In this document: one piece after another, positions 1 to 64,000 of the stretch
Position numbering within the stretch: the stretch's first letter is position 1
How the letters are laid out: the number at the start of each line of letters is the position of its first letter
NCBI GenBank assembly: GCA_000165345.1
Contig: CM000434.1
Location: forward strand, 448,001-512,000
Direction of reading: 5' to 3'
DNA: 64,000 bases
Notes under the pieces: model-generated
The model's database searches: none
What the model was told of the DNA's origin: nothing
What the model saw: only the letters and a program-made list of their open reading frames with translations
Translations under genes and position numbers: made by a program

Positions 1-242
1 TAGAGTTTTATTCTTTTTTGGTCGATTTCATATTGTATTTGCCACATTTACTATTGACTTAGTTTATCAAGGCTCAAAAAGATGAATAGGCATTCTCAGC
101 ATCTTTAGAAAAAAAATGGCGGAATAAATCTTATTTGATGGAAAGTAGGTCATTCAAGTAATAAATTTACAGAATTTAAATACCTGACAGTCTAATAAAT
201 TAGATACATTTCATATTAGTACTGGTTAAATTGGCCACATAT

Positions 243-250
243 GGCGGGAC
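243..250 (+). promoter_or_regulatory. E2F-like GGCGGGA element in the promoter of the ribonucleotide reductase gene
   Basis: GC-rich 'tggcgggacc' island in otherwise AT-rich DNA about 185 bp upstream of the RNR ATG. E2F-type GGCGGGAA motifs are reported (recalled) as enriched upstream of DNA-replication genes in Cryptosporidium. This is a sequence-motif resemblance only. Confidence 0.3.
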
Positions 251-429
251 CCCACATGGAAAGCTAATCTATTCCCCACTTAATTGTGTGGAAATGTGCT
301 CGTAACGCCCCACCGAAGTGAATGGAAAATTTGTTTTAGTATTTTTTGTCGCATGCTCGAACACTAAATAAGGTTAAAACAACTAATTCGTAATATTAAT
401 TGGGTCTTAAATTCCAATAATCATAAATA

Positions 430-2841
430 ATGTATGTGGTGAACAGAAAGGGTGAAGAGGAGCCTGTATCATTTGACCAGATTCTTAGCAGAATCACTAA
501 ATTATCATATGGACTTCATCCACTTGTTGACCCAGCGAGGGTTACTCAAGCAGTGATAAATGGTCTATATAGTGGAATCAAAACATCTGAATTGGACGAA
601 CTTGCTTCGCAAACTTGTGCATATATGGCAGCTACCCACAATGATTTCTCTAAACTCGCTGCTCGGATATCGACTTCTAATCTACACAAAAATACTTCTT
701 CTGATATTGGTGATGTTGCATCGCAACTATATAATTTTAAAGACAATCAAGGTTGCCCTGCTCCTTTAATTTCAAAACCTGTTTATGATTTTATCATGGA
801 AAATAGAGAAAGAATTAATTCAAAAATTGATTTTTCAAAGGATTTTGAATACGATTATTTTGCCTTCAAAACTCTAGAAAGATCCTATCTTCTTAAAATT
901 GACAACAAAGTTGTGGAAAGACCACAACATCTTCTGATGCGGGTCTCTTGTGGTATTCATTGTGGTGATATTGAAGCTGCACTTGAAACATATGAGTTGT
1001 TATCGCAAAAATATTTTACTCATGCAACACCCACACTCTTTAATTCAGGCACTCCACGACCTCAAATGTCATCTTGTTTTTTACTCAGGATTCCAGAAGA
1101 TTCAATAAACGGTATCTTTGACACACTAACTAAATGCGCAAACATTAGTAAGACTGCGGGTGGTCTTGGGGTGGCAGTGAGTAATATTAGAGGAACTGGT
1201 TCATATATTCGAGGAACAAATGGGAGATCTAATGGATTAATTCCGATGCTGCGCGTTTATAATGACACTGCTAGGTATATTGATCAAGGTGGAGGGAAGC
1301 GTAAAGGTGCCATTGCAATTTATTTGGAGCCGTGGCACGTTGATGTTGTAGAGTTTATTGAAATCAGGAAGAATCACGGAAAGGAAGAGATGAGATGTCG
1401 CGATCTCTTTCCTGCCCTTTGGGTTCCTGATCTGTTCATGGAAAGAGTTGAGAAGGATCAAGATTGGACTCTAATGTGCCCAGATGAATGCAGGGGATTG
1501 CAAGATGTTTGGGGCGATGATTTTAAGAAGCTATATGAAGAGTATGAGAAACAAGGCCGTGGAAGGAAAACGATGAAAGCGCAGAAACTTTGGTTCTTAA
1601 TCTTACAGGCTCAAATTGAGACGGGGACACCATTTATTTGTTATAAAGATGCTGCAAATAGCAAAAGTAACCAGAAAAATTTGGGAACTATTGTTTCAAG
1701 TAACTTATGCACAGAAATCATAGAATACACTAGCACGGACGAAGTTGCCGTCTGTAATCTGGCGTCTATTGGCCTTCCAAAATTCGTTGATAAAAATAAC
1801 AAGACGTTTGATTTTGATAAGTTAAAAGAAGTTACGAAGGTGATTACGAGGAATTTGAATAAATTGATTGACGTTGGATATTATTCTCTCAAAGAGTGTA
1901 AAAAATCGAATTTAAGACATCGTCCATTGGGGATTGGCATTCAAGGGCTCGCAGACTGTTTTATGATGCTTCGTATGCCGTACGAGTCTGAGGGAGCTAA
2001 GAAGTTAAATAAACAAATTTTTGAAGTTATCTATTATGCAGCTCTCGACGCTAGCTGTGAGCTTGCAGAAAAATACGGGCCATACGAAACATATTCCGGT
2101 TCGCCTGCGAGTAAGGGTATTTTACAATTTGATATGTGGGGAGTTACACCAGACTCTGGACTTTGTGATTGGGATTTGCTTAAAGATAGGATTTCCAAAC
2201 ATGGTATTCGTAATTCTCTATTAATATCTCCAATGCCAACAGCATCCACTTCGCAAATTTTAGGTAACAATGAGAGTTTTGAGCCATTTACCTCGAACAT
2301 TTATCATCGTAGAGTACTATCTGGTGAGTTCTTTGTAGTAAATCCGCATTTGCTAAATGATTTACTAGAGCTTGGGTTATGGGATGATAGGCTTAAGCAG
2401 AATATTATTGCAAATAATGGCAGTATTCAAAATATACTTACAATTCCGGAAGATATACGCGAGCTTTATAAGACTGTATGGGAAATTAAGCAAAAGACAG
2501 TAATTGATATGGCTGCAGATAGGGGTCCATATGTTTGTCAATCGCAATCTTTGAACATTCATATGGAAAATGCTAACTTTGCAAAGTTATCATCTATGCA
2601 TTTTTATGGTTGGAAAAAAGGTCTAAAAACAGGCATTTATTATTTAAGGACCCAAAGCGCGACACGCCCCATACAATTTACAGTAGATCAACAACTCCTG
2701 AAATCGGAAACTAAAGAAAAGGATTCACTGGAGACTAACAAACGACAAGCACTCGAACCAGAGGCACAAAAGCTCATCGCTTGCCCATTAAGACCGACAA
2801 ATATGAAGGATGATGAAGAATGTATGATGTGTTCTGGTTAA
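430..2841 (+). CDS. Ribonucleotide reductase large (R1/alpha) subunit, class Ia
   Basis: 803-aa ORF with an N-terminal ATP-cone ('[20 protein letters not shown]'), catalytic-site motifs ('SNLCTEI', 'CNLASI', '[10 protein letters not shown]') and the C-terminal redox tail 'CMMCSG'. No introns needed. Confidence 0.95.
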
Positions 2842-3004
2842 ATAATAGGCTTCAGAGTTCATGGTTTTTAATCAAGTCTTTTAAAATATTTTTTATGCTT
2901 GGTTTTAAGTGTTAATTAGGTGATTCGGTAATTTATTCTTCCACACAGTACACACGCTTAGACCGCCAACTCAAATTGACATTTAAAATTTCTTATCCAC
3001 TGAA

Positions 3005-5434
3005 ATGAAATCTAGAATTATTCCCTCAAAGATTATCAAACTCGGCAAAAACCGAGTTTTTTGTAGGACTTTTCTAATTACTATTCTAATTTTTCTGATT
3101 TTTTTCTTTAAGCGAAGATTGGTGATCGATTTATTGTTGATTGTCGAACTTATATTAATTGACATTTTATTTTCAAAATTCCTAAAGAAAAAAAAGGCGA
3201 TTTACAGTTCTATAAGTTCTACAAATTTAAACTTGGAGAAAAGAAATTCTATTGAGCTTAAAAAATTATCTACTGATAGCTGTAATAACTCCCTTAAGCA
3301 ACAAAAAACTATTAAAAGCCTGAGCGATGACAGAAAATCACGAAAAATTGGGAGAAAAAAAAATAAGGGATATGGCTGGACTCTCACAATTATAGCCTCA
3401 TTAATATTGATATTTACGTCGTTTTATGAAAGCTTTATTGCTAACATTATTTATAAAGAATATTCTAATGAAAAGGAAATAACAAGCCTAATAGATCAAT
3501 ATTCGGAAGAAAGGAAGTATTATAGCAATGTTTTTAAATATAACCCTCCAATTAATTTACCTACTCTAGAATTTTCCAATTGGTTACTCACTAATTGGGT
3601 TTTTAGAACTATTTCAAATTTACCAATTTTATTTTCCGACTATTCAAATATTAAAAAAAAAGGAATTGAATATATCGAAACTGAATTTGATACGTTCATT
3701 AATTTGAAAAAAGGCTCAATATCGAATATAACTAATAATGAACTTGAAAATAGTAAGTTTGATGGGCAAGAAACAAATATTGATTTTGTTTCTGATTCAA
3801 GTGAATTCAATGAAAACGATAGAATAAGTATTGTAATTCCAGCTCATAACGAAGATGAATTTATTAGCAAAACAATAATCTTTACTATTGAGTCAACTCC
3901 AACTGAATTACTAAGAGAGATCATAATTGTTGATGATTTTAGTGAAAAACCAGTGTTTGAAATACTTGAAGAAGAACTTCCAGAAAATTATAAAAAATAT
4001 GTGAAAATAATTAGGTTAAAGAAATGTGAAGGTTTAATAAGATCAAAAATTATTGGTGCAGATGCTGCTTTAGGCCCTAACATATTTTTTTTAGATGGGC
4101 ATTGTAAACCAAAAAAGGGTTGGTCAGAAGCGCTAGTTAAATCAATTAGAGAAAATTACAAGAGAGTTGTATGCCCAATCGTCCAAAGTATTTCAAATAT
4201 TGATTGGAGTGATATAGGAACTGCTGGTGCGAAAATGATGATAGAATGGAACTTTGCATTCCATTGGTATGATGATGGATTACCAGAAATTCCAATAGCA
4301 TCTGGAGGAATATTAATGATTACAAAAAGATGGTGGGAAGAAAGTGGTAAATATGATCCAGGAATGCTTTATTGGGGTGGGGAAAATATTGAGCAAAGTT
4401 TTAGAGTATGGCTTTGCGGCGGAGAAATACATGTGGTAAGAAATTCTTTAGTTGGGCATATTTTTGAAAGAAATAATTCAAATAGAAGAAATCAAGATTT
4501 CCAATATAAAAAAATGTTAATTGATAATATGAATAGCAATCATCAAAGAACAGCATTTGTGTGGTTAAGCGAACAGTTTTATGAAACTTATTTCAAAAAT
4601 TATCATGTATTAGGTTATTTACCTATTAGTTATACTAAGGGCCTAAGCGAAAGACTTTCATTAAAACATATATTAAAGTGCAAACCTTTTGAATGGTATA
4701 TAGGAAAATTTAGACCGGCCTTTGAAAGGCAAGGCGAACTTTATTATAATTTCCACCACATTCAGCATGTAAAAAGCAAATTATGTCTCTCTATAGCAAA
4801 TAAACAGAATGATCGGATTGGAGTTGGAAAAGCTGAGATTGAAATTCCAATGACAGTGGTGCCAAACGATGTATCGAGATATAGCATTAAAACGACAACA
4901 GATTATGATATTTTAGCTTTAAAAACATGTAACTATCTTGATGAATCCCAAAAGTGGAGCTTTATCCTTGGAAATCGGATGTTATATAACTTCAAATCAA
5001 AGAAGTGCTTAGATAAAGCAAGTTCAGTTAATTTATTCAAAAAAATGAAGACAAAGGATTTTATATATTCTCCAAATAACAGCTCAGAATCTAATACTGA
5101 ACTAGAATTGCCTTTACTGTATGAGTGCGACTGGAATCTTGTAATGAGAGCAAGAAATTACAATCAATTTTGGGCATGGAAAGATATTGGCGATAAAAGT
5201 GGAAAAATCGTCAATTGGAGCGGCGATGAGCATAGATCAAATGTAACAGGGGGCGCAGAAGAATTCATAGTCCCAATAAACAAAGGAGTAGATAGCGAAA
5301 GTTACTGTTTGTATTCAAATACTGCTTTAGGTAGTTATGAAGAAACGAAAATGTTTTACAGTAATTGTAAAACAGAAAACAACTCTGAAGAAATTTCATT
5401 TAAGAAAATTTGGAGGCAAAATCTTTTTGTTTGA
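3005..5434 (+). CDS. Polypeptide N-acetylgalactosaminyltransferase (ppGalNAc-T, GT27) with C-terminal ricin-type lectin domain
   Basis: N-terminal signal-anchor ('FLITILIFLIFFF'), then a long low-complexity stem. GT-A motifs 'ISIVIPAHNE', 'IIVDDFS', the DxH motif 'FLDGHCKP' and the Gal/GalNAc-T motif 'WGGENIEQSFRVWLCGGEIHVV' are present. The C-terminal region has QxW-like repeats ('SQKWSF', 'NQFWAW'). The true start could be a downstream Met. Confidence 0.85.
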   Translation: MKSRIIPSKIIKLGKNRVFCRTFLITILIFLIFFFKRRLVIDLLLIVELILIDILFSKFLKKKKAIYSSISSTNLNLEKRNSIELKKLSTDSCNNSLKQQKTIKSLSDDRKSRKIGRKKNKGYGWTLTIIASLILIFTSFYESFIANIIYKEYSNEKEITSLIDQYSEERKYYSNVFKYNPPINLPTLEFSNWLLTNWVFRTISNLPILFSDYSNIKKKGIEYIETEFDTFINLKKGSISNITNNELENSKFDGQETNIDFVSDSSEFNENDRISIVIPAHNEDEFISKTIIFTIESTPTELLREIIIVDDFSEKPVFEILEEELPENYKKYVKIIRLKKCEGLIRSKIIGADAALGPNIFFLDGHCKPKKGWSEALVKSIRENYKRVVCPIVQSISNIDWSDIGTAGAKMMIEWNFAFHWYDDGLPEIPIASGGILMITKRWWEESGKYDPGMLYWGGENIEQSFRVWLCGGEIHVVRNSLVGHIFERNNSNRRNQDFQYKKMLIDNMNSNHQRTAFVWLSEQFYETYFKNYHVLGYLPISYTKGLSERLSLKHILKCKPFEWYIGKFRPAFERQGELYYNFHHIQHVKSKLCLSIANKQNDRIGVGKAEIEIPMTVVPNDVSRYSIKTTTDYDILALKTCNYLDESQKWSFILGNRMLYNFKSKKCLDKASSVNLFKKMKTKDFIYSPNNSSESNTELELPLLYECDWNLVMRARNYNQFWAWKDIGDKSGKIVNWSGDEHRSNVTGGAEEFIVPINKGVDSESYCLYSNTALGSYEETKMFYSNCKTENNSEEISFKKIWRQNLFV

Positions 5435-6166
5435 AAAATGGAGCTGCATTTTATTTTGAAAAAGTTCAGAAAAATACTCAACTATGTGTTTATACAAAGT
5501 ATTACGTATTAAAGATAGTGATTAAATAAAGTGAATCCCGTAATAATACATATTACTTTATTGCAGCCTGTGATATAAAATGCGAAGTTCTATTATATTT
5601 TCAACACTGCTTTCAAGCTGCTATCCCACACATAAGGAATGCCAATAAAAATTATGGAAACTTTGTTTTCTTTACTTAAATATCAAAACATTCGAAATCC
5701 CGTGATTTAAAGTTGCAGATTTATTTGATTGAATTAAATCAAAACATGCGCACACAAAATTAAATTGTCATTTTGGGTATAATTTTTTTTTTGTAAGAAA
5801 TTTATCAATACAGAGTTGTAACAATTCTAACATGTTTTTGAGTATATTCGGTTTGCAAGTAAATAGTTTGAATTATTTTTACAAGTATTTAGCTATCATT
5901 GTTATCTTGTTCACAAAATATTGTAGCTTATAATATTAAGAAACTCTCTAATCGAGCAACTAATTAAAAAAGGAAAAATAACATACAATAAGAAATATAA
6001 TTAATTTCGGCGATTTTAATGTTTGTACTGCCTATATTTAGAGCTTTTTGTAAAGCTCATTGGAATTAAAATGAGCCAATTTGTTCTTATACAAATTCAA
6101 TTTCTAATTAATATATTTTACAATTGCATTAGGAGTTAGAAACAAAAATCAGTTTTTGAATCGTAG

Positions 6167-9100
6167 TTAATCGAATAATGAAGTATCATATCTCTTTCTC
6201 TTTTTTACTTCTGGCATTATCTCTTCAAATAAAAAACCTTCAATTACTTCGCTATTTTCTGAATATAAATTGACAAAATTTACCCCATTTGATGAAATTC
6301 CCAAAAATTGTATAAGTAACTTGACAACTTCAAGAAAATAATTTCTTGAATAAATAACTTTTTTATCTAAAGAAAAAGTAAAACATTTGTTGAAAATATT
6401 AATAAAATTGAACTCCAAGGATACTTTTATTTCACCTATCTTATGAACAACTGAGAAGGGGATATTAGTTTGTAGAAAACTCCCTAATTGCCTTTCTAAT
6501 TGCTTTATAACGCTTAAAGGAATGCATTGCGCAAACTCACTTTTAAGTTGTGATTTTTTATGTTCTGAGCTGACTATTTCGTATTTATAGAATATAATAA
6601 CTAAACCGAACAAACTTGAGAATAGTTTGCCATCCACTGGAAGACCTATTTCATCAACAAAATTAAATATGTCAAGAATATTATTCAAAATCTTTAATAT
6701 AATATTTAATGATATATTAAAGTGCCCAGACTCAGAAATGTCATTCCAGTTGATAATGCCAATATCGATTAAATTGGTATTAATTCCTTTCTTATTATTG
6801 TTTTTAATTTGATCATTTATTAGATACTCAAACTTTTCAACTGCTGGTAGTTGCCTAATTGATTTAAACTCATTTATCAATAAGTCAATTAAGTGATCTA
6901 ATATTTGATTTAAATTCACTAAATAATAATATGAGATATCACTTAAATTAGCAAAATTATCACATTTTGTATCTAATAATGAATTATAAATTGGGAAAAA
7001 AATAGGAGAGCTATAGCGGTCATCCAATGTTAGATCTTTGTTGAAACATGCGAAAATCTCTGTTTCAGAATTTATGCAGTTATACAATATATTGTTCATA
7101 TCGAAAGTAATCTCATTCTTGATCACCAAAATTAACATTGAAGGAACTAACATAAACTTATATTTATAACATAAATACTTTCTGTTTCTTCTTAGATACA
7201 AACCATTATAATGATCATTAATCAATTTATTAGTTTCAAGCCCCCAAAAGTTCATGACTTTCTTATTCAATAAAAGGAACTTTTGATAATATAAAAGCAG
7301 ATTTGTTGAATTTTCTCCTAAAAGAATATAGTTAATCATTGAGAAATAGGAAAATGATTGGTTTATAATAGGCGTAAATATACTTTGTGTTAACTTATTT
7401 TTTTTTAAAGTTGTTTGGCTAGAATTTAACTCATCAAAAATTAATTCATTTATCATTTCTGTAATGCTATAATTATTAATCGAATGAGAGTTGATTTTAA
7501 TTAAATCCTTAAACTCTGCAATTTCATTGTCATTGATTGGAAATGATTTATTTGTGATAAAAAGGACAATAAATTGCTTAATTGATTGAAGATTAATGAA
7601 TGATTTATAAAAATAAAATAGTATACCGGCAAGATTTGTACTTAAATTTGAATATGAAATATTAATATTTTTTAAAATATCATTTATTTGGCTCTTCATA
7701 AATCCAATCTTGTTGTATAATGGGTTCTTCTCGGGAAATTTATTCAAATAAATATTGAAAAATAATATATAAATAGTTATTAATCTTGAATTAAAAAACT
7801 TAGTTATCTCAATACCAGAATGTTTTTCATAGTTCTTGAAAAATGTATCTATTTCATCTGTATTTCCACTTAAAATCAAATAACAAATAATTAATGATTC
7901 GATTGAAAGGTAATATGAATTTTTTAATTCAGTTATTGCAGCTTCAACATGATTATGGTTGTCTACAGGGCTGTATATAAATGAAGAAATCATTATTTTT
8001 GCAAGCTTGAATCTTGCTTTTGATTCTAATAATGATGGAAGCCAAACACAATTTTGGATTTGAGAGAAAGAATTTGTATAAATACAGTACCACTTTTTTT
8101 CTTCATTGGAAATTTTTGGTATAAATTCTGTAAACAAAGTTTTTCTTAATTTTGATATTACTTGAATTAAATTGATAAGTAAATCTTTTTCGAAACTTCT
8201 TGGAAATATTTCATTATTGAAGTTATGTTTAGATAGAACTTTAACTTTATTCAAGTATATTAACAAATATTTAGCGTTAGTTTTTCCATAAACGCTTTTA
8301 ATATTAATAAGCCTAATTATTAGTTGATCAAATGAAGCTGAAAGTATATTATTTACAATCTGAGAATAGGGTATTTGTATATTTCTTTCAGGCTTAAGGA
8401 AAAATTTGATTTCGCACTGAAGTAAGTAAATTAATTGGGCAACCATTCTTTTTATGAATACAGGAAAATTTCTTTCTAGTCTTTGAAAAGTATCATAATC
8501 ATCTAGTTCACAGATAATTTGTTTCAATACATTATTGCAGCATGTAACTATATTTAAATCATAATTATCCATTAAAAAAAGATTCATATTTAGTAATTTC
8601 AAATATTTGAACAATGTGCTAAGGCTAAGTTGTATATTATTATTTCCTGTTACTCCAAATCTACCTGGACTCCATAAGCTCGATGATCTATCCATATATG
8701 AGACAGGTATGCAGGAAATGAAACAATCTTTTATAAATCTGAAAGGAATAAATTTTTGAATATTATTTTTCCAATTAATTTTAAGAAAAATATTATCTCC
8801 ATTAGGAAAAGAAATCAAGTTTTCTACCTTGCTTCTAATTTGAACTAAAGTTTCATCCAAAAATTCATTGCTTAAATATTTAATATCCAAATTCGATTTC
8901 ATAAACCTATCCAAAAGAATTGTATAGTAATATTTAGAGTATAAAAGTGGCTCTAATGAAGCAATAACTAAATTATTTTCTTTTATGTAGATTGAAATTT
9001 CGTCAAACAATAGATCTTCAAAACCATGTTTTTCCACCTCAAATTCATCCATTTCAAAGTTTGAAAATGAAGGGGAAAGAACCATAATATTGTCATAGTA

Positions 9101-12100
9101 ATTTAATATTTGATCAGAAACTTGCGAATTATAGAGGATTGAAGAAAAATCATCTTGAAGAAGAGTTTTCCCAGTAGTATCAAAATAAAATTTTTCACTA
9201 TTCATTATCTCACTTAAGGTTTCCATAAATAATGGATATATTAATGGAGATGAAATAATATTCCAGATATTGCCGGCATCTGCTTCTTTTAAGTTATTTA
9301 AATTGAAAAATAGTCTTTCAACTAGTCCTATGATTGATGTATAAAACTTTACTTTACTATCTGAGTATTGTCTTTCCGTTAAAGAAGTACAGTTAATTAA
9401 TGTTTGAAAGATATTGCAAGAGAGAATAATTAATGGTGAATATGGAGAAATATATTCTAAAATTCCAGATGAACGAAATTCATTATTTTTTATTAAATTA
9501 ATTATCCAATTAATGAATAAATTCTTGAAATTTGTTTCATTTGAAACTAATATTTTTAGATCAAATAAATAATCATATATTTGAGATTGATTATAAATTG
9601 CCATCTTATTAAACGGCATCGAGGGTAATGGGCAAACTGGAAGTCCATAAAGAAGCTGAAATTGTATTCCTAGCAATTCTAAATATTCAGTTTCTTGTTC
9701 AGGAAATAAACAGTATTTTTCTAACTCAATCTTTTCATATAATTTTTTCATATTCAAATTGCAAAATAGTGCTGAATAATTTTTGACTACTTTTCTACAA
9801 TTATGGTATAATAAATTCCAATTTTTTAAGTGACTATTTGTTTTATATACTTGAACAAAAGTATAAATTTCCTTGAACCAATTTTCAATAACTGAAAGAT
9901 TAGAAAATAAGCCGTACTTTATTGTTATAGTTAATAGTAGCACTTTTGTGCTCAAGGTTGAATTAAAAAATTTATCAAATTGTTCATTTATCATTACCTC
10001 ATTAATGTCATAAATGCCTTCAAAATCAAAAGTCTGTTCCTCAATAATTGGAAATAAAATGCAATAATTGTTCAAAATATGTCTTTTAAATGTATCCTCT
10101 TCGGATTGTTTAGTATAAACTTTTGTTTCTTTTTGCTCTTTATTTTCATCCTTAACAAATTCAAATGAAAACTCCAAATATGTAAGATATCTTATTAGGT
10201 TAATTATTGAATTTGAAGATATTTCTTCTATAGTGCTTGAATATTTGAAAAAATCGAATAAAGCTATTAGAAGATTAATTAAGTTTTTCATGACTAATAT
10301 ATTCAATTTATTTGCTGATAAATTATTCATAAAAACCTTATGAATACATGAGATATTTATTAATATAGTTTCCATCGTTAGCTTATGCAATGGTTTTTTA
10401 GATAATTTACTTATATTTATCAAATTTAATTCATAAATCTCTGTAATTTTTATTATTAATTTTGTAATATTCGAAATTATAGAATTTACTATAATGTTGT
10501 TAAAATATAAATATTGTATATCTTTATTAATAATAAGTACCAAATTTTTTAACAATGAAATTAAAAATTCGCAAAAGTTTTCAGATAGATCAAATCGTTC
10601 AAATTTTTTAATCCATTGATTAATATCTAATATTATGCTATTTGTATGCTGAAGAAATTTATGATCAATTATTTCATTTCTCAAATTGCAATTTATTTTT
10701 TTCATCTGCATGTATTCAAGATAATTATTGTCTAAAAATACTGAATAATTTGCAATAATATCATAAGTGGGAAATTCATGGCTGCATTTTGAATTATAAA
10801 TGCTAATCCAGTTTGAAAATTTTTCTTTAATTGTCCTGATACTATTATCTGAAAGAAGCTTTAGAGCAAACCCAGTTGAAATAATTCCACCTTGATTATT
10901 TTGATCTAAATCTGAAAATAGCTTTAATATCAAATTAATATTTCCAGCGTATCCGCTTATTTTCATTAGATCCTCTTTTAAAAAAAATACAAGTTCATCT
11001 TCCAAGTAAATTTTTACTATAGGTATTTCAATCACTTTAAATATTATTAATAATTTTTTTGTTGAGAGATCGATTTCAGAAATTAAATAATTATTTAATT
11101 TTTCTTTTATTATAGTGAAAGTGTCCAGTAAATACAAAAAATTTGATTTTAACTCATTATAAAAAGATATTTGTATGTTACTTTTAGTATTTGAAATAAT
11201 ATTATTGGTGACGAAAATAAAAATAATTAAAGTTTTCATAATACTGTAAAATAGCAATAAAATTTCTTTCTGAATTTGTTTGTTAACTTGAAAAAGTAAA
11301 TAATAAAGTTTGCTTGTAAGTTTTGAGCAAAGGTAGTTTTTATCAAAAATCCTTGATTTGTGATTTGAACATTGAAATCTAATCGTTGGTTTATCATTAT
11401 ATCTATGAAATTTTGTAAAATCAACTATATTTGTTATTATTCCCATTGTATATTTGAATAACTTTTCTGTAATACTAAATAACAAACTGCTAATTGTTTC
11501 AGAAGTAATTATTATATCTTCATTCTTTGTTGAGAATATAAACTTCTGTATTTTGTTTAATAAATTATTAGAATTTAATAAAAATTCATCGACTGATGTT
11601 AGAAGGTTACCTGAAAGAAATGAAAACCTATTATCAACTTCAAAAATATGTTGCTCATCAAAATTCATAAGAAATTTGTGCCTTAAATTATCAAATAATT
11701 GTTTTATATCTTGAAAACTAACATATTTTGTCTCTAGCATAGCTGAATATTGCTCTGTTATAAAGTTTGTTTCATGAACAATCATTTCATCAAATTGTTC
11801 TATAGAAGGAAAATTGTTATTTAAATTTAAACTAAAAATATTATCGCACTTCATCTCTTCTTTTTTTAAAACACTTAAAATAAGATTGTAGCAATAATAC
11901 GGGATTGTTTGGATCCAAATCTTATATTGCTTATCATTATATTTAGGAAATGTTACAGTATTACTTGAAATATCAATAATTATCTTTTTTAATGGATTGT
12001 CTAATTCCAATAATAAATCACGTTCAATAACTTCTTTATTCAAATTAACATTTGGTAAATCATTATTAACGTTTTTGCTTCTTGTTCTTCTATCAGAATT

Positions 12101-13270
12101 CACCTTAAATTCGTTTTTGTAATTTGATAAATTTAATTTAGCACTTAAATCATTTATGTAGTCTTCTAGAAGTTGGAAAGGCTCAAAGCTTATATATAAG
12201 TTATTTATCCCAAATAAAGAAATAATTTGTTTAAAGTATGAAAAAATATTGTTTGAATCATCTTGAATTGACTTAGAAATGTTTCCTATTGATTTTATGT
12301 AATTTTCTTCAAAGTTGGTATTTGTTATATATCTTTCAATTTCAAGACACTTTTTTTCGTATTTCTTACAACATTCTATTCTTAATAATATATTTTCGAA
12401 AATCTTATTATATTTCTCTTGAAGTGCCAATTTAGGAGATGTGCCTTTAACTTTTAGTTCTCTATAGATTTTGATAAGTGAATACTTTATCTCCTTAATT
12501 GTCTCGGTGTAATTACTGTGATCTGATAATTCAAAGTTATCTTCATCTAAAATCATGGAGCATAATTTCTGCAACTTAAGTTCTTTTAACATAAGATCTC
12601 CAAATATATGGTCATTATTCTTATTTGCTGAAATTGAATTCCTTATATTAAATAAATTCCAAGAACTGAAAAAATCAAATAAATATTCACAATTCACTAT
12701 AATTTTTTTATTAAATATTTCTTCTTCCGAATAATCACCCAAAATCCTCTCCAGAACAATACTACATTCCAAAAAATCGCCTTGATAGAATAAAACTTTG
12801 CAAAGTAATTTAAATAGAACATTTTCTTCTTCAAGGCTTGAATTCATTTTTTCCAATTTATTTTCTCGTTGGCAAATAAGAAACTCTATACAAAATCTAC
12901 AAAGTTTTAAAACATTTGTGGTTCTTCCATCTAATGCTTCAATAAAACTATTTCTTTTTAAAACATTATTTTCTCCAGAAAATGATATAGAATTAAATAT
13001 TCTATAATATCTATCCAAAATTTCAACCCCAATGTTTGCAATGGTTTTGCAGGTATTTAGCCTTGCATTACCATCATAAATATCATCTTTGAATAATGAA
13101 AAAAGCTTTTTTGATTCATTTTCGAAAGACAGTAATATGTCATAGTTACATAATTGTTCAATATTCATAGCAAATAGTCTATTAAAAAGTATAAATTGAA
13201 TTTCATGTATTCCCGCATCAACTTGAAAAGTAACATTTATTATTAACAATCCTTCTAAAGAAAGATGCAA
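6167..13270 (-). CDS. Very large (2367 aa) low-complexity hypothetical protein
   Basis: Uninterrupted 7.1-kb ORF rich in N/I/L/K/F codons, typical of coding DNA in this AT-rich genome. I recognise no domain or catalytic motif by eye. Confidence 0.6.
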   Translation of the reverse strand: MHLSLEGLLIINVTFQVDAGIHEIQFILFNRLFAMNIEQLCNYDILLSFENESKKLFSLFKDDIYDGNARLNTCKTIANIGVEILDRYYRIFNSISFSGENNVLKRNSFIEALDGRTTNVLKLCRFCIEFLICQRENKLEKMNSSLEEENVLFKLLCKVLFYQGDFLECSIVLERILGDYSEEEIFNKKIIVNCEYLFDFFSSWNLFNIRNSISANKNNDHIFGDLMLKELKLQKLCSMILDEDNFELSDHSNYTETIKEIKYSLIKIYRELKVKGTSPKLALQEKYNKIFENILLRIECCKKYEKKCLEIERYITNTNFEENYIKSIGNISKSIQDDSNNIFSYFKQIISLFGINNLYISFEPFQLLEDYINDLSAKLNLSNYKNEFKVNSDRRTRSKNVNNDLPNVNLNKEVIERDLLLELDNPLKKIIIDISSNTVTFPKYNDKQYKIWIQTIPYYCYNLILSVLKKEEMKCDNIFSLNLNNNFPSIEQFDEMIVHETNFITEQYSAMLETKYVSFQDIKQLFDNLRHKFLMNFDEQHIFEVDNRFSFLSGNLLTSVDEFLLNSNNLLNKIQKFIFSTKNEDIIITSETISSLLFSITEKLFKYTMGIITNIVDFTKFHRYNDKPTIRFQCSNHKSRIFDKNYLCSKLTSKLYYLLFQVNKQIQKEILLLFYSIMKTLIIFIFVTNNIISNTKSNIQISFYNELKSNFLYLLDTFTIIKEKLNNYLISEIDLSTKKLLIIFKVIEIPIVKIYLEDELVFFLKEDLMKISGYAGNINLILKLFSDLDQNNQGGIISTGFALKLLSDNSIRTIKEKFSNWISIYNSKCSHEFPTYDIIANYSVFLDNNYLEYMQMKKINCNLRNEIIDHKFLQHTNSIILDINQWIKKFERFDLSENFCEFLISLLKNLVLIINKDIQYLYFNNIIVNSIISNITKLIIKITEIYELNLINISKLSKKPLHKLTMETILINISCIHKVFMNNLSANKLNILVMKNLINLLIALFDFFKYSSTIEEISSNSIINLIRYLTYLEFSFEFVKDENKEQKETKVYTKQSEEDTFKRHILNNYCILFPIIEEQTFDFEGIYDINEVMINEQFDKFFNSTLSTKVLLLTITIKYGLFSNLSVIENWFKEIYTFVQVYKTNSHLKNWNLLYHNCRKVVKNYSALFCNLNMKKLYEKIELEKYCLFPEQETEYLELLGIQFQLLYGLPVCPLPSMPFNKMAIYNQSQIYDYLFDLKILVSNETNFKNLFINWIINLIKNNEFRSSGILEYISPYSPLIILSCNIFQTLINCTSLTERQYSDSKVKFYTSIIGLVERLFFNLNNLKEADAGNIWNIISSPLIYPLFMETLSEIMNSEKFYFDTTGKTLLQDDFSSILYNSQVSDQILNYYDNIMVLSPSFSNFEMDEFEVEKHGFEDLLFDEISIYIKENNLVIASLEPLLYSKYYYTILLDRFMKSNLDIKYLSNEFLDETLVQIRSKVENLISFPNGDNIFLKINWKNNIQKFIPFRFIKDCFISCIPVSYMDRSSSLWSPGRFGVTGNNNIQLSLSTLFKYLKLLNMNLFLMDNYDLNIVTCCNNVLKQIICELDDYDTFQRLERNFPVFIKRMVAQLIYLLQCEIKFFLKPERNIQIPYSQIVNNILSASFDQLIIRLINIKSVYGKTNAKYLLIYLNKVKVLSKHNFNNEIFPRSFEKDLLINLIQVISKLRKTLFTEFIPKISNEEKKWYCIYTNSFSQIQNCVWLPSLLESKARFKLAKIMISSFIYSPVDNHNHVEAAITELKNSYYLSIESLIICYLILSGNTDEIDTFFKNYEKHSGIEITKFFNSRLITIYILFFNIYLNKFPEKNPLYNKIGFMKSQINDILKNINISYSNLSTNLAGILFYFYKSFINLQSIKQFIVLFITNKSFPINDNEIAEFKDLIKINSHSINNYSITEMINELIFDELNSSQTTLKKNKLTQSIFTPIINQSFSYFSMINYILLGENSTNLLLYYQKFLLLNKKVMNFWGLETNKLINDHYNGLYLRRNRKYLCYKYKFMLVPSMLILVIKNEITFDMNNILYNCINSETEIFACFNKDLTLDDRYSSPIFFPIYNSLLDTKCDNFANLSDISYYYLVNLNQILDHLIDLLINEFKSIRQLPAVEKFEYLINDQIKNNNKKGINTNLIDIGIINWNDISESGHFNISLNIILKILNNILDIFNFVDEIGLPVDGKLFSSLFGLVIIFYKYEIVSSEHKKSQLKSEFAQCIPLSVIKQLERQLGSFLQTNIPFSVVHKIGEIKVSLEFNFINIFNKCFTFSLDKKVIYSRNYFLEVVKLLIQFLGISSNGVNFVNLYSENSEVIEGFLFEEIMPEVKKRKRYDTSLFD

Positions 13271-13485
13271 TTATTAAAATTATAAGCTTTAACTTTAAGA
13301 ACTATTTCCAATGTTTCTAAGTGATTTATTGTGTTATATTGAGATTAAATTAATCATAATAAAGACTAAAAGCCGCAAATTTATTCACTACTTTATGTTA
13401 TAGCAATTTTTCGGCGCATATAATACGTGTAATAATACCGATTGTTAAATATCGCACATTTCTTATATAAAGACATTCAATAATC

Positions 13486-14106
13486 ATGAAACATACAAAA
13501 TATCTACTATTGTTGCTTACTCCTACATTCTTAGTATATTGTTCAAATATAACTCCCAAATTGGAAAATGATACTTTTATAGACGCTTTAGACAAGGATT
13601 TGTCTGAGAATGAAAAAGAAAAAAAAATGACAGTTTGTTTTGAACTAACACAAAAGGAATTCATAGAGAAACGTGATGTTTATCAGAAGATAGCTGCTTC
13701 AATAAAAGATAAAGAGTCAATAACTTCTAATGATGCGCTTAGAGCGCTTTTCCATCAGAACCTCATTACTTGCTACTTCAACTCAAATATAAAAGATATA
13801 AATTCTGTCATTAATAGAAATATACCGAAAGAAGGGATCGCGAAGATGTTTACAGTTAGTGAAAACACCCCACTAAGATTTTCGTCCAATCAATTAAAGA
13901 TTCTTGAACGAGTTATCTCAATGAGTACAAAAAATACAGGCAAACAAATTTCTGGAGGAATTGCAAAACAATTAAGTGGGTTTTATGGGCATTTATATTT
14001 CATTTTTGCGCTACTTCTAATTGGAGTTTCATTTTATTTTGCTCTAGATCGTCTGAATAAAAGCATTAAAGGCGCTAAAGGAAAGATAACTAAAAAGAAC
14101 AAATAA
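13486..14106 (+). CDS. Small type-I membrane / secreted protein (signal peptide plus C-terminal transmembrane segment), hypothetical
   Basis: 206 aa. N-terminal hydrophobic signal 'MKHTKYLLLLLTPTFLVYCS', C-terminal TM 'LYFIFALLLIGVSFYFAL' and a basic tail 'KGAKGKITKKNK'. Confidence 0.5.
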   Translation: MKHTKYLLLLLTPTFLVYCSNITPKLENDTFIDALDKDLSENEKEKKMTVCFELTQKEFIEKRDVYQKIAASIKDKESITSNDALRALFHQNLITCYFNSNIKDINSVINRNIPKEGIAKMFTVSENTPLRFSSNQLKILERVISMSTKNTGKQISGGIAKQLSGFYGHLYFIFALLLIGVSFYFALDRLNKSIKGAKGKITKKNK

Positions 14107-14139
14107 GCTCTAAAAGAATAATCCTTGATTAAATTAACA

Positions 14140-17100
14140 CTATTGCCATTGTATGGGTTGGGATTCATTAGCTGAGTTGATTTTACTATTATCAATTTCC
14201 CAGGTTCTTCCTCTTCTAACTTGTTCTCCTTTTGAAAAGGTGATTTTGGATTTTCCTTCGATTTGTTTGTTTCCTTCAGGATTTTTTCTTGCAATAAGTG
14301 CAATAGGATCAATTACTTGGTATAATTCTTTTGACCTTGTTGAGTTTAAGTCAAAAAACTGTACAGAGGTTTTCACTGGAATGAACCAAGGAAAGCTATT
14401 CTCTATTGTAATCATTGATTCTGTAGTTCGTATTCCAAAAAGTGATTTAATGCAAAATGATTCATCGCATATGTATTCACATTTATCGATTTTTATAGAA
14501 CCTCCATTTTCGGAAATAAAAAGTGGAATATTGGATTTTTCTGAAGATGTGTTTGTTGTATTTTTTCTTGAAATCAAATAATTAACTTGAAGATTTTCAA
14601 TATATATTTTTGATGAATCTTGCGACACTAAAGTTGTCGGATAGGAAATTACAGCGCTTTTAGCAATAAAAACACCACCATCGTCAGTAAACACATCTCC
14701 CTTAATAATTGTTTTATCACAATTCAGTATTGAAAATTCATCTACCATAATTCCACTATTTACTTCTAATAAATATCTTTCAGAAACATTCATGAGTGAA
14801 TTTCCTTGTAGTACAACTACTTTATTAATATTTACTTGATACTGCTGAATTGCATTATTTTCCCTTTTAATATTTATTATTGAACCGGATGTTAATATTA
14901 CGCTTTCGATTGAAATGCTTCCTTCGAAGACAAGCATTTCAGAAAATGTGTCAATTGTAAGATTGCCATTAATTAGAAGATTGATTGGAATTTTATTTCT
15001 AAACAGAAATAAATCCGTAAATTCATTTCCTTTTTCTCCATTTACCACTGTTAAAGACTTCGTCGACATACCCAAGCTCCCCTGATTAATATAAATTTGT
15101 TCTACTTCAAGATAGCTTTTCATAATTAAAACAACATTTCCATTTTTCACAATTAATTTCCCGTTAATTATAAATATGCCATTAGAAATGAAAAAACTCT
15201 TATAATCGTTAGATTTTACTTCAAAGCTTGGATTTACACTATTAATTATTAAATTACCTTTATTTATAAAAAAGCTAGATTTTCTTGTTGAAATAAATGA
15301 TTTCCCAACTTCCATACTTTCTCCTAATAGAAAACTCCCTTCAATTAAATCTACATGCTCATTTACCTTCAAACTACCATTAGCAATGAACATATTACTT
15401 GAATTTGATACAAGTATTGAACCAAGAATACAGTGTTGATATCTCTCACAATTATTATTTGAATTATTATTGCTATTTGAGTCATTTGAATGACCTAAAA
15501 TTAGGATTTCTGATCCGTCACTAATGACAGCATTTTCAAAAATACTAACTTTGCCCATGGACAAAAACTCAGATCCATCATTTATTTCAATTGAGCCTTG
15601 CACAAATACTTCTCCATAAATTGTAGCAGCTGATGCTGAAACAACTTGGAAAAATCCTGCCATTTTATCATTTATTTCTGTATATTGTGTACTGCTTATA
15701 CCAAAAATACTTGAAATATTATAGCTATTATGATAATATTCTATATTTTCAATGCTTTGGTTCAGTATTTTAAGAGAGTCAGCGTAAAATGTAGACGAAT
15801 CTCTTATTGATGCAATGTGTAGCATTACATTCCCACCTATTCGAATTTTAGAACCGGAATGTAACAATAAAATACTATTAATTTTTAATTCTCCCTTTTT
15901 CACGATAACAACTGATGATCTAATTAAAGATAGCCTGCTTGTAAAGATAGATGAATTCATCATATGAAGGCTTCCGGAATCCCTAATATGTATGCCTAGC
16001 CCATGCGTAGTGTTAGTTTTCAAATTACCGCAAGTACCAAAAACAAGGCCTGCATCAGAAATAACGACTTCGCCAGCACTAATATCGCCTCTTACCCATA
16101 ATTTACCACTATTTCCGACATATATCTTTCTCCCAGACCATAGAGAGCCCAAGTTCTGTTCTTTTGTTTCACTTTCATTGGATTTGGAACTATCTTGAAA
16201 TTGATTTTGAACAATATTATTATCAAATGTATTTAAACAACTGTTAGAGGCATGAAAAAGTTTAACTCTAGTGATAGAAAAAGGGTTCCAGCTATCTGAT
16301 CCACTATTATTCTGATATACATCAGAAAATAAATATAGAACTCCAATAAATAGATTAGATGACAGATCCACCTGTAAATCTGCGGTGTAGACATTTTTTC
16401 CAACAATCAATTTCCCAATGACTATTAAGTTAGAAAATGGAAGTATCATTGAGCCTCTTACAGTTAAACCTTTCCTAATAATACACCTTCTTTTTGAGTG
16501 TATTGGTTGAGTTTTACCAACTGACAAATTTTGAGCTTCAAGTGCATCAAACGAAGTCAGAGTATTTAGCTGACCATTTGCAACAATAAGATCTCCACAT
16601 ATTAAGACATCGCCATCAACAATAACTGAGACACAATTTGAATCTTCGAGAACCAAATCTTCATTTTCATAATTCAATATTATATCCCCGGAATCGGAAT
16701 AGGAATATTCGTTTGAATTATATGAATATGCAATTGGAGAAGGATCGAAAGCATTTTCACAATAACTTCTTTCTTTCATATTTTCAAAACCTTTCAATCT
16801 TTTTTCGTTGCAATATTGATTCTTTATACCAGAAGTAGTTGGGCAGCTAAAGCCAATATTTCTGATTTGATCTGCTAATAGATCATACATTTGATTTACT
16901 TGATTAATATAAACCTTTTCTTTTGTATCATTGATTAATTTACGCAATTTTTCATGCTCCTCATTGAATTTAATCTCATATTTATTCATTAATTTTCTTT
17001 TTACTAAATTCTGAATTTCATTTTGATGAATCCTTTCTGATACTGTTATCGGATTGCTAAATTCATAATCAGGAATCCATGGTAGAGAATTTGCAACAAT

Positions 17101-17175
17101 AATTAGAGATAGGCATTGGATCACAAATATAAAAATTACGCGTGGTAATAATATCAAGTTGTCCCTAAAATTCAT
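14140..17175 (-). CDS. Secreted or membrane-anchored protein with putative right-handed beta-helix-like repeats, hypothetical
   Basis: 1011 aa. N-terminal signal/TM 'VIFIFVIQCLSLIIVANS', then a short coiled region. There are long runs of roughly 20-25-aa units rich in G/N/S/I/V (e.g. 'NGSLKVNEHVDLIEGSFLLGESMEVGKSFI', 'INGKLIVKNGNVVLIMKSYLEV') that resemble parallel beta-helix repeats. The fold assignment is inference. Confidence 0.5.
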   Translation of the reverse strand: MNFRDNLILLPRVIFIFVIQCLSLIIVANSLPWIPDYEFSNPITVSERIHQNEIQNLVKRKLMNKYEIKFNEEHEKLRKLINDTKEKVYINQVNQMYDLLADQIRNIGFSCPTTSGIKNQYCNEKRLKGFENMKERSYCENAFDPSPIAYSYNSNEYSYSDSGDIILNYENEDLVLEDSNCVSVIVDGDVLICGDLIVANGQLNTLTSFDALEAQNLSVGKTQPIHSKRRCIIRKGLTVRGSMILPFSNLIVIGKLIVGKNVYTADLQVDLSSNLFIGVLYLFSDVYQNNSGSDSWNPFSITRVKLFHASNSCLNTFDNNIVQNQFQDSSKSNESETKEQNLGSLWSGRKIYVGNSGKLWVRGDISAGEVVISDAGLVFGTCGNLKTNTTHGLGIHIRDSGSLHMMNSSIFTSRLSLIRSSVVIVKKGELKINSILLLHSGSKIRIGGNVMLHIASIRDSSTFYADSLKILNQSIENIEYYHNSYNISSIFGISSTQYTEINDKMAGFFQVVSASAATIYGEVFVQGSIEINDGSEFLSMGKVSIFENAVISDGSEILILGHSNDSNSNNNSNNNCERYQHCILGSILVSNSSNMFIANGSLKVNEHVDLIEGSFLLGESMEVGKSFISTRKSSFFINKGNLIINSVNPSFEVKSNDYKSFFISNGIFIINGKLIVKNGNVVLIMKSYLEVEQIYINQGSLGMSTKSLTVVNGEKGNEFTDLFLFRNKIPINLLINGNLTIDTFSEMLVFEGSISIESVILTSGSIINIKRENNAIQQYQVNINKVVVLQGNSLMNVSERYLLEVNSGIMVDEFSILNCDKTIIKGDVFTDDGGVFIAKSAVISYPTTLVSQDSSKIYIENLQVNYLISRKNTTNTSSEKSNIPLFISENGGSIKIDKCEYICDESFCIKSLFGIRTTESMITIENSFPWFIPVKTSVQFFDLNSTRSKELYQVIDPIALIARKNPEGNKQIEGKSKITFSKGEQVRRGRTWEIDNSKINSANESQPIQWQ

Positions 17176-17282
17176 AAAGTTTTGTTTAATTTTTTTTTCG
17201 AAGTTTCAATTATGTTGCAGGATTGCATTGTCGGCGCTTAATTGTGTGGAAAGAAAAAGAATAAAATGATTAATTATAATTA

Positions 17283-20200
17283 TCAAGCTAAAGCGTCTAT
17301 ACATATACATTTATGTATCATTGACTCAAATTTTTCAGATAGTGCTCTTATATTCACATTATTTGAAGATTTAATCAAATACCTGACTTTTGCTACGAAG
17401 TAAATTGGTAGTTCAATTTGTTTATCTGAGATTATAGCTGTAATAAACCTCAGAGCTTCATCGATAAAACTAAAGCTAAGTAAATTTTCGATTACATTGA
17501 TAAAAATGTGTATATGTTGACCAATTGATGTTGAGCAACTTCTAATTATCTTCATCAAGTACTCTGGGTCTTTATACATTTTTTTTAATTGAATAGGTAG
17601 GATTGAAGTATAAGCGCTATCCGATGGATTATCACTGTTCATTGCACCGTAGATGCGTTCATTTGCCAATAATGCAATGTGAACGCCCTGGAGAAAATAA
17701 GGAGAGTGATTTATACGGCTTATTATTGAACTCCAATAATTAATATTAATAGCAAAGGCCAAATTGTCAGATCCTTTCAGTATTTGTATATTTCTAAGCT
17801 TAGCATTTTGAAGGAGTATTTCTTCGAATACTGTAATTTTCGGATCTGGTGAGCTATATGATAACTTTTTTTTTTTCTGTCCACTAGTTTGCGTTAGGAA
17901 ATCATTTTTATATTCAACTAAAGAATTAAAATATATTGTATTGTATGATAAAAAAAAGCAATAAGTGAACATCCAAAATCCAATAGTTTTATAAATATTA
18001 TTTGGAATAAATTGAGTTAAAGGGTTCGAAAAAATTATCCATTTATTATTTGAAAGATTTGAAGAATAATCTTTAAGATAATTGTTCATAAACTTATTTG
18101 CAACTTGGGTTAGTCTGTGTGAAGTCTCAAAGTAGCCATTGATTATTAAGTAGTAATTTAGCTCTACAATAGATATGCTTAACAAACTAGCTAAGTTTTT
18201 TGAACAAAACAGATGCGGATTAAATATTGTTTTGAAGTAAATTCCACTACGTTCTAAGTAATTCTTGTATCTTTCAATGTTTTTGCAAAAATTAATGAAA
18301 TGTTGATAAGTTTCTGCTAAAGTTAAATCTGAAGTTAATAATTTATTTATTCCGACAAAATACCACTTTAAGTAAGAAATATATTCAATAGACGGTAAAA
18401 ATGTGACCTTATGGTGAATTCCTTGAGAATAATTATTTTGATAGATTATTTTTGGAAGTTCAATACCGAAAAAGAGATTTGGTATACAAATAGGTTTATC
18501 AGAATATTGCCGATCATTAAATTGGTTTATTAGTGTAGCGCTTGAATAAGTAATGCATGTGTTTAATGAAGAGATAATTATGTTTAAAGGCTCGGAATCC
18601 GCATTAATGACTTCTTTTTCAAAGCTGAAGTATTGGATTATACCACTCAAATTCTCAAGCGCCTCATTTATGATTTTAAATGAATCGAATTCTTCATAAC
18701 GAGAATTATTCATTAAAATAAATTCTATCCAGCTCTCCGGAAATAAAGCATTTGTACAATTATTATATGAACACAAATCGCAATATTTATCCAGTGCATT
18801 TAAATATGCTAAAGTGACTATTTCTTGATACCTCTCTCCTCTTTTCCATTCATTCATTAGAAACTTATAAATTGATCGAACTATGAAAGCACCTTTTGAG
18901 TAAAATCTTAAAAAAGCTTCCGAATTAGTGTTATTAAGGAATTTAGTTTTTTTCCAGAATATCTGAATTAACAATGAATAAAATTCTTCAAGTTCAGTTG
19001 CAAAAACTGATGCCGAAATTGTAGAAAATTTCAATTCACTTTTATTTTCAACTTTGTTTGACAAATAATGCTTGATCCAAAGGACCATCAGAAACAGCAT
19101 TTTCTCATGCTTAGAATTAAAGCATGACAATGATTTATTTAGAAGCTTAACTATTGAATGATCTTCGATATTATTTCCGCTCAAATATATATATTGTATT
19201 AGATATTTTTTATGAATCTCATTAATTAATATTTTCTGGTTTGGAGAGCAACTGGAGAAACATGCGCATATCAGATTAATTGATATTTCTAATAAATTAA
19301 AGTATATTGAATTATAGTATATTTTTATTCTTGGTTTACTAAACAATCTAAATATTAATGAAATTAAATAAATAACTTTGATTTCGTTGCAAGAAAACCC
19401 TTCAAGTATGTTTTTTTTATTTTGATCTTCTTTTGGTTTAATTAATTCAATGATTTCATCAACTAACTTAATATCACTGATCAATTGTTTTAATATTGAA
19501 AGTGATGAATCTGAAGTATGACTTTTATAGGGAAGCAAACGAATGATATATGAAATGTAGCGCGTGTAGTTGTGTTCAAAACATCCATTGATAATTTGTT
19601 GTTCAAGGTAATCGTAAACTAAGTCAACCAGCTGAAAATTACATTCTTGAGAAACTTTTTTAGAACAAAAGTCATTAAGAAATAGCTCCCAGAAAATTTT
19701 ATTTGAAAAAATATATAGAGAAAGATCATTGGCTCCAGAATCGATAAAAACATCTGAAGAAAAAAATTTGTATATTGAATTATAATATAAATAAACCCTA
19801 TAAACTTGATCAACAGACGGAACAAAATGATGTTCATTGATCCTCCCACAATTATGAGTAATAATATTCAACTTTCCTGTTACCATATATTTGCCTAGAT
19901 TCAAAAATGAATAATCTTCTGAAAAAAACTGTAATATATTTTCAACTCCACAGCTATATGTTAAATTTATATTTCTAATTAAATTTTTCCAGGAAAAATA
20001 CTTGAAAATATTTCTTGTAATAATTGAATAGATATTCAAAATTAAAATAGTATTTTTTACCTTCATTATTTCTAAATTAGAAGCTTTAAAATATTTATTA
20101 GTTTCTTTATCCACGGAATTTAATACTAAGCACTTAACATCACCGTTATGATCTGCTTTAATTGATTTTCCAACGAAATTTAAAACTTCATCATTTGATG

Positions 20201-22313
20201 TTGGTGAAAGATTGACAAAGAATTGGATTATGTTCTGTATTAATGATTTAAGTTCATCCGTTGTGAAATTCTGTGTTAATATATCATAATAGATCAAGTT
20301 AAAATTATTTATATAATTAGATGCTGGGCTGAAAATTTCATTTAGCGATGTATAATGGTTAATAGTATCCTCTAATTTATTCATAAAAGTAAGCTTCTTA
20401 GATAGTACTTCTATAAGCTCCATAATTAAAGCGCACACTATAATTTTATTATTTATTCCATCTGAGATGTAAAAATCGAATAAATCGAATAAATGTTTGT
20501 CCAATCTTGTTTTATTGCTATTAAAAATAATTCTCAATACCAAATACTTTAATTTTAGATAATTTCTTATTATTTCAAGAGATATGTATAGATATGAATT
20601 ACAATTGTCGGAAATTGATGATGGCTTATCCAACTCTTGTCTGGATAAAGAACTTATAACAGAAACTGATATAGGAGATAATAAAAAAGTTTTATCTTTA
20701 TCTGAAAAAATTCGAATACAGTAATTGCCAATATTTTTAAAGTAATTAATTAAGAGATGAAGAGGCGTGATTATGAATATTATCTTTTCTATATCATATT
20801 TGCATTTTATACGAGTCTCAAACTCTTTATTTATTAGTGCTTTCCCATCTAGATATATGTAAACATTTTTCATTAAATTTACCAAGTCCTCAAATTTAGA
20901 AGTTGAGTATAAAATATTCAACAGCTCACATTGTTTCTTTTCGCAAACAATCTTTGAAATAATGCTTTCAAGGAATCTCAAATATCTATTAAAAGCCATA
21001 GCAACTACAGTGTTTGATTTACACTCACCAATAACTCTACAGAGAAGAAAATTTATGATTTCTTCAAAGTTTGATAGTTTTTCTATATTGGAAATTAACT
21101 TGCATTTTAAATCACTAATATCAAGTGGATTTTTAAAAGAATTTTGTAGTCCCTGACTCCAAACTAACGTAGAATTGCCTAGATTGGCATTTGATGGGAA
21201 ATTGTTCGAAGTGTGATCATTTAAGCAAATTTTGTGAATCTCACAAATTGGAAGGCATAAATCATAATCATTCATAATATTTCCAGGAAAAGCTGCCCTG
21301 GCAATATAAATTTCTGATTTATTACAATAGACCTGAGGATATAACAATTTTTTTTTATCTCCGCTCTGTTGAAGATCTAAATTAAGATAACTTGAAAGTT
21401 GCAAATTAATGTTTTCGGAATTATAATCACAAAAGTTCAATATCTTATAGAGATAAACTGTACTGTTAATCAACAAAACAAAATGATCTGTGCCTTCTAG
21501 GAGGGAAATTACAGGGTGGGTATCTATATTAATTCCAATTTCAATATCTGTTCTTCTATCAATTATATTACTACAAACATTATTTTCTGCAGGATTAAAT
21601 CTGATCAATATAAGACATAATTCTTTATTTTTTTCAGAAAATGTAATTAAATAAATATTTTCTGTGTTTTTGTTGGTTACTGTAGTTTTCACTATTTGAA
21701 ATGCAGAAATTTCGAGAGATTCTGTAAAGATATTTTTTTTAATAAATAGTGGTAAAAACTCGTCTTTCAAGATTGTTGAATTTGAAATTATCCCAAAAAC
21801 CCCCAATTCATTGCATGCTAAAAATAGAGATTTAGTTGCTTGAGTAAGTAATTTCAAATTTGAAAGCTCCGTTTTGAAACTTCTCGTTGTCAAAATATTA
21901 AAACCATACTCGCATTCCCCAAATACAGATATCTCAATGATATATAACTGTCCTTCATTAGAGCAAACTGAAATCGTGAGAATTGATGTGCATCTATCGA
22001 AAAATAAACTACAATTACAATTTGGATTGAATGGTAAATTTATATTAAATAATGATTTAATATTTGGTGCTCTACATTTATCTTGAGCTCTGTCTCTAGA
22101 AAATATTATAGTGGAGACATTGTAAACACAGATTGTATCGTTATTTATTACTGAGGCAATATGTAAATCATCGAACAACTTTAATTCATTACCAAAAAAT
22201 TTGTCAAAATCAGAATACGTATCTGTACAATTGTTTCTTTCATTTGTTAATTCTGCATAAAAATTATTAGAGAAAGCAAAATAGCCAATGATCTGCTCAA
22301 CATTTAGAAGCAT
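17283..22313 (-). CDS. Large (1676 aa) hypothetical protein
   Basis: Uninterrupted 5-kb ORF. The Cys-containing N-terminal third followed by a long low-complexity region suggests a beta-propeller plus alpha-solenoid architecture, but this is speculative. Confidence 0.55.
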   Translation of the reverse strand: MLLNVEQIIGYFAFSNNFYAELTNERNNCTDTYSDFDKFFGNELKLFDDLHIASVINNDTICVYNVSTIIFSRDRAQDKCRAPNIKSLFNINLPFNPNCNCSLFFDRCTSILTISVCSNEGQLYIIEISVFGECEYGFNILTTRSFKTELSNLKLLTQATKSLFLACNELGVFGIISNSTILKDEFLPLFIKKNIFTESLEISAFQIVKTTVTNKNTENIYLITFSEKNKELCLILIRFNPAENNVCSNIIDRRTDIEIGINIDTHPVISLLEGTDHFVLLINSTVYLYKILNFCDYNSENINLQLSSYLNLDLQQSGDKKKLLYPQVYCNKSEIYIARAAFPGNIMNDYDLCLPICEIHKICLNDHTSNNFPSNANLGNSTLVWSQGLQNSFKNPLDISDLKCKLISNIEKLSNFEEIINFLLCRVIGECKSNTVVAMAFNRYLRFLESIISKIVCEKKQCELLNILYSTSKFEDLVNLMKNVYIYLDGKALINKEFETRIKCKYDIEKIIFIITPLHLLINYFKNIGNYCIRIFSDKDKTFLLSPISVSVISSLSRQELDKPSSISDNCNSYLYISLEIIRNYLKLKYLVLRIIFNSNKTRLDKHLFDLFDFYISDGINNKIIVCALIMELIEVLSKKLTFMNKLEDTINHYTSLNEIFSPASNYINNFNLIYYDILTQNFTTDELKSLIQNIIQFFVNLSPTSNDEVLNFVGKSIKADHNGDVKCLVLNSVDKETNKYFKASNLEIMKVKNTILILNIYSIITRNIFKYFSWKNLIRNINLTYSCGVENILQFFSEDYSFLNLGKYMVTGKLNIITHNCGRINEHHFVPSVDQVYRVYLYYNSIYKFFSSDVFIDSGANDLSLYIFSNKIFWELFLNDFCSKKVSQECNFQLVDLVYDYLEQQIINGCFEHNYTRYISYIIRLLPYKSHTSDSSLSILKQLISDIKLVDEIIELIKPKEDQNKKNILEGFSCNEIKVIYLISLIFRLFSKPRIKIYYNSIYFNLLEISINLICACFSSCSPNQKILINEIHKKYLIQYIYLSGNNIEDHSIVKLLNKSLSCFNSKHEKMLFLMVLWIKHYLSNKVENKSELKFSTISASVFATELEEFYSLLIQIFWKKTKFLNNTNSEAFLRFYSKGAFIVRSIYKFLMNEWKRGERYQEIVTLAYLNALDKYCDLCSYNNCTNALFPESWIEFILMNNSRYEEFDSFKIINEALENLSGIIQYFSFEKEVINADSEPLNIIISSLNTCITYSSATLINQFNDRQYSDKPICIPNLFFGIELPKIIYQNNYSQGIHHKVTFLPSIEYISYLKWYFVGINKLLTSDLTLAETYQHFINFCKNIERYKNYLERSGIYFKTIFNPHLFCSKNLASLLSISIVELNYYLIINGYFETSHRLTQVANKFMNNYLKDYSSNLSNNKWIIFSNPLTQFIPNNIYKTIGFWMFTYCFFLSYNTIYFNSLVEYKNDFLTQTSGQKKKKLSYSSPDPKITVFEEILLQNAKLRNIQILKGSDNLAFAININYWSSIISRINHSPYFLQGVHIALLANERIYGAMNSDNPSDSAYTSILPIQLKKMYKDPEYLMKIIRSCSTSIGQHIHIFINVIENLLSFSFIDEALRFITAIISDKQIELPIYFVAKVRYLIKSSNNVNIRALSEKFESMIHKCICIDALA

Positions 22314-22587
22314 TTTGATTCCTAAGTTATATAATTGATTTTTATTGCTGAACTTTGTAACTATTTCGTCCCCACTTAAGAAAAAAAATTGTTATACAAC
22401 GTCGCGGCATCATGAACTTTTATAATTGCGATGGATTATTTACCATTTGACACCTACAGTGTGAATAACCAAATACTGTTTATAATACAAAGAGTTTTTA
22501 AAGATAATGTATTTTTACTGTTTATTTATATTGCTATCTTCTTATCAACAACTATTGTCACAATTTTTATTTTAAGAATACTTTTAA

Positions 22588-23634
22588 ATGGGCCAAGCTA
22601 ATAATAAAAATCAACAAAAAAAAGCAACTCAACTCCATCATAGAAATGTGCATGCCAATGATGATTTTTTATTTTTATCTGAAAGATACCCTGAGCTTAA
22701 AAAATGTATCAAAATAATAAATAATAAAGTACGTATTAATTATAACCCCGCAGCATTACACTGTATTTCGAAAGTATTGCTGCATTACAGATATAATATT
22801 AATTGGGACATACCGGATAAATTTCTAATACCAACAATACCTTCGAGAGCTAACTATGTACACTTTATTTCAGACCTGTTAACTCCAGAACACTTTTATA
22901 ATACGGAAAAAGTAAACGATGAAGGATTAAGAAACGATCTAAAGACAAAAACATGTATTGAAGGTGGTACAGATGTTTGTTTTTCTGAGCTTATTCCTAG
23001 AGGAAAACAAGTTTTGGGGTTTGATATAGGAATTGGTGCAAACTGCATATTTTCTCTTCTATGCAACAAAATTTATTCTTGGAATATGATCGGCTCAGAT
23101 ATTTCAATTGAAAGCCTGAGTGTTTCAGACACTATTATTAAAAAAAACAATCTTTGTGGTTGTATAAAACTTTTGCATCAAGAAAAACCAGAATATATAT
23201 TATTCGGGATACTTGACAAAACTGAAATAGAAGACTTGAAATTCTCATTCACTATCTGTAACCCTCCATATTATGATTCAGTTGAAGATTCAGAAATTAA
23301 TATGCACCCTGCTCGCTTCAGGAGTTGTCAAAATTACGAAATAATAACTCATGGAGGTGAATCTCAATTTATCTTGAAATTGTATTTCGAAAGCAAGAAT
23401 TTTTCGAAAAGGGTAATCTGGTACACTTCTCAAGTTTCGAAACTAAAAAATTTGAAATTTTTGAAAAGTGTTCTTAAAAAAGAAATCATTAACAATGAAT
23501 TAAAATCACTTAGATACACTACTCTAAAACAAGGGAAGCATGACAAGTGGGTAATTGCATGGAGCTTTTTTGAAAAGGAAGAGAGAACCTCAATATTAAA
23601 GTTTCTCAGAAACAATAAAAACATGAGCTCTTGA
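22588..23634 (+). CDS. METTL16-like N6-adenosine RNA methyltransferase (U6 snRNA m6A methyltransferase family)
   Basis: 348 aa. SAM-binding motif I 'LGFDIGIGANCIFSLL', catalytic 'ICNPPYY' (NPPY/NPPF class) and the C-terminal 'KWVIAWSF' all align with the METTL16 methyltransferase domain (human 'GIDIGTGASCIYPLLG', 'NPPFF', 'RWALAWSF'). Confidence 0.8.
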   Translation: MGQANNKNQQKKATQLHHRNVHANDDFLFLSERYPELKKCIKIINNKVRINYNPAALHCISKVLLHYRYNINWDIPDKFLIPTIPSRANYVHFISDLLTPEHFYNTEKVNDEGLRNDLKTKTCIEGGTDVCFSELIPRGKQVLGFDIGIGANCIFSLLCNKIYSWNMIGSDISIESLSVSDTIIKKNNLCGCIKLLHQEKPEYILFGILDKTEIEDLKFSFTICNPPYYDSVEDSEINMHPARFRSCQNYEIITHGGESQFILKLYFESKNFSKRVIWYTSQVSKLKNLKFLKSVLKKEIINNELKSLRYTTLKQGKHDKWVIAWSFFEKEERTSILKFLRNNKNMSS

Positions 23635-23670
23635 CGAATTTTAATTAAATATTAATGTTTGATCAAAATT

Positions 23671-23688
23671 TGCATGTGTATGCATGCA
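23671..23688. promoter_or_regulatory. Tandem TGCATG(T/C) motifs including palindromic TGCATGCA in the promoter of the BT1 transporter gene
   Basis: 'tgcatgtgtatgcatgcaaa' sits about 90 bp upstream of the ATG at 23776. TGCATGCA-type motifs are known over-represented upstream elements in apicomplexans (recalled). Not experimentally supported here. Confidence 0.3.
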
Positions 23689-23775
23689 AATTATTATTTA
23701 GCACATGCGTTAATTATTTACACAGAATAATAAATTATCTTCTGTTAACCTTATTATTAATAAACTTATAATAAA

Positions 23776-25339
23776 ATGGATGGGACGCTACATCAAAATG
23801 AAATTATTTCTTTGCTAGACGAAAAAAGAACCATTTCAAGCACAATAAAATTTTCGTCGCTACTTGGGTCTATTACAATAACCAAGTTAGTAATATTTTT
23901 GGTCGGATTCTCAGATGGACTGACTCACCTCGCAACGCTGGCAATTTACTACTTGCTGAAGGATGATTTACGCCTCTCTCCTCCTGAAGTATCGGTTATA
24001 TATGCAATTCCTGCGATACCTTGGTTTTTGAAACCTTTATTTGGTAAGCTACAAACCATTTTTTAAAGTATAAATAAATTTCTTAAAGCATTTTGCAGTG
24101 ATTCAATACCTATTGCAGGTAAGCTTGAAGCTCATTCAAATATATTCGTATAACATACTTATAGGAATGAGAAGAAAGCCATACTTGATTTTTTTCTCAA
24201 TTCTTCAAGTTATAGGCTTTTTACTACTTGCAACAAACGTAAGTTAACTCTAAATTTATAATAATATTTTTAATAGTTTCAGGCTGATACTGTTTTTAAA
24301 GCTGCAGTCTGCCTACTACTAATATCTTTAAGTGCAGCATTTTGTAGCAGTATTGCTGAGGTAAGTTATTAGAAAATAGATTAATTAATCAATAATCTCT
24401 AAAAAAACAGGCATTAGTTGTAGAGACATCTGGAATTAATGGTGGTGCTGAAACAGTCTCCGATTATTTTGGCTCAAAGGCATTGGGTGCACTAGCAACG
24501 GCATATTTTTCTGGTTCATTGTTAGATACATACAGTAAACAAGGAATATTTCTTACAACGTCAATTTTTCCATTATTTGTTTTTATCGCTTGTCTGATAA
24601 TGGATGATAAAAAACAGACAGAAGATCTCACTGCGAAGAATCAGCTATTTTCGCTTAAGGAATTTTTGAAAAAACCCATAATTTGGGGGCCTGCAATATA
24701 TATTTTTACTTATACTGCAGGACCAGACTACGACGATGCAATGTTTTTTTACTTTACAAATAGGCTTGGCTTTTCGCCGACATTTATGGGTAGCTTAAGG
24801 CTTACTTATGGAATTGCAGGTATAATTGGAATTGTTCTATATAGAATTATTCTCAAGAAGACCCCATTCCGTGAAATATTGCTTTGGACTACTTTGTTTT
24901 CAATACCAATTTATATTCTACCTCTAGCGCTTGTCACAGGACTCAATTTGAATATGGGAATTTCGAATAGAATGTTTGCATTGTCTGGTGGATTTCTGAT
25001 TGAAGCCATTGCAGAAATACAGTTGTTACCACTTCTTGTAATGACTGCAAAGTTTTGCCCAAAAGGCCTTGAAGGGTCTGTATATGCGGTTATGATGTCA
25101 ATACGAAGTCTTGGAATAGGGGTTTCAAAAGTTATCTCCGCAGGATTGGCCTACTCACTTGGAATTACAGCATTCAATTTTTCAAACTTGGGGTTATTAA
25201 TTTGGATTTCTTCCGCATTTCTCCTGCTGCCTCTCTTTTTTCTAAATTTGGTTAGTTATCATACTTTTTCCATATTTCAAGTTCATTTTTTTAGGTTGTG
25301 AATGAAGAAGAGATCCAAAGTACAGAAAATCAAGTATAA
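23776..25339 (+). CDS. Folate-biopterin transporter (BT1 / FBT family, MFS), multi-exon
   Basis: Proposed exons: 23776..24043, 24089..24118, 24165..24238, 24283(or 24277)..24360, 24411..25250, 25295..25339 (last intron tentative). Splicing restores the BT1 signature 'LKDDLRLSP...PWFLKPLFAFCSDSIPIAGMRRKPY' (compare '[21 protein letters not shown]'). Introns are 44-50 nt with GTAAG(C/T) donors and (T)nAG acceptors, and all phases are consistent. The ORF track shows this gene as two separate ORFs (23776..24066 and 24483..25301). Confidence 0.8.
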
Positions 25340-25446
25340 TTCAATATTCTCAAAATGATTAAAATTAAATAACGAAATATCTTATGAGATTTTATTTAGA
25401 ATTGAAAATAATTTTCTATACTACAGTAAATTTTTACTATGAAAGT

Positions 25447-27615
25447 CTATATTGAACGGTTACTTTGCTTCTTTACTTTGTAAATTCTTATAACCCAATT
25501 ATCAGTTGTATAAGCTTCCTCAAAATGAGTAAGTGAGAATTGAGTTTTACCTATGTGGTAATTCCTTACTAAGTCAAAACCATCCTTCTGAAGATCCGAA
25601 AACCTATAATATGATAGCTTGTAAATCAGAGAATTAAGCATCGCATTAGATGCGTCTTTCCCCACAGTATAATGCCCACTATCCGATAGATAATCGTTTT
25701 GCTGAATGTGAGGATAAATTCCAGAAGCAATTCTTACCATCCATAAGAATTTATTGATATCATCAGAAGAATATTTTGCAAACCCACCAAATACAACAAA
25801 AACATAATCTACATCCAGTTTTTCTATTATTTTATAAGCCTCATCCTCAGGAGATGCCAATGCAAGCCCAACTGTAGCGATATGTGTGTTATTCCATGTA
25901 TTGTTATCTACAATTACGGTTCTGTCGCCTAATTCAGTGCATTGATATCCATAATCCCACCAAGACATTATCCTTGCATTGTAAGGGGTGTTCTTTCTCA
26001 ACCAATAATATGCTTCCCTAAAATCATCCTGAATTAGTCTAGTTCCATCTCTAAGACGGTTTGAAGTAATTACTGATGGATGCGAATACGCAACAGCAGA
26101 GCTCCAAACACTATGCACGACATAACTCACACAGAGCAAAAACATTAATAATACAAAAAAAACTCTGAGAATACCAAAATTCCCTTGGCTCCCGTCACCA
26201 TAAGTGGTTTTTTTTGTTTGCCTTCTGCCTATTAGACTCGATAATATAAAAGAAAATCCCACTGCAGAAAGGCAACAAGCCGCAGGCCCAAAAACCAGCA
26301 TCAGTCTAATCATGACAGAAGAAAAATAGACAGCAAGGACTCCATATACAATTAAAAATATTGCAGTATCGGGAATGCACGTACTATGTGATGTTTGAAA
26401 TGGTGAATTTTTTGGTGATTTTTTTTGAGAAATATAAATTGAATACGCACAGACAAATATTCCAAGAGGGAAAAATATCGCAGTAATATGGAGGTCAAAA
26501 ATATACTGTGACCAAGTTGTTGCTTGGTGTTCTGATACTGATGCGATAATAGGAACATGCTTAGACGCATATGTGGGATCTAAAAGAGTCATACTTCTTG
26601 CCGCCCACCTAGTTTTTCCAGACAGTGTCAATACCAAGAAGGCGGAGCTAGATACCAAGAAGCAAGAAATCCATATAGCTTTTAGAAGTATTCGGCTTGA
26701 AGAAGTGCTCAGAATATATTTTGAGGAGTTCAATGCTATAACGCACACTACAAGAAATGCCATACAGTGTGATGAAAGGTGTTCCGAAGATTTTACGGCG
26801 CCCACGTTGACAAATGGAATGTTAAGGTTCAATATTGTACCAATAACATAAAATACAATATAAACTACAAAGTGTTTGTATGTAAATCTGTTGAGTAATA
26901 CAAGAGCTAGTGTATAGATTGCAATTGTATTAATTACAAACACATATCCTCCCCAACTCATAGTCATATAATTGTAGGCAAGAGCTGCAAAAAATGAACT
27001 CAATATTCTACCATCATTTACTGCCCTCAAATATAGTGCAAAGCTGAATACAAGAGCAAAAATTGCAACTGCTTCATTATCATAACTTCCTGCAACGCTC
27101 CTACTCAGATACGTAGGAGATATACCCGTAAAGAGAGCTGCCATTATTCCCGTTTCATTTCGCTTAGTTATTTGAAATGTGAGTAAGTATGAAGCAAGTG
27201 CAGTTAGACTTGAGATTATTGGTCCTGTAAAAACACAAATGTGTAAAATACTTACAAGTAAACCCAATTGATGTGCAATATACCTCATCAAAGCAGCAGT
27301 AAGCATGAGACCAGGAAATAGAGTTTGCCCAATAATCCTACCAAGAGGGTACCAACTCCTGCTATCAAACCAGTTCCAAAATGCATAAAACCCATGTTTT
27401 GAAAGAAATTTCGAGGTTCTATAGTTAAAATGTGGATCAAACTCGTGTATTATCGCCTCATATCTTACTACGGCAAAAAGCCTCACAAAAATACAAAGTC
27501 CCATAATTAAAACCACGGATAGAAACAACAAAACAGGAGATATCCTTCCAGCAGATTCAAATATTGATTTTTTTTTGTATTCATTTTCTAATTCTTTATA
27601 ACTTATGTCTTTCAT
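25447..27615 (-). CDS. STT3: Oligosaccharyltransferase catalytic subunit STT3
   Basis: 722 aa multi-pass membrane protein with the diagnostic 'WWDYGYQ' motif and STT3-like N-terminal TM topology. Confidence 0.95.
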   Translation of the reverse strand: MKDISYKELENEYKKKSIFESAGRISPVLLFLSVVLIMGLCIFVRLFAVVRYEAIIHEFDPHFNYRTSKFLSKHGFYAFWNWFDSRSWYPLGRIIGQTLFPGLMLTAALMRYIAHQLGLLVSILHICVFTGPIISSLTALASYLLTFQITKRNETGIMAALFTGISPTYLSRSVAGSYDNEAVAIFALVFSFALYLRAVNDGRILSSFFAALAYNYMTMSWGGYVFVINTIAIYTLALVLLNRFTYKHFVVYIVFYVIGTILNLNIPFVNVGAVKSSEHLSSHCMAFLVVCVIALNSSKYILSTSSSRILLKAIWISCFLVSSSAFLVLTLSGKTRWAARSMTLLDPTYASKHVPIIASVSEHQATTWSQYIFDLHITAIFFPLGIFVCAYSIYISQKKSPKNSPFQTSHSTCIPDTAIFLIVYGVLAVYFSSVMIRLMLVFGPAACCLSAVGFSFILSSLIGRRQTKKTTYGDGSQGNFGILRVFFVLLMFLLCVSYVVHSVWSSAVAYSHPSVITSNRLRDGTRLIQDDFREAYYWLRKNTPYNARIMSWWDYGYQCTELGDRTVIVDNNTWNNTHIATVGLALASPEDEAYKIIEKLDVDYVFVVFGGFAKYSSDDINKFLWMVRIASGIYPHIQQNDYLSDSGHYTVGKDASNAMLNSLIYKLSYYRFSDLQKDGFDLVRNYHIGKTQFSLTHFEEAYTTDNWVIRIYKVKKQSNRSI

Positions 27616-27791
27616 TATTAAATCGAAGCATTCAGATAAAATTTTCTAAATAATCAAGAACCTTTAAATAAGGTAAGAATTTTTATTTTCTTTGCCACAA
27701 ATTTTATAGTTTATATTAAATGTCTCAAAAATAAAGTTGCTGTGTGCCTCCGTCAGGTAATTCGATGGCGCAAATTTAATATTTATTTATT

Positions 27792-28646
27792 ATGGGAATT
27801 GTTTCATCAAGTTCAAATCTAAGTTCAATCGATAAACCAAATGAGCAAAATAATTTCCATTGTACTAATGGTCATATGAATGGCCACAATCTAGAAAATA
27901 TCCAGTGTGTAATTAGATGGTCATTTGGTGGGGATGAGGTATTTGTTACTGGTAGTTTTAACTTTTGGAGAAAGCAGGATGAATACAAGTTATTTAAAAG
28001 TGGCCACGATCATTTGATTGCAATAGAGCTTACTAGAAATATTCACTTTTTCAAATTTATTGTGGATGGAGAGTGGAGATACTCTCCAGAATACCCAATT
28101 GAATCAGACAGCGAAGGATATATAAATAATTGTATAGATTTAACAAAATATAAAGCTCCATATTATTCAACACCTTGCGATAAATCACGCTACGGCGTCC
28201 AGGAGTTCCATCAAGAGCTGCCAACAGAGTTTCCTGTAGATGCGCCAGCATTGCCAATTCTTTTAGGTAAGAGCAGATGCCCACTTGAAACTGCCAATGG
28301 TATCCATATTCCGTTTCATTGTATTTCGAACCATATTTACTATGACTCTCTTGTTCAAGAAATCTTTGGAACTCATATAGTGACATTTTGCGTGACCAAG
28401 CGTTGGTTTAAAGAAAAGTACATGCAAATTGATCATTGTATGCAAAAGTTTACGACAATACTATATGTGTCCTTTAGATTAATTGATGAATTTTATCCTA
28501 TATTAATTTGCAAGAAAAATGACTACAATTTAAATTGTTTTTCTAAAAGTGTTTCTGACTCAGAAAATAACAATCCTCACTATGACGCTTATTTTTCAGA
28601 TAGATTGCTCACAACGGCCGAAATGTTTGCCACAATATTTAGATAA
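27792..28646 (+). CDS. AMPK/SNF1 kinase beta regulatory subunit (CBM48 glycogen-binding domain plus ASC domain)
   Basis: N-myristoylation-type start 'MGIVSSS'. CBM48 core 'CVIRWSFGGDEVFVTGSFNFWRK...HFFKFIVDGEWRYSPEYPI'. ASC-like 'SNHIYY...VTKRWFKEKYMQ...TTILY'. The ORF extends about 50 aa beyond the canonical beta-subunit C-terminus. Confidence 0.8.
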   Translation: MGIVSSSSNLSSIDKPNEQNNFHCTNGHMNGHNLENIQCVIRWSFGGDEVFVTGSFNFWRKQDEYKLFKSGHDHLIAIELTRNIHFFKFIVDGEWRYSPEYPIESDSEGYINNCIDLTKYKAPYYSTPCDKSRYGVQEFHQELPTEFPVDAPALPILLGKSRCPLETANGIHIPFHCISNHIYYDSLVQEIFGTHIVTFCVTKRWFKEKYMQIDHCMQKFTTILYVSFRLIDEFYPILICKKNDYNLNCFSKSVSDSENNNPHYDAYFSDRLLTTAEMFATIFR

Positions 28647-28990
28647 ATCCTCGAACTCAAAATACTATCAAATAATAACATATGTATTTTCAGGGCATTA
28701 TATATTACAATTCCAGTGAGATACAATCAGCGAGGTTTAATATTTTTGTTAAGGTTTAGAATTTCCGTAGCAATGGATTTAATTTACTTTTGTTTAGGGC
28801 ATTCATTCACTACCTGTAGCTAAATTATTCGTATCAATAAATGTCAAATTATCAGCGCCTATTTTTAGAGACGAGAATGCGGTTATATTTACAGGAAATG
28901 TAGAAAATATTACTGAGGGAATCCAGATTGTTAAATTTTCACTTTAATTTTCAACTGATATTTCTTGCAGTGCGTATAGATTAACGCACA

Positions 28991-31900
28991 ATGGTAGAAA
29001 AGAATCTCCCTTGTGGAGAAGATATTCCCAAGCGGCAACTTTTTGAAATAATAAAGGAAATTGGCCCAAGCAGCACGTCAAATCAAGAAAACTTTGATGA
29101 GATTCTTCTAGGATGGATTAACGACTCAAGCAACTTTAAACGAGATATTGCCACTTCATTCATTTATATGCTCAATGATACATCGAAATACAATAAGGAT
29201 CCAAAGTATAAAGAAAAAGGCAGCGATGATTTTTCTGAAGTTCTTAGAGCAAGATGGAACGAGCTGAGTAATAACAAAAATGACCAAAATTTATTAGTTC
29301 AAAGTTCTAGAGAAGATATTAGGCTGGGTTGGAACTCTTCCGTTTTTGTGGAAGGAGTGAACAAGATAATGAAAATTCAAGAGTCCAAGAATAAGCAATT
29401 TAATACTAATTGGAATGACATTATTGACGAAATAATTGATAAAAGTGACTTACTAGATCTAACTGATAATGATGGAAGCTTCGAATTATTTTGTTCACTT
29501 TTAGGTGAATCATATCGAAGGGATGAAAATAAAGTTTATAACCCAAAATGTAACGAACTGTATTATAAATTAGACCCTTTTTTAAAAGAATGGAAGAATC
29601 CTGATATTCAAGCTCTTTTTCTTTTGAAAATCTGTAAAACAAGCTATGAAATAAATAATAGGAGTTATAATTTGCATCAAAAGGACTATTCAAATGATAT
29701 ATTAGAGGATACATTAATAGAAAATGCAGTAAATTTTGATTCAGTCTACACGAATATGAGTAATTACTCAATTATATTAGATGCTAGCTCAAGGATTCAC
29801 AATTCGATTGTTTCAATGTTCGAATCAGACGAATCCATTTTGGAACTCATTAAAGATGGTTTACTCGGAACCCCTTGTGACGATATATTTAAATCTAAAT
29901 TACCAAAGATTGGAATCTTTCACACTAAAGGTTCATGTGGATTATTAATTTGTCATGATTTGCTAAGGGTCATTATTAATATATATAATCGAATTAATAA
30001 TCAGAGATTATTAGAACTCCTTCAACATCTTATTTTTTATGAGATTCCAAGATATTCGCCTATTGGCCTACTCTCATCTCTTGGAGCAATTTATGATGAT
30101 TTTCCACAAGCCGTTTCTGTATCTAGTGACCTAGCTAACAAGATAAGTGAGTCGTTCGATATATTAGTGCCAAATAATAAAGTCACGAAGGTTTCGTTGA
30201 TTAAAATGGCAATTTACAGTGCTCAAGAGTTTATTCTATTTCCTATTTCTAAAATAGTTGCAACTTCTCATGAAAAAGAATATGATATTGGTCCTCGTTT
30301 TGGAGTGATTATGCAAATCATTTTCGCCTCTTCAGAGAAACATAGGAATGATAATAGCCAATCCCAGTTTATGAGAGATATTATCAGCCAAATTGCATTC
30401 TGTTACAGAATTTCATCTGTTTTTCTAATTTCAAAGTTGAACTCCCTTTCGAGGAGCTACCTTTGGGAGTTCTTGGACTCTGAATGGAAGACCTTACCTC
30501 AATTTTATAAAATGAATGTTTCTGATTGTTTATCTCAAATTTTGTCTAGAGATAAGCTTGATTTACTGAAAGATTCAGAATATTCTCATGAATCGATCGA
30601 CTATTATCATTGGTGGTTTCTTTGTATCGATATTGTTTTTTCTGGAATTAGTATATCTCAAAATTCCGAATTGGGGTTGTCTTCTAGTATAAGTGACGAA
30701 ATTAGCTCTCGCGCTGTTAATGTCCTTTTTACTCTATTTAAAGAAGAACTAGAGGGTAAAAATATTGAAACTCCACTATTTATTATTGCTATTATGGACT
30801 ATATCCGAGCCAGACTTGTATACATGACATACGCTTCAGCTGAACTTCAAACTATTCTAGTAAATAGAAGAACATCATTACCTTCCTTTGCGGTTGATAA
30901 AGCTGCAAGTTTTAAAGTTTTTGCTGCAAGAGTTGTTCGTAGAAATTTATCTTTAGGTTCATCTCAACTATATCAGCCTAAAGAATGCTGGATTTCTTCG
31001 CTTGAAACTCCCTCATTCAAGTTTTCCTGTTGGCGTATTAGCTCATCTTCTATTCTCGCGATTCAAGAAGCAATTTTGAAGTTTGGAGTAAGCATTAAAG
31101 GATATGAAAGCACCCCTATATCTGAACTTCATGATGCTTTACTTGAATTTGAGAAGATTAAAGATACAAATAATTTACAAGATAAAAATAACTCTTTGGG
31201 CTCTATTATTAAAGATGTTAGCTCCGAAATTATGTTGAATTCTTCCGTAAATGAGAAAGATGAAAAAACTCTTAATAATATTTCACAAACTTTATTCACC
31301 AATAACGATTCAGAACACAAAAACTCCACAAAAATTAATGGTAAATCTGAACTGATAGAGGCTGAAAATGAAGGAAATGGATTTGAAATCAATCATGTCA
31401 ACGATTTTCTGACAAAATGTTATTCAGGTGAAATTAACACCTCTGAATTAACAGTTGAATTAAAAAAAATGCACTCTCTTTCAAACCACCCAGGTAAAAA
31501 TGTTAAAATCTTCAACACTTTCCTTCAAACGTTATTTGATGAATGTAGATCCTATCCTAAATATCCTAATCAAGAGCTTAAAATTACTGCAGAAATTCTT
31601 GGGATTTTAGTTAAAGAGGATCTACTTATTTCATTTGGAAATGCACTAGTGTTTGTATTGCGATGTATTATCGAAGCACTTAGAAAAGGACATTGGACCA
31701 AAATGTTTTGTTTTGGAGTATTTGCTATGGAAATGTTTATAGACAGATTTATTTCTTTCCCCCAATTTCTCTCTGCAATAATTAATATGTCTCAACATTT
31801 AAAACATGCAATAGAACCGTATGTTACTTATTGTGAGTCTTGTATTGCCATCCTTCCAGAAAATCTAAAGAATAAGTTATACATTGAAAGGAGTGTAATG

Positions 31901-34900
31901 GAGTCTCTTAACTTAGATATCCCACCAAAACCAGAGAGTCTTATTTCAAAGGTGCACCCAGAGATGATTAACTTTGAATTCAGACAAAAGGAGACTAGCG
32001 AAAGTCCTTGTAAACCAAATATGTCTATTGACAAGCTTGGAAGTTTTATAACCTTAAATCTTTCAGAAAGGAAGGTGCTTCCAACTGGAATTACAATTGA
32101 TCAACTTCAAGGCTTTGGCTTGGGTAGTTTAGAAAAATTAATGAATGATCCTGAAATATTAAACGCACTAGTAACTCCCTCCGAAAATGTAATTGAACAC
32201 ATTTTCACGATATGTAATACTCTTGCGAGCACGAACATCGAAACTAAAGCTATCGAAATGGCTGATATTCTAAATAAAAACCCGGAATATTGTCATTGGT
32301 TTGCGTTTTATCTCGTGAAGAATAGGGCATCTAAGGAAAAGAATAACCATTCTACATATATCAACTTCTTAATTAAGTTGGATAAACTGATGCCAAAAAA
32401 TTCAGATTTACTGCTCGAGGAAAAAACTGAGTCGGATATTCCATTAACTCATAAAGGAAATGAGGAAAGTAAAATAAACATCATTGAAATTACTACTCTT
32501 GCCAGTTATGACTGCATTAAGGCTTTGCTGCGATATGCAAGTATATTGAATGAGGTCTCCTCATTCTTAAATGTACTACGTCATTTAGGATACTGGCTAG
32601 GGCAAATTACAATAGGAATTAACCGTCCGATTATCCACAAATACCTAAATCCCAGACAATTGCTTATAGATAGCTATTCTAGAGGTTGCATAGCCTCTGT
32701 CCTACCTTTTATTTGTAAAATATTGGAGAATGTTAAAGGAGGTTACTATTATCCGCCAAACCCTTGGACAAACAATATTTTATATGCACTAGCCGAAATT
32801 CATTCGCTTGCGAATAATTCAAACTCTCATATGTTCGAGGTAGAACTTTTATTTAAGCAACTGGAGCTTAATCTAGATGATTATGTTGGTAAGTCAAACT
32901 ACCTAGGTTTGAGCAGCCATACGGACTATACTGAGCATAAGGCTCTGGGCGAAAAACAAAGAGGTCATAATATTTATCCAAAGACCCAGACAGAGCATAA
33001 TTCTCACATAACTTTAGGAAGCTCATTTGAGCGCCCAAATATTACAAATAATGTAATTAACAGCTCTTTAAACCAATCTGCTGGCTTATATCAACTAAGT
33101 GCAAATATTGGAGATGCACAACTTGCTTCGACCTTCATGCCACCTAATCATTCATCCCAAATGATGCATCAACAAACTCCACAGCAGATACCATCATCCG
33201 ACATACAATTTTGGGCCAACAAAGTACTAATTTCTCCTTCTATTGTATTATTTCAGATACAACCATCGCTCAGACCTTTGGTACCGCTAGCTTTAGACAG
33301 ATCAATAAGAGAAATACTACAGGTTGTGATTCCAAGGTCAGTTAGAATTGCCGCAATTACTACTAAAGAAATTATCGGTAAAGAATTTGCTTTTGAGGCT
33401 GATGAAAACATCTATAAAAGAGCAGCCCATCTGATGGTTGCCGCTTTATCTGGCTCTATGGCTATTGCAGCATGTCGTGAACCCCTTAGAGTTGCATTTA
33501 CTGCTCAACTAAGACAAGTATTACACCCAACACCATCGAGAGATGGTGAGGACCATGTATTAATTGAACAAGTTGTCCAAGTCATTTGCAGTGATAATAT
33601 TGATTTAGGTTGCCAAATCATCGAACAGGCCGTGGTTGAAAAAGCTATTGAAGAACTAGACGAAGTTATCTCTCCAGGAATTATTGCAAGGAGGAAATCC
33701 AGAGAAACCGGGCATCAATTCGTTGATACAGACTTTTATGGAGGACCGAACACTCAGAATTCCGCTACTTTTTGGTCATCACTACCTGAAAATTTAAAAT
33801 ACAGACATAATTCTATGAGACATTTGCAGCTTTATAAAGATTTCTTACAATTCACCTTAATGAGAAATTTGGAAAGGAGGGATTCTGTTACCCAATATGA
33901 GCTACAGAATAGTTTACAATCAAATCAAATAACATCTCTATATCAGCATGGAAGTAATGACCAATTTAATAGCCAAACCCAACAATGGAATAATTCTAAT
34001 GCAATTCAATTTTCACACCAAGCCGAAAGTATCCAAAATTTCAATACAGTTAGGAGTGACAATACAAGCTCCCAAATGCCTTCTTCTAATCATTCTCAAA
34101 TGAATACCTCGCCTTCAACTATTGTACAACCTCCGGAACCTGTAAGGGTGCCTCTTGTTTTTGAATTGGCATATCTGCCTCTAATGATGCGTGTTGACGA
34201 ATGTTTGGGTCAAATAAAGGATGTAATACGCGAGATTGCCCTATATCCTCCGATTTTCTCTAAACAGCTGATTCCTCCAGTAAGCAATAATTTAAGCGAA
34301 GGAATGTCTGTTAACCAGAATATATACTCAAAACCTCTCGGGTCTAATATTTTTACATATACTCCGAAATCAACCGCACATCCAGTTCTTTCTGTGTTAT
34401 CTTCTCTCCAATCTGACCACATTTTATTTTATTTATGCAGAGTATTATATTCTATTGGAAAATCTGCGTCACAAAGAGAAGATGTTTTGATTGGGATCTC
34501 TCAAAAATTGTTTAAAACACTTTTTGATGCAGGCGCCGCCTTTCAGCAGAGTACAACAGGTATACTTCCCTCGAGTAGATGTATTGCCTCTTCACTTGGT
34601 TTCGATGCAGCTTTGTTACATATCGAGGTATTTCTGGCGCTATGTAATCAAATTTCGTATTATAGCTCAAAATTTTGGCTGAAGCTTAGGAAAGAGGCAA
34701 TAGGATGGTTTATTTACACTATAGAGGATCCAAAATATTCCGTTGATATTGTAATTGGTGCATTAAGATATGATCTTATCTCCTCAGATGAACTTGATGT
34801 TTCTCTATCAAACATTTTAGAAACTGCAATTTCTACGCTTAATGACTCTAATCCAGCAATCGGTGGAAATAGTAGATGTTTGAGAATTGTCGAGTTTATT

Positions 34901-36985
34901 TACAAACTGTTTTTCAGAAGTATTGAAGATTGGCACTACCCAATTACTAAGAAGTTACCAAGCGCTACTAAAAACTTGAATCGATTATCAAATAACAGTG
35001 TAGCCTTCCAAAACAGTAATTTTTCTGCAATACCAATAGTGCTACCAGGGCTTTATTATAAGCCATACTCTTATACAACTAATCTTGGAGAACTTAAGAA
35101 TAAAGTAGAAAGTATTCTATTGGAATTGGAATCCAACAAGTCAATTAAGTTTCATGAAATGTGGATAGGTGACCAATGTCCAGAGATTTTGAACTTTTAC
35201 TCAGTAATTCAGTGTAATTTGGATACAATATTGAACCCGAGATATATTGCGTTACCTACTCCTATTAAACCACCTCCTGATATTTCGAAAGGAATCAACA
35301 CGATTTTTGATGAGTGGATATTGCTATTGAGAATAACAATTTTTAATGGAGTTGGAGGTTCCGAGCGTAATAATCCATACAGAAATTTATTTCTTCAAAG
35401 GCTTTCTAGGCAAGGTCTACTAAGAATGGATGACACTACAGAAAAATTATTTACTGCTTGTATTGAGAGAGCAATCTATTTAAGCTTAAATCACAATAGC
35501 AGTGACTCAGACGCCTTGAATAACTCTATTTCGGAAAATGCAAATGACTCACGTAATAATATGGATCCGTTCCCGATAGATTCATTGGTTAGATTGATTA
35601 CAACTATGGCAAGGTATGTAGATCCACAGCAAATGGCTGCAGTAGTAATAACTCACAAATTTCTTTCAATACTTACTAGAGTTATTCATAAAGATGCAGA
35701 GTCACATGGCTTTAATCAAAGGCCATATTATAGGATTTTTTACTCTTTGTTACAAGAATATGAAAGTATAGGATTCAATACTGAAATGATACACTTTACC
35801 TGCATTCTAAGTGTAGTTCATCACCTTCAATATTTAAATCCTAATAGAGTCCCCGGATTTGCATATTCTTGGATCCAGATTATCTCAAGTAACCGATTCT
35901 TCCCGTACCTACTACGCCATGTAAAAGGTTGGCAACCTTATCAAGCTCTATTATTGCAAATCTTCATTTTTATATCGCCATTCTTGAGAAGTGTACAGCT
36001 ATCAAGTAACATTAAGACAATTTATGGTGCGCTACTCCGTATCCTTCTGGTATTACTACACGACTTTCCTGAGTTCCTTTGTGACTACAGTTGCAGTTTC
36101 TGCGATGTCCTGCCTGTTAACTGCATACAAATTAGAAACCTAATCTTATCCGCATTCCCAAGAAATATGAAACTGCCTGATCCATTTTTACCCACCTTGA
36201 AAATTGGAAATCTTCCCGAAATGAAGCTAATACCCAGAATGATTGCAAATTATGGTGCTTACATTCTATACAAGGATCTAAAGGTAAATATAGATAAATT
36301 CTGGATTACTAGAGATGCATCAATCCTTCCCCTCATAACAGAAACTATCAAAATGCCAAGGGATGAAGCACTTAAATGTGGTACTAAATACTCTTTCCCG
36401 ATAATAACAGGTTTATTGCTTTATATTGGGATATACCTCCCGAATGGAAATGAATCTAATTCAAGCATTGACGGTTCTCATAATGGGATATTTAATATCT
36501 TTAATTCTGATCCATCAACTAACTCGATTGAATCTGCATCGAAACTGGATCAAACACCAAACATAAAAAGTGATCAATTAGAAACTTTTGAAGATCCGTC
36601 CCTTTCAATAATTCTATTTCTTTGTAAGGACCTGGATATGGAAGGGCGTTTTGTCCTCATATCTGCAATGACAAATTTTCTTGGATATCCTAATTCTTAC
36701 ACATACTACTTTAGCTCACTTATTTTATGGTTGTTTTCCAAAAGCAATGACTCTATTGTGCAAGAACAAATCACAAGGATACTTCTAGAAAGGCTTATCG
36801 TGCACAGGCCACATCCATGGGGTCTTCTAATAACATTTATTGAGTTGATTAAGAATCCAAAATACGCATTTTGGAGCTGTTCATTTGTGCATCTGGCTCC
36901 GGAGGTTGAGAAGCTCTTTCAGTCTGTTGCTCAAACTTGTTTAGGTCAAGCCCCTAATAAAACGAATTTGGTGAACCATACATAA
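28991..36985 (+). CDS. NOT1: CCR4-NOT transcription/deadenylation complex scaffold subunit NOT1 (CNOT1)
   Basis: 2664 aa. The C-terminal NOT1 superfamily-homology domain is almost co-linear with human CNOT1: 'LRILLVLLHDFPEFLCDY..FCDVLP.NCIQIRNLILSAFPRNMKLPDPF', 'GYPNSYTYYFSSLILWLF', 'QEQITRILLERLIVHRPHPWGLLITFIELIKNP', 'FVHLAPEVEKLFQSVAQTC'. Confidence 0.95.
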   Translation: MVEKNLPCGEDIPKRQLFEIIKEIGPSSTSNQENFDEILLGWINDSSNFKRDIATSFIYMLNDTSKYNKDPKYKEKGSDDFSEVLRARWNELSNNKNDQNLLVQSSREDIRLGWNSSVFVEGVNKIMKIQESKNKQFNTNWNDIIDEIIDKSDLLDLTDNDGSFELFCSLLGESYRRDENKVYNPKCNELYYKLDPFLKEWKNPDIQALFLLKICKTSYEINNRSYNLHQKDYSNDILEDTLIENAVNFDSVYTNMSNYSIILDASSRIHNSIVSMFESDESILELIKDGLLGTPCDDIFKSKLPKIGIFHTKGSCGLLICHDLLRVIINIYNRINNQRLLELLQHLIFYEIPRYSPIGLLSSLGAIYDDFPQAVSVSSDLANKISESFDILVPNNKVTKVSLIKMAIYSAQEFILFPISKIVATSHEKEYDIGPRFGVIMQIIFASSEKHRNDNSQSQFMRDIISQIAFCYRISSVFLISKLNSLSRSYLWEFLDSEWKTLPQFYKMNVSDCLSQILSRDKLDLLKDSEYSHESIDYYHWWFLCIDIVFSGISISQNSELGLSSSISDEISSRAVNVLFTLFKEELEGKNIETPLFIIAIMDYIRARLVYMTYASAELQTILVNRRTSLPSFAVDKAASFKVFAARVVRRNLSLGSSQLYQPKECWISSLETPSFKFSCWRISSSSILAIQEAILKFGVSIKGYESTPISELHDALLEFEKIKDTNNLQDKNNSLGSIIKDVSSEIMLNSSVNEKDEKTLNNISQTLFTNNDSEHKNSTKINGKSELIEAENEGNGFEINHVNDFLTKCYSGEINTSELTVELKKMHSLSNHPGKNVKIFNTFLQTLFDECRSYPKYPNQELKITAEILGILVKEDLLISFGNALVFVLRCIIEALRKGHWTKMFCFGVFAMEMFIDRFISFPQFLSAIINMSQHLKHAIEPYVTYCESCIAILPENLKNKLYIERSVMESLNLDIPPKPESLISKVHPEMINFEFRQKETSESPCKPNMSIDKLGSFITLNLSERKVLPTGITIDQLQGFGLGSLEKLMNDPEILNALVTPSENVIEHIFTICNTLASTNIETKAIEMADILNKNPEYCHWFAFYLVKNRASKEKNNHSTYINFLIKLDKLMPKNSDLLLEEKTESDIPLTHKGNEESKINIIEITTLASYDCIKALLRYASILNEVSSFLNVLRHLGYWLGQITIGINRPIIHKYLNPRQLLIDSYSRGCIASVLPFICKILENVKGGYYYPPNPWTNNILYALAEIHSLANNSNSHMFEVELLFKQLELNLDDYVGKSNYLGLSSHTDYTEHKALGEKQRGHNIYPKTQTEHNSHITLGSSFERPNITNNVINSSLNQSAGLYQLSANIGDAQLASTFMPPNHSSQMMHQQTPQQIPSSDIQFWANKVLISPSIVLFQIQPSLRPLVPLALDRSIREILQVVIPRSVRIAAITTKEIIGKEFAFEADENIYKRAAHLMVAALSGSMAIAACREPLRVAFTAQLRQVLHPTPSRDGEDHVLIEQVVQVICSDNIDLGCQIIEQAVVEKAIEELDEVISPGIIARRKSRETGHQFVDTDFYGGPNTQNSATFWSSLPENLKYRHNSMRHLQLYKDFLQFTLMRNLERRDSVTQYELQNSLQSNQITSLYQHGSNDQFNSQTQQWNNSNAIQFSHQAESIQNFNTVRSDNTSSQMPSSNHSQMNTSPSTIVQPPEPVRVPLVFELAYLPLMMRVDECLGQIKDVIREIALYPPIFSKQLIPPVSNNLSEGMSVNQNIYSKPLGSNIFTYTPKSTAHPVLSVLSSLQSDHILFYLCRVLYSIGKSASQREDVLIGISQKLFKTLFDAGAAFQQSTTGILPSSRCIASSLGFDAALLHIEVFLALCNQISYYSSKFWLKLRKEAIGWFIYTIEDPKYSVDIVIGALRYDLISSDELDVSLSNILETAISTLNDSNPAIGGNSRCLRIVEFIYKLFFRSIEDWHYPITKKLPSATKNLNRLSNNSVAFQNSNFSAIPIVLPGLYYKPYSYTTNLGELKNKVESILLELESNKSIKFHEMWIGDQCPEILNFYSVIQCNLDTILNPRYIALPTPIKPPPDISKGINTIFDEWILLLRITIFNGVGGSERNNPYRNLFLQRLSRQGLLRMDDTTEKLFTACIERAIYLSLNHNSSDSDALNNSISENANDSRNNMDPFPIDSLVRLITTMARYVDPQQMAAVVITHKFLSILTRVIHKDAESHGFNQRPYYRIFYSLLQEYESIGFNTEMIHFTCILSVVHHLQYLNPNRVPGFAYSWIQIISSNRFFPYLLRHVKGWQPYQALLLQIFIFISPFLRSVQLSSNIKTIYGALLRILLVLLHDFPEFLCDYSCSFCDVLPVNCIQIRNLILSAFPRNMKLPDPFLPTLKIGNLPEMKLIPRMIANYGAYILYKDLKVNIDKFWITRDASILPLITETIKMPRDEALKCGTKYSFPIITGLLLYIGIYLPNGNESNSSIDGSHNGIFNIFNSDPSTNSIESASKLDQTPNIKSDQLETFEDPSLSIILFLCKDLDMEGRFVLISAMTNFLGYPNSYTYYFSSLILWLFSKSNDSIVQEQITRILLERLIVHRPHPWGLLITFIELIKNPKYAFWSCSFVHLAPEVEKLFQSVAQTCLGQAPNKTNLVNHT

Positions 36986-37004
36986 GTTTTATTTATTAAG
37001 CTAT

Positions 37005-40000
37005 TTAATTAGAGTTAGATAATATATATGTTGATATTATTTGTTTTAATATTTTTGCAACAATTAGTGAACTTGATCTTACCCTAATTTCAACCGGCTC
37101 TTCATTTTTTCCATTATCATGAATCTTGTCTTCTCTAAAAGATTCGCTGTGTTCATTACAAGGTATTATTTTAAACATGCAAGGTATTCTTTTGCGATTA
37201 GACAGATACAAAGTGGATGTTCCTCCATAAATCATTGGAGTTGAAACGCTTGGATCGTCAATACTATCCATCACACTATATACGCAAAAGTTTAGCAGTT
37301 GTAGAAAGATTGGAATTTCGAGAGAAGAAATCCCTAAGATCCCTTTCACTGAAGATTGAGTGAGTTTTTCCCAAAAATTTCCAAACTCTTTCTTGCCCAT
37401 TTTTTTAGTTGGAGCCATAAAGTTTGTAAGTATTACTGGAAGCCTAAAATTTATACAAATAAGCTTTGAATAATTACTATCTGTGTTAATTTCTTCCATT
37501 TGTTCATTTATTTCCGAAACTTCATCTTTTGTATTTGAGAAAGCTCTTATTAGTAGTGAAATCATTGGAGGATTCAAATAAGGGCCATTGCAAATTAAAT
37601 TAATCCTTTGCTCAAATTTTCCTTCATTATCAAAACCTTTATTAGTTTCACTGAAAACTTCAACATGAAGGTTTTGCGATGTAGAATCAAATATATTTGG
37701 AAATGAATTATTAGAACTTTTTACAGACAATTTTTTCTCCTCGCAAAAAGTAGAAATACGCTCTATGTTAAATATCCTATTCTTCTCATTTTTCCCCAAT
37801 TTCACAATAATTGTTGACTCTCCAGAGGAATATTTAAAGCTCCCGTTTGAAAATCCAATTGATAATAGGCTAAAATTATATAAACTTCCTTTATTTGATA
37901 GACATAAGGAAAGCCAGGTATTTCTACTGCAATATCCATCATCGCCATATTTATTTGATTGGTTGGGTATTAAAAGGCTATTTTTTTTGTGATTAAATAC
38001 TCCATCCAATAACTGATCTCTATATCTCAAAGCTGAATTATTTTCTGATGGTATGTTTACCGGAGTTATATTCCCATTTATAGGGGTAACACTATATTGT
38101 GTATTTGCAACAATTGCATTTAAAAATTCGGGTGAGCCTATACAATTACCTCTGTTTCCAACACCGATTTTCAGAATTTCGTAGATTCGATTTTGGGTCT
38201 CATGATCAGAGTTACAATAAAGCTTCGTAAAAGAAAGTAAAATAGTACTTTTTAATAGTGGAATATGATCATCTTCAGAATCGATAGTTAATATATCATG
38301 AATAATCAACAATATTTCAACTTGCTTAATAATTGATACTTTACTTGATATCAGCTTTCCATATTCACCTAAAATAAAACATAACCATCTTATTCCAGAT
38401 CTTGGGTTGAAATTATCTCTTCGATTTTTTAATTTATTTAATAATTTATATGATTTTATTGCTACATATTTTTGAGTACTTATATCATTTCCAAGTGATT
38501 CATTCACTTTCTCCATTAAATCAGTGCATTCAATTTTCAATTTAGAATCAAATAGAATATCTGTTATCTGAAAAAGAGTATTTTCTGTAATTTCAAATCC
38601 TGGATTTGGGTTACAGAAAGACTTCTCGAGAGTTTGAAATAATACATTAATTGTCTTATATGAAACTTCATTTTTGTTTGAAAATCTTCTAATTGTATAG
38701 CAAACTGATAAAATTATCTCTTCCAATAATGTTTTTGTCTTTTCTGGAAAAAAACAATCACTTGAACCTTTTTGTATGTTATGTATTTCTTCAATATTTA
38801 ATTTATAAGGGTTTAATATATACTTGTAAAGAACTCCATTAAGAATTTCTTTTGTAATAAAAACCCAATTATTTTTGTTGCAGATATAAGAAAAAATATT
38901 TAATAGATTCAAAGTTGTATCTTCATCAAAAGAGCATGTAAATCTCAACAATGTAACCAAATTTTTTTTTACTAATTCTTGAATTGCCTTATTTGTTTTC
39001 GATTCAAAAATTAGTGAAATAGAAATAGAAATATAATCTTTGTTATCCGCATATAGTAAACCTTCAATAAATTTCCCCACTAAATGACCAATATTAGCAG
39101 ATAATTCTTGATTACAAATCTTGTTGAAATATTTTGTCATCTCAATTGCAATACCAATTATACATAGAAACTCAATTTCATCAAAGGTAGAACTAAAACT
39201 TAAATTACATTCATTTACTGATTTAATTGCATGGATTGCATTAAAAAATACGTCTTCCATTATCTTATTCATCTTGTAATTTACAAAATAGTCATTAATC
39301 ACTTCAGGGAACAATTCTAAAATCTCTATTAATTTAACCTGAAGCCAAAACATTGGAATTTTATGAAATCTCCAATTTTTTATTTCTTTGTATAACCTAA
39401 TTCTCGATAACGTAAATATTAAATTTGGAACTATAAATTCCCAAATCTTTACTAATTTAATATTTAAATTAGAGTTGATTATTTCTCTTTCGTCTCTTAA
39501 TACGGAATGATCTGTTTCTTGTTCATTTAAATTTTTGTAGGCATTTTCTGTTGGTTCCAAGTACTCAGTGTTTAAATAATACTTCAAACTATTCTTTATA
39601 AAAACGCATTGAGAAATTAGACAGTCAGCATTCCTTTCGAATTGGAAATATGATAATAGTCTTTCACCCCACTCGTTTGCCCTGAGCCGATCAGGGCAAC
39701 ATTGAAATAACTTCGTTAAACAACAAATTGCCTTCGATCTGATAATATTTGTGTCATTAAGTTGTTTTTCAACTGGTATTTCTGCGAGTTTCTTTATGTC
39801 GATAAAAAGATTGTCCGCAAAGTCTAAAGTTGGAGAATTCCCTATGAAATTCAATGCTAATAAGCAATTTTTGATTTTTTGTTTTCTAATATCGATGTTT
39901 TTACCTGAATGATTTTTTCCTATTCCTACTGAAAATTGTCTAAAATTCCGTGATTTATCAGAACCTTTTTCTTTGTCTACTAATACTTCAAAGCAATTAT

Positions 40001-40310
40001 TTAAGTCATTTTTTATTGTATTTATTAATAATCTAAGTAATTCTAAATTTCCCCTGTAAATTAATGAAGCAGCGATATAACCACATTGCTTAAATTCGAA
40101 AATATTTGAGCTAACCAACTCTAAAATTTCAAGCCATCCAAAGTCAATTTCATACCCCATTACGCTTATGTATGCTAATCTCCAAATTATCTTTTCTTTA
40201 TCCTTGAGAGATAATTGAGGACCTTTTTTGGAGCTATCATCTGTCTTCTCCAAAATAGATTTTAGATTAGAAATCTCATATTCAACTAATTCCATATTAT
40301 ATTTATACAA
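37005..40310 (-). CDS. Adaptor protein (AP) complex large subunit, adaptin family (alpha/gamma/delta/epsilon type; exact complex unresolved)
   Basis: 1101 aa. The N-terminal adaptin trunk signature 'ISNLKSIL...EKIIWRLAYISVMGYEIDFGWLEILELVSSNIFEFKQCGYIAASLIY' aligns with the conserved 'MLGYD..FG...L..S..F.EKR.GYL' block of AP large subunits. 'WLQVKLIEILELF' matches the adaptin 'PWLQ' motif. Its length fits an epsilon or delta subunit. Confidence 0.7.
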   Translation of the reverse strand: MYKYNMELVEYEISNLKSILEKTDDSSKKGPQLSLKDKEKIIWRLAYISVMGYEIDFGWLEILELVSSNIFEFKQCGYIAASLIYRGNLELLRLLINTIKNDLNNCFEVLVDKEKGSDKSRNFRQFSVGIGKNHSGKNIDIRKQKIKNCLLALNFIGNSPTLDFADNLFIDIKKLAEIPVEKQLNDTNIIRSKAICCLTKLFQCCPDRLRANEWGERLLSYFQFERNADCLISQCVFIKNSLKYYLNTEYLEPTENAYKNLNEQETDHSVLRDEREIINSNLNIKLVKIWEFIVPNLIFTLSRIRLYKEIKNWRFHKIPMFWLQVKLIEILELFPEVINDYFVNYKMNKIMEDVFFNAIHAIKSVNECNLSFSSTFDEIEFLCIIGIAIEMTKYFNKICNQELSANIGHLVGKFIEGLLYADNKDYISISISLIFESKTNKAIQELVKKNLVTLLRFTCSFDEDTTLNLLNIFSYICNKNNWVFITKEILNGVLYKYILNPYKLNIEEIHNIQKGSSDCFFPEKTKTLLEEIILSVCYTIRRFSNKNEVSYKTINVLFQTLEKSFCNPNPGFEITENTLFQITDILFDSKLKIECTDLMEKVNESLGNDISTQKYVAIKSYKLLNKLKNRRDNFNPRSGIRWLCFILGEYGKLISSKVSIIKQVEILLIIHDILTIDSEDDHIPLLKSTILLSFTKLYCNSDHETQNRIYEILKIGVGNRGNCIGSPEFLNAIVANTQYSVTPINGNITPVNIPSENNSALRYRDQLLDGVFNHKKNSLLIPNQSNKYGDDGYCSRNTWLSLCLSNKGSLYNFSLLSIGFSNGSFKYSSGESTIIVKLGKNEKNRIFNIERISTFCEEKKLSVKSSNNSFPNIFDSTSQNLHVEVFSETNKGFDNEGKFEQRINLICNGPYLNPPMISLLIRAFSNTKDEVSEINEQMEEINTDSNYSKLICINFRLPVILTNFMAPTKKMGKKEFGNFWEKLTQSSVKGILGISSLEIPIFLQLLNFCVYSVMDSIDDPSVSTPMIYGGTSTLYLSNRKRIPCMFKIIPCNEHSESFREDKIHDNGKNEEPVEIRVRSSSLIVAKILKQIISTYILSNSN

Positions 40311-40899
40311 ATGAATATGAGAATATTATTTATTTATATTAACACCATACTCTTTTAGATCAACCACCAATTTGTGAGGGCCGTAATAAAAGCATTTTTT
40401 TTTTTTTTTACTGCGGGTAGAAATGCTTTATGTATATATTAAATTATCGATAAAGATTTAAATAAATAGAATTTCTTTACAAATATTTGTATTTCACTCA
40501 ATCACTGTAACTTGATAAACACCCTATTTTTTGTGCGTGATTTAGTTACTTTTTGCCTTCTTTAAAAATAGTCTAGTAATTTCACTATTCTATAGCAAGT
40601 ATTTAACTGATACATAGATTTATATTCATTTTCTATTTGAAATTTTTTGACAATAATTATTTAGCATGATTAGTCCTAAGAATTTTTTATCGAAAATAAA
40701 ATATTGAAAATGATTTGCTTTCATTCAAAAAATAATAATAAATAGTACTTCTGAATGTCATTGAAGGTTATGATTTCAAGTTTTAAACTAATTGTTAATT
40801 TTCTTTATCGAATCATAAATAGTATAATAACTACTTCTAATTTCTATATTTAATCTTTTGAATAATATATGTAAAACAAATTAAATTTATATATAAAAA

Positions 40900-43800
40900 C
40901 TAAGTAATCTTTAATATCTGTTTAAGTTTAAACTCCATCGAATCTTCAATTTTTTTTTCGCATTCTGGTACGTTGGAGATTTCATCATTCTTTTTTATCT
41001 TATTCTCTATGTTTCTTGAATTTAGGTAGTCTAGCCCATTTTTCTTTTTATTGATATTAATTGACAGCAATGACTTTAATTCAACAGCTAAGGGATGCTC
41101 ATTTGAATTAATATGTCTTATTTCAGTTTTATTCTTCGTCTTTCGGCATCTTAAATCTGAGTCATTACAATTATTATTATTATTATTATTTACTTCAGAG
41201 CTATTTTGTTTATCTGTGATTGATATTTCTTTCTTTCCCATTTGCTTTAAACTGCTATTTTGATTTTTCAGCCAATAATAACTATAATTATCACATTTTT
41301 TTTTGCTTTTTTCCGCTTTATTATTAAACTGCAAATCAAAGTTTAATATTTGTTTACTTATTATTTCTAAATGATTTTCATCTTTAAGATTTTGAATACA
41401 TGGTAGCAAAGGAATACACTCTGAAGATTTAACACTAATGCCTCTTAATTTAGAGCACATACCGTTTAAATTGTTTGCATTAATTTGAGTTTCATCCAAC
41501 AAAATATCAATAATTGTTGACGGATAATATTCCTTGTTAACTTTTACTCCACAGCATACAGATACAACTGTTCCAACTGTTCCAAAGGGCAACAATCCAT
41601 CATTTGTATTTATATAAACTACCCTAGTCCCCAAAGGGTACCCAAATCTTGAAATTAATTTATTTATGCCAGAGTTAAACTGATTCTCTGACTGATAAAA
41701 ATGCTCATTCCTACATAATTTCGACAAATCTATATATTTATCATTTGTCTCGATTTGTGAATTTAGAATTAGTCTTTCCAATCTAGAAATTGTTGAAGGA
41801 AGCATTGTTGCTGAATTAGAACGTGAAGATAAAAATGGTAAATTTCTATATAATTTACCCTTAATTATCTTTATCATTACATTAAATTTGAAGTCTTGAT
41901 CTTTTGAATCAATCAAATCCGAGAAAATATCCTTGACATGTATTTTCTTTAAGTTAAATACGTTTTCAACCTTTTCATTGTTATTGTCAATATTAAATGT
42001 GTTTGAGCAAATATTTTTTCCTTCAGAATTTATTATGTGTTCATCTAACTCTCCCTGGTCCAATAATACCAAACTTTTAAAAATAGCCAAAACAAAACAA
42101 GGGAAAAGGTCTAAATATTCTAATATTGATTTTATTGCTTCGTTGCTAACAATAGGAGTCCCAAGTTCCACATTAGTATTCGATGATGTAATAAATGAAT
42201 TTTCATCTACGAATTTACTATATAAAGGTAAATAAAGCTTATTTTTTAATTTATTTTCAAATTTAAAAAGATTCATCGATATTTCTTGCAAAGTACTATC
42301 GTTGCACTTCACTTGAATTGGACCAATAATTAGTTTCTTAAGAAATAAGGTTGAAAAGCGCATATACTCAAGTGATTTAGTAGCATCTAATCCGCATTTT
42401 GTGTTTAAGCAATTTAACAAGGGTTTGTATATTATTTTTGCAACATCCTCAATAGAAAACCATTGTATTGAAGATAAGTCTTCCAAAGCATATTCAAAAA
42501 TTCTCTTTTGAAGTTGTTCCACTTTATTCTTGTTTTTTGGAATTCGAAATAGTACTAATCTTTGAGCTTCATCTACAATTGTGCCGATATATCCATAGTT
42601 TGGATTTTGTTTATTAATGCAAAGGAGCTTTTCACCTAAATTTATTTTACTAATCTGCTTAAAACGTTCAGCCTCACTCTCTTTTAAATCTGAATACAAT
42701 AATATTAGTGGTAGCAAATAGTGTTTTGATATTTTTGAGAAGTTAAATTCAACCTTGCCACTCTCAGTAATGTAACTGCTCTCAGCAACTCTAGCCTCAA
42801 CAAGACAATTTACTGGATCAGATATATCCTTCAGTTCAGCATCAAAATCTTTCAAGTCTAAAACTTCTTTGCAATTAACCAACTTTGAAATGGAAAGCAA
42901 TTCTTCATCAATATTCATTGAATTTGAGGGGGAAAGAACAATTCCTCGTTTCTTTAGAAGTGAATTTTCATTAAATAATAAACGAATAAACTCTTTAGGA
43001 TTGTTGTTAGGTTCAATAATAGGTTTTGTCAGCAGCTTCGGTCTTAGAATATATCTCAAAGTTTTTATTGAAACAAGCTCAGCAACCTTCATTCTAGGAT
43101 AGTCAACCAATATTCTTATACCTGGATTTCTTGTATTAATGGAAGGTAGAAAGAGATTATTTAAAAACTCCTTTGAAATATGAGATGAAGATATTGAGGA
43201 AAAAATTGATTCATTACTACTTTCAGTCCCAAAAACACTTATCCCAGAACTATAATAAATTCTATAAGGAATTCTGCAAAGGTTTGGGAACCAATCGAAA
43301 GGTAATATTGTATTATCTAGTAAATAATTAGGGAAGTTTGATACACCGTCAGGGAATGCCGGATGATAAAACGATTTTGAAACTACCTTCGAGTTAGTAA
43401 TGGAAGGTAAGTATAATTTCACTGTGCTTTCAATTTTAGGAGTAGGAAATGCATAGTTATCCAAATAGAAAATAAATGGTCTCCCTTCCTGATTTCTGGC
43501 TTTATCTTCGGTATCTAAAAACTCCGAACTATTGATAATTGATGAATGAGTATTTGTATTAGCATCAATTAAATTTTCTAATTCACTTGTACTTAAATAA
43601 AATTTATACCGATTTTTCAGTTCATATTCAAAATTAGTCTTTATTTTGATTTCAAAATTTCTAAAATCAGAGTCATAAAAACCACATTTTGAAAGAACAT
43701 ATGTAATTGAATCCAATAGAAGGAACTCATCAATAAAAGGAATTAATGTTACGCCACCCCAAGGAACCTTGACGCCTTCCATATCAACTTCAAAGTTAGC

Positions 43801-45666
43801 CGGATAAAAACTCAATAATGGTGAGTTTGGATTAGTAAACAGCTTCCTAAATGGCTTTGGTAAAAGATCCTTGCTATTTGAAGGAAGAACCCCCATTAGT
43901 TGCTCAAACGGTTGCAATGGATTTCCTTTAATAAACCGAAATGCTAACCCATTAAGCTCGATTTCCTCCGAATACATTGTGTGAACAAACATCAATTTAG
44001 AAGAACCATATTTAACAATATCATCTCTACTCAATGTTGAAATACTCTTATTTTGTAGCCAACAACTTAAAATAATGGCAATATCACATGCAAATGGCGC
44101 ATACCTATAAGGGTAATACCATCTCCATGAAGGAACACCTCTAAAATAATAATAGCTGACCCATTGCAAACCCTCAAGGTAACAAAAAACAATATCTTCA
44201 ATAGAATTAGTTGTTATCCTATTGGAATTCGTGTTAGATTTAATATTTGCTTGATTTTGAACATTTGAATTTTCTGGGAAAAACTTATCGATATTTATTG
44301 CCATTTTTACAAAGTAATATCTCCAACGCATAACTTCAAAATTTTCGGGTCTAGTTTCTTGCCACTTTGCCCTAAATTTATCTTGTTCTATAGAGTCTGA
44401 TTTCATAAACCTTGGAACACCTATTGAATCTGAACTAATTTTGTTTTGGTCTGGGATTACCTTTTTCCAATAATCTGGATTAGAAATACGTTTTTCAGCT
44501 TCTTCTTTCTCCGAAATAATATGCCAAATTAGAAACCGTAACAAATTTACATAATTGATTCTACCACAATCTTCGAGTATCCATGGAGAACTACTCAACT
44601 TCATTAAAAAAAAATGAGCCAAATACTTTCTATAACTACTTATTATCCTTGCTAGTCCTTGATCAACAGTGTGGAATGGGATATGAGGGAGAAAATCATT
44701 TCCAACAATGAAGCCTAAGATAATAAAATCGTCAATAAGGCGTTCTCCATCTATTAAAACGTTATCGAAAATACTAATTTGATCCTGTGAATCATTTTTC
44801 AGTCCAAACTTGTATCCGAAACATAAATTTAACTCCTCAACACTTAAATTTCTAGGATTTAAATCATTTATAATATAATCTCTTAAAATAGAGATATGCA
44901 GAAATTGAAACCTTTCCTTTGTGCAAACCGTTCTACTCTCATAATTTCTTGAACTTGAAAATTTTATTTCTTCCCTCAACAAAGAAAAATGTGGTTCATG
45001 AGAAGCAAGAGAAAGCATTATCAAATCAGCATCAAGGCCATACAAGCAATGAGTCGTGTTGTTATTATAGTCTCTTTGGGATTTAATACAACGTATGAAA
45101 TCCATTATTTTATGTTCGCCTTCACCAGGTACGTCAGCTCCACTTAAAACAACTTCTAAATGTTTCCATAATGGATCAGTATGTATTTGATGGTAAATAA
45201 AAAATTCCAGTTGTCTCCGCAACTCATGCATAAAAGTCGTACCAGGAGTTATACAATTCGAATCAAAAACGTTATTTTGTGTTGTATCAATAGAATTATT
45301 TTTCTCCATTTTCTTTAGAAACTCTGAATCCCTTGCAGACCTAAATCTTCTACTTCTTTGTTGATTCATTTTAGCTCTAGGAGCAACCCCATCAACTGCA
45401 ATATAAAGTAATTTCCTAGGTTTAGCTATGTATACCAACTTATTTATATATCTAAAAATAGCAGCCCAAATTTCTGGAGACCCTTTTTCAGATAAATTAA
45501 TCCCATTACTTGGAGTGCGCATTTCACTAGAATTCACACTATTGTGAGCAATTCCATTTACATCCAAATATAAATTATCAAATGGTGGTATAATTCCATC
45601 TGATATTTCCTCATTAATTTGAGGATACCTTTCTGATATCCATCTATAGAATCTCGAGATTCCCAT
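40900..45666 (-). CDS. 5'-3' exoribonuclease, XRN family (length suggests cytoplasmic XRN1-like)
   Basis: 1588 aa. The N-terminus 'MGISRFYRWISERYPQINEEISDGIIPPFDNLYLDVNGIAHN' matches the XRN catalytic N-terminal consensus ('MGVPKF(F/Y)RW..ERYP...FDNLYLDMNGI.H'). Acidic active-site residues are in the expected places ('LDADLIMLSL', 'GEGEHKIMDFIR'). Confidence 0.85.
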   Translation of the reverse strand: MGISRFYRWISERYPQINEEISDGIIPPFDNLYLDVNGIAHNSVNSSEMRTPSNGINLSEKGSPEIWAAIFRYINKLVYIAKPRKLLYIAVDGVAPRAKMNQQRSRRFRSARDSEFLKKMEKNNSIDTTQNNVFDSNCITPGTTFMHELRRQLEFFIYHQIHTDPLWKHLEVVLSGADVPGEGEHKIMDFIRCIKSQRDYNNNTTHCLYGLDADLIMLSLASHEPHFSLLREEIKFSSSRNYESRTVCTKERFQFLHISILRDYIINDLNPRNLSVEELNLCFGYKFGLKNDSQDQISIFDNVLIDGERLIDDFIILGFIVGNDFLPHIPFHTVDQGLARIISSYRKYLAHFFLMKLSSSPWILEDCGRINYVNLLRFLIWHIISEKEEAEKRISNPDYWKKVIPDQNKISSDSIGVPRFMKSDSIEQDKFRAKWQETRPENFEVMRWRYYFVKMAINIDKFFPENSNVQNQANIKSNTNSNRITTNSIEDIVFCYLEGLQWVSYYYFRGVPSWRWYYPYRYAPFACDIAIILSCWLQNKSISTLSRDDIVKYGSSKLMFVHTMYSEEIELNGLAFRFIKGNPLQPFEQLMGVLPSNSKDLLPKPFRKLFTNPNSPLLSFYPANFEVDMEGVKVPWGGVTLIPFIDEFLLLDSITYVLSKCGFYDSDFRNFEIKIKTNFEYELKNRYKFYLSTSELENLIDANTNTHSSIINSSEFLDTEDKARNQEGRPFIFYLDNYAFPTPKIESTVKLYLPSITNSKVVSKSFYHPAFPDGVSNFPNYLLDNTILPFDWFPNLCRIPYRIYYSSGISVFGTESSNESIFSSISSSHISKEFLNNLFLPSINTRNPGIRILVDYPRMKVAELVSIKTLRYILRPKLLTKPIIEPNNNPKEFIRLLFNENSLLKKRGIVLSPSNSMNIDEELLSISKLVNCKEVLDLKDFDAELKDISDPVNCLVEARVAESSYITESGKVEFNFSKISKHYLLPLILLYSDLKESEAERFKQISKINLGEKLLCINKQNPNYGYIGTIVDEAQRLVLFRIPKNKNKVEQLQKRIFEYALEDLSSIQWFSIEDVAKIIYKPLLNCLNTKCGLDATKSLEYMRFSTLFLKKLIIGPIQVKCNDSTLQEISMNLFKFENKLKNKLYLPLYSKFVDENSFITSSNTNVELGTPIVSNEAIKSILEYLDLFPCFVLAIFKSLVLLDQGELDEHIINSEGKNICSNTFNIDNNNEKVENVFNLKKIHVKDIFSDLIDSKDQDFKFNVMIKIIKGKLYRNLPFLSSRSNSATMLPSTISRLERLILNSQIETNDKYIDLSKLCRNEHFYQSENQFNSGINKLISRFGYPLGTRVVYINTNDGLLPFGTVGTVVSVCCGVKVNKEYYPSTIIDILLDETQINANNLNGMCSKLRGISVKSSECIPLLPCIQNLKDENHLEIISKQILNFDLQFNNKAEKSKKKCDNYSYYWLKNQNSSLKQMGKKEISITDKQNSSEVNNNNNNNCNDSDLRCRKTKNKTEIRHINSNEHPLAVELKSLLSININKKKNGLDYLNSRNIENKIKKNDEISNVPECEKKIEDSMEFKLKQILKIT
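41170..41190. repeat. (ATT)7 trinucleotide microsatellite encoding poly-Asn inside the XRN gene
   Basis: 'attattattattattattatt' corresponds to 'NNNNNNN' in the minus-strand ORF. Confidence 0.8.
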
Positions 45667-45978
45667 TTTGAAACTAACATTTATAAATAACTTAAAAGAA
45701 AAAAATTAAATCCTCCCGCCAAATCAAATTTCTGTCTAATTGATTTTTTTTCTTAGATCAACTCAAAAACGATCAAAATAAGAATATGCTAAAAATCTAA
45801 GAACGTTAGATACAATACCATCTTTTAGTTGTATTTTAATAAAATTTTAACATTTTTTAATAGAATAGATTTTAGAAATTATTAATCCTCTTAAGTATGA
45901 AATAAGAAACACATTGAATATATGAAACCCTTTTCTATGTAAGAAAGCGACTTGGCAAACGAAACTCGGAGTTGTAGA

Positions 45979-46052
45979 GGTGGGATGGCCGAGCGGTCTA
46001 AGGCGCTAGTTCGAGGTGCTAGTTTTCGCGGGTTCGAATCCCGTTCCCATCA
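45979..46052 (+). tRNA. tRNA-like gene with leucine-type D-arm and anticodon arm but a class I (5-nt) variable loop; apparent anticodon GAG, C at position 33
   Basis: 74 nt. Acceptor stem GGTGGGA/TCCCATC (one G-U pair), discriminator A. The D-arm 'GCCGAGCGGTCTAAGGC' is identical to eukaryotic tRNA-Leu. Anticodon stem CTAGT/GCTAG with 7-nt loop TCGAGGT. T-arm GCGGG-TTCGAAT-CCCGT. The variable region is only 'TTTTC'. A T5 run follows immediately. Confidence 0.6.
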
Positions 46053-46053
46053 C

Positions 46054-46058
46054 TTTTT
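46054..46058 (+). terminator. RNA polymerase III oligo(T) terminator downstream of the tRNA-like gene
   Basis: 'cttttt' directly after the discriminator base. Confidence 0.5.
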
Positions 46059-46190
46059 GACACTGGAAAACAAAGAAAAGTTAAAATTCTATCAGATTAA
46101 ACTATCAAAGTAGTTTGGCCTTTTCTAGATAATTTTTTGATAATAGATGTTTTTAGCGATAATAAAATTATTATTCATTGAAATTCAGAT

Positions 46191-49100
46191 TTATGCAGCG
46201 TTACAAGTTGGCCCAATACATGTTGTTTCATATGACACAATTGGGGTCGTTATAACTTTCTTGACGCAACCTGTACTAGTTTTTTCTGTATTGTCTGGGC
46301 ATCTACTATCTGGTTTTGTTACCAAAACGCACTCCTTATTGTCAAACAAAGTATATGGATCATTGCATGTTAATGAGAATGGAGCATATTCAACAATATA
46401 GCATGTGCCATCTTGATCGGTAACATACCCAGATGGACAACTGGAAACTACTGGTGTAGATTCTATCTTTTCACAACCACCGGATGGGCACACCTTAGGT
46501 GCGAATCTTGCGCATCTATCACCCAATAGTTGACTATCAGCTGTACAGCTTAATGAATATGGAGCAAAAACTTCTCTTGAACAAACAGTTGTCCTCACAA
46601 TGCTTACTTCCTGAGTAACTGCATGATGATGATGATGATGTCCTAGAGCGTGATGATGTCCAGAACTATGATGTGGATGATTTGAAGCTGTTCCTAAAGA
46701 CCTTCTGGTTCCTTGGGCAACTCCAGCCTCCATTGTGTAACCCGGTGGGCAAACAAGCTCTGGTGGGAATGTTCTTATTCTCTCGCAATCGCCATTTGGA
46801 CAGACTTTATCTGCATATTTTGCGCACTTATCGCTGATAACTATTAATCCAGGTGGGCATGCCAATTCATAATCTGCATATTCATTAGCAATACACCTCT
46901 GTCCACTTCTCTCAAAGTTTTGAGGACAAGAGAGAATTGGTGGTATATAACTGATTCTTTCACAATTGTTGTTTGGACAAACCTTTGCTGTTGATTGTTG
47001 GCACATATCTCCCAATAATCTGAATCCATCTGGACATTGTAGTGCATATGGCTCATAAACATTTCTCATACATTGACTTGCTCCACTGGCTTTATGACCA
47101 TGGGATCTGATTGCAACACCAGCCTGAGGTCTATAATATCCAGGTGGGCACTCCATCGTTGGTGGTGAACGAATGAGTTGTTCGCAGTTTCCATCTGGGC
47201 AAACTTTAACAGTATGGATCGCGCATTTATCTCCGATTATTGAATAATTATCTGGACAAGAAAGGTCATAAGGTGTATATATTTGTTTTGTACACTCTTG
47301 TAATAACTGGTTTCCATGTCCATGTCCATGTCCTGCATGATCTGAATGATGATTTGATTGTGGTCTAGTAAATCCAGGTGGGCATACCATATTGGCAGGT
47401 TTACTTATCAATCTCTCGCAGTTACCATTTGGACAGATTTTATTTGTAAACAATGCACATCTATCCCCTAATAACACGAACCCTGATGAACATACTAAAC
47501 TATACTCTTCAAAAATAGTTCTAACACATTCTGCTGAAGGTGTTGAATAATGATGTGTTCCGGCGGTATGCTTGCTTGAAATTGCTGTTTGAATTCCGTT
47601 GGCATTTCTGTAACCTTGTGGACATGAAAGAGTTGGTGGAACGACGACTTGTTTTCTGCAGTCACCTTGTAGACAAATTTTTTCTGTTTTTTCGATACAT
47701 TTGTCGCCATCTAAAATAAATGGAGATTCGCATTTTAAAATATAAGGTACTGAAATTGTCTTAATGCACTCAGGGGAAGCTAGATTTCTGTGATGATGAT
47801 GATGATGATGATGATGTCCTTGATAAATTGTGCCGGTTTGGTAAACTGGAGTTGGATAAGTTGTTAAAATTTCCTGTGTTTGATGAATTACTTGTGGCTG
47901 ATAATTTACTTGTCTTTGTTGAATTACTTGTGGTTGGTTAATAGTTTGTGGTTGGACGGGAACAGAAACATTTGGATGGTTAATATGAGAATGGCTTATT
48001 GGCTGAATTGGTTTAGATGATGAGAATCCTGGAGGGCATACTAATTCAGCAGGCTCATTATATATACGCTCGCAATTACCATTTGGACATATTTTATCCG
48101 AATATGTAACACATTTATCCGCTACAAGTCTTGATCCAACAGGACAGATAAGATTATATGGAGCATGGTCTGCATGGATGCATTTCATTTGCTGAATAGG
48201 AGCAACAACTGGAACTGGTTGTGGTGGCTGAGAAATTACAGGAGTATATTTATGTCCATGAGAATATCCCTTTTGAGAAGTAGATTGAACCCCAGCTAAG
48301 TGTCTGTGGTGTGGATGAGCAGAAATATTCATAACTTCATCTATTTGGTGATATCCAGGGGGACAAGTTAAAGAAACAGGCGCAGTTACAACTCTTTGGC
48401 AACTTTCATTCGGGCAAACTTTTTCTCTTGTGGTAGCGCATTTGTCTCCAACCAATGCATATCCTGCAGGGCATGCAAGATCATATGGTGAATATTTGTT
48501 AACTTGACATTGAGATCCTACATCTACAGAACCTGGCGGACATTTTAAAGTAGGTGGAGTTTTTACAAACTTAGCACACTCTTTTGATCTTGTTCCATCT
48601 TGACAAATTGCTTCTAATGGGTAGTAATTTGTTAATACACATTCTTTTCCTACAAGTTCAGCATTGTTCTCGCAAATAGGCACAGCTGGGACAGAATCAG
48701 CTTTTGTACAAGTTTTTGGGGTAATTTTTGGAACATCTTCACAAATTGGCCTTGGAGCCTCTTTATGATGTTGTGTATGTATATTCTGGGTTTGAATTGG
48801 TATAACTTGTGAATGTGAATGCCCATGAGAATGACCATGATGATGTCCTGGATTTTGTATCTCAGATGTTTCATAAACTGTTGATGTTTCTTTTGCAGCT
48901 GCTAATCTTCTTAGTGCTTTAACATCAGGTGTTTTACACTCTGTAACATAAGTTGTTACTGAACAGTCATATTGGCTTCTTCTAACACATTGTTTACCTG
49001 TTTCCAATGAATAACCAGGTGGGCATTCCAAAACAGGCGAACTAATCGATCTCTCTACGCAAACGTCCCCCTCTCTAGTACCAACAGGACAAACGTATTG

Positions 49101-51062
49101 AAGAGCCCCGGGAACAAGTCTTGTGCACGAGTCTCCATCCAACGCAGAACCTGGAGGACATTCTGGTGTTTTTGGTGAGGTAGTTGTTTGAACACACTGT
49201 TGATTTTGTAGAGTGAATCCAGTAGGACATACAGTTGAAGCAGGAGAAAATTGGATACAATCGTCTCCATTTGGTAAAAATCCATCTGGGCAGATAGCAT
49301 CGATCATTTTTAGTGCAGTACATTGATTTCCTTGAAGTTTATATCCTGGTGGACATTCTGAAACAGGAGGTGCTTCTTTTATTTGCTCGCATTGGGATCC
49401 AGAAAGTGTATATCCAGGTGGGCATTCTCTGTTTGGTGCGGAGAAAGAAGCACAATTTGTACCATTATCAATAAAACCAGTTGGACATACCATATTTATC
49501 CTTTCAACTTTTTGGCATTGTCCATTTACCAGGTTTGTACCTGGAGGACACTCTGGTTGTGGTGGAGCTTGAGTAGTTTGGGTACATTGTTTTCCAATTA
49601 ATACAAAACCTGTTGGACACTCCTTTTCTGGTTGAGAAAACTGAACACAGTCTGATCCATTGTCGAGATATCCAGGTGGACAAATGGCATCTTCTAGTTC
49701 ATATGAAATACAACTGTTATTTTCCAAGGTTGTACCTGGTGGGCATTCTGTTAATCTTGGAGCAGATTCTGTTTTAACACATTGTTTTCCGGAAAGAGAA
49801 AATCCTTGGGGGCAAATTTTCTCTGGTGCAGAAAATTGGACACAATCTTCGCCATTATCTACAAACCCTGGTGGACAAATTGTATCAACTCTTTCTATCG
49901 ATTGACATTGATCATCTTTTAAAATTGTACCTGGTGGGCATTCGAATTCCATGGGAGCATTTACCATTTGAACGCACCTGTTCCCACTCAATGTAAACCC
50001 GGGTGGGCATTCCTTTGTGACTGGAGAATATTTTACACAATCTTTTCCATTGTCTAAAAATTCTGGTGGACAGATAGCATCGATTGCTTGGACTGAAATA
50101 CAGGCATTATCTTGTAATACTGTACCTGGAGGGCAGACAGGTTGAGTTGGAGCAGAACTAGTTTGTATACATTGGAGGCCTTGTAAAATGAAATTTGGTG
50201 GGCATTCCTTTGCAGGAGCTACATATAGTACACAATCATCTCCTGAGTCTGTATATCCTGGTGGGCAGACCATATCAATATTTTTAATCACTTTACATTT
50301 TCCATTTTCAAATATTGAATTAGGTGGGCATGTCGATTCTAATTCAGCTGATTCTGGTGCCATACATTGTTGTCCTGACAAATTGAATCCAGGAGGACAG
50401 ATTTTATTTGCAGGGAGATATTGAACACATCTATTTCCTTCTTCAACAAAACCAGAAGGACAAACGGTATCAATTTGTTGAATTAATTTACATGTGCCAT
50501 TCTCCAGTATAGTGCCTGGAGGACATTCTGGATTAGGAGGAGCTGTGTCTGATTGAACACATTGTTTTCCAGAAAAAACGAATCCTGGGGGACATGATTT
50601 TTCAGGCATAGTGAATGCAACACAATCTCTTCCATTATCTACGAAACCAGGGGGACATACTGTATCTATCATATGTTTAGAGATACACTCTGTTCCATGT
50701 AATGTAGTACCTGGAGGACAAGATGGTTGTTGAGAAGCGGTTTTAGTAGCAGTACATTGCTTTCCTGATATTTCGTATCCTGGTGGACATTGCTTTAGTG
50801 GTGCTGTTACTATTAAACAATGCCCCTCGTGATAGATTGCTGGTTCCTGACAGAAAGGCATAGGAGGAACCTGGATACGTTGGACACAAACTCCATTCTC
50901 CATTAAATACCCTGGAGGGCAGCTTTCTAGCGGAGTTTCAACATACGTAGGTACCTGGCCTTTTGTGTGTGGCAAAGGGGAAGCTACACCAGGAATGTTG
51001 GGTTTAACCTGAGGCGCACCAAATGCACCAATAATAAACGACAATAATAAAATACGTTTCAT
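46191..51062 (-). CDS. COWP1: Cryptosporidium oocyst wall protein COWP1 (cysteine-rich type I/type II repeat protein with His-rich tracts)
   Basis: 1623 aa. Signal peptide 'MKRILLLSFIIGAFGAP'. Dozens of 'CPPG(Y/F/T)...C' cysteine-repeat units in two arrays, plus His-rich tracts ('HHHHHHHHH', 'HGHSHGHSHS'). The published COWP primers cry-9 (50090..50114) and cry-15 (reverse complement at 50621..50642) match exactly. Confidence 0.9.
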   Translation of the reverse strand: MKRILLLSFIIGAFGAPQVKPNIPGVASPLPHTKGQVPTYVETPLESCPPGYLMENGVCVQRIQVPPMPFCQEPAIYHEGHCLIVTAPLKQCPPGYEISGKQCTATKTASQQPSCPPGTTLHGTECISKHMIDTVCPPGFVDNGRDCVAFTMPEKSCPPGFVFSGKQCVQSDTAPPNPECPPGTILENGTCKLIQQIDTVCPSGFVEEGNRCVQYLPANKICPPGFNLSGQQCMAPESAELESTCPPNSIFENGKCKVIKNIDMVCPPGYTDSGDDCVLYVAPAKECPPNFILQGLQCIQTSSAPTQPVCPPGTVLQDNACISVQAIDAICPPEFLDNGKDCVKYSPVTKECPPGFTLSGNRCVQMVNAPMEFECPPGTILKDDQCQSIERVDTICPPGFVDNGEDCVQFSAPEKICPQGFSLSGKQCVKTESAPRLTECPPGTTLENNSCISYELEDAICPPGYLDNGSDCVQFSQPEKECPTGFVLIGKQCTQTTQAPPQPECPPGTNLVNGQCQKVERINMVCPTGFIDNGTNCASFSAPNRECPPGYTLSGSQCEQIKEAPPVSECPPGYKLQGNQCTALKMIDAICPDGFLPNGDDCIQFSPASTVCPTGFTLQNQQCVQTTTSPKTPECPPGSALDGDSCTRLVPGALQYVCPVGTREGDVCVERSISSPVLECPPGYSLETGKQCVRRSQYDCSVTTYVTECKTPDVKALRRLAAAKETSTVYETSEIQNPGHHHGHSHGHSHSQVIPIQTQNIHTQHHKEAPRPICEDVPKITPKTCTKADSVPAVPICENNAELVGKECVLTNYYPLEAICQDGTRSKECAKFVKTPPTLKCPPGSVDVGSQCQVNKYSPYDLACPAGYALVGDKCATTREKVCPNESCQRVVTAPVSLTCPPGYHQIDEVMNISAHPHHRHLAGVQSTSQKGYSHGHKYTPVISQPPQPVPVVAPIQQMKCIHADHAPYNLICPVGSRLVADKCVTYSDKICPNGNCERIYNEPAELVCPPGFSSSKPIQPISHSHINHPNVSVPVQPQTINQPQVIQQRQVNYQPQVIHQTQEILTTYPTPVYQTGTIYQGHHHHHHHHHRNLASPECIKTISVPYILKCESPFILDGDKCIEKTEKICLQGDCRKQVVVPPTLSCPQGYRNANGIQTAISSKHTAGTHHYSTPSAECVRTIFEEYSLVCSSGFVLLGDRCALFTNKICPNGNCERLISKPANMVCPPGFTRPQSNHHSDHAGHGHGHGNQLLQECTKQIYTPYDLSCPDNYSIIGDKCAIHTVKVCPDGNCEQLIRSPPTMECPPGYYRPQAGVAIRSHGHKASGASQCMRNVYEPYALQCPDGFRLLGDMCQQSTAKVCPNNNCERISYIPPILSCPQNFERSGQRCIANEYADYELACPPGLIVISDKCAKYADKVCPNGDCERIRTFPPELVCPPGYTMEAGVAQGTRRSLGTASNHPHHSSGHHHALGHHHHHHAVTQEVSIVRTTVCSREVFAPYSLSCTADSQLLGDRCARFAPKVCPSGGCEKIESTPVVSSCPSGYVTDQDGTCYIVEYAPFSLTCNDPYTLFDNKECVLVTKPDSRCPDNTEKTSTGCVKKVITTPIVSYETTCIGPTCNAA
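46623..46640. repeat. (ATG)6 / (CAT)6 microsatellite encoding a His tract in COWP1
   Basis: 'atgatgatgatgatgatg' on the plus strand corresponds to HHHHHH in the minus-strand ORF. Confidence 0.8.
47791..47816. repeat. (TGA/CAT)n about 9-unit microsatellite encoding the H9 tract of COWP1
   Basis: 'tgatgatgatgatgatgatgatgatg' corresponds to 'HHHHHHHHH' in the minus-strand ORF. Confidence 0.8.
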
Positions 51063-51316
51063 AATAAAAGAAAAAACTATTTAATGAAATTGACCTAATA
51101 ATTAAATTAGGGCAGATATTCAAATAGTAATTGAAATTATTAGGTAAAAAATTGTTGATTGAGGAAAAACAATAATTCGAGGATACACCTAACGCATATA
51201 CGATACAATTTACACAAATTCGTGAGTGCTCATATTAGAGTTTAATCTAAATTGTTTTAAAGAAACATATGATAATAAACTATCGCTTTGCAATAAATTA
51301 AAATATTGAACTTTCG

Positions 51317-54300
51317 TTGGAATGTGTTTTTTCAATAATTTTTGATCGGATTGTAAATTTATTGGATAAAACCAATCAATTTTTTGGGCGCAATTTTCAG
51401 AGATGGATTACATTAACATTAAATATTATGAATACTGACATACTTGAAAGTAGAAATAATAGAAGGCCAAGATATGTTTCAATTAGCTTAAATAATGATG
51501 AATTAACACATTTTTGTCCATTCTTATCTGATAATGATGAAAAAGTCCTGTTTACGTTGACATGCAATTATCTTTCTTTGGGACAATTTGAGTTAGCAAG
51601 ATCAAGCATACTTCAGCTAAGTTCATTAAACTTTAGAAAGGTGTCTGAGCTACTTTATTCCATAATTTATTATGGTCCTCCCCCAGACTGGCAGCTTTCT
51701 GTCACAATTTCTACATCAGCACATTTTATACTTGCATGCATAAGAGAATATGAATCATTTTTCAGAAATAATACTAAAATTGAAAACTACATAATTAAAA
51801 GGACTGAGTTTGATTTATTAATTGGGCAAATGATAGCGGATATCTCCGATGTTAAAATTAGTTTTGAAATAATTAAGAAATTAAGAAATTTTTATTCCGT
51901 TTTTTTAATTAATGGACTTGACGTCAAAGTTCCAGAACTGAAAATCTTGCCAAAAATTGTTGGATTACCTTCTTATCTTAGCAGGCTTCCTTCATTTTCG
52001 ACAAATTTGAACAAATTATCTGAAAATTTATTGATTGACTTGGCAAATAATCAAGGAAAGTATCTTTCGATTAAAATAATTAATGAAATGTTTGAATGTT
52101 TTAATACATCTCGGAGATATTTTATTAAAATCGCAAAAATACTAATTATGGATCATTCGAATACATTAAAATTCGAGACTAGTTTGATCAAAGACAACTC
52201 AATACTTAAAAATACATTATCTTCTATCAATGTTAGCTTAAATTGGATTGGATTGAAGAATTGCATTATTGATCTGATTTTTTTCAAGGAAAATTGTGGA
52301 ATAATATCCTTAAATTCGCTTGGAGATATGATTTCAAAAAATATTTCAATAATTAAATTAGAAGATATTTTCGAAAATCATGATTTAGAGCTTACTAATT
52401 TTACATATGAAAAAGATGTTTCATCAAAAAACAACTTTACTAAAAATAAAAAGCCAGAGGATGTTATTTCAATAGTATTTATGATATTTTGCATAATAAA
52501 TCTATTTTGTAAATATAAACTGAACAAGGAGATTTTTCTTAAGTTTTTAGCTGACCAAATTGAAATTTTAAAGTCTTGTGAAGATATTTGTAACACATGT
52601 ATATTTGACTCTAGAATAATTTCAAATGTTAAAAGTCTATTTTCAGAAAATCTTCTTAAGCAATTAAGTAATTTTCAAAGCATTCATCAATACTTAAATG
52701 ATATAAATACAGTTAAATTTTTCGAAAATGATACTTATTCTGATCATATTGGAACACTTGTTAATTCAAATTCCGACCAAAATTTATTGTTTAAAATTGT
52801 TTTGGAATTTGACAATATTTTGTTTAATATTAATTTTGGAATAAGTAATTCTTTGGGAATTTTTTCATTACCAAGATATATTGAGAATAAAAATAAAGTT
52901 ACTTTAAATCCTATTTTAACTTACGATTTTTCAATAAATTGTAAATTTGATGAAAAGCCTTTTTTTTGGTGCGAATATTTAAGGTATTTAAATTTATCTA
53001 GAAATAAGTTTGAAGAGCTGCCCATTATTTTTATAACAAATTTATTTGACAAGATTTATAAAACCAAAAGAAATATTAATTCTTTTGAGTCTGCAAATAA
53101 AATTATTCTTTGTTTCCCACATTTAAGAGCAATTTGCGTTCATCTTGGGATGAAAAACGATCCTATTTTTAATTGGGAACTACTTAAGAACATCTGGTTG
53201 CCATTTAGATTAATTAGCAAAAACGAAGAATCACTTGTTGAGAGCAAATCTTTGGAACTCGATCTAGATGAAATATCAAGAAGACATGCAATTTCCATGT
53301 TTATTTCGGAAGAACTTAATTCGAATTTTTGCAGCGAGTTTAGATATAGTTCAAACAAAAATATTAGAAAAATATTTGAAGAAATAACTCTTAAAAAATC
53401 AATTATAAATTATTATTTTGATAATTTTAACTCTTCCAAAAAGTACACAACAATAAATTGGGTTTCACTGGAAGCATTTATTTCAAACATAATTTCTCTT
53501 CCACTAACAATTGGTAGTGATATTTCGTTATTAACAAAAGAAAGAGACTGCATAAAATCATACTTAATACAAAAAGAAGTTTTCGAGACAATTGATGGAA
53601 AGGGAAGTTCAAGCTTTGGGTTAAATTTACAGAACACATCTATTGAAATTGGAAATATTCAAACTGAATACTTTCATAATGAATTAATGTATTGTTTTTT
53701 TTGCCGAATTTTTATTTATTTAAAGAAAATTAAAATAAACAATTCGATTATTCATACTAAAAACAAAAAATTATTCAACATCACACAATTGTTGTACTAC
53801 TTATTTATTTGGAGTGATAGATTATCCAGAAATTTTCAAATTGAAATGCTTCCAGTTATTGAAAAAACTTTTGAAAAAACAATTTTGATGATTGAATTGA
53901 TATTATTTTCATTTCCATTTAATATTCCAAACTTGCCACTACCAAAAAATTTGGAAATTTTTTCTTGGTGGTATCGCTTTATTTTATCAACCCCATCAAG
54001 AGTATTCAATACAGGGAAAACAATAATCCGCTCAAGTAAAAGTTCAGAATATTTTCAAAATTTGTTTAAAGTTAGATGGGTTATTCGCGGAATTTATGAA
54101 AATAATCCATGGTATTCAAATTTATTTAGTTTTGAATCATTTTGTGTTTTAAATTATTACAACAATTCGACTAGAAATAATTACTCAGAAATATTACTTT
54201 TTCCTTCTATTCTTATTCTAAAGCTATTATCTATTCAGAACTATGAAAAATCTATTGAATTAATATTGAGTTCAAAATTTCACGTAAATATAACGCTAAT

Positions 54301-56365
54301 AGTTCTGGACGGTTTTATTTTCCATTCACTCTTTGAGGAAGAAGTAATTAATAATTATTGCAATATTAACAAAATTTATGGAATAATTAAAAACGCGAAA
54401 ACTGAAAGATTAACGAAACTTGATTTATTAAATATTAACAAGATTTCTTTATTTTCGGCAATGGAGGTATTTTCTATATATATTCAAACAAAATTTATCG
54501 ATAATGAAAATGAGATAGGCTGGATATTTTATGCTTTTCCTAAACTATATCAAGCATTCGTATTGATAGATCTCTATATTTGTTTTGGAAATAAAAATTC
54601 CTCAAATTTATTTGAAGATATAGCGAAGGCTAGAGATATGATAGAACAGTACACCAGTAATTTAAATATTAAATACAAGTCAGTGGTTCAAACTACTTTA
54701 GACAGACTTTTTATATTTTATCAGTCTTCCAGCACAATTTCTTTAACAAGATATATAATGGAGATAGATACATTACCAAATCAAAGTTCTCAGATAAAAA
54801 CTCATTTAAGCAGAATTCATGATAGAAAATTAATAACTACAACGTTAACTCAGTCATTAAATTATTTATCTGGCTTTTCTTTAATTAAACCACAAGACGA
54901 AAGTTTAATTAATATTAATCAAATTTTGGAACAAAGTTTATTTTCAAATTTTAATAACTCTAGCTATCTATTTTCAGTAATTCATTATATAAAGTCTATC
55001 ATTTCAGAGTTATTTTTAAATCTGGATAAGCACAAAGCATTTCCAATTTTAGCATTGACTCCAAATGAAATAATTTCCTACTCTTTCTTTGAAAGAAAGT
55101 TAAAAGGAGGTAGTAAGAGACTTTCGAGAATAATGAACGCAGACTTGATCTCTGTTATAATTAAAGCTCTTAATTGTTTTCATTGCTCAACATCAATGTT
55201 CAGGAACAGTGAAATTAGCTCACATAGTGATATGGAATTTCTAATTAAACAGCTTGATCCATTTAAGGGAACATTTGCAATGTTGTCCCACAATATTTTA
55301 CAGTCTAAAGATGTACAATATAGCTATTTTATATGGAAATTCGCCGTCAAGAATCGAATAAACTTTAGTCTTGAAAAAAAACAAATTATTCTAATTTCAT
55401 TGGAATACCGTATCTGGAAATACGATATACATAAGCAGCTTGAATCTAAAATATTTAATGCCAATATAGATAAGTTATCTGGATTCTTTACATCTAAATC
55501 TTTGGAATACTATAATTATTTATTAAAGTGGCTATCGATAATAATTACATTTTTTTCTCTAAATTGTAATGATTTACATCTTATAATGAATAAATTTGAT
55601 AAAACTATTGGTTTAATTAATTATTTATTCCCAATTTATTCTATTAGTCGTACTAATACTGTTGACAAAATTTTGTTTCAGTTATCCAGAGAAATGTTGA
55701 GAAATCAAAATATAATCAACCTACATTTGAATAATTTTAAACGAATAATAAAATTAAATAATCCATATTATCTTTATAGGTTAATAACTAGAGCTCAGGG
55801 AATATCAGATCCATATTTTATTTTGTCAATCATTGAAGTTACTAGCAAAAGTATAAAAAATAGCTATTCTGGAATTAAAAATTCTAAATCAAATAATTTC
55901 AAAAGTAAATTTATTGAAGAAAATATCTATGTAATTTTAAATGTCCAAAGGCTATTTTGTATTTCATATATTAAACATTTTAAAAATAATAGCGATATAT
56001 GGAATGAGTGGTTCATTTTGATTAAAAAGTGGGAAACAACGAAAGGTATAATATCAATGTTGAAATACTCAATAGAAATGAAGATGTTCAGTATAGCAAA
56101 AATTATATCTCAACAATTGCTATTTAAAGTTATAAAGCATTGTGGGGATGTTCAATATACAGAAAAAGAATTGAAACATTTTTTTTCTGGGGATAACTTT
56201 TTTGAAGAAATAGGAAAAGATAATAATTTCAATAATTTTTCTTTAGTTTCAATTGTCAATTATATTATTACAAATATTAGAGATGACAAATTTTTCAGAA
56301 ATATAACTTTATTAAATTATCTAAAGCTGTTGTTTCAAAATGGATTGGTAGTTTCGAAAGTATAA
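51317..56365 (+). CDS. Large (1682 aa) hypothetical protein (possibly the N-terminal part of a roughly 2700-aa gene together with 56413..59409)
   Basis: Uninterrupted 5-kb ORF, N/I/K/L/F-rich, with no recognisable domain. It terminates at 56363..56365 while the downstream ORF's frame is already open from 56287. Confidence 0.6.
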   Translation: MECVFSIIFDRIVNLLDKTNQFFGRNFQRWITLTLNIMNTDILESRNNRRPRYVSISLNNDELTHFCPFLSDNDEKVLFTLTCNYLSLGQFELARSSILQLSSLNFRKVSELLYSIIYYGPPPDWQLSVTISTSAHFILACIREYESFFRNNTKIENYIIKRTEFDLLIGQMIADISDVKISFEIIKKLRNFYSVFLINGLDVKVPELKILPKIVGLPSYLSRLPSFSTNLNKLSENLLIDLANNQGKYLSIKIINEMFECFNTSRRYFIKIAKILIMDHSNTLKFETSLIKDNSILKNTLSSINVSLNWIGLKNCIIDLIFFKENCGIISLNSLGDMISKNISIIKLEDIFENHDLELTNFTYEKDVSSKNNFTKNKKPEDVISIVFMIFCIINLFCKYKLNKEIFLKFLADQIEILKSCEDICNTCIFDSRIISNVKSLFSENLLKQLSNFQSIHQYLNDINTVKFFENDTYSDHIGTLVNSNSDQNLLFKIVLEFDNILFNINFGISNSLGIFSLPRYIENKNKVTLNPILTYDFSINCKFDEKPFFWCEYLRYLNLSRNKFEELPIIFITNLFDKIYKTKRNINSFESANKIILCFPHLRAICVHLGMKNDPIFNWELLKNIWLPFRLISKNEESLVESKSLELDLDEISRRHAISMFISEELNSNFCSEFRYSSNKNIRKIFEEITLKKSIINYYFDNFNSSKKYTTINWVSLEAFISNIISLPLTIGSDISLLTKERDCIKSYLIQKEVFETIDGKGSSSFGLNLQNTSIEIGNIQTEYFHNELMYCFFCRIFIYLKKIKINNSIIHTKNKKLFNITQLLYYLFIWSDRLSRNFQIEMLPVIEKTFEKTILMIELILFSFPFNIPNLPLPKNLEIFSWWYRFILSTPSRVFNTGKTIIRSSKSSEYFQNLFKVRWVIRGIYENNPWYSNLFSFESFCVLNYYNNSTRNNYSEILLFPSILILKLLSIQNYEKSIELILSSKFHVNITLIVLDGFIFHSLFEEEVINNYCNINKIYGIIKNAKTERLTKLDLLNINKISLFSAMEVFSIYIQTKFIDNENEIGWIFYAFPKLYQAFVLIDLYICFGNKNSSNLFEDIAKARDMIEQYTSNLNIKYKSVVQTTLDRLFIFYQSSSTISLTRYIMEIDTLPNQSSQIKTHLSRIHDRKLITTTLTQSLNYLSGFSLIKPQDESLININQILEQSLFSNFNNSSYLFSVIHYIKSIISELFLNLDKHKAFPILALTPNEIISYSFFERKLKGGSKRLSRIMNADLISVIIKALNCFHCSTSMFRNSEISSHSDMEFLIKQLDPFKGTFAMLSHNILQSKDVQYSYFIWKFAVKNRINFSLEKKQIILISLEYRIWKYDIHKQLESKIFNANIDKLSGFFTSKSLEYYNYLLKWLSIIITFFSLNCNDLHLIMNKFDKTIGLINYLFPIYSISRTNTVDKILFQLSREMLRNQNIINLHLNNFKRIIKLNNPYYLYRLITRAQGISDPYFILSIIEVTSKSIKNSYSGIKNSKSNNFKSKFIEENIYVILNVQRLFCISYIKHFKNNSDIWNEWFILIKKWETTKGIISMLKYSIEMKMFSIAKIISQQLLFKVIKHCGDVQYTEKELKHFFSGDNFFEEIGKDNNFNNFSLVSIVNYIITNIRDDKFFRNITLLNYLKLLFQNGLVVSKV

Positions 56366-56412
56366 TTGGATTTTTAAATAGTAATATTGGTATAGATGAA
56401 AAATATATTATT

Positions 56413-59409
56413 TTGGATGCCTATATTAATTCACAGAACTCTTCATTAGATGCCAATCGTATCAATATATTAAAGACTATACTGACTTCCATAAAATTGG
56501 TAAAAGACCTTAGGATGAGTAATATTCAAGCGTCCAATTTATTTTCTCCATATTTAATTATTAGGATGGCAATTATGTCAAGGAATAGTAGATTGATTGA
56601 AATATTAAAGAGAGATATTGATATTTTTCTAAAATCCGGGGATGTTTTATTAAATTTAATTGAAGAGTCATTTGGAATTATTGACGATAAACAGATACTA
56701 AAGGAAAAGATAAAAAAATCTTATATTTTTGGGCAAGCTGACATAAATTCGTGTATAAAATTATTTCCAATGATTGAAAATAATATTAAATTATGTTTAA
56801 ATATAGAAGATATTCCATCATACAACAATGATATATATTTTTCTATCAAACTGATTTCTATTATACCTAAAAAAAAAACAATGAGTGATCTTTTATTTAG
56901 TATCTCTAACAAGATATCAAACCAGCTTTACAGAATATTTAGAAATTCTATTTCAGATAATTCATTAATCCGCACAAGGTTTGAATGTAGTAATTCGCAG
57001 CTTTGGGTTGCTGAGGAAGGTTCATTAAAAATAATTCCTAACAGCCTACATCCTTTTTCCAAATTTTCAAAAGCAAAAAGAAACTCGTATTATATCAAAA
57101 ATCGGTGTCTAAATAAATATAAGAGCGGATTAAATATAAATTTAGAAAAGAGTTATAATAATAGAAATGAAATCAACATAGAAAATATTTCAAAATCAAG
57201 AATTTTATTTAGAAATTTATTTGTTTTATTAACTTGGGCAAGCGATTATATTGGGAAAAGCGAATTTAGCAAATCAATTAAAAGCTTAACACATTTATTT
57301 GAAATTTGGCAAAGGAATCCTGCATTATCATTCTCTTTGAAAGATTTTGTGTATATAAGTGATTATGTTATTCTAGTTCTAGTTTTCTCTGACCAAATAA
57401 AGATATTAAAAGATTTGAGTGAAAATAATATTCTTGAAACAAATATGAAGCCTTTAGATAAAAATCATGAACCAAAAAATTTAATTATTTGTAACATAGT
57501 TGCAAATTCAATTACAATTTCAAGAATGAACCAGTATTATAACGGAAAAAGTGACCATTCAAATCCCACTACCCTAAATGCATCTAAATCGAGAAATGAA
57601 ATGATAATGGATATATTTTGCAATAAATGGAAGATTAATAGAGGAAAAGTGACCAATATTGAAATTTTAAAGGGCAACACAGTGAGGATTATTGAAAATC
57701 TTTTACTTCTAAAGCCTGATATCTTGAATTTAAGTATTTTAATAATAATATTAACTTACCATTCATGGGGAAAGCTTCAAATGTATATTAGTGGGCAAAT
57801 AAAACGTATGTTACACTTTCCATGCGCATCAATATTAAATTTTAAATTTTTCAATTCAATATTTGAATTATATGAACAATTATTTATCTCAAATGTTAAA
57901 ATTAGAATGAATGAAATATATACAATTTCAGATTTAGTTTCAAACTGGAAAGATTTTTCTGTTGGAATTGAAAATAATTCAGATTTTTTTGAAAATTCTA
58001 ATGATAATTTGAGTTTGTCATATACCACATTTTTTTTAGAGAGAATAACAAATTCTATTAAAAAAAACTTATTCTTAAAATATAAAAAAGCAATTAAAAT
58101 GATAAAATGCATTCAAGTAAAAAAATTGAACAATATAATAATTTATTTTAACCAAAAAAAAGTGAACAACAAAAAATTCTTTCAACTTGACTTCATTAAT
58201 CACTTATTAATACAAAGTACTCCAAATCACTATTTTTTAATAAATACTTTTGTAAAATTAAATCTATGGTGGGAATTAATGGTTTACATTCTAAGATGGA
58301 GTTTTGAGCTTGGACCTTCCAAATCGAGATCTTTATTAATAGATAAAAGACGTGAAATACGAGCAAACAGTGAAAAAACTTTTGAAGAGATATTTTTTGA
58401 CCTGGTTATAAAAAAAGCTCATTCAAAAGGCCAATTAAATTCTCTGATCAATGCAATGAATGAAGCCGTACCATTGGGAGGCCCAAGAGCCGCTATAGTT
58501 GTGAAAAAGTGCAAAAATGCAATACAAAAATACTTAGAATGTAGTGGGGCTTTGGAAATGTTATATAGATCTTTTCTATCACTTTATATTTCAATTGAGA
58601 TTCCTCACGCACTTATGGGGGCAATAGCAATCCATCTTTCACTTCTAGACCATTTAAATATTGATTCAAGGACTGGATACTTAGAATCAGCTTTGTACCA
58701 TTTCAAAAATGCAAATTTGGTATTGAAAAAAAAAGTTAAGTCAGGAGTAATTAAAAAGAACAAACATGCATCTCCAACAAACTGTATTGACTGCGAAAGA
58801 ACTGCAGAAGTCCCATTTCTTTCTCAAAATTTGAATATTGGGAAATTAAACGACGTACTTATTCCATTTATCGCTGATATTCCAATTTATAAAATTAATA
58901 TTTCTCCTTGGGGTGGTCTTTCATTGCCAATAATACAAAGAATAATCAGATTAGTCGAGCTGCAAAATTCGATTATTAAACTCTTAATAAAAGAAAATTC
59001 ATCAATGTCAATTTTAAGTCCAAATTATAAGGATAGAAGAAATGTTATAGTAGTTCTCTTTCTTATTCGTGAATATCCTCTTGCATTTAAGACTTCTAAC
59101 ATGCTTGAAATACCATTGATGGAAATTTTGGTGCATGCGACTAAAGAACTGATAGTTTCTTATCCAAACAGCAATTCTCTTTATTGTTTTCTGGATTCAA
59201 TGAAACTATGGCTGTCAGAATACGACTCGGATGCACTAATATCAAATGCAATAAATATGTGGATCTCGGAAAAAAAAATAAATCTTAATAATATCCCAGA
59301 ATTAGAAAAAAACAGTATAATGGAACTCGTTAATAGGCTGTCAAACCCTTTGAGCAGAAGCGAAGCATTTAAAATGATAAATCCTTTGGAAAGAGTTAAA
59401 TTAAGTTAA
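56413..59409 (+). CDS. Large (998 aa from first TTG/ATG) hypothetical protein, possibly continuous with the upstream 1682-aa ORF
   Basis: Same strand and the same amino-acid composition as the upstream ORF. Its reading frame is open back to 56287 and overlaps the last 26 codons of the upstream ORF. The track's start at 56413 is a TTG codon; the first ATG is further downstream. The real start is therefore uncertain. Confidence 0.5.
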   Translation: MDAYINSQNSSLDANRINILKTILTSIKLVKDLRMSNIQASNLFSPYLIIRMAIMSRNSRLIEILKRDIDIFLKSGDVLLNLIEESFGIIDDKQILKEKIKKSYIFGQADINSCIKLFPMIENNIKLCLNIEDIPSYNNDIYFSIKLISIIPKKKTMSDLLFSISNKISNQLYRIFRNSISDNSLIRTRFECSNSQLWVAEEGSLKIIPNSLHPFSKFSKAKRNSYYIKNRCLNKYKSGLNINLEKSYNNRNEINIENISKSRILFRNLFVLLTWASDYIGKSEFSKSIKSLTHLFEIWQRNPALSFSLKDFVYISDYVILVLVFSDQIKILKDLSENNILETNMKPLDKNHEPKNLIICNIVANSITISRMNQYYNGKSDHSNPTTLNASKSRNEMIMDIFCNKWKINRGKVTNIEILKGNTVRIIENLLLLKPDILNLSILIIILTYHSWGKLQMYISGQIKRMLHFPCASILNFKFFNSIFELYEQLFISNVKIRMNEIYTISDLVSNWKDFSVGIENNSDFFENSNDNLSLSYTTFFLERITNSIKKNLFLKYKKAIKMIKCIQVKKLNNIIIYFNQKKVNNKKFFQLDFINHLLIQSTPNHYFLINTFVKLNLWWELMVYILRWSFELGPSKSRSLLIDKRREIRANSEKTFEEIFFDLVIKKAHSKGQLNSLINAMNEAVPLGGPRAAIVVKKCKNAIQKYLECSGALEMLYRSFLSLYISIEIPHALMGAIAIHLSLLDHLNIDSRTGYLESALYHFKNANLVLKKKVKSGVIKKNKHASPTNCIDCERTAEVPFLSQNLNIGKLNDVLIPFIADIPIYKINISPWGGLSLPIIQRIIRLVELQNSIIKLLIKENSSMSILSPNYKDRRNVIVVLFLIREYPLAFKTSNMLEIPLMEILVHATKELIVSYPNSNSLYCFLDSMKLWLSEYDSDALISNAINMWISEKKINLNNIPELEKNSIMELVNRLSNPLSRSEAFKMINPLERVKLS

Positions 59410-59422
59410 TATTTTTTCATAA

Positions 59423-60085
59423 TTAAAGGCAGCTAAGTAGGTATATTGCAAAACTATAAAAAATGAGTGCAAGCGGTAATTGATATATTATAAAGTCGTA
59501 TAATGCATTAAATAAATATATAAACCACTCTTTAAGATTTTTTTTTACCGATTTTATTGAAATATTTGTGCATGAAAATTCTGGATTACAAAACTTGCAT
59601 TGCTTATTACATGCGGACTTCATTCTAATCAAAGAACGCCTAAATTTACTTTTCTGCCAAGTATTATTTAGTTTTGTATTACATCGTTTATTTGATAATG
59701 ATTTATCTACGTAATTTGTGAACATTACCATATTTTTTGGAACAGTATTCAAAATATCCTCTCCGAAATACTTCTTAGGAGTAGTTAGAAGTTTATTTGA
59801 TTGTGTAAATGAGTATTCTTTATTATATCTCTTTTTAACTGGGGTTCTGTTCAAACAATCATTAACTAATAATCGATCATCGGATCCTAAATAATCCAAA
59901 TGTTCTTCATAGTTCTCACTTTTGGAATTTTGTATTTTAATAAGTAGATCTGTTTCCTCAAACAACGAGAGATTTTTTTCATTTGTTCCTTTAGAGAAGG
60001 TATTTATTAACTTTAAATCATCTCTTTCTTTTTCTTTTGGTGTTTCAGGAAGAAATAAAGTGCTCATTATGTAAAATATAAACAA
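59423..60085 (-). CDS. Small tail-anchored-type membrane protein, hypothetical
   Basis: 220 aa, hydrophilic and K/E/N-rich, with a Cys cluster ('CNKQCKFCNPEFSC') and a single C-terminal TM 'FIIYQLPLALIFYSFAIYLLSCL' at the extreme C-terminus. The first Met may actually be the 'MSTLF' Met. Confidence 0.45.
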   Translation of the reverse strand: MFIFYIMSTLFLPETPKEKERDDLKLINTFSKGTNEKNLSLFEETDLLIKIQNSKSENYEEHLDYLGSDDRLLVNDCLNRTPVKKRYNKEYSFTQSNKLLTTPKKYFGEDILNTVPKNMVMFTNYVDKSLSNKRCNTKLNNTWQKSKFRRSLIRMKSACNKQCKFCNPEFSCTNISIKSVKKNLKEWFIYLFNALYDFIIYQLPLALIFYSFAIYLLSCL

Positions 60086-60353
60086 AATTTACAAAAATGT
60101 GGGTCAAGTTACGGCGGGAATATCGAAACTAAATTTTTAACTCTGGAGATTGAGTATAAAAAAATTTGTTATCCCATTTTCTTCCCTTTACTGGTAAAAC
60201 AGTAATTCCTAAAAAATATTTGGCCTAAAACAATGTATCATAAACATACCTGGTCCATCACTAGATGAAAACCAATAATTATCTCTTTTTGCAATTCTCG
60301 AGCTTTTTCTGATCTCAGAATCGGTTAATAATAATTCAGCCTAATAAATTAGT

Positions 60354-61429
60354 TTAATTTCTCTGAGTCCTTCCAAAACTTACCTTTGAATATAGGGATA
60401 TTAGTGCTGTTTCTACTTTAAGAATTCTATCTCCCATATTCACGACTTTGAATCCCATTGTAATTAAGTCTGTCAATTCTTCTTTTGTCCAACCTCCTTC
60501 AGGTCCAATAGCAAGGATAATTGGTCCAGTGTGGCTTTGTAATCCTATTTCAGTAATCTTGCTGTTGCCTAAGACATCAGCAACAATTCCAATCATGCTT
60601 TCTTTGCAAAAAAAATAATTCCTAATATTGTTAATGTTTAACAAAAAGGAAGTAAAGTTTCTTACCTTAAATGCTGTAGAAAAAATGTCCAAGAAGCATA
60701 AACATAAACATCTGGGCACAATGTTTTTGATGCCTGTTCAAGCCCAAGCTGTACAATTTCATCAATAGACTCTTTTTTTAACTTGGATGAATTTAAATAC
60801 GACTTTTCGGATTTATCAGTACAAACAAAAATTATTCTTCCAACTCCAATTGTAACCGCATTTTGAAGTACTTTCTCAAACACTTTTGGTCTAGGAAGTG
60901 CAATTAATAAGTCGATTAAGGGGTAATCATGTTTATATTCCTCTTTATGAATTTCTGTATCTAACTTAATTGTAACTGCATATTGAAAATTATTTAAATT
61001 ATTGATTTCCGAAATAGATCTTCTGGATCTATTATTTACTTTATTACCTATTTCTTCAATGCTAGATAAGTTAATTATTGATTCTGATTTGGTTATTCCA
61101 TCTTTATTAGTTTCTTTTCTCATTATTTTGGTTACTGTTGCAGTTCCTTTTCCAGAGTTTTTAACTCCAACATTAACTTTTGAGCCAATATTAATTTCCA
61201 GAACTGAGATACAATGATTGGACTGTCTGGAGGATAGCTCAACAGTTAGGTCTTCATTAATATCCTTTTTATCAATAATGATTAAGTTCATTAGAATTGA
61301 TGGAAAAATGACCATTATGGCGGTATGATCTGCATTAAGACTGGATCTTCTCGCATGGTGCATAAGAAAGATACGATCACATAATAAAACTAAGCTAACA
61401 AAAGATTGGGTTTCGTATTGAAAGATCAT
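60354..61429 (-). CDS. RsmE-like SPOUT-class RNA methyltransferase (16S rRNA m3U1498 methyltransferase family), two exons
   Basis: Exon 1 is 61429..60666 and exon 2 is 60621..60354 (minus strand). The 44-nt intron 60665..60622 has donor GTAAGA and acceptor ATATTAG. Splicing joins '...LGLEQASKTLCPDVYVYASWTFFLQHL' to 'RNYFFCKESMIGIVADVLG...IGPEGGWTKEELTDLITMGFKVVNMGDRILKVETALISLYS'. The last stretch matches the RsmE C-terminal motif 'iGPEGGf..eE......GF..vsLG.RILRtETAa'. The track shows this as two overlapping ORFs in different frames. Confidence 0.75.
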
Positions 61430-61446
61430 TTATTTTTTATTTGAAA

Positions 61447-64000
61447 ATGCCTTTATATTTTCAAGATGACTTATTCTCAATAACGAAAGATCAAAAAAAA
61501 TATATTAACATCAAAAGGTATACTTTAAAATCAATCATTTTTTTTTAAATAACTTTTTTAGTCTGATAAGAACAACCTTTACTTTTGTTTACAGTATTTT
61601 TATTTTTACTACTGCAGTTTTAGTCTTAAATAAATATTATTCATTTCCTGGAATTGTTGCAATTGGTAAGTTAATAATAATATATTAAGCAATTTCAACT
61701 TCGTATCCTAAGTATTTAACAGTGGAATTTTTTTTTTCTTATATATAATTATTGAGTGGTTTAATCTTCCAAAATTTTTAAATTGGAATATTTCATATTT
61801 TTTGATTAAAAGAAAACTCTATAAATCATCTACAAGAATTTTTCAAAAAAAAGTCAGCAGACCGTAAGTTTATAATGTTTTTTAGAAAATTATTAATGGT
61901 TTTTAGGTATTTGAAAAACTCGAACCTTAAAAAAAATAAAAATGAACTAGAAGAGTGTATTGAGATTGATTGTAAAAGTGGAAGTTCAGAATCGTTTAAT
62001 GAAACTGGATTATATGACTATGCATTTGATCATTCAATAATTTCTAAAGCTGCTTCAGATGATTGGGTAGCTGCAATACCTCGAATACATAAACAAGTGG
62101 GTTTAAATTTTTCAATTTTAGATTTATCATTTTTAGGTTATGAGCAATGAATTTTATTCAAACAAATTATTTACATTAAAAGGAGTTGAATTGATTCATT
62201 GGGGAATTCATACAGGTTACCCAAGTTTTTCCCAATTATTAAAAAATACATCAGAAATACTTAGTTCATTTATTGAAATGTGTTTTAGGCAAACACAAAC
62301 GCCTGCATATCAAACAGGTAAGGTTTTATTAACTTATTTTGTTAAAATAATATTTTTAGGCCACATTGTAAAATCAATGTTGTGGTCCGGGGTGTATATT
62401 TGGGCAACAACAAAGATGTATCGTAAAAATAATAATGACCCATGGAATTTTAAACGTATTCCGGAGATTTACTATTTTTTTGAATCAACATTTTTGTGGA
62501 TGCTTTCCTATGATTATGTAATTGGTACGCACTAAAATAATTTATATGAAAAGTTGATTTTTGTTTCAGGTTTAATAGCAATATGGTATAGAAAAGAGAG
62601 TACAATACGTTATATTTTCAATTTTTATCAAATTATTGACTTTTTGTCGCTTCCTCCGTTCTTATTGTTTATAATTACAATAAGCCCACAATACGAATCA
62701 AGCCAAAGTTGGTTATTAATGTAAGTTTAGCAATATTTTTTTCAAACTTCAAATATTTGATTAGATTCGGGTGGTTAAGATTTTTAAGACTATTTCGAAC
62801 AGAAAAAGTGTTGGATATGTTATTTCCACATGTTTCTGCAATAAAAAGAAGAGTTATCGGTAAGACATTCTTTCTTTAATGATATTTTTTACTAAAATAA
62901 TTAGGAATTTTTGCTGGTGCGATAACCATCATTTTAACTCATGCTGGTGCAATATTTACGATAGAGTCACCATCGGAAAAAGAATATAATAGTTTGTTTG
63001 ATTATTTGTATTATTCAGTTGTAACAATTGGTACTGTAGGTTATGGCGACTTTTCACCTCGAAAAAGAGAAGGAAGACTAGCTACAATCATTTTGATCAC
63101 CCTGACCTTAGTTTTACTTCCTCATGAATTTCAAAGACTAAAAGAAGCATTAAATACACCACCAGATTCAATTGGATCATTTATTAGGAAAAATGATACA
63201 TATTTGTGTATTATTGGACCAATTCCACCAAAGGTAAGTTAATTATGCTCTTTGCAATATTTTAACACTTTCTTAAAGCAGTTGTTATTTATTACAAAAA
63301 GTCTTTCTCTGCAAAAACAAAGAAGATTCAAATCTATAGTACTTGTGACACCAATACAAATTTTAGAATATCAAAACATAGTTAAAATATCACAACAAAG
63401 AGGTTATATTCGATTAAGTATAAAGCAGGGTTTTTTAGGATCTGCAATCAATAACCTGGTCCAATATAGCTCTATTGTTTTAATTTATGGATCAGAGAAG
63501 CCAATATTACATGATGTTATTTGTAATGAAGGAACGCAAAAAAGTGACTTTGATGCACTGATTACTGTAATGTGTAAGCGATAAAATGAATAATTATGAT
63601 TAATAATATGAATTTTAGGTCTGACTAATTTATTGGGGCTAAAAGATAAATTTTTTCTTATTTTTTATTCATCGCAAGTTGCAAGTTTATCAAAGATAAC
63701 TGGAGTATTAGGGAGCCTATCTTTAGAGAATTTAAGAATTAAATTATTAAGCAAATGTATAAGTAATTGTCCAGGGTTTCTACCAATTATGCTACATCTT
63801 ATTATACCAAAGAATGAAAACATGCTTAAAAAGCTCCAGGAACCACCAAAAAATACATTTTTTACTAGTAATATCGATAGATCAAAAATTACCCCATATG
63901 AATGGAAATGTAGATGGAGGGGACTGCATTTTAAGGTTTATACATTAAGATTTCCAAACTCATTTTTTGGATATCCAATACAAATTTTTACGAAGTATAT
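61447..64000 (+). CDS. Voltage-sensor-containing K+ channel with cytoplasmic RCK-like domain (BK/Slo-like), multi-exon, 3' partial at window end
   Basis: Proposed exons: 61447..61517, 61562..61665, 61713..61863, 61907..62136, 62183..62317, 62360..62524, 62570..62720, 62765..62859, 62905..63233, 63279..63573, 63619..>64000. All ten introns are 42-47 nt (GTAAG/GTATAC/GTACGC/GTTATG donors, YAG acceptors) and the phases are consistent throughout. The spliced product has an S4-like 'WLRFLRLFRTEKV' (R at every third position), pore helix plus selectivity filter 'YYSVVTIGTVGYGDFSP', S6 'LATIILITLTLVLL', and a post-S6 'YLCIIGPIPP' resembling the Slo 'HIVVCG' start of RCK1. The ORF track splits this into at least 4 ORFs. 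Confidence 0.75.

Follow-up and report, generated by a model that had tools for sequence, protein, structure and literature searches.

A conserved Cryptosporidium tRNA gene combines a leucine GAG anticodon and C33 with a class I variable loop

Next to the oocyst wall protein gene COWP1 of Cryptosporidium parvum lies a tRNA gene which joins a rare, documented trait, a leucine GAG anticodon preceded by C33, to the short variable loop of a class I tRNA. What makes the gene unusual is the absence of the long arm: a class I variable loop in a cytosolic tRNA-Leu appears to be undescribed so far, and in the literature that we searched there was no description either of an armless cytosolic tRNA-Leu or of this C. 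parvum gene at the side of COWP1. We think that the gene probably encodes a functional elongator tRNA-Leu of class I shape, which would decode CUC and CUU and would be charged by the single cytosolic LeuRS. With a shared anticodon, C33, G37, A73 and D arm, the best explanation of its sequence is that it represents the apicomplexan counterpart of the tRNA-Leu(GAG) of Saccharomyces and Nakaseomyces.

The window (the whole stretch of DNA that was analysed, 64 kb) belongs to C. parvum chromosome 6, and the tRNA gene sits there in the 524-nt spacer between COWP1 and the gene for an XRN1-type exonuclease (Table 1). Rfam cmscan finds a single tRNA of 74 nt at this place and no other tRNA in the 64 kb (RF00005; 53.9 bits, with the gathering score at 29, E = 8.3e-09, and the match running through the whole model, 1-71 of 71), and ARAGORN calls tRNA-Leu (gag) over the same interval. 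The score thus lies above the curated gathering threshold across the full cloverleaf, and six orthologous loci give an identical score. The original prediction had described a leucine-type tRNA with C33 in the anticodon loop, a variable loop of only five nucleotides (TTTTC) and a T5 run behind the gene. Each of the elements that it listed is found in its place by reading of the sequence, by Rfam and by ARAGORN, with the five-nucleotide loop the same in all eight species compared and the position of C33 supported by the alignments discussed below; what the covariance model reports is a normal-scoring tRNA. As far as can be read from the sequence, the features of a nuclear Pol III tRNA gene are all present, with A and B boxes (which we take to be such from the familiar consensus), an oligo-T tract and no encoded CCA. 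The T5 run is likely to be the Pol III terminator, and C48 should be able to form the Levitt pair with G15. The UUUUC pentamer takes the place of the hairpin of 11-13 nt found in class II tRNA-Leu.

Table 1. Parts of the tRNA gene and the flanking protein genes, with positions in the window and tRNA numbering where applicable.
Feature	Position	Strand	Sequence or description	Basis
XRN1/Kem1-type 5'-3' exonuclease gene	40900..45666	-	Pfam XRN_N, XRN_M, SH3_12	97% identity to C. hominis
tRNA gene	45979..46052	+	anticodon GAG (Leu), class I length, CCA not encoded	Rfam, ARAGORN, 8 Cryptosporidium species
Acceptor stem			GGTGGGA/TCCCATC, G2.U71	direct sequence reading
Single bases around the D arm			U8, G9 between acceptor and D arm; G26 after D arm	direct sequence reading
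A-box-like Pol III segment	45986..45996	+	TGGCCGAGCGG; positions 8-19, D-arm 5' half included	invariant in 8 species
D arm			GCC-G-AGCGGTCTA-A-GGC; 3-bp stem, G13.A22 mismatch	
Anticodon stem			CTAGT/GCTAG (RNA CUAGU/GCUAG)	
Anticodon loop	46011..46017	+	U32 C33 G34 A35 G36 G37 U38	
C33	46012			
Anticodon	46013-46015		GAG	
Variable loop	46023..46027	+	TTTTC = U44 U45 U46 U47 C48, 5 nt	
T arm			GCGGG-TTCGAAT-CCCGT	direct sequence reading
Pol III B box	46031..46041	+	GGTTCGAATCC; T stem and loop	invariant in 8 species
Discriminator	46052		A73	invariant across 8 species
T5 run	46054..46058	+	one base (C) past the discriminator; gene end ...ATCA/C TTTTT	
COWP1 (oocyst wall protein 1) gene	46191..51062	-		100% identity to CpCOWP1

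Leucine and serine tRNAs are the class II tRNAs. According to a 2023 review the long variable arm is found in tRNA-Leu everywhere but in animal mitochondria (PMC9976931). A class II tRNA has a variable stem-loop of more than 10 nt, while in the eight species only UUUUC separates the anticodon stem from the T stem. The other marks of tRNA-Leu are there, namely an anticodon of the NAG/YAA type with A35 and G37 and the discriminator A73. Leucine tRNAs can be charged without the long arm: engineered minimal tRNA-Leu of E. coli and human, without the variable and/or the anticodon arm, are leucylated by the LeuRS of these species if A73 and the contacts of the D loop with the T loop are intact, and sequence-specific reading of the arm by LeuRS is peculiar to Archaea (PMC9976931). 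Such minimal molecules differ from the Cryptosporidium tRNA in being artificial substrates and not genomic tRNAs. Cryptosporidium has a single cytosolic LeuRS (PMC5038320). For yeast tRNA-Leu(UAG), leucylation in vivo is affected strongly by G18, m1G37, pseudouridine 55 and A73, and moderately by G2, G30, C61 and C62 (PMC9976931). The sequence of the Cryptosporidium gene has all eight of these determinants (G18, G37, U55, A73, G2, G30, C61 and C62). We infer leucine as the amino acid carried from the anticodon, G37, A73 and the identity of the anticodon loop with that of yeast Leu-GAG; we know of no rival synthetase which uses GAG as an anticodon identity.

The animal mitochondrial tRNA-Leu, including the human one, are alike in being without the long arm, and they are still leucylated, via A73 and A14 (PMC9976931). 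They differ in being organelle-encoded, structurally relaxed and served by their own mitochondrial LeuRS. In contrast, the Cryptosporidium gene is nuclear, with fully canonical D and T loops, and the mitosome does not translate. The mitosome genome of Cryptosporidium has been lost (PMC5146892), and there is one LeuRS in the genus (PMC5038320).

Eukaryotes usually employ an A34 (inosine) tRNA-Leu and lack a GAG isoacceptor, the cited exceptions being Saccharomyces and Candida (Nakaseomyces) glabrata (PMC8007984). In S. cerevisiae tL(GAG), a non-essential tRNA, carries C33 and competes with tRNA-Leu(UAG) for the decoding of CUC; the effect of a C33U change is minimal or minor (PMC13492127). The CUN box of yeast can be covered by tRNA-Leu(UAG). 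One review finds no conclusive evidence that tL(GAG) is aminoacylated (PMC8007984). The Cryptosporidium gene has the same association of C33 with a G34 leucine anticodon. A scan of metagenomes, with a pattern which joined the end of a Leu-type D arm to C33-GAG-G37 and the T loop and left the arm free to be of any length, gave 47 loci. Real tRNAs account for two of them, both with a long arm; as C33 was demanded by the pattern, these numbers say nothing of how frequent U33-GAG is or whether C33 is obligatory with G34. The remaining loci are tRNA-derived repeats (in termite-gut samples) or chance matches, and with this C33-requiring pattern no short-arm relative came up outside Cryptosporidium. 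One of the two tRNAs (L036:463-546(-)) is the tRNA-Leu(GAG) of Nakaseomyces glabratus, identified by exact protein matches, and its loop, UCGAGGU, is that of Cryptosporidium; the other has the loop UCGAGGC and comes from a GC-rich eukaryote (L051), in whose ORFs a Pfam search detected no domain. Aligned with these two long-arm Leu-GAG genes, the Cryptosporidium gene shows a gap of 6-8 nt and resembles them minus the variable hairpin. Since the functional yeast tRNA-Leu(GAG) has C33 and the N. glabratus loop is identical, C33 is no sign of decay. To the eukaryotes with C33 in a G34 tRNA-Leu, Cryptosporidium adds a second lineage, distant from the first, and the comparison suggests that the GAG-C33 combination is functional and not accidental.

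The likeness to the Saccharomycetaceae genes (S. cerevisiae tL(GAG)G and its N. glabratus equivalent) extends over most of the molecule. They are likewise nuclear, single-copy and eukaryotic, with G34, C33, G37 and A73, the D arm is identical but for one base and the T loop is of the same type. They differ in the 13-nt variable hairpin, which brings them to a length of 82-84 nt, against 5 nt in Cryptosporidium, and in the acceptor stem and the anticodon stem, where the changes are compensatory. Both yeasts are without tRNA-Leu(AAG).

The D arm had originally been taken as a mark of tRNA-Leu, and this did not survive the comparison with prokaryotes. A search for GGTCTAAGGCG, followed after 23-27 nt by GGTTCGAATCC, matched at least 120 prokaryotic genomes and 16 viral contigs, and 101 of the 136 full-length tRNAs extracted, among the matches listed, are class I tRNA-Cys (GCA, U73), with His, Pro, Gln and Met among the others. 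The same arm serves class I tRNAs for Cys, His, Pro and Gln, and the idea that it proves leucine ancestry is therefore rejected. As an arm without specificity for Leu, it falls short of proving that the gene descends from a class II tRNA-Leu. The archaeal and bacterial tRNA-Cys (and some His, Pro and Gln tRNAs) with the GCCRAG-YGGTCTAAGGC arm share with the Cryptosporidium gene the 3-bp D stem, the 13.22 mismatch and the D loop, as well as a short U-rich variable loop (5-6 nt) which ends in C and the GGTTCGAATCC T loop. Two archaeal tRNA-Cys (L094 and L079) combine an identical TGGCCGAG(C/T)GGTCTAAGGCG arm with a variable loop that is short and rich in U (in L094 TTTTTC) and with an unchanged T loop, and agree with the Cryptosporidium gene at 55-56 of 74 positions. 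They differ in the GCA anticodon, in U73 and A37 and in being prokaryotic, and there is no evidence of direct descent. What these comparisons show is that the D arm and short U-rich variable loop together form a natural, working class I core, and since prokaryotic class I tRNAs use this same core, the Cryptosporidium molecule should fold.

Short putative leucine tRNAs also turned up on viral contigs. A 74-nt gene on a phage-like contig of 145 kb with a phage-type exonuclease (L062:1265-1338(-)) has an identical D arm (TGGCCGAGCGGTCTAAGGCG), a variable loop of 5 nt (TTATC), A73 and a leucine anticodon. Its T stem is the same on the 5' side (GCGGG) and reads CCTGT on the 3' side versus CCCGT in Cryptosporidium; it differs in U33, in the anticodon, which is CAA, and in A38. 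Another short putative tRNA-Leu on a phage-like viral contig (L066:3460-3536(-)) is unrelated in sequence to the Cryptosporidium gene.

The codons that such a tRNA would serve are in use: in the ORFs of the window CUU is the second commonest leucine codon (20.9 per 1000 codons) and CUC is rare (4.4 per 1000). The CUY codons stand for leucine in the C. parvum genome, with CUU at Leu in 5/5 and CUC in 1/1 conserved columns of XRN1 in a comparison with 113 non-Cryptosporidium homologues, a small sample which gives no hint of CUY reassignment. The standard eukaryotic set has 46 anticodons. Several genome papers on Cryptosporidium give a count of 45 tRNA genes whose anticodons are shared (PMC8767354, PMC10438818, PMC9465071), including two Met genes and, in most species, only two Val isoacceptors (PMC8767354). 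As 46 minus Val-CAC gives 45, Leu-GAG would fit in only by replacing another isoacceptor. Going by these totals, and not by observation, this would most simply be Leu-AAG, as in yeast.

In the mechanism that we propose, the gene would be transcribed by Pol III and the transcript, with its ends processed and CCA added, would be leucylated by LeuRS via A73, G37, the G18/G19-U55/C56 contacts and the elbow, with no need for the arm. The capacity of an archaeal-type LeuRS to recognise the arm by its sequence (PMC9976931) speaks against charging of this kind. On the ribosome CUC would then be read by Watson-Crick pairing and CUU by G.U wobble. As to its origin, the molecule may derive from a class II tRNA-Leu which lost its arm. 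A more far-reaching proposal, which we put forward tentatively and would not bet on, is that this is the dedicated and perhaps the only decoder of the G34/I34 type for CUU and CUC in Cryptosporidium, and that it took over from tRNA-Leu(AAG), as in Saccharomyces. In that case a eukaryotic cytosol would be reading a common leucine codon (CUU, ~21 per 1000) with an armless tRNA-Leu, the first cellular non-mitochondrial exception to the class II rule for tRNA-Leu, and the single Cryptosporidium LeuRS would have to recognise tRNA-Leu without recourse to the arm. Should the genome contain Leu-AAG, tRNA-Leu(GAG) would be an accessory isoacceptor, as in yeast; a molecule that is redundant or not charged would be a minor oddity in a tRNA set that is reduced. 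An armless nuclear leucine tRNA under selection would be a natural experiment for LeuRS, EF-1A and the ribosome, and bears on how a tRNA changes from class II to class I, a change which tRNA-Tyr once underwent. Cryptosporidium LeuRS is already an anti-parasite drug target, and an unusual substrate of it is therefore of practical interest.

How far does the evidence speak for decoding? The main competitor, which we regard as unlikely, is that the gene makes a conserved tRNA-shaped Pol III transcript with little or no use in decoding, whose leucine-like features are historical. Possible roles would be that of a source of tRNA fragments, of a ligand or decoy of LeuRS or some other protein which binds tRNA, or of a chromatin or Pol III boundary beside COWP1. 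Such a role would accord with the loss of an arm otherwise universal in cytosolic tRNA-Leu (PMC9976931), with the departure of C33 from the U-turn consensus, with the dispensability and questioned charging of yeast tL(GAG) (PMC8007984) and with the abundance of tRNA fragments in C. parvum oocysts (PMC9465071). The near-total invariance of the gene is to be expected with and without decoding alike. However, the positions on which an L-shaped tRNA depends for charging and decoding (A73, G18G19, U54-A58, G37 and the 7-nt anticodon loop) are all intact and invariant, C33 is compatible with decoding in yeast (PMC13492127), and the comparison of flanks across the genus found neither an additional conserved flank nor an alternative conserved structure. 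The suggestion, made at the outset, of a tRNA-like regulatory or small-RNA locus, though still conceivable, has found nothing in its favour, and we retain a CUC/CUU-decoding elongator as the preferred reading.

A second alternative keeps the molecule in translation with altered decoding, either by an anticodon other than the nominal one or with another amino acid. In one version the loop would be enlarged to 9 nt (UUCGAGGUG) and read from the U at raw position 33 as CGA (Ser); in another, a synthetase that recognises class I tRNAs would charge the molecule, resulting in regulated mistranslation of CUY. The enlarged loop is conceivable as the closing pair U31.G39 is weak, Cys, His and Pro tRNAs have a class I shape and this D arm as well, and non-U33 tRNAs accompanied CUN reassignment in Candida (cited in PMC13492127). 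The register of the loop was examined in an alignment with the two bona fide long-arm tRNA-Leu(GAG) genes from the metagenome scan, four distinct sequences in all. All 80 pair cells (100%) hold standard pairs when the register is the canonical one, against 40-49% with registers slid by 1-3 columns; in the four helices all 20 of 20 pairs are standard in each of the four sequences, and 11 of the 20 are changed on both sides, among them 4 of the 5 in the anticodon stem. The pair 31-39 itself is maintained by compensatory changes (U.G, G-C and C-G), which argues against the 9-nt loop. Folding energy alone does not settle the register, because the MFE fold is an alternative pairing of the D and anticodon regions (-28.4 kcal/mol) and not the cloverleaf (-25.5 kcal/mol, or -27.0 with G26.U44); the folding z-score is only -1.48. 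Since covariation favours the canonical register, the anticodon loop is evidently of 7 nt with C at 33, and the other registers (9-nt loop, 6-bp stem and MFE hairpin) are rejected. As the alignment of CUU and CUC with leucine in XRN1 also speaks against altered decoding, as do A73 and G37, which fit Leu and not Ser (G73) or Cys (U73), and as we are aware of no synthetase with GAG identity, we consider it very improbable.

The gene was followed through the genus at orthologous loci fetched via the XRN1 and COWP1 orthologues, which cover eight species: C. parvum, C. hominis, Cryptosporidium sp. chipmunk genotype I, C. ubiquitum, a species in the Logan assembly SRR31860986, C. felis, C. xiaoi and C. 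serpentis of the gastric clade. It is present next to COWP1 in 8/8, and in seven of them it agrees at 74 of 74 nt, although alignment of the sequence breaks down a few bases beyond its ends. The XRN1 protein is 97% identical to that of C. parvum in C. hominis, but 58% in C. felis and 47% in C. serpentis. The C. serpentis copy has two substitutions, each of which preserves a pair: G49->A replaces G.U by A-U in the basal pair of the T stem, and with C67->U the acceptor-stem pair G6-C67 becomes G.U. Both promoter boxes, the 5-nt variable loop and A73 are invariant in the eight species, and a run of T5 or longer follows at the same site in 8/8, though the sequence past it diverges. Within the genus there is as a consequence of this near-total invariance almost no covariation. 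Such a pattern points firmly to strong purifying selection on the tRNA gene throughout the genus, and to a working gene and not a decayed copy or an assembly error.

That a class II tRNA-Leu of the normal kind is decaying here as a pseudogene, or has suffered a deletion through an error of assembly or sequencing, can be dismissed as extremely improbable: all that speaks for it is that the long arm is absent and C33 present, whereas the same 74 nt recur in independent assemblies of eight species and in four separate C. parvum records (BX526834 and a Logan read assembly included), the gene stays static while its flanks diverge freely, both observed substitutions keep pairing and the Rfam score is normal. 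No pair-breaking change, loss in a relative or low score was met with in these eight species, and none of their COWP1 loci, checked for a class II tRNA-Leu, has a long-arm version. Of the original description as a degenerate or unconventional tRNA, the second half stands, in view of a leucine anticodon, A73 and G37 combined with a 5-nt variable loop and C33; the first half, with derivation of a pseudogene from tRNA-Leu or loss of the arm in assembly as its proposed causes, is contradicted by conservation in eight species.

The position of the gene is as stable as its sequence. In C. parvum the tRNA lies downstream of COWP1, with 139 nt between the COWP1 stop codon and the tRNA 3' end, and 313 nt separate the XRN1 start codon from the tRNA 5' end. 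COWP1 is the syntenic anchor of the tRNA throughout the genus: the two adjoin in loci L001-L005 and L054-L058 and in several C. parvum records, including BX526834, and in a further locus (L006) there is a gene of 1595 residues, truncated at the edge of the locus and presumably COWP1, with the tRNA ~230 nt past its end. This adjacency survives rearranged surroundings, with a P4-ATPase gene between the tRNA and XRN1 in C. serpentis, and no XRN1 between COWP1 and an adaptin gene in C. xiaoi.

The window (1-64000) belongs to chromosome 6 of C. parvum. The tRNA lies on the downstream side of COWP1, from which it is separated by 139 nt; this neighbour is a genotyping marker and has been widely sequenced. 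Synteny near the conserved tRNA varies locally, as the orthologous loci of C. serpentis (L006) and C. xiaoi (L054) illustrate. In C. serpentis (L006 1126-5763) a P4-ATPase (flippase) gene is found between XRN1 and the tRNA, and in C. xiaoi (L054 8941-10994) an adaptin gene is only ~2 kb from COWP1 and the tRNA, a distance so short that XRN1 must be absent from this position.

About 20–40 nt 5' of the tRNA there is a block, AGAAAGCGACTTGG... (window 45941-45960; columns ~22-45 of A1, the alignment of the tRNA region across Cryptosporidium), which in this alignment is kept in C. parvum, C. hominis and chipmunk genotype I, with partial conservation in C. ubiquitum. The block could be a promoter element, either for the tRNA or for XRN1. 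It shows no conservation in C. felis or C. serpentis in the same alignment. It could also be mere residual similarity among close species.

The MFE structure predicted for the unmodified RNA of 45979-46052 differs from the cloverleaf. It has G9-C12 paired to G17-C20 and G24-U29 paired to G37-U42, and the canonical anticodon stem has a predicted ensemble probability of only ~0.33.

A third tRNA-Leu(GAG) of eukaryote type with C33 is found on a GC-rich metagenome contig of 2.6 kb (L051), and this gene hints that the C33-GAG combination reaches beyond Saccharomycetaceae and Cryptosporidium. The same metagenome scan returned a family of tRNA-derived repeats, with a class II-like 3' part GGTCTAAGGCG...CGAGG...GGGTTCGAATCCC followed by ...GGGGCATGGATGTTTGT, in which ARAGORN made no tRNA call. 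Most of them come from one sample group, which we presume to be termite gut, and they look like SINE-type elements in a host or protist genome.

Coordinates of the genes and tRNA-like loci discussed here
Feature	Location	Strand	Remarks
RNR large subunit	window 430-2841		
ppGalNAc-transferase-like GT2/ricin protein	window 3005-5434		
RNA methyltransferase	window 22588-23634		
STT3	window 25447-27615		
COWP1	window 46191-51062	-	100% identity to CpCOWP1
Eukaryote-type tRNA-Leu(GAG)	L051:265-345	+	C33, loop UCGAGGC, long arm
tRNA-derived repeat family	L008, L010, L014, L015, L017, L020, L021, L023, L024, L028, L029		
tRNA-derived repeat family, further loci	L031-L033, L039-L041, L043, L045-L050, L053		
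Class I-length tRNA, CAA	L062:1265-1338	-	
Class I-length tRNA, CAA	L066:3460-3536	-	
CUA tRNA ('Pyl', amber suppressor type)	L059:6196-6276		ARAGORN, viral tRNA cluster
UCA tRNA ('SeC', opal suppressor type)	L064:1203-1277		ARAGORN, viral tRNA cluster
Four-base-anticodon (ttga) tRNA	L066:12226-12301		ARAGORN, viral tRNA cluster

Two phage-like viral contigs, L062 and L066, carry tRNAs of class I length that have CAA, a Leu anticodon, which suggests that viruses may repeatedly have 'Leu' tRNAs lacking the arm. The L062 tRNA has a 5-nt variable loop, A73 and the D arm TGGCCGAGCGGTCTAAGGCG; this D arm is like those of eukaryotes and archaea. The CUA, UCA and four-base-anticodon tRNAs of the viral contigs L059, L064 and L066 may be suppressor or recoding tRNAs of phages.

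Follow-up and report, generated by a model that had tools for sequence, protein, structure and literature searches.

The classical cry-15/cry-9 target of COWP1 in a 64-kb window of Cryptosporidium parvum chromosome 6

The window, the whole stretch of 64,000 nucleotides of DNA analysed here, is Cryptosporidium parvum chromosome 6, and the 553 bp flagged within it are the classical cry-15/cry-9 target in COWP1 (cgd6_2090), an assignment that we regard as practically certain. The species call is firm because it is founded on whole-locus identity and an exact protein match, and not on the RFLP of the COWP amplicon, which narrows the choice without identifying the species and supports only the wording 'C. 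parvum-like'. The gene, the marker and the genome are all already known, and what we describe is a well-established diagnostic target within a reference genome, with no new biology. The analysis confirms the COWP RsaI fragment sizes directly from the sequences of several reference genomes. It also underlines that C. parvum and C. tyzzeri are not told apart by the 413/106/34 pattern, and it gives the other features of the window a taxonomic reference point.

The COWP locus was compared with Cryptosporidium genomes, as the initial annotation had proposed, and C. parvum proved to be the nearest, above C. tyzzeri, C. hominis and C. meleagridis. Identity to the window was distributed as follows:

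36191-61061, CP029785.1, CP141123.1 and BX526834.1 (C. parvum): 99.996%, 24871/24872 aligned positions, 0 mismatches and one 1-bp indel
36191-61061, two other C. parvum-type sources (L004 and L002): 99.96%, 8-9 SNPs per 24.9 kb, same amplicon
About 10.9 kb around COWP1, C. tyzzeri: 98.3%, 170 mismatches against 0 for C. parvum
About 10.9 kb around COWP1, C. hominis: 98.0%
About 10.9 kb around COWP1, C. meleagridis: 94.4%
About 10.9 kb around COWP1, chipmunk genotype I: 87.9%

Look-ups with other window proteins showed that positions 1-15434 and 7283-32313 (together 1-32313) are 100% identical to, and colinear with, C. parvum chromosome 6. Against CP029785.1, on which the window lies at about 445,164-509,163, the comparison comprises 0 mismatches and 1 indel over ~57 kb, with positions 32314-36190 and 61062-64000 outside it and ORFs crossing both boundaries, and against BX526834.1 there are likewise 0 mismatches over the two fetched stretches (~40 kb). 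The G+C content is 30.2%. The initial annotation had taken the window for a C. parvum-like Cryptosporidium genome, and at 99.996-100% identity this reading can be stated more precisely as C. parvum chromosome 6.

The gene that carries the marker is encoded on the minus strand, and ORF re-derivation returned for it the same coordinates that the initial annotation had given:

46191..51062, minus strand: COWP1 (cgd6_2090) CDS, a single intronless exon of 1623 codons plus stop

By exact-sequence look-up, the 1623-aa protein of the window is residue-for-residue and over its full length the deposited CpCOWP1 [Cryptosporidium parvum], and the identical protein is held under accessions CAD98498.1, QOY41089.1, WKS78318.1 and KAL5368082.1, where it is also named 'Oocyst EB module wall protein'. 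In the collection, 58 blocks contain the exact protein, which was present on 24 contigs read. Compared with COWP1/cgd6_2090 of C. parvum as known from Spano et al. 1997, a member of the nine-gene COWP family, the window shows no difference, with 1623/1623 residues identical and the same flanking genes. An older GenBank model (EAK90135.1/XP_627569.1) has 1629 aa and is labelled partial; it differs in the annotation of the start, not in sequence. As cgd6_2090 is COWP1 in the literature (PMC6877471, PMC7840661), the exact protein match also bears out the earlier naming of the gene as C. parvum cgd6_2090.

The protein contains 124 cysteines at a median spacing of 11 residues. In its N-terminal half, over the first ~700 residues, CPxG motifs are spaced at a period of 65 aa, and His-rich tracts are located in the C-terminal half. 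The 65-aa CPxG-periodic repeats are presumably the type I repeats of Spano et al. 1997. Pfam returned only cEGF-like fragments (cEGF, 51.7 bits). Judged by eye, the N-terminus (MKRILLLSFIIGAFGAPQ) resembles a signal peptide and a transmembrane domain is absent. The COWP family is described as having a signal peptide, no transmembrane domain and a cysteine at every 10th-12th residue (PMC12548878), and as far as can be read from the sequence COWP1 of the window matches this description, including the cysteine periodicity. COWP1 originates from female gametes, is stored in wall-forming bodies and is deposited in the oocyst wall (PMC12548878, PMC6877471), and cgd6_2090 is used to mark the oocyst wall and female gametes (PMC6877471, PMC7840661, PMC12548878). 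With its role taken from this literature, COWP1 would be a secreted, cysteine-rich and disulphide-rich structural component of the inner oocyst wall.

All primers of the assay, including those of its nested version, have their sites within this gene:

50090..50114, plus strand: cry-9 primer site, exact match, the reverse primer in the gene's sense
50621..50642, minus strand: cry-15 primer site, exact match, the forward primer relative to the gene, covering the VDNGRDC codons of the repeat motif
50090..50642, minus strand: 553-bp cry-15/cry-9 amplicon, CDS nucleotides 421-973, codons 141-325
49973-50000, plus strand: BCOWPR site, exact match
50714-50741, minus strand: BCOWPF site, exact match
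49973..50741, minus strand: 769-bp outer product of the nested COWP PCR, BCOWPF and BCOWPR

The primer cry-9 (GGACTGAAATACAGGCATTATCTTG, 25 nt) has a single exact match in the window and 0 in 100 dinucleotide-preserving shuffles, and cry-15 (GTAGATAATGGAAGAGATTGTG, 22 nt) likewise has a single exact match in the window. The two sites are convergent and give the 553-bp product, so that exact primer matching reproduces both sites and the product size as they had been reported at the outset. The sequences of cry-9 and cry-15 are those printed in PMC8000384 and PMC11033538, with which the expected product size agrees, and the sequences of BCOWPF and BCOWPR were taken from the same two papers. The amplicon spans ~2.8 of the 65-aa repeats of COWP1.

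Two near-copies of cry-15, each with 3 mismatches, are also present on the minus strand at 50036-50057 (encoding LDNGKDC) and 49841-49862 (encoding VDNGEDC), located 585 and 780 nt downstream of the cry-15 site, which are multiples of the 195-nt repeat. They exist because cry-15 anneals to DNA encoding (V/L)DNGxDC, a motif that recurs in the 65-aa (195-nt) repeats. Sharing the orientation of cry-15 and being downstream of cry-9 with respect to the gene, they cannot yield a product with cry-9.

The digest of the amplicon was derived from the positions of GTAC, considered together with those positions at which related species gain a site:

50122..50125: GTAC (RsaI), source of the 34-bp end fragment, common to all species tested
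50228..50231: GTAC (RsaI), source of the 106-bp fragment, found in C. parvum, C. hominis and C. tyzzeri and lost in C. meleagridis (GTA>GTT at 50229)
50494..50497: where C. meleagridis has an RsaI site of its own, GCAC in the window when read in the gene's sense, base 50496, codon 189 GGC vs GGT
50512..50515: position of the extra C. hominis RsaI site, GCAC in the gene's sense in the window, diagnostic base 50514

Within the amplicon GTAC starts only at 50122 and 50228, and blunt cutting (GT^AC) yields fragments of 34, 106 and 413 bp, in agreement with the digest predicted by the initial annotation from the same two sites. Neither the hominis site (284+129) nor the meleagridis site (372/147) is present in the window. 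About 1.9 GTAC sites are expected from the composition of the amplicon against 2 observed; their number, being close to the compositional expectation, is therefore uninformative, and the informative part is that the site positions are identical to those of the reference C. parvum genomes. Set against the known COWP PCR-RFLP assay (cry-15/cry-9 with RsaI, nested in BCOWPF/BCOWPR), the window shows no difference, with 4/4 primers exact, products of 553 and 769 bp and a 413/106/34 digest.

A search of the available papers for printed full sets of 413/106/34 and 284/129/106/34 found none, and the patterns were instead derived from reference genomes. In PMC8000384 the C. parvum COWP RsaI pattern is given as '413 bp and 129 bp', which disagrees with the sequence-derived 413/106/34; 129 bp is a C. 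hominis fragment.

In-silico PCR and RsaI digestion were carried out on five C. parvum sources, two C. hominis assemblies, C. tyzzeri, C. meleagridis, a meleagridis-like assembly and chipmunk genotype I. The five C. parvum loci, fetched via the exact protein, comprise three chromosome 6 records and one other record from NCBI, plus one Logan assembly. The predicted patterns, with the differences from the window amplicon, are:

Five C. parvum sources: 413/106/34, 0/553 differences
Two C. hominis assemblies: 284/129/106/34, 7 differences
C. tyzzeri: 413/106/34, 8/553 differences, primers matching perfectly
C. meleagridis and the meleagridis-like assembly: 372/147/34, 21 differences
Chipmunk genotype I: 266/147/106/34, 40 differences, 4 primer mismatches in all

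In the alignment all seven differences between the C. parvum and C. hominis amplicons (7/7) are synonymous. The diagnostic one is base 50514 of the window in codon 183, which is GGC in C. parvum and GGT in C. hominis, a synonymous change that turns GCAC into GTAC, and the C. meleagridis pattern is likewise explained by GGC>GGT at codon 189 together with the loss of the 50228 site. What underlies the marker is neutral substitution at third codon positions in a conserved stretch that encodes repeats, and the site changes are directly visible in the alignments. The species-diagnostic value of the assay derives from a few synonymous third-codon-position differences that create or destroy GTAC between primer sites conserved among the intestinal species nearest to C. 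parvum; GGC at codon 183 leaves the 413-bp fragment of C. parvum uncut, and GGT supplies the GTAC that divides it into 284 and 129 bp in C. hominis. The pattern of 284/129/106/34 bp that the initial annotation had given for C. hominis was reproduced in both assemblies of that species. Its description of the window's pattern as C. parvum-type stands in so far as all five C. parvum sources give 413/106/34, but the pattern is not unique to them, since that of C. tyzzeri is identical; the RsaI pattern alone therefore says 'parvum-type' and cannot separate the two species.

Given this overlap, a close relative with the parvum-type pattern, such as C. tyzzeri (mouse genotype I), is the obvious candidate for an alternative source, its genome giving exactly the fragments of the window with both primers perfect. 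Such a source is nevertheless highly improbable, as the C. tyzzeri amplicon departs from that of the window at 8 of 553 positions, including a non-synonymous change (V309F), its 10.9-kb locus carries 170 mismatches where C. parvum has none, and its COWP1 has 1620 aa against 1623 in the window. C. hominis, or a species with the hominis pattern (C. cuniculus, C. ubiquitum), can be dismissed with still greater assurance: the C. hominis orthologue sits at the same locus in identical gene order, with perfect primer sites and the 553-bp product, but its protein has 1620 and not 1623 aa, the GGC>GGT change at codon 183 adds an RsaI site (284+129) that is missing from the window, and the amplicon and the locus (98.0%) both diverge. 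Hominis-type RsaI sites are also reported for the cervine genotype (PMC2732472), from which the window pattern differs. Altogether, C. tyzzeri, C. hominis, C. meleagridis and chipmunk genotype I were ruled out as source by digests, amplicon differences and locus identity.

Within C. parvum, to which the DNA is thus assigned, the COWP RFLP is blind to lineages, and the sources L004 and L002 share the amplicon of the window while carrying 8-9 SNPs per 24.9 kb, so that a lineage or subtype family other than the IOWA-type reference, for example the anthroponotic IIc lineage, deserves consideration. The gp60 subtyping primers had no match in the 64-kb window, gp60 (cgd6_1080) being located elsewhere on chromosome 6. 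BX526834 is presumably the sequence that Bankier et al. 2003 obtained for chromosome 6 of the IOWA isolate. With 0 mismatches both to CP029785.1 (~57 kb) and to BX526834.1 (~40 kb), another lineage is very unlikely, and an IOWA-type genome is the simplest reading.

The surroundings of COWP1 agree with the assignment to C. parvum chromosome 6. All C. parvum records and four related species have the same arrangement, with an XRN exonuclease, an adaptin and CNOT1 to one side of the gene and a 2660-aa protein to the other. The neighbours are eukaryotic, including, besides the XRN 5'-3' exonuclease, adaptin and CNOT1, also STT3, a protein with an AMPK beta-type carbohydrate-binding domain, a ribonucleotide reductase large subunit, a kinesin and ORC. 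The features of the window are therefore to be read as apicomplexan and not bacterial, as had been argued before, and because C. parvum chromosome 6 belongs to a compact genome with few introns, the other features of the window are to be read with apicomplexan gene models. Genes placed in the window include:

430-2841: ribonucleotide reductase large subunit
3005-5434: GT2 glycosyltransferase
25447-27615: STT3
28991-36985: CNOT1
37005-40310: adaptin
40900-45666: XRN exonuclease

Genes are densely packed in the window (1-64000), and long ORFs run without interruption on both strands. No Pfam hits are on record for the long ORFs at 6167-13270, 14140-17175 and 17283-22313.

Over positions 36191-61061, the window departs from the three best C. 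parvum records only in lacking one A at 56287 (GATGACAAA in the window vs GATGAACAAA), a deletion that falls into the gene on the other side of COWP1:

51428-59409, plus strand: 2660-aa gene adjoining COWP1, no Pfam domain, split in the window by the deletion at 56287

The frameshift leaves 1619 residues in the native frame, followed by 26 out of frame and a stop at 56365, and the remainder of the gene appears as a separate ORF at 56413-59409. This gene is annotated as a single product of 2654-2660 aa in C. parvum, C. hominis, C. tyzzeri, C. meleagridis and chipmunk genotype I, with the continuity of the ORF checked in one C. parvum record (L001) and represented by gene calls elsewhere. The deletion is probably a base-calling or assembly error in the source assembly of the window; that it is real we consider unlikely. 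A real deletion would imply a C. parvum line with a truncated large protein (1619 + 26 residues) that has no Pfam domain and is intact in every other Cryptosporidium genome examined. As the deletion is absent from the three other C. parvum assemblies, the window comes from a different assembly or isolate.

Public annotations of the identical chromosome 6 sequence also disagree on the gene adjoining COWP1, giving it as 2660 aa, as 964+1646 aa or as 974+1412 aa (L003 and L005 compared with L001). The 1646-aa model ends at 56365, which is the end of the frameshifted window ORF, and has a span of 4939 nt that is not a multiple of three, which suggests that its annotation was transferred from an assembly with the 1-bp deletion.

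Follow-up and report, generated by a model that had tools for sequence, protein, structure and literature searches.

The two long same-strand open reading frames (ORFs) that overlap out of frame in the window, the whole 64,000-nucleotide stretch of DNA analysed here, are the two halves of one conserved, intronless gene encoding 2,660 amino acids. They are separated by a single adenine that is missing from the sequence record, very probably through an assembly error, and the merged product is probably a divergent homologue of ZFYVE26/SPG15 (spastizin) that lacks the FYVE zinc finger and is linked to human ZFYVE26 transitively. We place the probability of this explanation as a whole, covering the single gene, the assembly omission and the family, at roughly 85%. 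The window is part of chromosome 6 of Cryptosporidium parvum Iowa II (2004). Among the sequences compared, the indel is private to the Iowa II record, the gene is single elsewhere and coding conservation spans the junction. The original prediction that one gene of about 2,700 amino acids had been broken by a frameshift is thus borne out, as intact sources encode 2,660 amino acids and the orthologues are single genes.

Open reading frames in the window

The features of the locus are listed in Table 1. In the ORF list of the window, the first ATG of the upstream ORF lies at 51428, giving a product of 1645 aa, and that of the downstream ORF at 56515, giving 964 aa. Both products exactly match the two annotated proteins of the Iowa II record, namely EAK89866.1/XP_627570.1 (1645 aa, cgd6_2100) and EAK89867.1/XP_627571.1 (964 aa), the latter starting at an internal methionine. 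An exact-sequence look-up found the frameshifted 1645-aa product in the Iowa II record only. A check of the ORFs agreed with the original prediction on the frame 2 stop and on the opening of frame 1 at 56287, and hence on the stretch 56287..56365 being open in both frames. Frame 1, which is the non-coding frame upstream of the indel, is open from directly after the TGA at 56284-56286 as far as 59409. The ORFs are far beyond chance, because the non-coding frame 3 contains 299 stops in ~3,333 codons (~9% per codon), which gives p ~1e-41 for an open run of 998 codons. The 26-codon read-on in frame 2 past the break is unremarkable (p ~0.09). Both ORFs are rich in I, L, S, N and K. This shared composition had been pointed out before, but it is ordinary, rather than unusual, for a genome of 30% GC.

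Table 1. Coordinates of ORFs, gene parts and the indel site, numbered from the first letter of the window.
Feature	Position	Strand	Details
Upstream ORF	51317..56365	+	Frame 2; 1682 aa from TTG; TAA stop at 56363-56365
Downstream ORF	56413..59409	+	Frame 1; 998 aa from TTG
Final TGA stop in frame 1 ahead of the opening of the true downstream frame	56284..56286	+
Missing-base site	56286..56287	+	Window GATGA-CAAATT, i.e. GATGACAAATT; others GATGAACAAATT, with the extra A between
N-terminal part of the gene	51428..56286	+	Frame 2; codons 1-1619 plus GA (56285-56286) of codon E1620
Out-of-frame frame-2 tail	56287..56365	+	DKFFRNITLLNYLKLLFQNGLVVSKV plus TAA; present in the Iowa II record alone
C-terminal part of the gene	56287..59409	+	Frame 1; Q1621-S2660, stop at 59407-59409
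Apparent intergenic gap between the annotated models	56365..56514	+	Coding; residues 1647-1696

A single base missing from the 2004 record

An A is missing from the window between 56286 and 56287, since sources that are otherwise identical carry an extra base there. The longer sequence is found in BX526834.1 (Iowa, 2003), CP141123.1 (CpBGF T2T), CP029785.1 (43IA8) and CM109966.1 (HLJ), and likewise in the Logan assemblies of SRR5007564 and DRR729209. Apart from this base, BX526834, CpBGF, 43IA8 and SRR5007564 match the window at 100% identity over 10-28 kb (about 38 kb for 43IA8), the extra A being the single difference in 17,945 bp of BX526834, 14,486 bp of CpBGF and ~38 kb of 43IA8. AA is present at the site in all of loci L001-L004 and L007-L011. 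The single-base indel that had been predicted within the overlap therefore lies at the 5′ edge of that interval. The extra A follows D1619 (GAT, 56282-56284) and completes GAA (E1620), keeping the frame, and the protein QOY41090.1/WRK32809.1 (IOWA-ATCC/CpBGF) reads ...NIRDEQIFQKY... across the site. With this base the locus is one 2,660-aa ORF in both BX526834 and CpBGF, beginning at the same ATG as in the window (51428).

The gene is equally single when located by its neighbour. Among 24 contigs containing the exact neighbouring 1623-aa protein, a 2,660-aa gene adjoins that protein in 19 SRA-run contigs, 43IA8 and HLJ. The remaining contigs surveyed were CpBGF, in which one similar place is collapsed, and BX526834, which has intact DNA but split gene models. 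The arrangement of 1645 plus 964 aa occurs in none of the 24 (0/24).

The proposed course of events is that one A of an AA dinucleotide was dropped from the 2004 chromosome 6 record. Translation would then leave the true frame, read 26 spurious codons and stop at the frame-2 TAA, while the real coding frame would carry on in frame 1 to 59409. The original annotators would consequently have divided the locus into cgd6_2100 (1645 aa) and a second gene of 964 aa from an internal methionine.

Conservation across the junction

A single orthologue of 2,622-2,710 aa was found in 12 other Cryptosporidium species (C. hominis, C. tyzzeri, C. meleagridis, C. ubiquitum, chipmunk genotype I, C. felis, C. 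canis, C. ryanae, C. xiaoi, C. muris, C. andersoni and C. serpentis). C. hominis (2,658-2,659 aa) and C. meleagridis (2,654 aa), the comparison suggested at the outset, each have one gene. These orthologues were revealed by an exact-sequence cluster look-up and an exhaustive search of representatives; a word-indexed protein search with a fused 594-aa junction query returned one match (P0001), low-complexity words having saturated the candidates. In the exhaustive phmmer search with the C-terminal ORF, four representatives of 2,644-2,707 aa were recovered, in which query residues 2-17 onward map to their own positions ~1610-2693.

The orthologue alignment is gapless and evenly conserved across both the junction and the supposed intergenic stretch. 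It follows frame 1 in 56287..56365, and this reading (QIFQKYNFIKLSKAVVSKWIGSFESI) is real, conserved coding sequence, matching C. hominis at 96% and chipmunk genotype I at 69% identity, the same as the averages over the whole gene. Residues 1647-1696, which fall between the annotated models, show 96% identity to C. hominis, 72% to chipmunk genotype I, 30% to C. felis, 34% to C. ryanae and 30% to C. muris, with no drop relative to flanking sequence. In the Iowa II record, the C-terminal part is annotated only from the internal methionine at 56515 onward. The gene appears to be under purifying selection, with a dN/dS of 0.32 between CHUDEA6_2100 of C. hominis and cgd6_2100, in a table from which cgd6_2110 is absent (Isaza et al. 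2015, PMC4637869).

Origin of the split

The absence of the base most probably reflects an omission during base calling or assembly of the 2004 record rather than a property of the parasite. Sequencing or assembly error was one of four options left by the original prediction and is the best supported of them, the A being present in every other source, including those obtained independently from the same strain or lineage (BX526834, CpBGF, IOWA-ATCC via its protein, 43IA8, HLJ and the Logan contigs). Artefacts of this kind are known: split ORFs from low-quality regions of the Iowa assembly have been described (Isaza et al. 2015, PMC4637869), and the reannotated 2004 assembly had 114 pseudogenes, of which 113 vanished on re-sequencing and 1 was left in the long-read assembly (Baptista et al. 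2022, PMC8744675). As in those cases, an ORF that runs uninterrupted in C. hominis and the newer C. parvum assemblies is divided here by a single-base indel in the old Sanger reference. Unlike them, the split persists in the newer IOWA-ATCC and CpBGF T2T annotations despite intact DNA. An unlikely but not negligible alternative is that the Iowa II parasites used for sequencing in 2004 did carry the deletion, so that their protein would be cut short after residue 1619 and the gene would be a lineage-private pseudogene or a natural truncation allele. The deletion is present in the deposited sequence, and the change of AA to A does not fall in a long homopolymer, so the site is no classic error hotspot. 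Moreover, cgd6_2100 is not among the frameshift variants listed in the CpBGF paper for CpIOWA II genes against CpBGF reads, so that comparison provides no separate confirmation of an error here; gene models or variant filters may differ there. Against a real deletion stand the A in all other Iowa-derived records and also in 43IA8, HLJ and the 19 SRA-run contigs, and flanks of 10-28 kb that are otherwise identical and so leave no divergence time visible. The fate of the other pseudogenes of the old assembly, the intact gene in 12 other species and its dN/dS likewise argue against it. The usual marks of a genuine pseudogene, a lesion shared among related isolates or relaxed constraint, were not observed: the lone lesion is private to one record, both halves are otherwise intact ORFs and the dN/dS is 0.32. 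Should the deletion nevertheless be real, a reading that we consider improbable would see in it a natural truncation, in a widely used laboratory line, of an SPG15-like AP-5 accessory protein, with 1,040 conserved residues lost from the C-terminus; propagation in calves would then require neither that half of the protein nor, perhaps, any of the AP-5/SPG11/SPG15 pathway.

It is very improbable that the ORFs are neighbouring but distinct genes, whether paralogous or unrelated, transcribed into two mRNAs. Two models do appear in four GenBank annotations (Iowa II, IOWA-ATCC, CpBGF and BX526834), and those of IOWA-ATCC and CpBGF might be kept for transcript reasons. However, in both of these the upstream model is given as a 'partial' CDS of 4,939 nt that has no stop, and as this length equals the Iowa II coordinates plus the extra base, the model looks like a lift-over. 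The BX526834 models (1412 and 974 aa, with introns) cut the continuous 2,660-aa ORF elsewhere, and the second of them reads straight over the junction. 43IA8, HLJ, C. hominis and 11 further species were independently annotated with one gene, and the N- and C-terminal halves are collinear with the single-chain ZFYVE26 family. The two ORFs are also mutually dissimilar (best BLASTP E 3.6), and adjacent paralogues, another of the options originally offered, are rejected on this ground. Mechanisms that would rescue a full-length protein from the sequence as given are scarcely credible. A programmed -1 site consists of a slippery heptamer X XXY YYZ with downstream structure. As at such sites, two long same-strand ORFs overlap here in the -1 configuration, a move from frame 2 to frame 1 being a -1 shift, and an A/T-rich heptamer, AAATTTT, occurs at 56288 within the interval 56287-56365 where the frames would be joined. 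Yet this heptamer, the only one, is in phase with frame 3 and not with the incoming frame 2, the overlap occurs in no relative, and none of the relatives needs such a shift, all having a continuous ORF. The orthologue alignment resumes at the first codon past the indel, and E1620 is encoded only with the extra A. Programmed frameshifting, also among the original options, is accordingly rejected for lack of an in-phase slippery heptamer and of a conserved configuration. A short spliceosomal intron restoring the frame over the junction has a similarly minute chance of being correct. The six GT..AG pairs tried for the original prediction do fail, but 22 other pairs at the junction, each 2 mod 3 in length, would formally join the frames (e.g. 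56348..56436, 89 nt), all with stop-free products. These are excluded because each either cuts out residues that all orthologues conserve or leaves the unconserved frame-2 tail in place, and the intact allele of all other records needs no intron.

Consequences for annotation

The frameshift itself is biologically unimportant and almost certainly stems from an error of one base in an old reference; the value of recognising it lies in curation. In the Iowa II record the locus appears as two 'hypothetical proteins', of which the first ends in a false tail of 26 residues and the second begins at an internal methionine. This split has apparently been copied by coordinate lift-over into the IOWA-ATCC and CpBGF T2T GenBank annotations, where the DNA is one 2,660-aa ORF. 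Users of these models in orthology, knock-outs, expression counts or proteomics would be working with a wrong gene structure. No paper naming this locus as a split-ORF artefact was found in the literature; in papers and their supplements, cgd6_2100 and cgd6_2110 were met only in a phylogenomic marker list and in the Isaza dN/dS table.

Similarity to ZFYVE26/SPG15

Both ORFs of the window are collinear with one family, ZFYVE26/SPG15, reached through a chain of profiles. The Cryptosporidium profile retrieved metagenomic proteins P0026-28 (E 3e-31 to 9e-20), the matches being collinear in the N-terminal, middle and C-terminal parts, and the profile of P0026-28 retrieved plant 'ZFYVE26-like TPR' proteins carrying PF25569 (~1e-17). 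When the P0026-40 profile was searched against the PDB, human ZFYVE26 (8yad_C) was the sole match (E 1.6e-89); PDB sequences gave no match from the Cryptosporidium profile alone, nor from P0026 alone. In hhalign comparisons with the P0026-40 family profile, residues 22-1253 aligned with a probability of 99.9 (E 1.7e-36) and residues 2323-2530 aligned with the family C-terminus with a probability of 94.4 (E 8.7e-8). Direct comparison with the plant proteins gave a probability of 97.0 (E 9e-11) for the N-terminus and was weak, but collinear, for the C-terminal half (probability 8.8%, E 0.004). Against the single human ZFYVE26 C-terminus, whose sequence was verified against 8yad_C, the Cryptosporidium C-terminal alignment matched the expected region without significance (probability 0.24%, E 0.26). 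Fold searches with a low-confidence model (pLDDT 59) returned generic solenoid matches only.

Pfam gave nothing above noise for either ORF, 9 orthologues or the metagenomic homologues. The earlier statement that neither ORF has a recognisable domain therefore holds for Pfam, but not for profile chaining, which places the merged protein in the ZFYVE26/SPG15 family. PF25569 (TPR_ZFYVE26), which in plant and protist members occupies residues 2252-2380 and marks the extreme C-terminus of the family, had no match at E<=1 in 9/9 Cryptosporidium orthologues and was also absent from P0026-28, P0035 and P0036. The FYVE zinc finger binds PI3P and gives human ZFYVE26 its name. No Pfam match to FYVE was obtained in the ORFs or the 9 Cryptosporidium orthologues, and neither a (R/K)(R/K)HHCR nor a CxxC...HHCxxC motif was present in the Cryptosporidium, metagenomic or plant homologues, so the finger is not defining for the wider family.

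Human ZFYVE26/SPG15 is the partner of SPG11 and the AP-5 adaptor complex. With the human protein (8YAD chain C) the Cryptosporidium protein shares its size class (~2,100-2,700 aa), a prediction as an all-helical solenoid, and, through the chain of profiles, collinear blocks: CNYLSLGQFELAR ... PSTAHL at the N-terminus, ETLP...HL.R.H in the middle and HA..GAIAIHLSL ... GYLESA..HF at the C-terminus. It differs in having no FYVE zinc finger, as do the plant and protist homologues examined, in having no PF25569 match, and in its extreme divergence and AT-biased composition. From the homology we infer a putative scaffold role, in which the merged protein would be a solenoid that pairs with SPG11 and with the AP-5 adaptor for sorting at late endosomes and lysosomes. 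No literature linking SPG15 to Cryptosporidium was found. Cryptosporidia are reported to have retained a nearly complete AP-5 complex (PMC4501334), and in the literature the distribution of SPG11 and SPG15 follows that of AP-5. The merged protein can now be placed in a family and is a candidate partner for the near-complete AP-5 reported in Cryptosporidium, which makes this poorly understood pathway slightly more testable in the parasite.

A single base separates two ORFs of one gene

Two long ORFs lie in different frames on the forward strand (see table). Frame 1 is open from 56287, directly after a TGA at 56284-56286, and the positions of the ORFs and their stops agree with the original observation that frames 1 and 2 are both open over 56287..56365. 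In this window (30% GC) stops occupy 299 of 3,333 codons of the non-coding frame (~9% per codon), so both ORFs are far longer than expected by chance; the frame-2 read-on of 26 codons is unremarkable (p ~0.09). Both ORFs are rich in I, L, S, N and K, but such a composition is expected in an AT-rich genome and is not unusual. Translation from the first ATGs gives exactly EAK89866.1/XP_627570.1 (from 51428) and EAK89867.1/XP_627571.1 (from 56515), each a 'hypothetical protein [Cryptosporidium parvum Iowa II]'. The legacy-compatible name cpbgf_6002100 and the CHUDEA6_2100/cgd6_2100 pair (Isaza et al. 2015) identify the upstream gene as cgd6_2100; the downstream gene would be cgd6_2110.

Positions of the two ORFs and of neighbouring genes in the window
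Feature	Position	Strand	Length (aa)	Remarks
Upstream ORF	51317..56365	+	1682 from TTG; 1645 from first ATG (51428)	Frame 2; ends with TAA 56363-56365
Downstream ORF	56413..59409	+	998 from TTG; 964 from first ATG (56515)	Frame 1
STT3	25447-27615	-	722	Ordinary neighbour
CNOT1	28991-36985	+	2,664	Ordinary neighbour
XRN 5'-3' exonuclease	40900-45666	-	1,588	Ordinary neighbour
cEGF-repeat protein	46191-51062	-	1,623	Ordinary neighbour

An initial protein search returned a single match, a BX526834.1 protein (C. parvum chromosome 6, GCA_000209695.1) that is continuous across the junction (...NIRDEQIFQKYNF...). BX526834.1 is identical to the window over 17,945 bp and CP141123.1 (CpBGF T2T) over 14,486 bp, the difference in each case being one gap; the same gap distinguishes CP029785.1 (43IA8) and an SRR5007564 contig, each otherwise identical over 9,983 bp. 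The window reads GATGACAAATT where BX526834.1, CP141123.1, CP029785.1, SRR5007564, CM109966.1 (HLJ) and DRR729209 contigs read GATGAACAAATT. What the window lacks is an A between 56286 and 56287, which is why frame 1 opens exactly at 56287; the single-base indel suspected within 56287..56365 is thus present, at the extreme 5' edge. With the A restored there is one ORF of 2,660 aa, which begins at the ATG of the upstream ORF and ends at the stop of the downstream one. Another 27,995 bp of CP029785.1 match the window without difference, so 43IA8 is essentially Iowa-type at 18991-46986; over that stretch a DRR729209 contig shows 9 substitutions and 1 indel in 28 kb.

The gene neighbourhood was surveyed in 24 contigs carrying the exact adjoining 1623-aa protein. 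The 2,660-aa gene adjoins it in 19 SRA-run contigs, 43IA8 and HLJ; in the rest, CpBGF (with one collapsed similar place) and BX526834, the DNA is intact and the gene models are split. None of the 24 has the 1645+964 arrangement, and the frameshifted 1645-aa product is recorded for Iowa II only.

Single-gene orthologues of 2,622-2,710 aa were found in 12 other Cryptosporidium species or genotypes. These include C. hominis (2,658-2,659 aa) and C. meleagridis (2,654 aa), which had been proposed for comparison, together with C. tyzzeri (2,660 aa), C. ubiquitum (2,658 aa), chipmunk genotype I (2,655 aa), C. felis (2,644 aa), C. canis (2,622 aa), C. ryanae (2,649 aa), C. xiaoi (2,653 aa), C. muris (2,707 aa), C. 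andersoni (2,703 aa) and C. serpentis (2,710 aa). An exhaustive search showed that the frame-1 translation matches orthologue positions ~1610-1660 from its own residues 2-17 on, upstream of any ATG. In the multiple alignment no gap interrupts the junction, beyond which the orthologues align with frame 1; nothing in them corresponds to the frame-2 tail. Identity to C. hominis, chipmunk genotype I, C. felis, C. ryanae and C. muris, respectively, is 96, 69, 42, 46 and 15% in the overlap, 96, 72, 30, 34 and 30% in the 'intergenic' stretch before the first ATG, and 96, 75, 42, 36 and 27% over the whole gene. The dN/dS reported against C. hominis is 0.32 (CHUDEA6_2100/cgd6_2100, Isaza et al. 2015, PMC4637869). 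The 2,660-aa ORF and the single-gene orthologues uphold the central suggestion of one gene broken by a frameshift, with a probability of about 0.98 that the two ORFs are one gene.

Origin of the break and of the split gene models

The break is very probably an error of the 2004 record. A real, private mutation in the sequenced DNA would leave the same break, but is improbable: other Iowa-derived sequences carry the A, tens of kilobases around the site hold no other difference, and the gene is under constraint. Moreover, 113 of 114 pseudogenes of the old assembly disappeared on re-sequencing (PMC8744675), and Isaza et al. blame low-quality assembly regions for split C. parvum ORFs (PMC4637869). 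One caveat is that the frameshift-variant list of the CpBGF paper, comparing CpIOWA II genes with CpBGF reads (PMC12179316), lacks cgd6_2100 despite the 1-bp indel between the assemblies. A programmed -1 frameshift, also raised originally, is rejected: AAATTTT at 56288, the sole slippery-like heptamer, lies out of phase, and the overlap occurs in no relative. As stated originally, six GT..AG pairs do not join the frames; 22 others in the junction would restore the frame, but all delete conserved residues or retain the spurious frame-2 tail, which excludes a bridging intron. Paralogous neighbours are likewise rejected, the two ORFs having no similarity to each other. The frameshift is very probably not a biological feature.

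The IOWA-ATCC and CpBGF annotations still show two genes on intact DNA. Their upstream model (QOY41090.1/WRK32809.1) is 'partial', with 1646 aa (...NIRDEQIFQKY...GSFESI) and without a stop. The CpBGF models, at 1913-6851 and 7001-9895 of the compared locus (L002), correspond to window 51428-59409; the second has 964 aa, and the upstream span of 4,939 nt is the Iowa II CDS of 4,938 nt plus the extra base. The split was apparently carried over from Iowa II by coordinate lift-over. The 2003 annotation of BX526834 cuts the same continuous ORF elsewhere, into two intron-containing models (1412 and 974 aa), the second of which starts MLKYSIEM (window ~56057) and crosses the junction in frame. Given the lift-over and the different cut, the two-gene annotations are no evidence for two genes. 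In practical terms, three GenBank annotations can be corrected and a 'hypothetical protein' can be given a family name.

The merged protein resembles SPG15/ZFYVE26

Neither ORF has a Pfam domain, in line with the original remark that none was recognisable, and the Cryptosporidium proteins gave no match in Pfam and PDB sequence searches. Homology was therefore traced stepwise with profiles, which do reach a recognisable family, ZFYVE26/SPG15. A profile of nine orthologues found three metagenomic proteins of ~2,100 aa (P0026-28; E 3e-31 to 9e-20), collinear at the N-terminus, middle and C-terminus. Their profile in turn found plant 'ZFYVE26-like TPR repeats domain-containing protein' entries with Pfam PF25569 (E ~1e-17), and the sole PDB match of the P0026-P0040 profile was human ZFYVE26 (8yad_C; E 1.6e-89), collinear over residues 307-2316. 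With hhalign, the Cryptosporidium alignment matched the P0026-P0040 family over residues 23-1253 (probability 99.9, E 4e-35). The upstream-ORF half alone reached 99.9, and the downstream-ORF half alone 94.4 (E 8.7e-8; residues 2323-2530 against family positions 1884-2060). That the halves match N- and C-terminal parts of one family independently supports a single gene. Directly against plant proteins, the N-terminus matched at 97.0 (E 9e-11) and the C half weakly but collinearly (E 0.004). PF25569 was not detected in the Cryptosporidium proteins. AF2 predicts a helical structure for the C-terminal 1,040 aa, with low confidence, and fold searches match generic solenoids only. On these sequence comparisons, the merged protein is very probably homologous to SPG15/ZFYVE26, and by homology its function may be SPG15-like.

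[quoted passage not shown] The FYVE domain gives human ZFYVE26 its name, whereas the Cryptosporidium protein lacks the signature, as do the metagenomic and plant members examined. Since the examined non-metazoan ZFYVE26-like proteins (P0040-P0056) also lack it, FYVE is not family-wide. The distribution of SPG11 and SPG15 tracks AP-5 (PMC3191125), which is reportedly retained in cryptosporidia except for the sigma subunit (PMC4501334); our literature searches turned up no publication that names a Cryptosporidium SPG15 homologue. An adaptin large-subunit gene (37005-40310, minus strand; 1,096 aa) lies ~11 kb from the SPG15-like gene, with Pfam Adaptin_N (E 3e-19) in the N-terminal 100 residues only.

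The closest relatives outside Cryptosporidium are SPG15-like metagenomic proteins of 2,040-2,200 aa (P0026-P0034). Their contigs (e.g. ENA ERZ27263685 contig k141_1481632) are eukaryotic, gene-dense and apparently intron-poor, with kinases, a SET-domain protein and ribosomal S9 encoded nearby. Elsewhere in the window, a BT1/MFS transporter (24483-25301, plus strand, and surroundings) is one 434-aa model in 43IA8 (L005 4786-6349) and two pieces of 96 and 233 aa in an SRA-run contig (L006 4786-5076 and 5610-6311), probably an intron or gene-calling difference.

Follow-up and report, generated by a model that had tools for sequence, protein, structure and literature searches.

Plant RsmE proteins are generally described as organelle-targeted, with N-terminal presequences and with organellar 16S rRNA as their substrate. 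They too are encoded by eukaryotic nuclear genes of Pfam family PF04452 (COG1385), and that family is otherwise bacterial, with a few plant members (PMC1829167). E. coli RsmE (YggJ) and other bacterial RsmE proteins of known structure (4e8b, 5vm8, 1nxz, 1vhk, 5o96) combine a PUA-like domain with a SPOUT trefoil-knot domain, an architecture they have in common with the predicted product of a minus-strand locus on C. parvum chromosome 6. As a matter of general background, Cryptosporidium has no plastid. Its mitochondrial genome has been lost as well, as is probably also the case in Porosporoidea (PMC8051059), and we deduce from these two losses that the parasite has no bacterial-type SSU rRNA. 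The first-pass annotation of this DNA saw a target paradox in an RsmE-like enzyme whose host is without mitochondrial or plastid ribosomes, and that paradox is real.

Within the 64,000-nucleotide window that we analyzed, the locus is most likely a four-exon nuclear gene, whose CDS, from 61291 to 60129, specifies a protein of 344 amino acids (Table 1). We assign a probability of about 0.8 to the reading that gene identity, structure and non-organellar nature are as in this four-exon RsmE model; the estimate covers those three properties, and the substrate is judged separately below. Public annotation already contains the gene, along with its introns and the RsmE name, and the observation by itself is therefore not new. 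The literature that we searched does not describe what kind of subfamily this is: a myzozoan group, inherited vertically, with no presequence and with its own C-terminal tail. Literature searches for RsmE in Cryptosporidium or Toxoplasma, for the Toxoplasma gondii ortholog TGME49_209240 and for a mitosome rRNA methyltransferase found nothing relevant, and a search for m3U in Toxoplasma 18S rRNA returned generic literature only.

Table 1. Gene features at the RsmE locus and its divergent neighbor; positions are those of the window
Feature	Position	Strand	Details
RsmE exon 1, from conserved start	60666..61291	-	ATG 61291..61289, MNLIIID; basis: profile, orthologs, exon mapping
RsmE intron 1	60622..60665	-	44 nt, GTAAGA...TAG, phase 2; TAA in frame at 5' end
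RsmE exon 2	60384..60621	-	238 nt, equal length in 5/5 Cryptosporidium species
RsmE intron 2	60341..60383	-	43 nt, GTAAGT...TAG, phase 0, between YSK and AELLL
RsmE exon 3	60250..60340	-	clade-specific C-terminal extension begins here (AELLLTDSEIRKSSRIAKRDNYWFSSSDGP)
RsmE intron 3	60209..60249	-	41 nt, GTATGT...TAG, phase 1
RsmE exon 4 and stop codon	60129..60208	-	conserved basic tail motif ITVLPVKGRKW at 60206..60174
46-codon upstream ORF extension	61292..61429	-	N-terminus in C. parvum annotations and in the first-pass model
Divergent region between two conserved start codons	61292..61446	.	155 bp
BK-type K+ channel exon 1	61447..61517	+	MPLYFQDDLFSITKDQKKYINIK; then 44-nt intron
BK-type K+ channel exon 2	61562..61665	+	codes for transmembrane helix

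In the first-pass annotation, ORFs at 60662..61429 and 60354..60719 on the minus strand were fused by removal of a 44-nt GTAAGA...TAG intron (60665..60622). This junction stands: the intron is in phase 2, its removal keeps the frame, and the resulting 343-aa protein, in which the exon 1-exon 2 boundary falls at residues 254/255, is 100% identical to GenBank CAD98502.1 (P0123). The proposal of a single intron, with a 3' end at 60354, does not survive. The public model QOY41093.1, which is named RsmE, has two further introns on the 3' side (60383..60341 and 60249..60209), and the CDS continues through both of them to a stop at 60129; the four-exon structure is an exact match to the 390-aa public model P0121. 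The second 5' splice site is AAG|GTAAGT at 60383, and the last nine residues of the shorter protein (VSFGRTQRN), together with its stop codon, are translated intron 2. The SPOUT domain is divided between exons 1 and 2. Exon 1 supplies its first half, preceded by the PUA-like N-terminal domain and its low-complexity insert, which is specific to Cryptosporidium; the C-terminal half of the SPOUT trefoil knot comes from exon 2, where GPEGGW (60506..60489) and GDRILKVETA (60434..60405) are located. Splicing is also implied by the public 390-aa models, though these may themselves be predictions. An E2F-like GGCGGGAA site 3' of the stop codon was considered and set aside as not significant: there is one match only, and it is seen in 23 of 100 shuffles.

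The introns have the hallmarks of spliceosomal introns, namely GT..AG borders, a frame that is restored on removal, a conserved position and phase, and divergence that is faster than that of the exons. The position and phase of intron 1 are kept in C. hominis, C. meleagridis, C. canis and C. serpentis, with a length of 44-55 nt and an identity below that of the flanking exon (0.66 vs 0.80 in C. canis). The position and phase of introns 1 and 2 are conserved across the five Cryptosporidium species, and intron 3 is found in all five after correction of the C. serpentis model: the homologous intron is present there, and the annotation translates through it. Moreover, the T. gondii ortholog has its last intron (VIAQ|LNMLL) in the alignment column of intron 2 and in the same phase.

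These data bear directly on whether the gene might have come from contaminating bacteria or from a recent horizontal transfer into Cryptosporidium alone. The nearest non-eukaryotic relatives of the protein are indeed bacterial (Desulfobulbaceae, Phycisphaerales, Verrucomicrobia and similar MAGs), at approximately 28-30% identity. Nevertheless, the gene has three spliceosomal introns and an AT-rich composition like that of its host, and in five Cryptosporidium species, and in chromosome-level assemblies, it keeps the same neighbors, a K+ channel gene and a gene for a 214-aa protein. Orthologs extend to Porospora, other gregarine-type transcriptomes, Toxoplasma, Hammondia, Neospora, Besnoitia, Cystoisospora, Eimeria, Babesia, Vitrella and Chromera. 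An LLL(T/N/Q)DxxLR motif in the C-terminal extension is kept in Toxoplasma, Babesia, Chromera, Vitrella and gregarines, and relatives of the tail motif are recognizable in C. serpentis (LLILPTRSKK), Porospora (TVQLPERDWK), Chromera (SVKLPVKGRR), Vitrella (VVRLPIKGAK) and Toxoplasma (RIIVLPQKF). Because orthologs occur across Myzozoa and an intron position is common to Toxoplasma, we reject an acquisition specific to Cryptosporidium, which had been suggested earlier alongside the idea, borne out by conserved synteny and introns, that this is a bona fide nuclear gene. Contamination or recent transfer is thus effectively refuted. By sequence comparison, the gene is a member of an old, vertically inherited chromerid/apicomplexan subfamily.

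The subfamily is also set apart by score, with at least 264 bits for the myzozoan clade and at most 235 bits for bacteria. The phylogeny against bacteria and plants that had been proposed as a check was realized in part: the clade separates from bacteria as a single bipartition in 73.5% of 200 neighbor-joining bootstraps, in a distance-based (not maximum-likelihood) tree that excludes plant, alphaproteobacterial and cyanobacterial sequences. The nearest relatives of the myzozoan clade included no plant RsmE homologues. The dN/dS ratio is 0.12 for C. parvum vs C. meleagridis and 0.125 vs C. canis, with domain values of 0.04-0.10 (SPOUT) and 0.02-0.09 (PUA); this sequence record shows that purifying selection has been maintained across Cryptosporidium, including the deep C. 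serpentis branch.

The RsmE/SPOUT signature first read from the C-terminus is confirmed by profile scores, knot motifs and predicted fold. A search with PF04452, the check that had been recommended, gives a significant match to the spliced protein (E=1.3e-33) over residues 172-334, across the exon junction; the score of 116.3 bits lies above the family cut-off of 23.9, as does that for TIGR00046 (RsmE; 94.6 bits vs a cut-off of 41). Taken alone, the Pfam PUA_4 model falls below its cut-off (19.4 vs 23.9). The segments IGPEGGWT and GDRILKVETA align with the SAM-binding knot of SAM-bound RsmE structures (5vm8, 5o96 and 2z0y), and the LEQ, GPEGG(W/F) and G-x-R-I-L-K/R-x-E-T-A motifs match those of RsmE structures 5o95, 1v6z, 5vm8 and 1vhk. 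In an alignment of 12 sequences from the clade, GPEGG[FW], G-x-R-h-L-[RK]-x-E-T-A and E-Q are invariant or nearly so; the Arg and the Gln are assigned to the active site by Tkaczuk 2007 (PMC1829167). An AF2 model (pLDDT 78.6) was compared with the PDB using Foldseek, for which the best 28 matches are all RsmE, with a target-normalized TM of 0.73-0.80 over some 295-305 columns that take in both domains. On this profile and model evidence, the protein is a member of the RsmE/SPOUT family with a predicted two-domain fold, a PUA-like β-barrel and an α/β trefoil knot. All of the 23 equivalog NCBIfam models for the U1498 enzyme score below their cut-offs (the best is NF008700, with 173.7 vs 252 bits), and for that reason U1498 specificity cannot be transferred to this protein.

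Another observation to emerge from these comparisons concerns the start codon. The ATG at 61429 had been suspected to be a mis-called start, and correctly so: the true start is probably the conserved ATG at 61291 (M47, MNLIIID). Position 1 of the NF008699 profile corresponds to residue 47, and the ortholog N-termini are all MNL(I/L), as in the bacterial profiles. C. parvum and C. hominis/C. meleagridis differ by a 1-nt indel approximately 20 nt upstream of ATG 61291, which places the upstream extension in a different frame (MIVSFLCTMRED... vs MIFQYETQSF...); the C. hominis upstream frame is stopped by a TAA in C. parvum, and in C. canis the region is full of indels. It is because of this frame shift between sister species, and because all orthologs start at MNL(I/L), that we regard ATG 61429 as probably not the start. 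The same shift, and the lack of an extension in other orthologs, dispose of the alternative start that had been offered at M23 (MHHARRSS), which is not conserved. In the AF2 model, pLDDT is below 50 over the residues equivalent to the 46-residue extension. The reference annotations of C. parvum retain this N-terminal extension, with the label 'transmembrane domain-containing'; most likely, 61292..61429 is a non-coding 5' leader or promoter.

We also revisited the divergent BK-type K+ channel gene. The two ATGs at 61429 (minus) and 61447 (plus) are both present and are, as had been noted, 17 bp apart, but this head-to-head spacing does not hold for the conserved starts: with the RsmE start at 61291 rather than 61429, the start-to-start distance is the 155 bp given in Table 1. 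The overlapping divergent 5' UTRs that had been deduced from the shorter spacing are therefore a product of the over-extended ORF; the region presumably holds a bidirectional promoter and both 5' leaders. In C. serpentis, the annotated starts of the two genes are 273 bp apart. Comparison with C. serpentis at the protein level favors the channel ATG at 61447: conservation is 43% for exon 1 (FTIAKDSDYRVINIK) and 69% for exon 2 (E=6e-14), and the C. meleagridis and C. serpentis annotations also use this start, where the C. parvum reference annotations begin the channel at 62140 or 61896. C. canis gives no protein-level match to these channel exons and so provides no test of the channel start.

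Could the enzyme be a relic of organellar translation, either imported into the mitosome by means of its annotated extension or in the process of being lost? Such an origin would suit a family with the bacterial and plant distribution described above; the annotated C. parvum N-terminus offers a hydrophobic stretch of 46 residues that is labelled transmembrane, and T. gondii can do without its ortholog in culture (CRISPR score 0.01). That dispensability, and the fairly high dN/dS (0.53) of the T. gondii gene, also count against the four-exon RsmE reading given above (PMC7670262 supplements). We nonetheless consider an organellar relic highly improbable. The 46 residues were rejected as a mitosomal or membrane signal, given that they are read in differing frames in sister species and are missing from all other orthologs, and no presequence, transit peptide or signal was found ahead of the PUA domain in the orthologs, all of which begin at the bacterial N-terminus. 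Furthermore, a mitosome without a genome is without rRNA, and the dN/dS of approximately 0.12 (0.04-0.10 in the catalytic domain) indicates that selection is maintained. TGME49_209240 itself is scored as 'OTHER' by SignalP, with 0 TMD, and hyperLOPIT assigns it to the cytosol / '19S proteasome' and not to the mitochondrion or apicoplast, calls of which the MCMC alone is confident, the MAP being 'unknown' (outlier) (PMC7670262 supplements).

Having set aside an organellar relic in favor of a non-organellar RsmE, we propose how such an enzyme may work. Its PUA-like N-terminal domain, broken by the fast-evolving low-complexity insert, would bind RNA; the C-terminal trefoil-knot domain would bind S-adenosylmethionine; and a tail of approximately 55 residues would present a terminal basic h-x-h-L-P-x-K/R motif. 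By analogy with bacterial RsmE, we infer that the protein may dimerize and methylate uridine at N3, outside any organelle. Since C. parvum is without bacterial-type SSU rRNA, the substrate would have to be a cytosolic or nuclear RNA. That a cytosolic chromerid/apicomplexan RsmE, tethered by its tail, makes m3U at the 40S decoding center or in another cytosolic RNA, and that this mark has been overlooked in apicomplexan ribosome maps, is a tentative proposal that we would not favor as yet.

The most obvious candidate substrate would be the uridine of 18S rRNA helix 44 that corresponds to E. coli U1498, methylated in late 40S particles, so that a bacterial-style decoding-center mark would be written specifically on the myzozoan 40S subunit. 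As a matter of background, the h44 sequence around this uridine is considered to be conserved universally. The enzyme has an intact RsmE fold and intact motifs, the only ribosomes of Cryptosporidium are cytosolic, and the absence of a presequence and the cytosolic fractionation of the T. gondii ortholog are in keeping with this target, as is the action of bacterial RsmE on small subunits that are already assembled (PMC9508554). We rate helix 44 as a doubtful target, however, because m3U is not reported in the Babesia cytosolic ribosome: the base methylations described by cryo-EM and nanopore analysis of the B. divergens 80S are m7G, two m6,2A, m1A and m5C, five in all and with no m3U (PMC13542104). 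Eukaryotes are, in addition, generally said to lack m3U in SSU rRNA (PMC1829167), the T. gondii ortholog groups with the 19S proteasome class rather than with that of the 40S, and the equivalog thresholds are missed.

Several of these same points are what would be expected if the enzyme acts on another cytosolic or nuclear RNA (28S rRNA, tRNA, or small nuclear or nucleolar RNA), or is mainly an RNA-binding or assembly factor whose tail leads it to a new partner. Bacterial RsmE has neither the PUA insert nor the clade-specific tail; the ortholog co-fractionates with a class of large non-ribosomal cytosolic complexes; and the missed equivalog thresholds and the lack of reported m3U in Babesia rRNA fit equally. 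Against this, positive evidence for any alternative substrate is lacking, and the conservation of catalytic and SAM-binding motifs speaks against a purely structural role. We view this broader possibility as less likely than not.

Whichever RNA is modified, a presequence-less myzozoan RsmE group cannot serve organellar ribosomes in Cryptosporidium or eugregarines, and if the reading of a cytosolic RsmE is true, then Cryptosporidium, being without organellar ribosomes, is a natural proof of a non-organellar job. A vague annotation is thereby turned into a testable question about an unrecognized RNA modification in important parasites. The corrected models supply the RsmE start codon and 3' exons, as well as the 5' exons of the channel that are missing from the C. 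parvum reference annotations.

How, then, does this protein compare with systems already described? With bacterial RsmE, it has in common the GPEGG(F/W) and G-x-R-hL-R/K-x-ETA knot motifs and the EQ motif, yet identity to the solved bacterial proteins is only 14-21%. Unlike them, the Cryptosporidium protein carries a PUA insert of approximately 45 residues and a C-terminal tail of 55 residues, in which a basic motif is conserved; its gene is nuclear and has introns, and the host is without 16S rRNA, so that the canonical U1498 substrate in the 30S subunit is absent. The best-scoring models, NF008700 and NF008699 (PRK11713.5-4 and.5-2; 173.7 and 150.5 bits, missing cut-offs of 252 and 265), describe subfamilies in which the MNL(I/L) start, ALPRP and EKSY(F/L)xS are common to the Cryptosporidium protein and uncultured bacterial sequences such as P0260, P0264 and P0265; the bacterial proteins end directly after the last SPOUT helix. 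Functional analogues are provided by SPOUT1/Ptch (28S), Bmt5/Bmt6 (25S) and Nep1/Emg1 (18S), which also perform SAM-dependent methylation of uridine or pseudouridine bases in cytosolic rRNA; they belong to other families and folds (PF02598, Rossmann-type and PF03587, respectively), act at other sites, and have no sequence relationship to it beyond the SPOUT superfamily. The closest counterparts are T. gondii TGME49_209240 (annotated as 'RNA methyltransferase') and the other apicomplexan/chromerid orthologs, which belong to the same subfamily, with the same start and one intron position in common, and which also have PRPK, KSYLSS, PEVYVYASW and the C-terminal LLLxD..LR and LP-basic tail. The Toxoplasma ortholog differs from that of Cryptosporidium in its six introns and its large acidic or low-complexity inserts, and it is in Toxoplasma that localization and fitness have been measured.

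The overlapping minus-strand ORFs listed in the table had been read in the first-pass annotation as one protein joined through a 44-nt intron, and this reading stands: with that intron removed, the two join in frame, and the spliced 343-aa product is identical to GenBank CAD98502.1 (Cryptosporidium parvum). That protein clusters at 90% with C. hominis, C. meleagridis and C. tyzzeri proteins, and several sources label cluster members 'Ribosomal RNA small subunit methyltransferase E'; protein identity and cluster names thus place the AT-rich window (30% G+C) on C. parvum chromosome 6 and show that the gene, although real, is already public. What did not survive is the single-intron model. A second donor site (AAG/GTAAGT) lies at 60383, and the proposed C-terminus, VSFGRTQRN-stop, is intron 2 translated. 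A brute-force GT..AG intron search, used to rebuild the 390-aa public C. parvum model (P0121; QOY41093.1 / WRK32812.1), matched it exactly with two further introns.

Coordinates of the RsmE-type gene (window positions)
Feature	Position	Strand	Detail	Basis
ORFs, overlapping pair	60662..61429 and 60354..60719	-		ORF scan
Intron 1	60665..60622	-	44 nt, GTAAGA...TAG, phase 2	removal joins the two ORFs in frame
Exon 2	60621..60384	-		P0121 reproduction
Intron 2	60383..60341	-		P0121 reproduction
Exon 3	60340..60250	-		P0121 reproduction
Intron 3	60249..60209	-		P0121 reproduction
Exon 4	60208..60129	-		P0121 reproduction

Four other species, C. hominis, C. meleagridis, C. canis and the deeply diverging C. 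serpentis, have introns 1 and 2 at the C. parvum positions and in the same phases; all five share an exon 2 of exactly 238 nt, and the introns diverge more than the exon (C. canis identities of 0.66 and 0.63 versus 0.80). Intron 3 is present in C. serpentis too, where the annotation runs through it: splicing at KPG/GTAATT...TTCAG (C. serpentis record L008, 5150..5250) yields the tail LLILPTRSKK-stop, which fits the conserved motif, and the C-terminus as deposited (NLKWFPHCYLF...) is probably incorrect. A neighbouring 214-aa gene with no Pfam match (59423..60067, minus strand) starts 61 bp past the RsmE stop codon. Some annotations fuse the two by splicing into proteins of 452-534 aa (C. canis P0002, C. 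felis P0006, C. meleagridis P0125); for C. parvum and C. meleagridis, annotations at chromosome level list them as separate genes. The window's sole E2F-like site (GGCGGGAA, 60113..60120) falls in the gap from the RsmE stop codon to the ATG of the following gene and is not statistically significant (at least one copy in 23 of 100 shuffles).

The start had been placed at ATG 61429, with a warning that it might be mis-called; it is the warning that holds. The segment upstream of MNLIIID has no protein-level conservation. Its N-terminus reads MIVSFLCTMREDPVLMQIIPP... in C. hominis, C. meleagridis and C. tyzzeri models versus MIFQYETQSFVSL... in C. parvum because the DNA alignment has a frame-shifting 1-nt indel some 20 nt before the MNLIIID ATG; the C. 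hominis frame in C. parvum holds ATGTGA and a TAA, and the C. canis upstream region is full of indels. Models of C. canis, C. xiaoi, C. felis, chipmunk genotype I and C. serpentis start with MNL(I/L), as do those of Porospora, Toxoplasma, Neospora, Besnoitia, Cystoisospora, Eimeria and Babesia species; the exceptions are two over-long calls (ENA Porospora gene call P0010 and fused B. caballi model P0143). Position 1 of the bacterial profile NF008699 aligns to residue 47, counted from ATG 61429. The frame shift, the orthologs' starts and the profile alignment together make ATG 61291 the most likely true start, so that the gene model needs a later start as well as two more introns. If the transcript begins upstream of 61429, the AUGs at 61429, 61363 and 61314 would sit in the RsmE leader; in C. 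hominis, a short ORF, out of frame with the main start and overlapping it, begins at the first upstream AUG. Two readings are open: a very short 5' UTR, or upstream AUGs that act as uORFs.

For the divergent BK-type K+ channel gene, the proposed ATG at 61447 is borne out by protein conservation with C. serpentis in exon 1 (MPLYFQDDLFSITKDQKKYINIK; 43%) and exon 2 (61562..61665, a transmembrane helix; 69%, E=6e-14). In C. meleagridis and C. serpentis the annotated channel begins at the position that corresponds to 61447; two C. parvum reference annotations begin it at 62140 (CP141123.1) or 61896 (CM109966.1), downstream of at least four conserved coding exons (61447..62140, plus strand), and appear 5'-truncated. 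The 17-bp head-to-head spacing is therefore an artefact: 155 bp separate the supported start codons, which is short, yet unremarkable for a compact genome. In C. canis (record L007, 1..4000, upstream of the RsmE gene) no channel is annotated, and tblastn with the C. parvum channel exons, pore region included, gave no protein match. The DNA there is still roughly alignable; pseudogenization, loss or an assembly problem could be responsible.

The proposed RsmE membership was confirmed on the spliced protein by Pfam PF04452 (E=1.3e-33, residues 172-334, crossing the splice junction), and TIGR00046, the RsmE family model, scores above its cut-off; none of the U1498-enzyme equivalog models reaches its cut-off (best 173.7 bits versus 252). 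The C. meleagridis ortholog was modelled with AlphaFold2 from a 12-sequence clade alignment (mean pLDDT 78.6); in the PDB, the best 28 Foldseek matches to this model are RsmE proteins without exception and span the PUA-like domain as well as the knotted one. In profile-to-PDB alignments the protein keeps GPEGG(W/F), G-x-R-I-L-K/R-x-E-T-A and the E-Q motif; the Arg and the Gln are placed in the RsmE active site by published work (PMC1829167). Between Cryptosporidium species, dN/dS is 0.12-0.13 for the whole gene and 0.02-0.10 in the two folded domains. Within the PUA-like domain lies a Cryptosporidium-specific, Ser/Asn/Lys-rich low-complexity insert (about 60940..61115, minus strand; residues about 59-118 from M47) that evolves faster (dN/dS 0.2-0.3) and varies in length, with about 30 extra aa in C. 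serpentis; the Toxoplasma ortholog, in contrast, has unrelated inserts at other places.

Profile and exhaustive HMM searches gathered a distinct group comprising Porospora cf. gigantea, several gregarine-type transcriptome or run-assembly sequences, Vitrella, Chromera, Toxoplasma, Hammondia, Neospora, Besnoitia, Cystoisospora, Eimeria and Babesia bovis, ovis, ovata and caballi. Its members score at least 264 bits, versus at most 235 bits for bacterial sequences of ~250 aa, and 73.5% of 200 neighbour-joining bootstraps unite them in one bipartition, counting a truncated piroplasm-like fragment inside the group. They have in common the motifs LPRPK, KSYLSS and PEVYVYASW. Cryptosporidium intron 2 and the last intron of the T. 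gondii ortholog coincide in alignment column and in phase. By these sequence comparisons the gene is nuclear and old within the lineage of chromerids and apicomplexans; it is neither a contaminant nor a Cryptosporidium-specific horizontal transfer, given orthologs across the lineage and the shared motifs, C-terminal tail and intron position. In the sequence searches, the nearest named bacterial relatives were deltaproteobacterial, PVC-group and similar MAGs, with alphaproteobacteria and cyanobacteria absent among them. One JGI 3300019010 contig (3090 bp) carries two oppositely oriented copies of a 412-aa gene (85-1323 plus, 1852-3090 minus), probably an inverted-repeat assembly artefact.

Cryptosporidium is not known to have a plastid. 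Its mitochondrial genome is fully lost, and that of Porosporoidea probably likewise (PMC8051059). The T. gondii ortholog, TGME49_209240, identified through its sequence in a published supplement, lacks a signal peptide and TMD, has a CRISPR fitness score of 0.01 and was detected in 3/3 hyperLOPIT experiments, being assigned to cytosol/outlier by MAP and, with probability about 1, to the '19S proteasome' class by MCMC (PMC7670262), a placement that stands for soluble complexes of the cytosol rather than for mitochondrion or apicoplast. This placement and the missing presequences support a non-organellar role for the whole subfamily.

Because bacterial RsmE requires an assembled small subunit (PMC9508554), the obvious substrate candidate would, by analogy, be the conserved helix-44 uridine of 18S rRNA, which we consider doubtful (probability roughly 0.3). 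Cryo-EM and nanopore mapping of the cytosolic ribosome of Babesia divergens (the Babesia orthologs recovered here are from bovis, ovis, ovata and caballi) lists only m7G, two m6,2A, m1A and m5C as base methylations (PMC13542104), and SSU m3U is generally stated to be absent from eukaryotes (PMC1829167). Since the B. divergens study worked by cross-reference to sites already known from human and Leishmania, and 2'-O-methylation and pseudouridylation sites were what its nanopore analysis reported (PMC13542104), an unexpected m3U could have been missed. Action on another cytosolic or nuclear RNA, or some other role, is slightly more probable, though still less likely than not. We found no paper discussing such a subfamily in the literature searched. 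Its interest is that a eukaryotic, presequence-less, tail-bearing RsmE persists in Cryptosporidium, where the canonical substrate does not exist. The tail common to the group, LLL(T/N/Q)DxxLR, a variable linker and a basic h-x-h-L-P-x-K/R motif, is divided by Cryptosporidium intron 2 from the bacterial-like core, and bacterial RsmE, unlike the chromerid and apicomplexan proteins, has no such extension.

Follow-up and report, generated by a model that had tools for sequence, protein, structure and literature searches.

A potassium channel gene near the 3ʹ end of a 64,000-nucleotide stretch of DNA (hereafter the window) is interrupted by many very short introns in otherwise intron-poor surroundings. 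The gene raises two questions: where do its exons lie, and does the protein that they encode carry a voltage sensor? The segment concerned, 61447-64000 on the forward strand, makes up the 5ʹ 60% of a Cryptosporidium K+ channel gene deposited as XP_001388321 / CAD98503, and its sequence matches Cryptosporidium sp. 43IA8 with 100% identity. The gene, which lies on chromosome 6 of Cryptosporidium parvum and its relatives, had been catalogued before, and its family is known as well. A survey of parasite K+ channels listed the C. parvum gene as a "KCa4-like, 6-TMD" homologue and reported finding no homologue of Kv type in either C. parvum or C. hominis (Prole and Marrion 2012). Literature searches found no experimental work on the Cryptosporidium K+ channel gene and no electrophysiology for any Cryptosporidium channel. 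Since gene and family are already known, the value of the analysis lies in correction and calibration, and its useful part is an annotation in which the exons for S3 and S4 are restored. The reading as a whole, in which this 5ʹ part of the chromosome-6 gene represents a channel family that spans Apicomplexa and the related chrompodellids and is homologous along its whole length to BK/Slo channels, is given a probability of roughly 0.8.

Exons and introns of the channel gene

Removal of ten short GT..AG introns from 61447-64000 leaves an open frame of 704 codons, and none of 30 shuffled versions of the locus allowed such a read-through with GT..AG introns of 38-61 nt. Boundaries were judged on a DNA alignment of four Cryptosporidium species, including C. 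ubiquitum and C. felis. For the part beyond the window, public models were mapped onto an identical public contig and the 1273-aa product was reconstructed. In the whole gene, 11 GT-AG introns of 40-49 nt separate 12 exons. Ten of the introns fall within the first 2.2 kb, and an uninterrupted exon of 1.85 kb then precedes the last one; the first ten (40-47 nt) lie in the window and intron 11 beyond it. All ten window introns keep GT..AG in the four species and vary in length by non-multiples of three, exon lengths are equal or differ by multiples of three, and the spliced frame is free of stops in all four. Introns are 40-67% identical to those of C. felis, and exons 66-84%. Every exon is under purifying selection, with an overall dN/dS of about 0.06-0.08 in the four-species comparison. 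This comparison supports the splice junctions and, given conserved boundaries around an interior and length that appear unconstrained, identifies the window introns as spliceosomal GT-AG introns.

Exon 1 (61447..61517; 71 nt in all four species) opens with the ATG at 61447, which is kept in the four species and 5ʹ of which similarity drops off. It is followed by intron 1 (61518..61561; 44 nt, GTATAC..TTTTAG), which measures 44, 46, 45 and 46 nt in the four species with its GT..AG conserved. Exon 2 (61562..61665; 104 nt in each species) encodes the first of two N-terminal hydrophobic helices and the beginning of the other, and intron 2 (61666..61712; 47 nt, GTAAGT..CCTAAG; 47/47/47/42 nt) ends in a conserved AAG acceptor; a rival CAG acceptor at 61722 was rejected because joining it to the GTAAGT donor breaks the frame and because C. 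felis lacks it. Exon 3 (61713..61863) has 151/148/148/154 nt, differences that are multiples of three. Intron 3 (61864..61906; 43 nt, GTAAGT..TTTTAG; 43/41/43/41 nt) contains an ATG at 61898 that serves as the start in several public models and is missing from C. ubiquitum and C. felis. The original prediction had noted an alternative acceptor for this intron, 21 nt away in frame, at 61885. The window sequence does contain it, but it was rejected: the intron would shrink to 22 nt, and C. ubiquitum and C. felis have 20 nt in the corresponding segment, which puts it out of frame.

Exon 4 (61907..62096; 190/190/193/184 nt, again differing by multiples of three) encodes a cytoplasmic linker and is followed by intron 4 (62097..62136; 40 nt, GTGGGT..TTTTTAG; 40/40/40/42 nt), whose acceptor at 62136 is used in all public models. 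At this point the original prediction, a K+ channel gene with ten introns, needs revision: the alignment bears out the count and nine positions, but the tenth intron had been placed at 62137-62182, with a GTTATG donor and with 62097-62136 coding. An intron there likewise gives an open frame in the window sequence. However, 62137-62182 is 46 nt long in four of four species, and every public model contains its peptide, VMSNEFYSNKLFTLK; GTTATG stands directly 3ʹ of the conserved TTTTTAG acceptor; and 62097-62136 differs in length by 2 nt in C. felis, with only 55% identity. That placement is barely credible, and intron 4 at 62097..62136 supersedes it. Exon 5 (62137..62317) accordingly begins with the disputed segment and has 181 nt in each of the four species.

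Intron 5 (62318..62359; 42 nt; 42/43/43/46 nt) is in frame and stop-free in the window species and is wrongly read through by two public models; its identity to C. felis is 40%. Exon 6 (62360..62524; 165 nt in every species), with 84% identity to C. felis, encodes S1 and S2, including E274 and D284, and its S2 aligns with that of Slo. Intron 6 (62525..62569; 45 nt, GTACGC..GTTTCAG; 45/45/42/43 nt) had a competing donor, GTAATT at 62518, which was rejected because it leads into a stop. Exon 7 (62570..62720) encodes the end of S2 and S3, including IIDFLSLPPF, and is separated by intron 7 (62721..62764; 44 nt, GTAAGT..GATTAG; 44/46/42/45 nt) from exon 8 (62765..62859), which encodes the S4 voltage-sensor helix and the S4-S5 linker. 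Intron 8 (62860..62904; 45 nt, GTAAGA..AATTAG; 45/46/48/47 nt) leads to exon 9 (62905..63233; 329 nt in all four), which holds S5, the pore helix, the TVGYGD filter (63033-63050), S6 and the start of RCK1, YLCIIGPIPP (63201-63230). Intron 9 (63234..63278; 45 nt, GTAAGT..TTAAAG; 45/44/46/46 nt) ends at a tandem acceptor. The public models choose the CAG at 63281, and the family consensus P-x-Q-L favours 63278, which keeps the glutamine. Exon 10 (63279..63573; 295/298/298/298 nt) encodes RCK1 sequence that aligns with Slo RCK1. Beyond intron 10 (63574..63618; 45 nt, GTAAGC..TTTTAG; 45/45/45/46 nt), exon 11 runs from 63619 past the window end at 64000 and encodes the BK_channel_a region of RCK1. 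As had been expected, coding continues beyond the window: in the identical contig exon 11 reaches window-equivalent 65465 and is followed by the 49-nt intron 11, and the recovered remainder includes RCK2 and a last exon that ends at about 65757.

The contrast with the surroundings is real, as 16 uninterrupted open reading frames of at least 250 aa cover 89% of window positions 1-61446. The adjoining methyltransferase gene has one 44-nt intron. In C. parvum about 89% of genes are reported to be intronless, with 2-10 exons per gene and at most 10 (Isaza 2015). The 12 exons of the channel gene exceed this range, and its intron density is unusual for the genome. Clustering of the introns at the 5ʹ end would reflect 3ʹ-biased, reverse-transcript-mediated intron loss in a weakly expressed gene.

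The S3 and S4 exons in deposited models

Ten full-length deposited models were examined, and each lacks the S3 exon, the S4 exon or part of S4. Exon 7 is skipped in all parvum-clade public models, and exon 8 is left out wholly or partly in every public model examined. Comparison across species and families indicates that these models wrongly splice out two small voltage-sensor exons. Were they right, 62525-62904 would be one 380-nt intron, the channel would lack S3-S4 and with them the voltage sensor, and the conserved stretches would be, for example, splicing or regulatory elements. The models come from seven species or isolates, they join ...SYDYVIG to IFAGAITII... or include the intervening sequence partially, the direct join is in frame, and some of the annotations may have drawn on RNA-seq. 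Nevertheless, they are mutually inconsistent (the C. felis model retains S3), and a single 380-nt intron is atypical alongside ten introns of 40-49 nt.

The sequence between the two joined segments also behaves as coding sequence. In four species exon 7 measures exactly 151 nt and exon 8 exactly 95 nt, whereas the three short introns that flank them vary by non-multiples of three. Against C. felis, the two exons together show 47.5 synonymous and 6.5 non-synonymous differences, a dN/dS of about 0.04 that is as low as that of the pore exon; exon 7 by itself gives 0.03-0.06, and exon 8 has 17.5 synonymous and 1.5 non-synonymous differences. The peptide is collinear with S3-S4 of Slo, of KvAP and of gregarine homologues, the last derived from transcripts that contain the segments encoded by both exons, and exon 8 aligns with S4 of KvAP and Slo1. 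A public model without S3-S4 has zero match to Pfam Ion_trans. A word-index search with S2-S6 including exons 7 and 8 returned only two unrelated prokaryote-like matches and did not recover the known public models, so it bears on neither reading. It is very improbable that the deposited models are right about 62525-62904.

Alternatively, exons 7 and 8 could form an alternatively spliced in-frame cassette that yields voltage-sensor-bearing and sensor-less isoforms. Their joint removal takes out 246 nt (151 + 95), or 82 codons, and keeps the frame, so an exon-skipped mRNA would still be translatable; a preprint on re-annotation refers in a general way to alternative splicing in C. parvum. However, frame preservation is expected by chance in one case in three, and a pore and gating ring with S1-S2 but without S3-S4 would have an odd membrane topology. 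A cassette of this kind is quite unlikely. A further elaboration, a regulated switch between voltage-sensing and sensor-less Slo-type channels that is served by the unusual retention of 11 tiny introns in a genome stripped of nearly all its introns, is a long shot. Inclusion of exons 7 and 8 is the preferred reading. The absence of the voltage sensor from deposited models is probably why the 2012 survey lists no Kv-type channel for C. parvum and C. hominis and files the protein as KCa4-like.

A Slo-type channel with a regular S4

The corrected product of 1273 aa has S1-S6, an RxxRxxRxxK S4, the TVGYGD filter and tandem RCK domains. The original prediction had correctly located S4 RFLRLFR (62778-62798), the filter and YLCIIGPIPP, and the last aligns with the first strand of Slo RCK1, in line with the proposed RCK1 start of BK/Slo type. 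Its S1-S3-like segments likewise correspond to S1 and S2 in exon 6 and S3 in exon 7, collinear with Slo from S2 onward. Pfam searches, which had been suggested as a check, place the 704-aa spliced product in Ion_trans_2 (2e-13) and give Ion_trans scores around the cut-off of 25 (25.6 bits for this product, 24.5 bits for the 1273-aa product). On the full-length product, BK_channel_a passes its cut-off of 26.8 with 27.8 bits at aa 612-716, and Slo-like_RCK and Slowpoke_C remain under theirs (16 bits versus 24).

In S4, the basic residues R343, R346, R349 and K352 (62778-62807) occupy every third position and are invariant in the four Cryptosporidium species; R346 is at least 90% conserved in the channel family. 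The acidic residues E274 and D284 in S2 and D311 in S3 are invariant across the genus; within the family, D284 and D311 are either invariant or conserved at 90% or more. Slo has acidic residues opposite E274 and D311 in the alignment, and the Slo1 residues that align with the acidic S2 and S3 positions are D153 and D186. The filter (aa 413-418) is invariant in the four species and in 12 family members.

Upstream of S1, hydropathy peaks at aa 28-46 and 54-72 mark two N-terminal hydrophobic helices, separated from S1 by a cytoplasmic linker of about 165 aa; in Slo1 a single extra helix, S0, places the N-terminus outside the cell. This two-helix region has no sequence similarity to relatives or to Slo, and an HMM of aa 1-112 gave no significant signal against family members and no detected similarity outside the genus. 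Comparison within the genus is what supports the N-terminal exons.

Relatives were sought with the public C. felis model as query, and solved structures were searched with a profile of the family. The relatives come from gregarine transcriptomes, coccidia (Neospora and Besnoitia at 1e-53), Plasmodium, piroplasms, Vitrella and Chromera, and exons 7 and 8 line up collinearly with the S3 and S4 of these proteins, where the consensus reads LRFLRLxRxE. The matches include a 1860-aa protein of Plasmodium fragile (E=1.7e-34), Babesia bovis XP_001610013 (E=6.3e-28) and a protein of Theileria equi. By direct search, the apicomplexan Kch channels (PfKch1/PfKch2 and PbKch1) fall in the same family, and the Plasmodium S4, LRFLRLVRAES, is the same motif as in the Cryptosporidium channel. 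The Cryptosporidium protein is shorter, at 1273 aa, and what the searches establish is membership of the same family. A review describes the Plasmodium Kch channels as K+ pathways and states that oocysts fail to form when PbKch1 is lost (PMC9799330).

The solved structure that the family profile matches best is Drosophila Slo (7pxe), at E=1.5e-55, in a single stretch from profile positions 283-1230 to chain residues 166-1141. Aplysia and human BK/Slo1 follow at about 1e-49 to 1e-47, collinear from S2 through RCK1 and RCK2. The profile match to BK falls into two stretches, one of which is RCK2, and isolated gating rings (3naf, 3mt5, 5a6e_C) are also matched. The layout is that of BK/Slo1, with S1-S6, TVGYGD, RCK1 including the BK_channel_a region and RCK2 in the same order, at low sequence identity. 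Slo1 S4 (LRFLRALRL) aligns with LRFLRL of the channel, although the four basic residues at every third position make the Cryptosporidium S4 more Kv-like. Unlike Slo1, the channel has no conserved calcium-bowl aspartate run: the family consensus has an unconserved insert where Slo has QDDDDDPD, and the window species reads FQYSDDWPTRIDG at this position.

Other channel classes match less completely. Slo2.2 / KCNT1 (KCa4.1, Slack) is the best pore match among solved structures by single-sequence search (5a6e, 2.4e-8; 5u70), but by family profile it reaches 7e-35, far below the 1e-55 of Slo1. The S4 of Slo2 is not known to carry regular arginines, whereas the Cryptosporidium S4 has them. Kv channels (KvAP, Kv1.2, Shaker) match the profile at about 1e-20 and only over the voltage sensor and pore; the consecutive S4 arginines of KvAP are in register with R343, R346 and R349. 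In contrast to Kv channels, the Cryptosporidium protein lacks a T1 domain and has a Slo-type tandem RCK C-terminus. Four subunits would form a K+-selective pore, whose opening would be controlled by movement of S4 and by a cytosolic RCK gating ring that would bind some ligand.

Consequences for the parasite channel

The 12-exon gene lends itself to studies of how introns are retained in a compacted genome. For work on the protein, the correction matters because expressing, modelling or targeting the database sequence means using a protein that is missing two transmembrane helices and, for the majority of models, also the N-terminus. Once exons 7 and 8 are put back, both C. parvum and C. hominis turn out to have a Slo-type channel with an S4, as do C. 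muris, Toxoplasma and Plasmodium.

Splice structure of the channel gene

The longest open frame in the unspliced K+ channel locus (61447–64000, plus strand) is at most 132 codons; removal of ten GT..AG segments of 40–47 nt yields one uninterrupted frame of 704 codons that starts at ATG 61447 and is still open where the window ends. When the locus was shuffled 30 times, no combination of GT..AG segments of 38–61 nt permitted read-through in any of the shuffles, so the spliced frame is not a chance product of composition.

The locus was aligned across four species (the window species, Cryptosporidium chipmunk genotype I, C. ubiquitum and C. felis), and the length and identity of every segment were measured. 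All ten introns have GT and AG at aligned positions, their lengths shift by non-multiples of three (e.g., 44/46/45/46, 42/43/43/46 and 45/46/48/47 nt), and they are 40–67% identical to C. felis. The 11 exons, 66–84% identical to C. felis, either have one length throughout or vary by whole codons (151/148/148/154, 190/190/193/184 and 295/298/298/298 nt). Splicing at the same positions yields stop-free products in all four species, with an overall dN/dS of 0.06–0.08. ATG 61447 is kept across the alignment, and similarity falls upstream of it. Gene structure, constraint and domain homology are shown here, the splice junctions by comparison between species.

The original prediction of at least ten introns of 42–47 nt stands in number, but the sizes are 40–47 nt and intron 4 had been misplaced at 62137–62182, with GTTATG as donor. 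That stretch has the same length (46 nt) in each of the four species and encodes VMSNEFYSNKLFTLK, a peptide found in every deposited model. The segment 62097–62136 starts with GTGGGT here and with GTGAGT, GTTAGT and GTAAAT in the other species, ends with a conserved TTTTTAG and measures 40/40/40/42 nt. Because 62137–62182 is constant and coding and 62097–62136 bears conserved boundaries, the latter is the true intron 4, and the alignment identifies GTTATG as the opening bases of exon 5. The window sequence does contain the proposed 21-nt alternative acceptor, at 61885, but its use would leave an intron of 22 nt. In C. ubiquitum and C. felis the corresponding stretch measures 20 nt, which breaks the frame, and the site was rejected. 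Intron 9 has a tandem acceptor (AAAG/CAG). The upstream site, 63278, keeps Q and so fits the family consensus P-x-Q-L better; public models use 63281.

The region 61300–64000 is 100% identical to contig CP029785.1 (1.31 Mb) of Cryptosporidium sp. 43IA8, and the orthologous loci are 89% (chipmunk genotype I), 83% (C. ubiquitum) and 70% (C. felis) identical. As anticipated, coding continues past the window end: in the identical contig, exon 11 extends 1.85 kb and is followed by intron 11 (window-equivalent 65466–65514, plus strand; 49 nt, GTAAGT..AACAG) and the last exon. The corrected product has 1273 aa from 12 exons.

A Slo-type channel with a voltage sensor

Pfam bears out the ion-channel reading of the spliced product. 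The window-encoded part matches Ion_trans_2 (2e-13) and, at the borderline, Ion_trans (25.6 bits, or 24.5 for the full-length product; cut-off 25), and the full-length product matches BK_channel_a (27.8 bits; cut-off 26.8), with Slo-like_RCK and Slowpoke_C below threshold. Among solved structures, a single-sequence search ranks the Slo2.2 pore first, then Kv and BK. An exhaustive protein search seeded with the public model of C. felis recovered relatives across Apicomplexa and chrompodellids, including gregarine transcriptomes, Lankesteria, Selenidium, Gregarina, Eimeria, Cyclospora, Neospora, Besnoitia, Plasmodium fragile, Theileria equi, Babesia bovis (XP_001610013), Vitrella and Chromera.

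A family profile was built from 12 members, the corrected window product being the first. Against Drosophila Slo (7pxe) it gives E=1.5e-55 and aligns collinearly and without a break from S2 through to the C-terminus. Aplysia and human BK score ~1e-49 to 1e-47 in two stretches, one covering the membrane part and RCK1 and the other RCK2, the second RCK domain sought 3ʹ of the window. Slo2.2 scores 7e-35 and isolated gating rings ~1e-22 to 1e-25, whereas Kv channels reach only ~1e-20, limited to sensor and pore. In the alignment with Slo, YLCIIGPIPP, predicted to open RCK1, falls on the initial RCK1 strand. For the N-terminal two-helix hairpin and its linker, conservation (dN/dS 0.09–0.19) stops at the genus, with no similarity detectable beyond it; by eye, several relatives have paired hydrophobic helices of like kind upstream of S1.

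The predicted S4 voltage sensor lies in exon 8 (62765–62859, plus strand), which encodes S4 WLRFLRLFRTEK (R343, R346, R349, K352) and the S4–S5 linker; exon 7 (62570–62720, plus strand) encodes the end of S2 and S3, FYQIIDFLSLPPF. The exon 8 arginines are in register with consecutive S4 arginines of KvAP and with LRFLRALRL of Slo1. S2/S3 residues E274, D284 and D311 are invariant across the genus, and D284 and D311 are also conserved in the wider family. Both exons have exactly the same lengths in the four species, differ from C. felis by 47.5 synonymous and 6.5 non-synonymous changes (dN/dS ~0.04), are as constrained as the pore exon, and are collinear with S3–S4 of transcript-derived gregarine homologues and of the Plasmodium protein.

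By analogy with the Slo and Kv families, four subunits would form a K+-selective pore with a TVGYGD filter, and opening would depend on S4 movement and also on a ligand-responsive cytosolic ring of eight RCK domains. The Slo1 calcium-bowl aspartate run is not conserved. Literature searches turned up no experiments on this channel in Cryptosporidium. In Plasmodium, PfKch1 and PfKch2 are described as K+ channels, and loss of PbKch1 nearly abolishes oocyst formation (2022 review, PMC9799330).

Deposited models of the gene

The gene is real, previously catalogued and a member of a known family, and the original interpretation was essentially right, one intron aside. The protein's 90%-identity cluster includes XP_001388321.1/EAZ51515.1 (C. 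parvum Iowa II), CAD98503.1 (C. parvum), and C. hominis and C. tyzzeri entries. XP_001388321 was described as a C. parvum KCa homologue with six TMDs, nearest KCa4 (Prole and Marrion 2012, PMC3283738).

However, all ten full-length deposited models retrieved remove exons 7–8 wholly or partly. Eight join ...SYDYVIG to IFAGAITII, which makes 62525–62904 a single intron of 380 nt. The model for C. ubiquitum deletes more, and the C. felis model retains S3 and loses IFGWLRFLRLFR and part of S5. The omission went unnoticed because the skip is in frame (151+95 = 246 nt). The Ion_trans match appears once exons 7–8 are restored; deposited model P0002 gives none. The 2012 survey by Prole and Marrion lists Kv-type homologues as not found in C. 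parvum and C. hominis, which is likely due to the truncated gene model.

The models range from 1016 to 1182 aa, with starts at 61447, 61898 or 62140 and the donor before exon 5 at 62067 or 62097; every annotation project differs from the others in at least one respect. Most start at ATG 61898, which lies inside intron 3 and is missing from both C. felis and C. ubiquitum, or at a later position, and intron 5 is read through in two. The correction may already be present in current curated CryptoDB models. What remains of value is a corrected annotation in which the voltage sensor is restored.

Intron retention and gene neighbourhood

The window (G+C 22–40%) is dense with long uninterrupted ORFs, 16 of which (≥250 aa) cover 89% of positions 1–61446, so the predicted contrast between an intron-dense gene with ten introns and an intron-poor region is genuine. 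Long intronless ORFs on the minus strand encode an adaptin N-terminal domain protein (37008–40310), an XRN1-type 5ʹ–3ʹ exonuclease (40903–45666) and a 1623-aa protein with cEGF repeats (46194–51062). The adaptin ORF converges with a plus-strand 2664-aa ORF, leaving 19 nt between stop codons (36985–37005). On the plus strand at 51317–59409, ORFs of 1682 and 998 aa, neither with a Pfam match, are separated by 47 nt; public contigs annotate them as one gene of ~2660 aa, so a single short intron probably joins them.

The immediate neighbour is a divergent RsmE-like RNA methyltransferase gene (minus strand, ATG 61429; Methyltrans_RNA, 6.9e-14), whose start lies 17 nt from the channel ATG. This gap is 17–21 nt in the four species, so 5ʹ UTRs or promoters of both genes must overlap the neighbour's coding sequence. 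The neighbour is not intronless, since it carries a 44-nt intron (60622–60665, minus strand; GTAAGA..ATTAG) in the size class of the channel introns; its removal gives 343 aa, exactly the public-model length.

In C. parvum, ~89% of genes are intronless, intron-bearing genes have 2–10 exons (mean 2.6), and the 688 introns average 99 bp (Isaza et al. 2015, PMC4637869). Measured against that annotation, the channel gene, with 12 exons, would have more exons than any other gene. Its first half holds ten of the 11 introns, the pattern expected if introns had been lost by a 3ʹ-biased, cDNA-mediated process. Most introns have been lost from this genome, and the channel gene clearly exemplifies extreme retention.
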